Positions 1-20,000 of a stretch of DNA of 20,000 nt are shown here, one piece after another. How positions within the stretch are numbered: position 1 is the first letter of the stretch; each line of letters begins with the position of its first letter. The stretch is taken from NCBI GenBank assembly GCA_008632985.1, contig QPGO01000052.1:430219-450218 (forward strand), given 5' to 3'. The stretch comes from Psammoneis japonica (taxonomy: Eukaryota). Position numbers and translations under genes: made by a program. The notes beneath the pieces are model-generated. The model was given only the letters and a program-made list of their open reading frames with translations. It made no database searches and was not told the DNA's origin.

Positions 1-587
1 TCAGCCTTGGTGGTTTCCGGATTAAATCTATATTTTGCCCGTACATCCGGTGGAACACCCGGGAACATTTGAGCCAATCGATACATTGGTCCTAAATCGC
101 TTAGTTTGACCGCCTTTCGCGTCACAACGTCCATCACCTTTTGACCCTGTTCAATCATTTCAAAGCCGGTTTCGTCATCCACAATAATCCGCGACACTTC
201 AGGCCGCTCTGACTTTTCCTTCGCAATACGATTCCCGACCGTGGAAGCGCCACCAGTGATACTGTCAGCAGCAGTTGGTTCTTCTGGAGCAGCATCGGCG
301 TTGTCGTCGTCTTCGCCAATGTACACTGGATCGTCTCCAGCAGCACTACTCCGGGTAGATGCCGCAGTGTCGTCGTCATCATCGTCGAGTAGAACTTCAC
401 GAAGTCGCTTGTTTCGCATCTCTTGTTGTTGTTGTTTTTTCTGCTGTCTACGAGCTCTGCGATTCATGGCAAATAAGGTAGTTGTAGTGAAGGGCTGACT
501 ACGAGTAGGCGGCGAGAAGGCTTGACATGATTGACTGCAAAGCCACAGCGTCAGCACGCCGCTTAATGCCATCCATCTCCAACTCAT
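1..587 (-). CDS. Plastid-targeted protein of unknown function (5' part; runs off window start)
   Basis: Hand translation from ATG at 587: MSWRWMALSGVLTLWLCSQSCQA-FSPPTRSQPFTTTTLFAM...IIVDDETGFEMIEQGQKVMDVVTRKAVKLSDLGPMYRLAQMFPGVPPDVRAKYRF. Open to base 1. Signal peptide, then A-F cleavage (ASAFAP-like), then an S/T-rich transit peptide. Absent from the ORF track because there is no stop in the window. Confidence 0.75.
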   Translation of the reverse strand, partial: MSWRWMALSGVLTLWLCSQSCQAFSPPTRSQPFTTTTLFAMNRRARRQQKKQQQQEMRNKRLREVLLDDDDDDTAASTRSSAAGDDPVYIGEDDDNADAAPEEPTAADSITGGASTVGNRIAKEKSERPEVSRIIVDDETGFEMIEQGQKVMDVVTRKAVKLSDLGPMYRLAQMFPGVPPDVRAKYRFNPETTKA

Positions 588-1848
588 GATTTATAAGCAG
601 AAAAGTTCAGGAACAACGGGTAATGAAGAGGAACGCAAGGTACAGTATCGAAAAAGCAGGAAGTGTACACTTGATGATGTTTCACCATCGCGCTCATCCA
701 AGCCAAGCAAGGTTTCAACGAAAAGATGCCATTGACGAGTGACGCATTCAACAAACCCGGAGTTAGATTTTATGTGCGGTCACAATCGCATTCCACGTGT
801 TACACAATAATTACATCGGCTCATAGCCAATAAGACAGTGTGAATGCTATTCTTTGAACTCTCTACTCTTTGTGTCTACCTGCTACTGTTTCCATAGCTT
901 GGCAGGGAAAGCGAAACTCCGGGGAAAATAGTAGAAGATGGGAGGAAATGCTTGACTTTCGTGTACTACTGTAGCTCTACATACGTGATGTAGCGAAAGA
1001 CTACACTCTTGTATTATCTATCGGAGAACTGCAGAACTTTCGAGTCTTCAATTTTAAAGAAATGTGACATTGTAACTGGAACAATGTCATCATTCATCCG
1101 CAAATGCATTCTAAACATTCTCCTTTTTCTAGTTGAAACATGGCGATGACGTGCCATTGTTAGATCGGAACGACATTGTGTCGCTCGCTGTTGTGCGACC
1201 GTGGCCGCTGATCCATGGTGCTCTGCGCGACAGTCGTTAGCATTGCATTCCGTTGGAGCAGGTGCGATGTTGTCGCGTCCATCTAGGCATACATGAGAGG
1301 GATTCGCCAAAAGTCAGAGCGCAAGTGTGAAGCAAAATATAGAATACACAGGCTCGTTGGAAGGCTCTGTCGATTCAACCACGAGTTCTGGCGTATAGCA
1401 TAACTCTTAGTTGGCACGGAAGGGTCCTCCTCGAAGCGACGTGACCGCGCCGCTATGCCGCTCCGTGCGCCAGGACCAGCAATGCTGCAAAGATAACGCG
1501 GTTCTGTCCCATCTCACTCTGATGCTGCAGACCCAATATTTTCGAATGGCCTGTCGTTAACAGCTTACTCTCGACTGACACTTTAGAAACGGGTCATTCT
1601 GAGACAGCAACGATGAAGTCGACGGTGCCCGGACTTGTTGATAGACACCAGTTGGGGAAAAACCTGCCATATAAATGTCATGTTCATCTCCAACAAGAAA
1701 GTGTGCGTAGCTTGACAACTGTGGCCATCATCCAACTAGGCAGGTAATAGGTGTTAGCAGCAGAAGGCGAGACTTCAGATTGACCCTGGCAATGACTGGT
1801 CGAGCGACAGAGAGAAATTCAAACTACAATCTTTCCATAAACGAGTAC

Positions 1849-2676
1849 CTAATGATTGGCCTCCTCCATAGCTTCGTCCGCGTCGTCTTCTTCATCTTCG
1901 TCTCCTTGAGGAGCACTCCACCACGTCGTCAATCCAAGTCCGTCCTCACAGATGGAGCCGACAATATGCATGCTCGCTGGTATCTTTGAATCTGAAAGAT
2001 CTAAAGAAGAGCTTCTCTTTCGAACGGGACGATCTGGAAAGCTCTCTGAAGAATCCTTTGGGCTATTTTCATCTCCACCGGTGAGAGACTTTCTGTCCAT
2101 AGATGTGAACAAAGACGATTGGGCTGTTGTCGTTGTGGTAGCTTGTACTCCCTTGGCGGTGTTTGTCACTTGAGTAAAATTGATGGACTTGACTTTGAAC
2201 CGTATCTGTGCACCAATATCCATTTCAAATCGATTTTCTTCAGCCGCTTCTCCAGTACCTTCTTCTTCGTCGTCGTACTGAGGAGTCCAAACCCATAGGC
2301 CTGATTCCTTTTCATACTGACTAGGACGAAGCATCCAATAAGCTGGGATGAAGACATCGTCAAAGAATCCCAAACTGACGCGGATACCATCTTGTGTACT
2401 TTTCGATATTGTTCCGAGACAGACCTCCTCGACAAAAGGCCGAAACACCACCAGTCGAACAATGACTTCATGATGTGCCCCTCCGTCCCCAGCCACACAG
2501 ACACCGTCTCCAATTTCCAAGGCATCCCCATACCGACAAATCACCAAACCTACGTCCATAATCACGCGGTTGGGGTACTTTTTGTCCATCTCGCCATGAA
2601 CTGAAGTCAAAGTCGGCTGTGCCAGCAGTGACGGAGGAATCCTTACCGTGTCAGCGACCGTCGTTAACACAAACAT
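1849..2676 (-). CDS. RPC8: DNA-directed RNA polymerase III subunit RPC8 (C25; Rpb7 family)
   Basis: MFVLTTVADTVRIPP...NRVIMDVGLVIC...GDGGAHHEVIVRLVVFRPFVEEVCLGTI...GIRVSLGFFDDVFIP...LWVW...IRFKV...IVGSICEDGLGLTTWW matches the POLR3H/RPC25 pattern end to end. First ATG is at 2676 (the ORF track starts at an upstream TTG). Normal Tyr and TA content. Confidence 0.95.
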   Translation of the reverse strand: MFVLTTVADTVRIPPSLLAQPTLTSVHGEMDKKYPNRVIMDVGLVICRYGDALEIGDGVCVAGDGGAHHEVIVRLVVFRPFVEEVCLGTISKSTQDGIRVSLGFFDDVFIPAYWMLRPSQYEKESGLWVWTPQYDDEEEGTGEAAEENRFEMDIGAQIRFKVKSINFTQVTNTAKGVQATTTTTAQSSLFTSMDRKSLTGGDENSPKDSSESFPDRPVRKRSSSLDLSDSKIPASMHIVGSICEDGLGLTTWWSAPQGDEDEEDDADEAMEEANH

Positions 2677-2917
2677 TCTCGTGAAGAACAAAAATCCTTC
2701 TTGTGCTGTTGACCGTCTGAAACTTTTCTAACCTTGTATATCACTACTCTAGCTAGTGATACTTCCGTTCTACCACTTAGATACAGCCAACGTCATGCCA
2801 TAACTGCAACAAGATAGAGTCGGGGGCAGGTTCCAGGGTACATACGATACGGTACGTAACGAATTTTCATTGACCACTCAGTGGTTGGTGATTGCAGACT
2901 TTTTCGTGTCGGTCCGG

Positions 2918-2941
2918 CAGTCGGGCAGTCGGGCAGTCGGG
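2918..2941 (+). repeat. Tandem 8-mer (CAGTCGGG)x3
   Basis: Directly visible: cagtcggg cagtcggg cagtcggg. Confidence 0.9.
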
Positions 2942-3764
2942 TTGTCCGTCTGAATTTGAAAGTGTGTCCCTCGGATTTTGGAACGGGATGGGTTGTTTAG
3001 TACAGATGAATTCTTCGGATTCGTAGAATGATCATTGAGGACATGAGAGGTCGTGGGGACATCCTAAAAAATCGATAAATTCCCTACGACGGGTACGTGG
3101 CACGGTTTTTCAGGAGAGCTCGAAAGTTCTCAAAAATTGGGATTGCCGGCGTGGCATGTTGAAAAATGTATTTTAAGTTATAAACAAAGATAATTAATCG
3201 TGAATTCTACACGAAACAGTCATATTTGGGAAAACATATCGAACAATAAGTGAGTTTGTGCGATGCGCTATTATGGCGATAAATTGGAAAAAAAAGAGTG
3301 TCCGTGCACCTCGCTACAGCCCCAAAAATGGCATGAGACATCAAACATGACGGTCATCCGCGTCACCGGTGCGGTGGCCACGCCACTCAGCCGCCACAAT
3401 GCCGGCCCCGGCGGCAGGGCCCTGCGCACGTGCAGGCAACACAGCATGCAACGGCACACACCCACACCCACAAAAAGAAAGACAAGTGGTCAATGCTCCC
3501 CGCAGGCCTGGTTTGTTTTGATGAAGAACGAAGACCAAACATTGATTGAAGATGCCGTCATTCAGTGCGTGCTTGCTGGTGGCGAAATCCGGGGCGCGCA
3601 GCTATGGGAGGGGCACGCCGTAGAAATCACGCAGGGACGAATTTTCTTGGATCGAAACGAGAGTTGCCTTAGTCGACAGAGGGTGTTACGGCGGTCTTAA
3701 AATGGGGGGCAACTTTTTCATTTGCCTTGCATTCGTCGTTGACGAGATCGATGAAGTGACCACA

Positions 3765-4200
3765 ATTTTCCCGTGCTTTGCCGTGCAATCATCACTGAAA
3801 ACATTTCGATTTTCCGAAAATCCTGCTGTCGCTCGTTTGCAGTTTTGGAATGTCGCTGCAACTTTTGTCATGCCGACACTGGCCAATGTCAAAAGCAGAG
3901 GCTCTCACGTCTCTAACAATGCATCCCCAAGTCACCTGACTCCGCAGTTGGAAAGAACGTGAAACGGTGCTTTTGTTGCTTTTGCCGCACTTCACCATGT
4001 GATCACGACTGAAAATCCTTGATGTCTCGTTTGCAGTTTTGGAGTGACATTGCGGCCATTGTGATGCCAAAAGTGACCAACATCAAAAGCAGAATCAATC
4101 ACGTCTCTGACAATGTGTCTGCCACTTCAGCTGCCTCTCCAGTTGCAGAGAACGACCAATGGCATCTTTCTCTCTTTCGCCGCACTTCGCCGTGCAAAAA
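3765..4200 (-). repeat. Degenerate tandem repeat, unit about 195-210 nt, about 2.3 copies (probably a repeated protein module)
   Basis: 3816-3925 (gaaaatcc...ctcgtttgcagttttggaatg...tcaaaagcaga...cacgtctctaacaatg) aligns with 4011-4118. Minus-strand readings are IVRDVRASAFDIG..PKLQT and IVRDVIDSAFDVG..PKLQT. An HG(E/K)xRxx motif occurs three times. Confidence 0.75.
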
Positions 4201-4289
4201 TCGCCGAGTGCCAACACACGCCCATTTCGCGGTGGAACTGAGTTCTCATTTCAAAGCACAATGAGCTCCACCATTTTGTTCTTTCTGCT

Positions 4290-4950
4290 TGTCTGTTCAG
4301 GACATGATTCTTTGCAGCTTCTGATGTTGGTGTCGGCAGAGGCGGTTTGATGGCAGGTTTGGAGAAGACTTTGTCACAAGAGAATGCAAGGCGTGGCTTG
4401 TTTGCAGGTTTGCCACGGGGCTTCCAAGGCAGAGGCAAGCCCTTCTTTCTGGCATCAACGCGTGCTCTTTTGTGCACTGTTTGCTTTGGCATCTTGTCTG
4501 TCTCATCCTTGGTCTTGTTGAACATGAAGATTCTCGCATGGCGCCCTCGTGTCATCGTCTGGTTCATCGACAGCAAGCATTTCCTTCGCATTCATGACAC
4601 CAAAATCCATTCCAGACTCAAGGATTGCATGACTCAAGAACACGGCATGAGCTGATTTGCGGATTTTCGTTGCTCCTCGGAATCCAAATGAAAGGTTTGA
4701 ACTGCCACCAACAACCTTTGCATGCGGACACCGTTCCTTGATGGTCTTTGTTGTTGATGAGGTCGACTTGCAGTTGGCATGTTCCTCCATGCCGGCGCCA
4801 ATTGTCGACGCATTGGGGTCACACACAATGTCTGTGCCCACTTCGTGAATGTCGTGCGAGCGCTTGCATGTCCAAACCTTGTCCTCCTTGGTCGCTGCAT
4901 GTCCTTGTTCGTCAAATGCCATGTCTGCTGCTGCAGCACCGTGTTTCTCC
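4290..4950 (-). pseudogene. METH: Cobalamin-dependent methionine synthase fragment (pterin-binding domain), frameshifted
   Basis: KHGAAAADMAFDEQGHAATKEDKVWTCKRSHDI...DIVCDPNASTIGAGMEEHANC...IKERCPHAKVVGGSSNLSFGFRGATKIRKSAHAVFLSHAILESGMDFGVMNA corresponds to MetH motifs MAFDE.GQA, CKRSY, DPN.LTI.TG.EEH..Y, SGG.SNLSF.FRG, GMDMGIVNA. The downstream boundary (continuation in another frame) is approximate. Confidence 0.9.
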
Positions 4951-5719
4951 AACCATGTCCAACCACCCATTGCTCTCCACAATGTGCCTCTCAGTGGCGC
5001 TCTTCCTGTTGACATGGCCGAAAACGCAGTGTTGGAATGCTTGTTGCTTGTCGTGAACTTGGAGTCGATCGCTCTCAATGTCTCAGAGTCCAAGAGCCTA
5101 AAAATCCTTTTCTCAGAGCTTTCATCATGACAGCAAGTTGTTTGCTGACAGACCAAGTCTCTGTGGTCTTTGTTTCCAGCACATGACAAAACCATTTCTC
5201 GCGAAGGTGTCATTTGGATGACGGCATGATGTTCAGATGAGATGTGAGGTCATTTGCAGACATTTCAAAATCACTTGATGAAACTGCCACCAAAAATCAT
5301 GCTTCGGAGCCCCTCTCCTAATTCGATGACGGTGGACACGATGGCATCAAATGTGCATCTTTTCACGTTGATCCTGAGGGTGCAAAAGCAATGTGGTGCG
5401 AAACGGCATGTTTGTTGGTCAGGTGTCGACATTGTTTTTAATGTCTCAACCAAATCGTTGTTCGAGACAGCCCCTTGCAGCATTCCACCTGATGAGATGA
5501 TGGCGGATGCAACACTTTGAAGGGCTGTCTGAAACAGTGATTCTGAGGGTGCGAAAGCGATTTGGTGAGAAACGGCAGGTTGACTTGGTGGTCGCTTGGC
5601 AAACGTTGTGGCGGGAGTTGGAAGCCCGGCCTTGTGCAAGCACTGGACATTGAATGTTTCAATGCAATGAGCAGGAACAACACTCACGCGGAATGCAATC
5701 CTCACAGCTGCTGACACTC

Positions 5720-6997
5720 AAACCATGCAGAAAACCCCATGCAGCAAACAAGTGCACAGTCTTGCGAAGCATGTGAGTCCCGACTTGGAACTTGTTGGGG
5801 TCGCGACCAAGGTTGGTGATAATCAGATGCTTCACAATGGTCAGAAAGGAAGCACAAGCAATGTGCGCCTGGCTGTCAAGGCCATCTGGAGCAGCCTTTT
5901 TCAATGACGTCAAGGGTGGAGGAAACAAATGTCTGCCGTGCATCTCACACACACACAAACATGCCACAGCAGGTGGCGGATGGGACAAAATTCGGGGTTC
6001 TTGTCGTCAGCACAAAGAACCAAACAAACAGGCACTTTGTCCGATTTGCCTGGTGCTTCCACTGCCACTGCATTGCACGCCCTTCTTGTGGATGACCCAA
6101 AGTTCAACCAAGGCATCTCGCTCATGTTGTCTTCATTTTTGCAACTCTTTTTACCTCTTGGATGAAAAGAGTTGCTGAAGTTAAGTGCCTTGAGTGATGC
6201 AATTTCATCAGCGTGCAGAAACAATTTAATGCTGAGCAATGTCATGAGACATGTCTGAATTGACACGACATCACCCCAAAACAGCAGAGTGTTGCACAGT
6301 TGCTGCACTTCATCAGGAAGCAATTGCCCGTTGCCCTTTGTCTCATGTGTGTTTTTCCTCAGGTCAGCCAAAATTTGCACCATGACTTGACATTGACATC
6401 GCTCATGATGTTGCCCTGTGAGCAAAGTGGCAAATTCATCACATGATGGATGCAAGAACAACATTGTCCAGTCTGTGGCTGTGCCGGGATGTCCATGGTG
6501 GGGGCAGCATCACCAGCGCTCAAGTCATTGTTGGAAGGGTTGCTCATCCGTTTTGTGGCTGACAACTGCAGAAGTGTGCCGAGGTTGTGATTTGATGATG
6601 ATTCGCTCTCAGGACAATTTGACACACAGGGGCCCTGGCATGTCAAGTGGTGGTTGTGGAGAAAGTTGACGGCCATGCTCATTTTGCAGCACAAGCCAGG
6701 GGATTTCCACCCACCCAAGACAAATGTGGGAGTGCCAAAAACGTCGCACACAGGTTGCAATGTCTCGGGGCGAATGAGTGGCGTGCCGAGGTTGCTGAAG
6801 TGAAAATTGAGGTGAAGCCGGAAGCTCTCCTTCTTGAACGGCAGTGGATTCAATGGACAACAAATGCGATCACAGAGCACAGCAGACTGATGACACCCAA
6901 CAATGAAAAAGAACTTTCTCATTTCACTCCACAAATTTTTGCAGCTTCTTGCTGTGTCTCTGTCAAGCACACAGCTGGGGTCATTGCGGGGGATCAC
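5720..6997 (-). mobile_element. Degenerate tyrosine recombinase ORF, Crypton-like transposon relic
   Basis: Across three frames: LLSIKLFL(H<R)ADEIASL (box I Arg), GKSDK (catalytic Lys), EFCPIRHLLW, GTHMLRKT (HxxR), plus an N-terminal region TARSCKNLWSEMRKFF...GGWKSPG. The catalytic Tyr box was not found (truncated). Family assignment is inference. Confidence 0.7.
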
Positions 6998-7295
6998 ATG
7001 GTTGCTGTTTTTTCAAGTCAAGTTTTGTGATGAGAGCACCCAACTCCATCTCACCTTTGCTGGCAATGGCATCAGAGTGCTGAAGTTTGAGCAGCATTGG
7101 CGGCACTTGGTGCCGTTCATTCTGTGCAATGGCAGTGGCAGCAGCAGAGCATCTTGCCATTTTCAGTGTGCAATCGCAACGACGGCAGTGTTGTGAGAAT
7201 CAGCACGCCAATGGGTTTTTGAAGTCATTTTGGTGCACCACATGTGACCGTTGAAGACACAATGTCTAAAACATTTTTAGCCAGCTGCTTGTGGC

Positions 7296-7500
7296 GGGCA
7301 CAGTGCGGGCACCATGGGCACTGCCGGGCCGGGCACTTCTGCATTTTTGCACACTAAAATTGCACTGAAGATTCCACATGTGCGACGACTGTGCAGAGAA
7401 TGACTCTGAGAGCTGCAATGATTCCTGTTGTCATGTCCCAAATTTTGCCGCGTGCCCCGAATTTTGCCGCCAGCAGCCAGCCAGCAGCCAGCAGCCAGCC
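7296..7500. repeat. Short repeat clusters: GGGCAC x4 (7296-7336), AATTTTGCCGC x2 (7441-7470), (C)CAG/CAGC array (7471-7500)
   Basis: Directly visible; possibly subterminal repeats of a transposon. Confidence 0.6.
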
Positions 7501-8824
7501 ACGCACATTTCACGCGTGCAGCACCCCGATCATTGGTGTTTTTGCAATGTGCGTGGAAAGCAGTGCAGTTTGTGGCACTGTCCAACATTGATTTGCATTT
7601 CAGTGCTTTGTGCTCTTGCTTGTTGGGTGAATGACACACAACAAATCCAAAACAACAGCACAATGATGTGCTTCAGTTCTGTTTGCATTCATTGCTCAGC
7701 TGTTCCCAAGGGTGTGCAACCATGTGACAGCCTGTCGGAGACAGCGACACCAACGTTGCATGTGTTGTGTTCCTCAGAGATCAGGAAAGAAGCAAGTTTC
7801 AACAAATGAGATGCACAAAACACATGTTGACTTTTGTTCTCTTTTGCCGTGTTGATAATGCGGGTGTCAAAGAGCCCAATCTTGTTGTCCTTTGCTGTTG
7901 GTTTGTCTTCATTGTGCTTTGAATTCTTGAGCTCTGAACTGAATTCACACAATGACAGCACGGCCCAACAATGTCTTGCCTCACACATTGCTTGCTTCCG
8001 TTTTCATGGGTTGTGTGTTGTGTTGTCACCAGTGTTGCTGCACTTGCATGCAGACCATGCTGAGATTCCCTTGGTCAGTGCAACAGACATTGAGCCAATG
8101 TTGCCAGGTTGTCCAGAGTGACGATGCGGTGGCTTGGACAGCTGATTCATTGTTCAAGTGACCTTGGTGGTGCGCAGACATGCAATCAATCTTCTTGATG
8201 AGGATTCGCTTCCAAGTGTTCACATCCGGACCAACACGATGCAGTCAACACAGCATGCTGGGGCACTCCACATGCTTCAATGCTTTGTTTGCCAAAGAGA
8301 GCATCAAACTCTCAGGCAGTTCCTTGGTTGGCCAAGACAATTCTGTCTGTTTCTTCATTGACTCAAAATGTTTCATGGAACAATGCAGTTTCATCCTTTC
8401 TCAACTCATGAACCACCCCTTCCATCAGCGCACAAGAGCATGTTAGATGGGGCCATTTCTCACAACAATTTTGCGGAGCAAGAAGAATTGCTCACAAAGG
8501 AAATGTCAACAGAGCAGCTTCAAATCAAACTCACTTGGCTTGGGGATTTCCTCACAAAGCTGTCAGTGGAAGGGGGCGTGAAGTTCCGCTTGTGTTTGCA
8601 GTCTGAAGCATTGACAGCATGGCATGCAACAAGTTTGCAGCGTGGTTTAAAACGTTAAACTCATGCATGCCAAGTGCAACAGTGCCTTTCTTTAGATTTT
8701 GTCTCAATGAGCAATCTCTCCAGAAGAAAGGGCGGTTCAACCTTGACAACCCATGCACCCTCATTGGTTGCGTTGGCCACACAGTTTTTCCCATGAATGG
8801 CAAGCGAGTTGCCAATCTCCCTCA

Positions 8825-9200
8825 CTCACAGCCTTGGCCGCTGCGGCATCGGCCTTTCCCTTGCACTGGGCAAAGATGTCTCCAGAAGCACTGCTGCTCA
8901 ATGCTGTGACGGTTGGACCAACACCGCTCAGACAGGCACAGCATGCACCAGCATTCTCTGCAGCTTCAATCATGGGGAAAAGACAAGGACACAATCTTGG
9001 TCTTTGACAAGGTTGGCGCATTTTATCTTGAGCTCCCCATTTTAAATTGTCCAGCTTTCTGACACACAATGCATGAATCGAGAAAGCGACCCAATCAACA
9101 TTGAAAGCAGCATCTTCTTGTGCAGCGGCTGGGGCTTTGAGGCAGCTCCAGCAGCCGAACCCTTGCCGACAAAGTCCAGGACAAACATGGCCAGTTGCAG
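8825..9200 (-). pseudogene. thrB: Homoserine kinase (GHMP family) C-terminal fragment
   Basis: LQLAMFVLDFVGK.. / EDAAFNVDWVAFSIHALC..LKWGAQDKMRQP..LCPCLFPMIEAAENAGACCACLSGVGPTVTAL matches the HSK pattern DAVFN..R, D.lHQP.R, aGA.g.yLSGAGPT. Frameshifted. Confidence 0.82.
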
Positions 9201-9438
9201 TCATTGAGGCCCAAATCGTCCAAACAAATGAATCCACATTTCATCCTGAAGACCAAATGAAATGTGCCAGACTGCCAGGGTTGTGTCAGAGCAAGGTGTG
9301 TGCAGCATTGCAAGTTTCGTGCAATGTGGCAAAGAAATGAGAGCCATGTTCTTTTGCCGTGGAAACTGGATCTTCTTCCATGTTTCCCTGGATCCTTTTT
9401 CAGCATGTCATCCAGGAGGGTGTCTGGGAACTCACTTG

Positions 9439-9941
9439 GGGATGGATCTACGTCGTGCTGCGGTCTGTTTTTTGGGAGCTCGTAATTTTTATAAAAAGAA
9501 CCCGGACGCATCGCAGCAAATGCGTGCGTGTTCGCAAAAAAAATTCAGCGATGGGTTGAACTTTGTCCGTTCGCCAGACACCCTAGAATGCTCAAACGAC
9601 AGGTGTGGCCATGCGCGACTTTTACCTCAACGACTGCAGACATGTCCACAGCCAGTCAAATGCCATTCATCGGCATTTCCCGGAAAGTTGCCGCCAATCT
9701 CCCATGAGAAGCCCGATTTTAGCGAAAATCAGCGGTTTTTCCGACCTGACAAAAGGGCATGGGTCGACAAGTGGCATTTGAAGCGCTAAATGTGCAGCTC
9801 TCATAGCCGTCTAACAGCCCCTGTGAGGGTTTGACGAATGCACAAGTGTTCCGGGGTGTTCCGAGGCAGGTCAAAACAACACGGTGAAGTGCGGGAAATG
9901 CGAGCCATTTTAAATTAGACCGCAGCACGTAGATCCATCCT
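9439..9941. mobile_element. Non-autonomous TIR element (MITE), about 500 bp
   Basis: Left end GGATGGATCTACGT(CGT)GCTGCGGTCT (9440-9466) is the inverse of right end AGACCGCAGCACGTAGATCCATCC (9917-9940). No recognisable coding content. Retains more TA and CG than its flanks. Confidence 0.85.
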
Positions 9942-10393
9942 CAAAAAAGGATCCAGGTCCCTCACATTCTCATTGCGGTGGGATGCACCAGGTGAGGGGT
10001 TTGAAAAGCATGAATTTGTGCAGAGCATTTTTGAAAATTTGAGTGGTCAGCAGGTGCACATGATGATGTTTCGCTTCAACTTGCGCAGGCTGCAGGGTGA
10101 GGGTGCATTTCCCACATTTGTTTGTCCCTTCACAGTGCCAATTTGGCCAGCCTGATTGGGTTGTCCAACCGACACAAAAGAAGAAAGGTTCAGAGGTCTT
10201 GTCCACCTCTGGCCAGCTTGTCAGCAGGGGGTTTTAACCCGTTGCTCTGCTCTCAGGCAACCCAAAGCACCAACAGCTGTGGGTTTGGACGTGCCAGCAC
10301 AACTCTGTGGACCGGGTGGGAAGCTTGGCATTTGGCTGCAAACGGGACAGCACAGCCCAGCAGCTTCTGATTTGCAAGATGGTTTGAGACTTT

Positions 10394-10430
10394 AAGTCAA
10401 GATTCAAGTCAAGTTTCAAGTCATTTCAAG
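10394..10430 (+). repeat. TCAAG-rich tract upstream of gag
   Basis: aagtcaagattcaagtcaagtttcaagtcatttcaag immediately 5' of the gag ATG; likely the retroelement leader. Confidence 0.6.
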
Positions 10431-10475
10431 CTCACCCTCGACTCTAGCCAGTCCTGACACCCACCTGGTTGCAAC

Positions 10476-12000
10476 ATGGTTCTCACCAGGCAGCAACAAA
10501 TTGATGGCCTTGAGCACATTCTAGGCACTGTTTTGAATCAAGCCACAGACAGTCCACTGCGCTCTGCCCTCAACATTGACGGAACTGACTCGCACCAGGA
10601 TCTCTTCACTTTTGCTCTGACGCAACTGGATGCCCTGGTTTGCAACAACGGCGCCAATCAAATGCCCTTGCCATGTGGCTGCAAAGCACAGACAGCTGTG
10701 TTGATTAGTCTGCACATGGCAAAAGCGTGCAGCGGCACTGATGTCAGCAACAACCCCAACTTGTTCACACATGAGGAGTTTGCCAACCATCGTCTCAGTC
10801 CTGAGTGTGTGGCGTCCCTCTCCATGGGTGCAGCACCATCTGCTCCCACTCCTGGCTTGTTGCCACCCAAACCATTTGACCCCATGTGTGACTTTAAACG
10901 AAGCATCAAACGTGACCCACTTGCCTTCGCAACTCTCAAGTCCAACAAACAGTGGCACACGCAGCACACCTCCATCATCGCACAGGCCCGCTCCCAGGAC
11001 GTCGACCACATTCTTGATTTGACATGCAAGCCCTCTGCAGCTGAGGACAAGGCCCTGTTCGATGAACAACAGAAGCACATGTTTGCCGCATTTGAGTGCA
11101 TCTTGCAGAATGACAAAGGCAAGGCATTTGTTTGTGAACATGTCGGCTCCTCTGGTGCTCAAGCAGTGCATCGTGACCTGTCCAAGTGTGCCCTTGCATC
11201 TGCTTTTGCATCCCTGGAGTCCTTGACCCTTCTCATGTGCCTCGCCACTGCTTGCCTTGGTGATGGCACCTGGAAATTATCCACCCATGCCTTCACACTT
11301 TGCTGGCAGGACCAGCTTCACAAGTGTGAAGCTCTTGTTCCGAGTGTGGACCACTTCTCTGCTGGCCAGAAATGCGTCATGCTTGAGAACGCCGTTCATC
11401 CCATGGAAGAACTTTGTTTGGTGAAGAATCAGGCCAATCAGTTTTGCACACAGAATGGCAGAGGTCTTTCTCATGAGCAGTGCTGTGGGCTCCTGCTTTC
11501 TGCAGCAGCACAGTGCAACAGCACGTTTGCCCCCAAGATGGCTCCTCGTGCTCCAAGCCATGCCATCTGTGAACATGACCTGGCCCCCGACGACCCTGAT
11601 GACGATGCATTCTTTGACATCAACAGAGATGTTGACATCATTCAGGCTCATGCTGTGCAGACTTGCAGCAACTCCCTCACCAGGGAACAATGGTGTCGCA
11701 TCCCACCAACCATCAGTGCATTTGGGGCACCTTGCCTCAGTCCACCAAGGCCATCATCCTTGGCTCACGCACTGCCCATGCTGGCAACGGCCATGACTCA
11801 ATGGCAGTCAACCTGCACAACCTCTGTCTTGGCAGCAATGGCAGTGTCAACTTGTCAGCCAATGCTCACAATCTTGCGTTGCCCCCCACACCATCTGACT
11901 CTGTGATCGATGCAGCCGATGCTGACCCCATTCTGGCTCATCTCACCAGACGCAAGCCTTTGCCACCCGGCAACTTGCAACATCTCCTGGCACCTGAACG
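10476..12000 (+). pseudogene. CoDi-like gag
   Basis: 476-aa ORF with DFKRSIKRD..F.TLK..KQW, AQARSQDV..ILD, LFDEQQKHMFA, DKGKAFV, LGDGTWK..THAF.L.WQDQ, MLENAVHP, as recalled for diatom CoDi gag. Contains zero Tyr. Frameshift near 11700. Confidence 0.85.
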
Positions 12001-12249
12001 GCCTCCTTCCACCTGCTGAGGACTTCCAGAGGGTGGAATCCTTGTCTTCTTGCTCGATGTGGTGCATGATGTTGTTGCAGGCAAGGACTTCCTTGCGCTC
12101 ATCATTGTTGACAGAGCAAATGAACTTGACTGGTTCCAGGTTGTCTCCAATTTTCCAGTCATGGTCTTCAACAGCTTTGACGATGCGGGCTCTGTGGCAA
12201 TCAGGACACATCAAGCAAAAGAACAGGGATTCTGCCCTCTGGAAGTTTT

Positions 12250-13920
12250 GACATGTCATCTCACATGAAGGACCACTGAGACCTCATGATCCCTCTTGGA
12301 AAGGCTCAAGCTGCAACATCATGCTTGAATGGGAGAATGGGGAGATCACATCTGAACCCCTTGCCATCATTGCCAAGGATGATCCCGTCACCTGTGCCAT
12401 TTGTGCATGCGAGCATGGTTTGCTCAAAACCGATGGCTGGAAACACTTCTGGACCATGGCTCTGTGCCAGAAGAAGCTGTTCCGCATTGCAAATCAAGCC
12501 AAGTTGCGCTCCTTTTGCACTGCACCATGATGCAAGTGCGGGCATGAAGTGCCCCAGGACCACAAGCATGCCTTGGCCCTTGATGAGCATGATGGCAACC
12601 ACAAGTGGGGAGATGCAACAGGCCTCAAGATGACTCAGCTTGATGAGCATGAGGTCTTCCATGACTGCAGACATTTCAAGGACTCTGGTGCTCCATCAGG
12701 ACACAAGAAGATTCGGGTGCATCTCACCCACAATGTCAAACATGACGGATGGCACAAAGCAAGGCTTGTTGCTGACAGACACCTCACAGACGTGCCCGTT
12801 GACAGTGTCTGTTCCAGAGCAGCATCTCTCCGTGGCCTGCGAATGATGATCTTCCCAGCCAAACTCAACAAACCACAGAGACTTGGGCCACTGACATTGG
12901 GGGTGCCTGTCTCGAAGCTGCAACCAAGGAGAAACTGCACGTTGCAGCAGGCCCCGAGTTTGGTGAAGCTGGAAGGACACATCCCAACAGCAATCTTTTG
13001 TGCGGCAGAGTCATTGTTTCACAAATGCGTGGAAATTATGTCAGAACAGTGCAAGTGAAAACATGAAATTGTCTGTCCGTCTGCCCTTGGTGAATTTTAT
13101 TTCTGCGAAAAATGGACTTTGCTGCAAACTGATTGGGCGCATTTTAGAACAACACATTTGCAGAAATGCGCCTGATCAGCCAGCAGCAATGTCCTTTTTT
13201 GCAAAAGTTTTGAGATGACAACAGTTTTGGTGCAAAAACGCGCAGATTCTGCAGACGTCCACAAGCAATTCATGCGTTTTGCATCATGGGTCATTTTCAA
13301 AAGATTCCTGTTGTGTCATCCACAAGGCCTTGTGTAGACTCCACAGCTCTGGCCTCAGGTGGCATGAATGCTTTGCCTGTTGCTTGCATGCCGAGGGTTT
13401 CTTCCTGTGCAAAGCTGAGCCCGACATCTGGCTGCACAGGAATGGTAAACACTGCGAACACGTGGCAGTGCATCATCATGTGGGTGACCCAGCCTTTGCC
13501 ATGAAGGAACCCCAGGCTTTTGCAGACACTCTCATGGAGAAATGCAAGTTCAAGCTCAAGGGCACTGGACCATTGGAGTTCCATCTTGGTTGTGACTTCG
13601 CCCGTGATCCAGACGGCACCCTGTGCCTTGCTCCTTGCAAGTGCGTGAGTGTGTGGTTGACAACTGTGCGTGCCTCTTTGGGGAGAAGCCCGCACTGATG
13701 CACTTTTGCCCCTTGACAAGGGAGACCACTTTGAGCTTGTCACCTCTGAATCACTCAATCTGGAGGGCATCCACCAGTTCGAGTCCTTGATTGGTTCCCT
13801 GCAATGGGCCACATCTCTCGGTCACATGGACATTGCTGTGGCTGTCATGTCTCTGTCGAGCTTCCATGCAGCACCCTGTCAAGGCCACCCAGACTGTGCC
13901 AAATGCATCTGTGGAGGGGC
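12250..13920 (+). pseudogene. Copia reverse transcriptase (with upstream linker), interrupted at 12985-13313
   Basis: EWENGEITSEPLAIIAKDDPVTCA; HKKIRVHLTHNVKHDGWHKARLVA; VIHKALCRLHSSGLRWHE (KALYGL); EHVAVHHHVGDPAFAM (YVDD); KLKGTGPLEFHLGCDF; ESLIGSLQWA. Confidence 0.93.
12985..13313. mobile_element. 329-bp MITE nested in the Copia RT
   Basis: 16-bp TIRs CAACAGCAATCTTTTG / CAAAAGATTCCTGTTG (15/16 match). Removing it rejoins ELEGHI to VIHKAL to within 1 nt. Confidence 0.88.
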
Positions 13921-14034
13921 CCAACTGTTCTGACCTTCCCAAGCCCGTGTGCAACTGGGCCCAATCTGTGTGTGGGGAGGCAGAAGAGCTGCTCCCGCAA
14001 GACGTGCCTGAGCCACTTGGCAAGTTCATCACCA

Positions 14035-14495
14035 CAACACACTGCATCAATGTGAACTTGCTCCATTGCATGCTTGCCGATGCTCTGTCATCAGCATCCT
14101 TCATTTTCTCAACAAGTTTCGGCTGATTGGTTCTCTGAAAAACAAGCAACAGCCAAGACTGCCACATGTGGATCCAAGTTTGTTGCCACAAGGACGTGTG
14201 TTGGGCAGATCATTGATTTGCACATCCCTTTGCACCACCTTGGCATCCCCATTTGTGAAACATGTTTTGTGTTTGGGGATGACAAGTTGGTTGTGGACAG
14301 TGCTGCCATCCCACACTCCAAGCTGCACAAGCGACACACTGCCCTCTCATTCCACTGTGTGTGTGAGGCAATTGCCTCCGGTTCCCTTCAGCTTCATTTC
14401 ATTGAAGGTTCCCGCAACCCAGCTGACATCCTCAGCAAGCACTGGGGTTGCTCCCAAGTCTGGAACCTCCTTCATCCTCTGATGTTTTGGAACTT
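14035..14495 (+). pseudogene. Copia RNase H
   Basis: DWFSEKQATAKTATCGSKFVATRTCV (KKQ.TVET.TYGSEF), FGDDKLVVDS (GDN.SV), KLHKRHTALSFH, NPADILSKHWG. Confidence 0.93.
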
Positions 14496-14716
14496 TGATC
14501 CCTGGGCTCTCAATCACATCCATTGCTGTTGACCCCTCAAGTCTTTTGGCCCCCTGCAATGTCTCTGCATGGAGACTCATCTGCCATTTAGACAGCAGCA
14601 AGGATTTGTTGTTTTCTTCCACCCAGTCATCTTCATTTTCTGTCACAAATGTTTCAACACTTAAAGTTGTGCACATGAAATTGCACACACCCAAAAGAAA
14701 TTGTTTGGCACAGCCG

Positions 14717-16760
14717 TCAATGTCTGTGCTGCAGAATTGCAAATGCAACCGCAGCTCCCACCGCCGCTGCAGACACAATCCAAACCATCTTTTTCACATG
14801 TCCATTGCCCCTGTCCTTGAGATCGGATGCAATCATCTTGACACAAATGGGATGACAACAGTCTTTCTTCTGAAAAACGCATCACCGCCAATGACTTTCC
14901 CATTTTTGATTGATGTGGGGAGCGGCAAAGAGAACAAACAAACTTCATGCAGCCCTGTGTTGTTGTCAGACACACAACGACAAGGAGGATTGCTTCATCT
15001 CCTGGAAAAACAGTTGGAGGAGTGAACAAAATGGGCAAGAAAAACCCCCGGCACCTGCACGCGACCAGAGATGCCTCGGCTTGTTGCACATGCAGCCACC
15101 GCAAGCTGGCAGCATCAAAACAGAATTTCTGAGTTTTGGCTTGCCGCCATGCCACACTTTACATTCATTGCCGCAATTGCATCTGCTGTGAGCAGAAGTT
15201 TTTGAGTTTGAGACTGTGTTGAATCAAGAAAACATGTGACTTGGCCTGTGGCCCAGTTTTTCAGATCCACAGCAGGCAGCATGCATCAATGACAGTCAGC
15301 TGCTGACCACAAACTTGCCAGATCTTCCGCAGCTTGCACGAGACTTTGATCAAAGTTGGGCACTTCAGTTGGCATGCTGGGCAAATGATGCCACCACTCC
15401 TTCCAGTTGACATCTGTTTCAGGAAACTTTGATTGGAAGAAATCGTGAAATTCAAAAGACGCAGCCGTCTTGTGCGCGAACTCCTTCATCTGTTCCTTGA
15501 AGGAAGTTTTGAATTGCTGCCTTCCAACTTGGCATTCAAGACAGCACAAGAGATTGAAACCTTTCTCATGTGGTGCTGATGAAAATGCATTGTCTGGGTC
15601 TTCATCACCCAAAATGGGCACCAGCCTTGTAAAATCCTCCGGCATGAGATCTGTCCAGATCAGGCTTTCCACCCCCCAATCCCATCAAAGTTGAAAAGCT
15701 TCTCGTCCTTGGAGACTCAAGTAATGATCTTGCATTGAAGCCACATTGTCCATCCCTCATTGAGCCAAAAGTGCTCCCATGCAGCATTGGTGACGTAATT
15801 TGCTGTCCATGAGTGAGATGTCTTGTGTGCAACCATGTTGGCAACAGACCAATCTCCAGCAGCCAATGGAGTTGGTGCAATGAAAGTGAGACATGGATTT
15901 TCCATCCCTCTGCATGGAAACAAGGGTGGCAAGCATGACAAACCATGTCTGCCCCAAGGACAACGCACTCCAGTTGTTGCTTCTGCCATTGTGAGAAACC
16001 CTTCCATTTGAGCAAATTCACAAGCAGCCACTTCCACTGCACTGGGTTTGCTCCAGATGCAGCACTGTTCCGGAGATCTTCACACTCTTCAAATCTCCCA
16101 CTGCCAGTGCCAATGAGTGAGATGGCAGGGCAAATCCATGCCCAAGTTGTTTGTCCGTTCTCAGCAGAGTTGCTTTGGTGCAGAGCTGACATGATGCAGG
16201 TTGCCCCACGCCGGCGCAGTTGCCCTGGCGGAGTGGGTCATTTTGATGCCCAGCTGATCTCAACATGGCACCAAGGATCGGGCATGAACAGCCTGACACT
16301 GCACAAACAAGCATGGATGTTTCTCACCAGCCATTTGCATTGGCGGGAGCCACTGCAGAGCACCAGATGCTTTTGTCATGCTGCGTGAGATTTGCATGTT
16401 TGGGTCCAAGCTGTCTCCAATGGGCATCACCAGCTTCTTTCCCAAATGAGCATGAGAACCACTCTTTAACTTGTGAGAGACTTTGGAACCGTCAACATGA
16501 ACAGAGTGAATCTCAAGGTTGCACGCATCCAAGCACAACAACTCTGCATCGGTGCAGATTCGTTTCACATTGTATGTTGCATCGGCTGCCAACACGGAAG
16601 CTGCAAAATCTGCACAAACATGCCAGATTGGTGGCCCAAATGAGTTCTCATGCAAAACTGCATTCACAATGTTTTGTTCGGATTGACTGATCATGCTGCA
16701 GTGCGGACATGCAAGTGTGCAGGTTGGACAATCATCACCCACACAAAGAATGTCATGCAA
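14717..16760 (-). pseudogene. LTA4H: Near-complete leukotriene A4 hydrolase-like M1 aminopeptidase pseudogene
   Basis: [43 protein letters not shown] (FPYGGMEN); VAHKTSHSWT..VTNAAWEHFWLNEG (HExxH...E); DPDNAFSSAPHEKGFNLLCCLE (PYEKG); NSEILF; QGCMKFVCSLCR (GRMKFVRPLYR); HPICVKMIASDL; hydrophobic tail, then TGA at 14717-14719. Multiple frameshifts and stops. Confidence 0.93.
15002..15089 (-). other. Putative 88-nt spliceosomal intron within the LTA4H-like pseudogene
   Basis: GT...pyrimidine-rich...TTTTTCCAG separates CQLAVAA from DEAILLVVV..TTQG, which should be nearly contiguous in the protein. Confidence 0.65.
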
Positions 16761-16773
16761 TGAGAAATGACAT

Positions 16774-17603
16774 TGTCAGCTGTGTTGGGGTGGTGCGGGT
16801 GCAAAAGTGGGCCGGATTCTGTGCATGTAGAACTCAATGTGCTTTCCACACAAATTGCCAAAGTTGTCTTGCCAACTTGAACCCTCTCCTGGACGATGGA
16901 GTGCTCAGATGCTCAGCTGCACTCTTCTTGTTTGTTGAGAGAAACTGCATGCTTTCATGTGCTTTTGAGAAGACACATGGCAAGTCCAATCAGAAAGGCA
17001 CCAAATCGCAACATTCAAGCTTTGAAGAGCTGCAGCAAACAATGAATGCATGAAAACTTGTAGTTTCTCTCAATGAACAAGTTGAGGGGAGTGCAGTCAA
17101 GCAGTCTGAACACTTTGTTGTGTGAAATGCTCAAGTTTCCCATTGTCTGGGAGAGGGCTCAAGTTGGCGAGGTGACTTTGGCAATTTGTGCAGAAAACAT
17201 GCCAAGTTCTGCGTGCACAGACATTTTACATGACAAAGTGCTCAGATGCTCAGCTGCACTCTTCTTGACTTGTTTGTTGAGAGAAATTGCACGCTTTCAT
17301 GCACTTTTGAAGACACATGGCAAGTCCAATCAGAAAGGCACCAAAATTGCAATGTTCAAGCTTTGAACAGCTGCAGCAAACAATGAATGCATGAAAACTT
17401 GCAGTTTCTCTCAACAAACAAGCCAAGAAGAGTGCAGCCAAGCAGCTGAGCACTTTGTTGTGTGAAATGCTCAAGTTTCCATCATCCGGGAGAGGGCTCA
17501 AGTTGGCAAGGTGACATTGGTGATTTGTGCAGAAAACATGCCAAGTTCTGCATGCATGGAATCTGGCTCACTTTTGCACCCATGCCACCTCAATGTGTTG
17601 ACA
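16774..17603. mobile_element. Fold-back element with long (about 190-210 bp) inverted arms and an internal tandem duplication of about 337 bp
   Basis: 16774-16960 is the inverse of about 17390-17603 (and partly of 17050-17221). 16900-17218 is directly repeated at 17237-17556. No recognisable coding content. Confidence 0.8.
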
Positions 17604-17787
17604 CAACAGACATGAACAAATGGATGTTCTCAGATGGTGGATGTCACATTTTTTTGATCAATTGACTTTGCTTCCTTTTGTGTTTGGAAGTCATTGTCTG
17701 ATTTTGGCAACATCACAGAGCACTTTTTGTCTGATCGCCAAACTGACATTCACAGGAAGGAAGGCCCACGCAGGCTTGCACTGGGCT

Positions 17788-18034
17788 GCACAAACTTGCA
17801 CAAACTTGTGCAGACTTGCAGCACGGACTTGGTGATTTGGCCACAAAGACATCCAACACCAACAAAACAGAACTTGCTTGTGAGCTGCCAACAGTGTCAG
17901 AGAAGTCATCATGTGCAACACGTGCCTCAAGAACATTCACCAGCAACAAAAATGTGAGCCCACGCATTGAATGGAAAGCAATCTGGTGTCTGACCTTGTG
18001 CCTGGCATGCACAAACTTGCATGAACTTGCATGA
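17788..18034 (+). repeat. Two short clusters of GCACAAACTT-like 10-mers (17788-17830, 18009-18034)
   Basis: gcacaaactt gcacaaactt gtgcagactt gca...; gcacaaactt gcatgaactt gcatga. Confidence 0.6.
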
Positions 18035-18524
18035 TGTCCCCTGACTGTTGTCCTCATAATTTGGTGATTGACCACATTGAAGAAAGACATTCAACCACTG
18101 TGGAAACAAACACAGAACATTGTCTGATGAAGCACATGTGCAGACCTTTTTATTTGACGGAGACAATGTCGCTCACAGGCTGGCATCATCATGAAGCACT
18201 CATCTTGCAGTGCTTGCTGATGAACAACAGCTGCCAATTGACTCAATTAACATGTGCAGTCACGCTCTCACAGTGTCAATTTTTAACATGGGTTGTTGAC
18301 ATTGAATGACAATGATTTGGTGCACTCTTGTTTTAAAAGCAACAGAGCATTTGCAATGATGCACATGTTCATGAGATGACCACATCCGGTGTGCCAAAGG
18401 AAAAAAACAGTTGTCAACAGGAATCACTGCACCTCTCAAGAGTCATTGTGCATGGTGCAAATTGTGCAAAAGAGTGCCCGCCAGAAACAACTGTTGTCAG
18501 TCTGCCCACCCTTTCACACTCAGA

Positions 18525-18647
18525 TGTCAACTTCTTGGGAAATCAGCTGAAATGTCATCTGATCAAAAGCACTGCTCTTCACCATGTGAGTCAGTCAAAG
18601 TGCCTTTGGTCAGATGGCATTTCAACTGAGTTCCCAAAAGGTTGCCA
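18525..18647. repeat. Inverted repeat, 49-bp arms with 25-nt loop
   Basis: 18525-18573 versus reverse complement of 18599-18647: 41/49 identical by hand alignment. Confidence 0.85.
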
Positions 18648-20000
18648 GCTCCAACCACCCTCTTGTGTGACACTGTGCTCATTTCTGCATGATTTGGTGA
18701 CTTTCCTTGTGTGAAATTCAAGCTGTGACTCTTGTGACATTTTCGAATGACCTCTGTTGAGATGAAGTGACGGTCTGGAAAAAATGTGACAGAGGACACT
18801 CATTCCCCCACAGCCAGCTACGTTGACAACCTCAACTGCAATGCCGGTGGGGTTTGCTCCCCAGCCAAGCAGTGCTTTGCTGCACTGGTCAAAATGGCCT
18901 CCCAACCTGCCACCGCACCTTGGGCCATTTTTCTCATGGCATCTCCTCCACGCTGTTTTGGTTCTCACCATTTATTTTGCTGCTCCCAACCTCAGCAGAT
19001 CTTTCACAAACACTCTTCCTTTCCCCTCCTGCCCTTGAGTGCCAGCCCCTTGCCTTCTCCTCCCTCTTAAACTGCCCTCAAATCACAACACAGCCCCCCA
19101 CATGCCACACCCACCCACTCGGTCATTCTCGATCCAATCATGCATGATCACTTTTGTGGCTCTGCACCACCCCTTCTTGGCACCACCAACTGTTGTCACT
19201 TTTTTCATTTTCAGTCTGAACCTTGTGCAGCCAATCAGCAGCACGAGCTTCCAGAAACAAGCCTGTCAAATCTTGTGTGAGAGTGTTCTCAGCAAAGAAC
19301 AGCAAGAACCTGGTGTTAGTCAAAAAACTCTCACCCCATCTGGAAAACACTGTGGCTCTTGTTCAGAACTTGCTTTGCTCTTGTTGAGAATCCTGTGTTC
19401 TTAACAAGTGCTCATCAATTGTGCACAAATCGATTTTGGCGATTGCTTCAACACACCAAGTGGGACTTGACACTCAATGAAAATGACTCTAATTCTTTGT
19501 TCAATCTTGACAAGATTGCAACCACAATGATTTTAAAATTGTTCAGCTCGCGTTCACAATTAATGCAACCTTCCAAGCAGGAAATGGGCGTCAATGAAAC
19601 TTCTCAACAAGGGTGCAATTGCAACTGCTTTGCAACATTGTTCATTTCTGACAACTGCAACATTCATTTGTTGCATTAAGATGCTCGCACATTGGCTGTG
19701 TGTTTCTTGCAATGTGATTGTGCCAGCTGTGTTTTGTCATTTCTGCAGTGAACGCATTTTTGCTTCCTGTTTCCTGCTCTTCCCTCTTTGGCTTTTTCCT
19801 GTCTCCTGCCGGTTCTCCCATGCTGCAGTGATGGCATGATGCTTTGCTCATTTTGCTGACCCTTGCATCCGCTCTCACTGCCGTGCACAAAATCCCGTCA
19901 TTCATTCCGTCGTCATGCCAGATTGCCAAAGCTTCACCTGCAAAGAAGAGAAAAGAGCTTGCAACAGATCAGAGCATTGCACATGTTTTGTTTTTGAGCA

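Follow-up and report, generated by a model that had tools for sequence, protein, structure and literature searches.

Near-saturated loss of TpA steps in transposon-rich DNA of the diatom Psammoneis japonica points to a probable TpA-directed transition mutator

We analysed a stretch of 20,000 nucleotides from Psammoneis japonica (assembly GCA_008632985.1, contig QPGO01000052.1, positions 430,219 to 450,218 of the forward strand), hereafter the window. A live RNA polymerase III subunit gene, whose best named homologues are from Fragilaria crotonensis (68%), Ditylum, Cyclophora, Seminavis and Nitzschia and which thereby assigns the organism to the diatoms, flanks a long region of unusual composition carrying mobile elements and gene relics. 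The features are as follows:

1852..2676, minus strand: Rpc25/RPC8, RNA polymerase III subunit, live flanking gene with normal TA (Pfam RNA_pol_Rbc25, 1.7e-28)
3316..20000, no strand: TA-poor, CA/TG-rich, CpG-poor compartment of at least 16.7 kb, continuing past the window end
4506..5249, minus strand: fragment relic of methionine synthase (METH), within a repeated unit (phmmer E 3.7e-28 to chain 4ccz_A, residues 475-622)
8764..9240, minus strand: relic of a GHMP-kinase C-terminal domain (Pfam GHMP_kinases_C, 4.9e-05)
9441..9941, no strand: MITE-like insert with 13-base terminal inverted repeats (read from the sequence)
10404..14517, plus strand: dead Copia-type LTR retrotransposon, 3′-truncated (tblastn span with 50 full-length polyproteins; Pfam RVT_2; gag homologues)
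10458..11903, plus strand: gag frame of the Copia element, 482 aa from stop to stop
13219..13695, plus strand: RVT_2 domain of the Copia element (Pfam)
14819..16775, minus strand: relic of an M1 peptidase (LTA4H-like) with frame shifts and TGA stops (Pfam Peptidase_M1, 2.3e-19, and Peptidase_M1_N)
16927..17556, plus strand: repeated unit, some 340 bases long, in two copies that are 86-91% alike (repeat families D1, D3, D4, D5)

An initial annotation, made from the letters alone, had described several unrelated relics in which conserved Tyr had become His or Cys. The relics are indeed unrelated: Peptidase_M1 and RVT_2 were recognized by Pfam, and METH by its similarity to 4ccz_A, a Pfam search with its frame (4506-5249, minus strand) giving no match. 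All the motifs quoted were located, KALCRL at 13324, HVGD at 13477 and TCGS at 14164, and, on the minus strand, KRSH at 4854, FPCRG at 15906 and PHEKG at 15559. The relic called HSK there is a GHMP kinase by Pfam; homoserine kinase is a name given by that annotation only. Tblastn with the peptidase P0121 spans 16361-14819 of the M1 relic in three frames. Summed contig depth reaches 700-800 over the METH repeated unit, compared to about 60 for single-copy DNA, and is in the thousands over the Copia element until about 14674. In the repeat pairs D3 and D4, mismatches read by eye are mostly CG/TG/CA dinucleotides. The compartment is best explained as silenced diatom DNA rich in transposons, made of Copia and MITE sequences together with METH, GHMP kinase and M1 peptidase fragments.

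A block of about 16.7 kb nearly free of TA had been proposed from inspection of the sequence. Dinucleotide counts bear this out: 73 TA are found in 3320-20000, an observed/expected ratio (o/e) of 0.07, versus 148 (o/e 0.64) in 1-3319. At the TA frequency of the gene part, 744 would be predicted in the compartment (Fisher p=3e-63). Conversely, CA (1854, o/e 1.75) and TG (1770, 1.74) are in excess and CG (431, 0.43) is scarce, at a G+C of 0.49; the corresponding values in 1-3319 are 1.15, 1.12 and 1.05, at a G+C of 0.47. The other A/T steps of the compartment are without depletion (AA 1.22, TT 1.24, AT 0.90; AA/TT in 1-3319, 1.12/1.05). All 500-base bins from 3501 onward have a TA o/e of 0.00-0.32, and TA is absent from 3915-5098 and 11279-13036, two intervals that had been singled out by eye with nearly the same limits. 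The edge is sharp and lies about 640 bases upstream of the Rpc25 start codon: 20 TA occur in 3001-3315, dense TA ends at 3315, and just past it only those at 3603, 3621, 3670, 3687, 3698 and 3914 are found. As the scope is one 20-kb window, the term compartment refers here to one edge and 3.3 kb of normal-TA DNA beside it.

Stop codons are strongly skewed, with 845 TGA, 81 TAA and 33 TAG on both strands. TGA being nearly the sole stop left, long spurious frames abound in the compartment, where 50 of the window's 53 frames of at least 100 aa are located. Gene callers may annotate such frames as genes, which is a practical warning for DNA of this kind.

Contigs built separately from the public run X1, at a depth of about 60, reproduce the TA-free sequence, the three runs all coming from one sample of one study and possibly being the assembly's own source data. 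Few letters differ between the X1 contigs and the window: 2 in 1-1800, 9 in 7030-8350, 5 in 17509-18567 and 7 in 18569-19403. Among the 35 differences listed between the window and the run contigs in the compartment, 18 exchange CG with TG/CA, 9 exchange TA with CA/TG and 8 are other changes. The common origin of the runs would leave room for an artefact of base-calling, polishing or assembly, and the composition might also be native (foreign DNA, codon bias or GC-biased gene conversion). We give such explanations very little credit: the separately built contigs concur at single-copy depth, the signature recurs in unrelated metagenome contigs and proteins, and ancestral TA and Tyr are lost in the polarised tests described below. 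Gene conversion would moreover not spare AT, AA and TT, which are spared here while G+C is steady.

In the polarised test at the DNA level, the window's Copia and four control elements were examined at TA steps that are conserved in 47 relatives with normal TA. None of the 31 conserved TA was kept in the window's element, where they are now TG (21), CA (5), TT (4) or CC (1), in agreement with the direction TA to CA/TG first suggested. The control elements kept 16/19, 12/14, 24/30 and 40/43, that is 92 of 106 (Fisher p=3e-20 against the window's Copia). Eleven other dinucleotides were kept at 432 of 540 conserved sites in the same Copia; AA was kept at 43 of 51 and TC at 27 of 32 (only one TC now being CC).

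The proteins give the same picture. In the Copia polyprotein, no conserved Tyr was kept out of 32 (19 Cys, 8 His, 1 Trp, 2 Val, 1 Gln, 1 Phe), 27 of them having become Cys or His, against 400 of 566 for the remaining residues. The gag frame had been noted for its lack of Tyr: it contains no Tyr but 28 Cys and 23 His and, compared to 9 homologues, kept none of 12 conserved Tyr (7 Cys, 3 His, 1 Ala, 1 Phe), in columns that overlap the 32 of the polyprotein. The M1 relic lost all 6 of its conserved Tyr (3 His, 1 Cys, 1 Gln, 1 Arg) and kept 12/12 Phe and 10/10 Trp. These polarised comparisons show that the loss of TA is mutation and not native composition. CpG decay is also present: 2 of 10 conserved CG were kept in the Copia (5 are now CA and 3 TG), and 20 of its 36 conserved Arg are now Cys or His.

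Error-prone repair of the Pol-eta type had been listed as a candidate mechanism, and A to G at TA does belong to the WA spectrum of Pol-eta; such repair synthesis would be recruited to heterochromatin. AA belongs to that spectrum as well. Because AA is spared, its o/e rising together with that of TT in the compartment and 43 of 51 conserved AA being kept against none of 31 TA, we disfavour this candidate and regard it as highly improbable.

Both strands are used, as had been deduced from the joint presence of His and Cys, and they are used equally (CA 1854, TG 1770). The choice between CA and TG is uncorrelated at neighbouring sites (z -0.70; window-skew variance 0.98), and no strand runs were seen. 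Surviving TA lies mainly in TTA/TAA (57 of 68, versus 53 of 147 for the gene part), and NTGC is commoner than NCAC; in these context hints the -2 and +1 positions are confounded, and the baseline is a small coding sample. ADARs accept a 5′ A as well as a 5′ U. Hyper-editing of the ADAR type, acting on double-stranded transposon RNA that is then reverse-transcribed and re-inserted into DNA, would supply the A to G signature and the favoured 5′ U, as discussed in the B. natans preprint (bioRxiv 10.64898/2026.01.13.699255). Editing of a single RNA strand would however give one product per element, whereas CA and TG are intermixed here; AA is spared, and the METH, GHMP kinase and M1 peptidase relics and the spacers are affected equally. 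ADAR-type editing was rejected in the absence of strand-coordinated A to G clusters, and there is hardly any chance that it accounts for the pattern.

The low-copy stretches 6004-9338 and 14675-16675 (depth 90-235), which are at 1.5-4 times single-copy depth and whose gene relics are duplicates, are depleted as much as the high-copy stretches. Besides transposons, the process hits unrelated relics and DNA of low copy number. The MITE-like insert at 9441-9941 is younger than its surroundings: it is partly TA-depleted (o/e 0.42, compared to 0.06 and 0.10 in its flanks) and its CpG is not depleted (1.10, compared to 0.34 and 0.28). From these low-copy stretches and this younger insert, the best explanation is a mutator which acts in place and whose effects accumulate over time.

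Related sequences were found elsewhere. Among the 49 metagenome loci with a related gag, 47 have a TA o/e of 0.52-0.85, and L046, L029, L025 and L014, which have a CG o/e of only 0.02-0.20, nevertheless fall within this TA range. The loss of TA is therefore a consequence neither of methylation nor of belonging to this transposon family. Abrupt boundaries between depleted and normal DNA are present in L002 and L042, and the reverse transcriptase proteins P0282 and P0314 carry Cys or His at positions where their relatives have Tyr. Compared with P0388, a relative of 83% identity, P0282 keeps 1 of 14 Tyr; Cys stands at 8 of the other positions, His at 4 and Phe at 1, and 7 Ile to Val changes were also observed.

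We therefore favour as the probable explanation a TpA-specific transition mutator that works on silenced DNA in place and attacks either strand, beside CpG decay of the 5mC type. Such a mutator would change T:A pairs by transition only inside 5′-TpA-3′ steps. As TpA is its own reverse complement, the product is TG when one strand is changed and CA when the other is; the sites would be resolved singly and without strand preference. Decay of methylated CpG (CG to TG/CA) proceeds in parallel, adding to the same TG and CA products, and targeting may follow a silenced chromatin domain or repeat status. The chemical step could be the conversion of adenine to inosine in DNA, through a candidate deaminase requiring a 5′ T. 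tRNA adenosine deaminases (TadA/ADAT2) need a 5′ U, acting at U33-A34, and a T-A-specific DNA adenine deaminase is our best inference for the enzyme. Since Tyr codons and reading frames are destroyed, an effect in genome defence may be presumed.

The main rival to an adenine deaminase is a mutagenic modification of thymine. 5-Hydroxymethyluracil (5hmU) and 5-formyluracil are mutagenic towards T to C. A TET/JBP-type dioxygenase might mark T in TpA of silenced transposons as 5hmU or a further oxidised base, and occasional mispairing with G would then give T to C; TA would again turn into CA/TG on both strands, and the window data fit T to C equally with A to G on the opposite strand. According to the available portions of two reports, TET/JBP homologues of dinoflagellates, which also belong to SAR, make 5hmU that is enriched in repeats and silences transposons, and older work cited there places 5hmU for T mainly in TA and TC (PMC11572971, PMC11071213). 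The near-intact TC of the Copia argues against this route, as does the base-resolution map of Breviolum, in which, in the portion available, 5hmU is without sequence preference (PMC11071213), and the literature searched held no diatom record of such a modification. We consider a thymine lesion unlikely.

Coming back to a TpA-specific mutator, its action on silenced or invading DNA might be an old genome defence shared within SAR (by Rhizaria and stramenopiles at least) and a functional mirror of fungal RIP, with an adenine deaminase derived from TadA/ADAT, as suggested by TAC to TGC changes and refractory TTAA, and with live retrotransposons purging TA outside the Tyr codons they need (intact L002 and L042). 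Taken jointly, these proposals are tentative and rather doubtful. If a natural enzyme does convert A:T to G:C at a defined dinucleotide in resident double-stranded DNA, it would be of interest for base editing. The search for it could move to a group where CRISPR/Cas9 knock-outs have been made, as in Phaeodactylum tricornutum (PMC9998398).

Several known systems can be compared with the process in the window. Fungal RIP likewise makes dinucleotide-specific transitions on both strands, inactivates repeated DNA and can spill into neighbouring sequence. It differs in converting CpA to TpA, which raises TA and A+T, whereas the compartment has lost its TA at an unchanged G+C; its direction being opposite, RIP was rejected. 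Deamination of 5mC is active in the compartment and also yields TG and CA, but it cannot remove TA, and the relatives poorest in CG keep normal TA. The process had been presented as distinct from RIP and CpG decay; it is distinct, with CpG decay nevertheless proceeding alongside. APOBEC3 (on retroviral cDNA) and ADAR (on double-stranded RNA) also attack mobile or foreign nucleic acid within a short context motif; they act on single-stranded cDNA or RNA in strand-coordinated runs, in contrast to the behaviour of resident double-stranded DNA, free of runs, observed here. Dinoflagellate 5hmU shares a T/A-directed mark, silenced repeats, the SAR lineage and the older report of TA preference; it is an epigenetic mark for which the available portion of the source reports no mutational footprint (PMC11572971), and TC is untouched here.

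The closest system is that of the chlorarachniophyte Bigelowiella natans, for which a 2026 preprint describes regional TpA to CpA/TpG hypermutation, measured in mutation-accumulation lines, whose targets are integrated sequences of viral and transposon origin (Mettrop et al., bioRxiv 10.64898/2026.01.13.699255). In two viral insertions, 230 of 231 de novo mutations were A to G or T to C, the GC-biased mutations are stated to be all on TpA, and the rate is about 1000 times background. Mutation that is episodic among lines, and an ADAT2-like deaminase carrying the DNA-editing residues that the preprint proposes, would be further marks of this type. A process of this type has therefore been described; for diatoms, where the initial annotation knew of no such pathway, our literature search found no report of TpA hypermutation, and the available sections of the preprint mention neither diatoms nor stramenopiles. 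Both cases share A to G/T to C changes only (26 of 31 conserved TA are now TG or CA here), restriction to TpA, use of both strands and discrete foreign or transposon regions, with, in this window, a TA o/e falling from 0.64 to 0.07 at 3316. Long-term low TA with high CA+TG, and enrichment of RT domains among TA-poor sequences, are further likenesses. The differences are the lineage (Rhizaria there, a stramenopile here), the relics of host genes affected and the strong CpG decay coupled to TA loss here, and the basis, here inferred from sequence with the rate unmeasured. The degree differs as well: the NCLDV region of B. natans has a TA o/e of 0.45 and its clusters are defined at 0.43 or less, compared to 0.07 over at least 16.7 kb here. 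The saturated state is thus seen, with no Tyr codons, TAA and TAG stops nearly gone and CA/TG near 1.75. If true, TpA-directed hypermutation would be known from a second lineage, and for the first time from a diatom; instead of an oddity of one species, it would be a candidate for a widespread defence. By analogy, we read the process in the window as being of the same kind as the TpA hypermutation of B. natans, now in a diatom and almost saturated.

TA is nearly absent from the part of the window between 3320 and 20000, hereafter the compartment. It occurs there 73 times, an observed/expected ratio (o/e) of 0.07, where 744 occurrences would be expected at the frequency of the gene part, 1–3319 (Fisher p = 3e-63). 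CA (o/e 1.75) and TG (1.74) are in excess and CG is at 0.43. In the gene part, which carries live genes, the ratios are 0.64 for TA, about 1.13 for CA/TG and 1.05 for CG. Arithmetic on the dinucleotide counts gives about 600 missing TA and about 570 missing CG against a surplus of about 1270 CA+TG, a surplus that fits two sources, lost TA and lost CG. The edge is sharp: 20 TA lie in 3001–3315, followed by just six up to 3914, and two stretches, 3915–5098 and 11279–13036, contain none. The initial annotation had reported the near-absence of TA and both TA-free stretches, and cited six peptide motifs; the counts bear out the former, confirming that the depletion is real, and all six motifs were found in the window.

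The compartment shows no depletion of AA, TT or AT, and G+C is nearly equal in the two parts (0.49 in the compartment, 0.47 in the gene part). GC-biased gene conversion is disfavoured as a source of the depletion, G+C being unchanged and AT, AA and TT untouched. Pol-eta mutagenesis at WA, put forward as a candidate in the initial annotation, is likewise disfavoured because AA is spared.

The following features were recognized in the compartment:

4506–5249, minus strand: methionine synthase frame (PDB match, E 3.7e-28)
8764–9240, minus strand: GHMP-kinase C-terminal relic (Pfam)
9441–9941: MITE-like insert of about 500 bases with 13-base terminal inverted repeats
10404–14517: Copia element (alignment of 50 full-length polyproteins)
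13219–13695: Copia-type RVT_2 (Pfam)
15289–16775, minus strand: M1 peptidase in three broken frames (Pfam)

None of the 132 frames of 42–69 aa, scanned singly, carried a Pfam family. Among the 140 frames of at least 70 aa, GHMP, RVT_2 and M1 alone reached the family cut-off or were backed by other evidence; the remaining matches (E 0.005–0.009, below cut-off) look like chance and were rejected. The Copia gag frame is 482 aa long and has nine homologues. The element is 3′-truncated, and the long terminal repeats wanted for dating were not found flanking it in a repeat search of the window. Short internal duplications occur at 16927–17556 (unit of about 340 bases, 86–91% identity) and 3832–4115 (90-base pair, 78%); by eye, CG/TG/CA account for many differences between their printed copies, and TA versus TG for one (at 3914). 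Copy number was read from the summed depth of contigs built separately from a public sequencing run, X1. By this measure 2669–5336, 9339–14674 and parts of 16676–20000 are high-copy, and 6004–9338 and 14675–16675 low-copy (depth 90–235 versus about 60 for the gene part). The low-copy stretches equal the rest of the compartment in TA poverty.

In the gene part, Rpc25 (1852–2676, minus strand), an RNA polymerase III subunit, is 57–70% identical to its homologues in the diatoms Fragilaria crotonensis, Ditylum, Cyclophora, Seminavis and Nitzschia. A search of recorded proteins gave none identical to it, which makes the host a diatom absent from the protein collection searched. An open frame at 3–590 (minus strand) runs off the window start. 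Its N-terminus resembles a signal peptide, it has stretches of acidic, low-complexity sequence, and no Pfam family passed the cut-off for it; the frame presumably represents a live, TA-normal gene.

On both strands of 3320–20000 together, stop triplets number 845 TGA, 81 TAA and 33 TAG. Long overlapping frames are open on both strands because TA loss leaves TGA as nearly the sole stop, and 50 of the 53 window frames of at least 100 aa lie within the compartment. Long open frames in TA-depleted DNA are a trap for gene prediction.

The X1 contigs cover gene part 1–1800 at a depth of about 60, with two letters differing from the window. TA-free stretches are covered at gene-part depth: 7030–8350 (nine other letters), 17509–18567 (five) and 18569–19403 (seven). 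All three public runs derive from a single sample of one study; their library type is unrecorded, and the assembly itself may have been built from them. Other DNA provides independent support. Among 49 metagenome loci with a related gag, two, L002 and L042, present the same picture as the window: TA o/e in L002 is 0–0.30 over 751–3516 and 0.66–0.84 over the adjoining 1–750, and L042 is depleted to about 1250 and normal beyond. Frames in the TA-normal flanks of both gave no lead on identity. TA o/e in the other 47 loci is 0.52–0.85. Seven of these (L046, L029, L025, L014, L040, L037 and L016) have a CG o/e of 0.02–0.20 yet normal TA, 0.52–0.78, which indicates heavy methylation decay without TA loss in other hosts. 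TA is normal in all 47, even where CpG is depleted; belonging to the transposon family therefore does not remove TA, nor does methylation decay as such. Two of 120 reverse transcriptase (RT) homologues, P0282 and P0314, both RT fragments from other data sets, are nearly free of Tyr (0.3–0.6% Tyr, 4–6% Cys); at positions that are Tyr in relatives they carry Cys or His. Compared with the 83% identical P0388, which has 14 Tyr in the aligned stretch, P0282 keeps one and has eight Cys, four His and one Phe instead; it also shows seven Ile→Val changes, which T·ATN→T·GTN would produce. An artefact or native composition is very unlikely as the source of the TA depletion.

The direction of change was established by polarized comparisons. 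The M1 relic, aligned with 78 homologues, is unchanged in 117 of 153 conserved columns; it keeps none of six conserved Tyr (three His, and one each of Cys, Gln and Arg) and all 12 Phe and 10 Trp (p = 1e-4). Against 50 polyproteins, the Copia is unchanged in 400 of 598 conserved columns and has lost all 32 conserved Tyr (19 Cys, eight His, two Val and one each of Trp, Gln and Phe; p = 7e-17). Of 36 conserved Arg, 13 remain and 10 each are now Cys and His, a replacement that, read from the protein alignment, is a mark of CpG decay. The gag, compared with its nine homologues, keeps 0/12 Tyr (seven Cys, three His, one Ala, one Phe), in columns overlapping the 32 of the Copia; its Tyr and Cys shares are 0% and 5.8%, against 3.2–5.1% and 0.4–1.4% in the homologues.

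At the DNA level, the window Copia was compared with the 47 TA-normal metagenome relatives. No conserved TA step is kept (0/31): 21 are now TG, five CA, four TT and one CC. Conserved CG is kept at 2/10 sites and eleven other dinucleotides at 432/540. Losses in AC, AT and GT columns are those of neighbours of a mutated TA (TAC→TGC, TAT→TGT, ATA→ACA, GTA→GCA). Four control elements treated equally kept TA at 16/19, 12/14, 24/30 and 40/43 sites. The core proposal of the initial annotation, TA-directed hypermutation, is right in direction, specificity and localization, with genome defence as its putative role. Pairs of CA versus TG between duplicated copies were considered as a polarity-free test and dropped, since an ancestral CG yields identical pairs.

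The compartment as a whole holds as many CA as TG, in agreement with the earlier claim that both strands are hit. The choice between them is independent of neighbouring sites (same-neighbour count z −0.70; skew variance 0.98 in 300-base windows), and no strand-coordinated runs of CA or TG, expected of a processive single-strand editor, were found in the compartment. The sites were therefore hit singly, in resident double-stranded DNA, on one strand or the other and without single-strand sweeps. RNA editing of the ADAR type with subsequent retro-copying is disfavoured on several grounds: strand runs are absent, AA is spared, and relics other than transposons are mutated too.

The MITE-like insert at 9441–9941 has a TA o/e of 0.42 and CG of 1.10, and its flanks 0.06–0.10 and 0.28–0.34. 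A younger insert of this kind fits damage building up in place over time. One X1 contig joins 9941 to 18547, on just 25 flanking letters. If the composition at the outset is assumed to be that of the gene part, the compartment retains 0.11 of its TA and 0.41 of its CG, which implies, on that assumption, that TA loss outpaced CpG decay about 2.5-fold. Of 1492 differences of the X1 contigs from the window, 40 are listed (35 compartment, five gene part). Among the 35 listed for the compartment, 18 are CG↔TG/CA, nine TA↔CA/TG and eight other; none of the five listed for the gene part belongs to either of the two named classes.

Beyond 3900, 57 of the 68 surviving TA are in TTA/TAA (TTAA alone 20), compared with 53/147 in the gene part; none survives in GTAC or ATAT. 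Among products NTGC exceeds NCAC, e.g. TTGC 10.25 versus TCAC 5.22 per kb, an excess which suggests, as a lead on a small baseline, that TAC was resolved to TGC. The wider mutator context may favour TAC and leave TTAA refractory, with the proviso that the target is self-complementary, so that −2 and +1 preferences are inseparable in survivors and products and a combined term alone can be estimated. A repeat at 3204–3243 lies just outside the depleted zone; another copy, in a loose 40-base X1 piece, has CA/TG where the window copy has TA, and also TG for CG. This single snippet would favour position over sequence as the target.

L002 (767–3514) and L042 (77–1195) carry open, stop-free gag/pol Copia frames on metagenome contigs, each of which passes abruptly into TA-normal DNA. 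TA at codon positions 2–3 amounts to 0–0.2 per 100 codons, versus 1.7–2.5 in four TA-normal relatives, and at positions 3–1 to 0.5–0.8 versus 4.3–8.4. Tyr-coding TA is at 1.9–2.2 per 100 codons, down from 3.3–4.2. In the two frames of L002, 19 of 25 TA are Tyr codons, synonymous-type TA having been purged, and TA is kept at 10/12 conserved DNA sites. Judged from codon positions, this looks like selection on a still-functional element under steady TA-directed mutation, and hints at an arms race, on contigs of unknown host.

We consider it probable that a TpA-specific transition mutator, of the kind described in the chlorarachniophyte Bigelowiella natans, works in situ on a diatom domain that is silenced, methylated and rich in repeats, and spares the neighbouring gene. 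Such a mutator would leave both promoter and body of the live gene intact. Adenine would be deaminated to inosine by an enzyme requiring a 5′ T, an inferred chemistry that would give exactly the TA→CA/TG pattern. The substrate of TadA/ADAT2 is U33-A34, which such a deaminase would match.

The main rival, a mutagenic thymine modification at TpA, appears unlikely. Dinoflagellates produce 5hmU by means of TET/JBP enzymes; the base marks transposons and silences them, and a preference for TA/TC had been reported for it in older work (both in PMC11572971). Against this, TC is untouched in the window Copia (27/32 kept), and no motif emerged from base-resolution mapping of 5hmU in Breviolum (PMC11071213).

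The proposed TpA-specific transition mutator has a close precedent. In B. natans mutation-accumulation lines, 231 of 302 nuclear mutations fell in two viral insertions; 230 of these 231 were A→G or T→C, and all GC-biased ones were on TpA according to the text of the 2026 preprint (Mettrop et al., bioRxiv 10.64898/2026.01.13.699255). Rates were about 6e-7, a thousandfold background, in some lines only. The same preprint reports 124 clusters of TA-poor, CA+TG-rich windows in the genome, along with 324 TA-poor coding sequences in which reverse-transcriptase and DDE domains are over-represented; as the enzyme, its authors suggest a DNA adenine deaminase resembling ADAT2. The preprint text makes no mention of diatoms, stramenopiles or wider sequence context; it alone was found in the literature on TpA→CpA/TpG, with nothing for diatoms. 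Judged by these literature searches, TpA-directed hypermutation is already described in general, and undescribed for diatoms. In fungal repeat-induced point mutation (RIP) targeting is by homology; here it may be by homology or by chromatin state. The diatom mutator would probably be of the type seen in B. natans.
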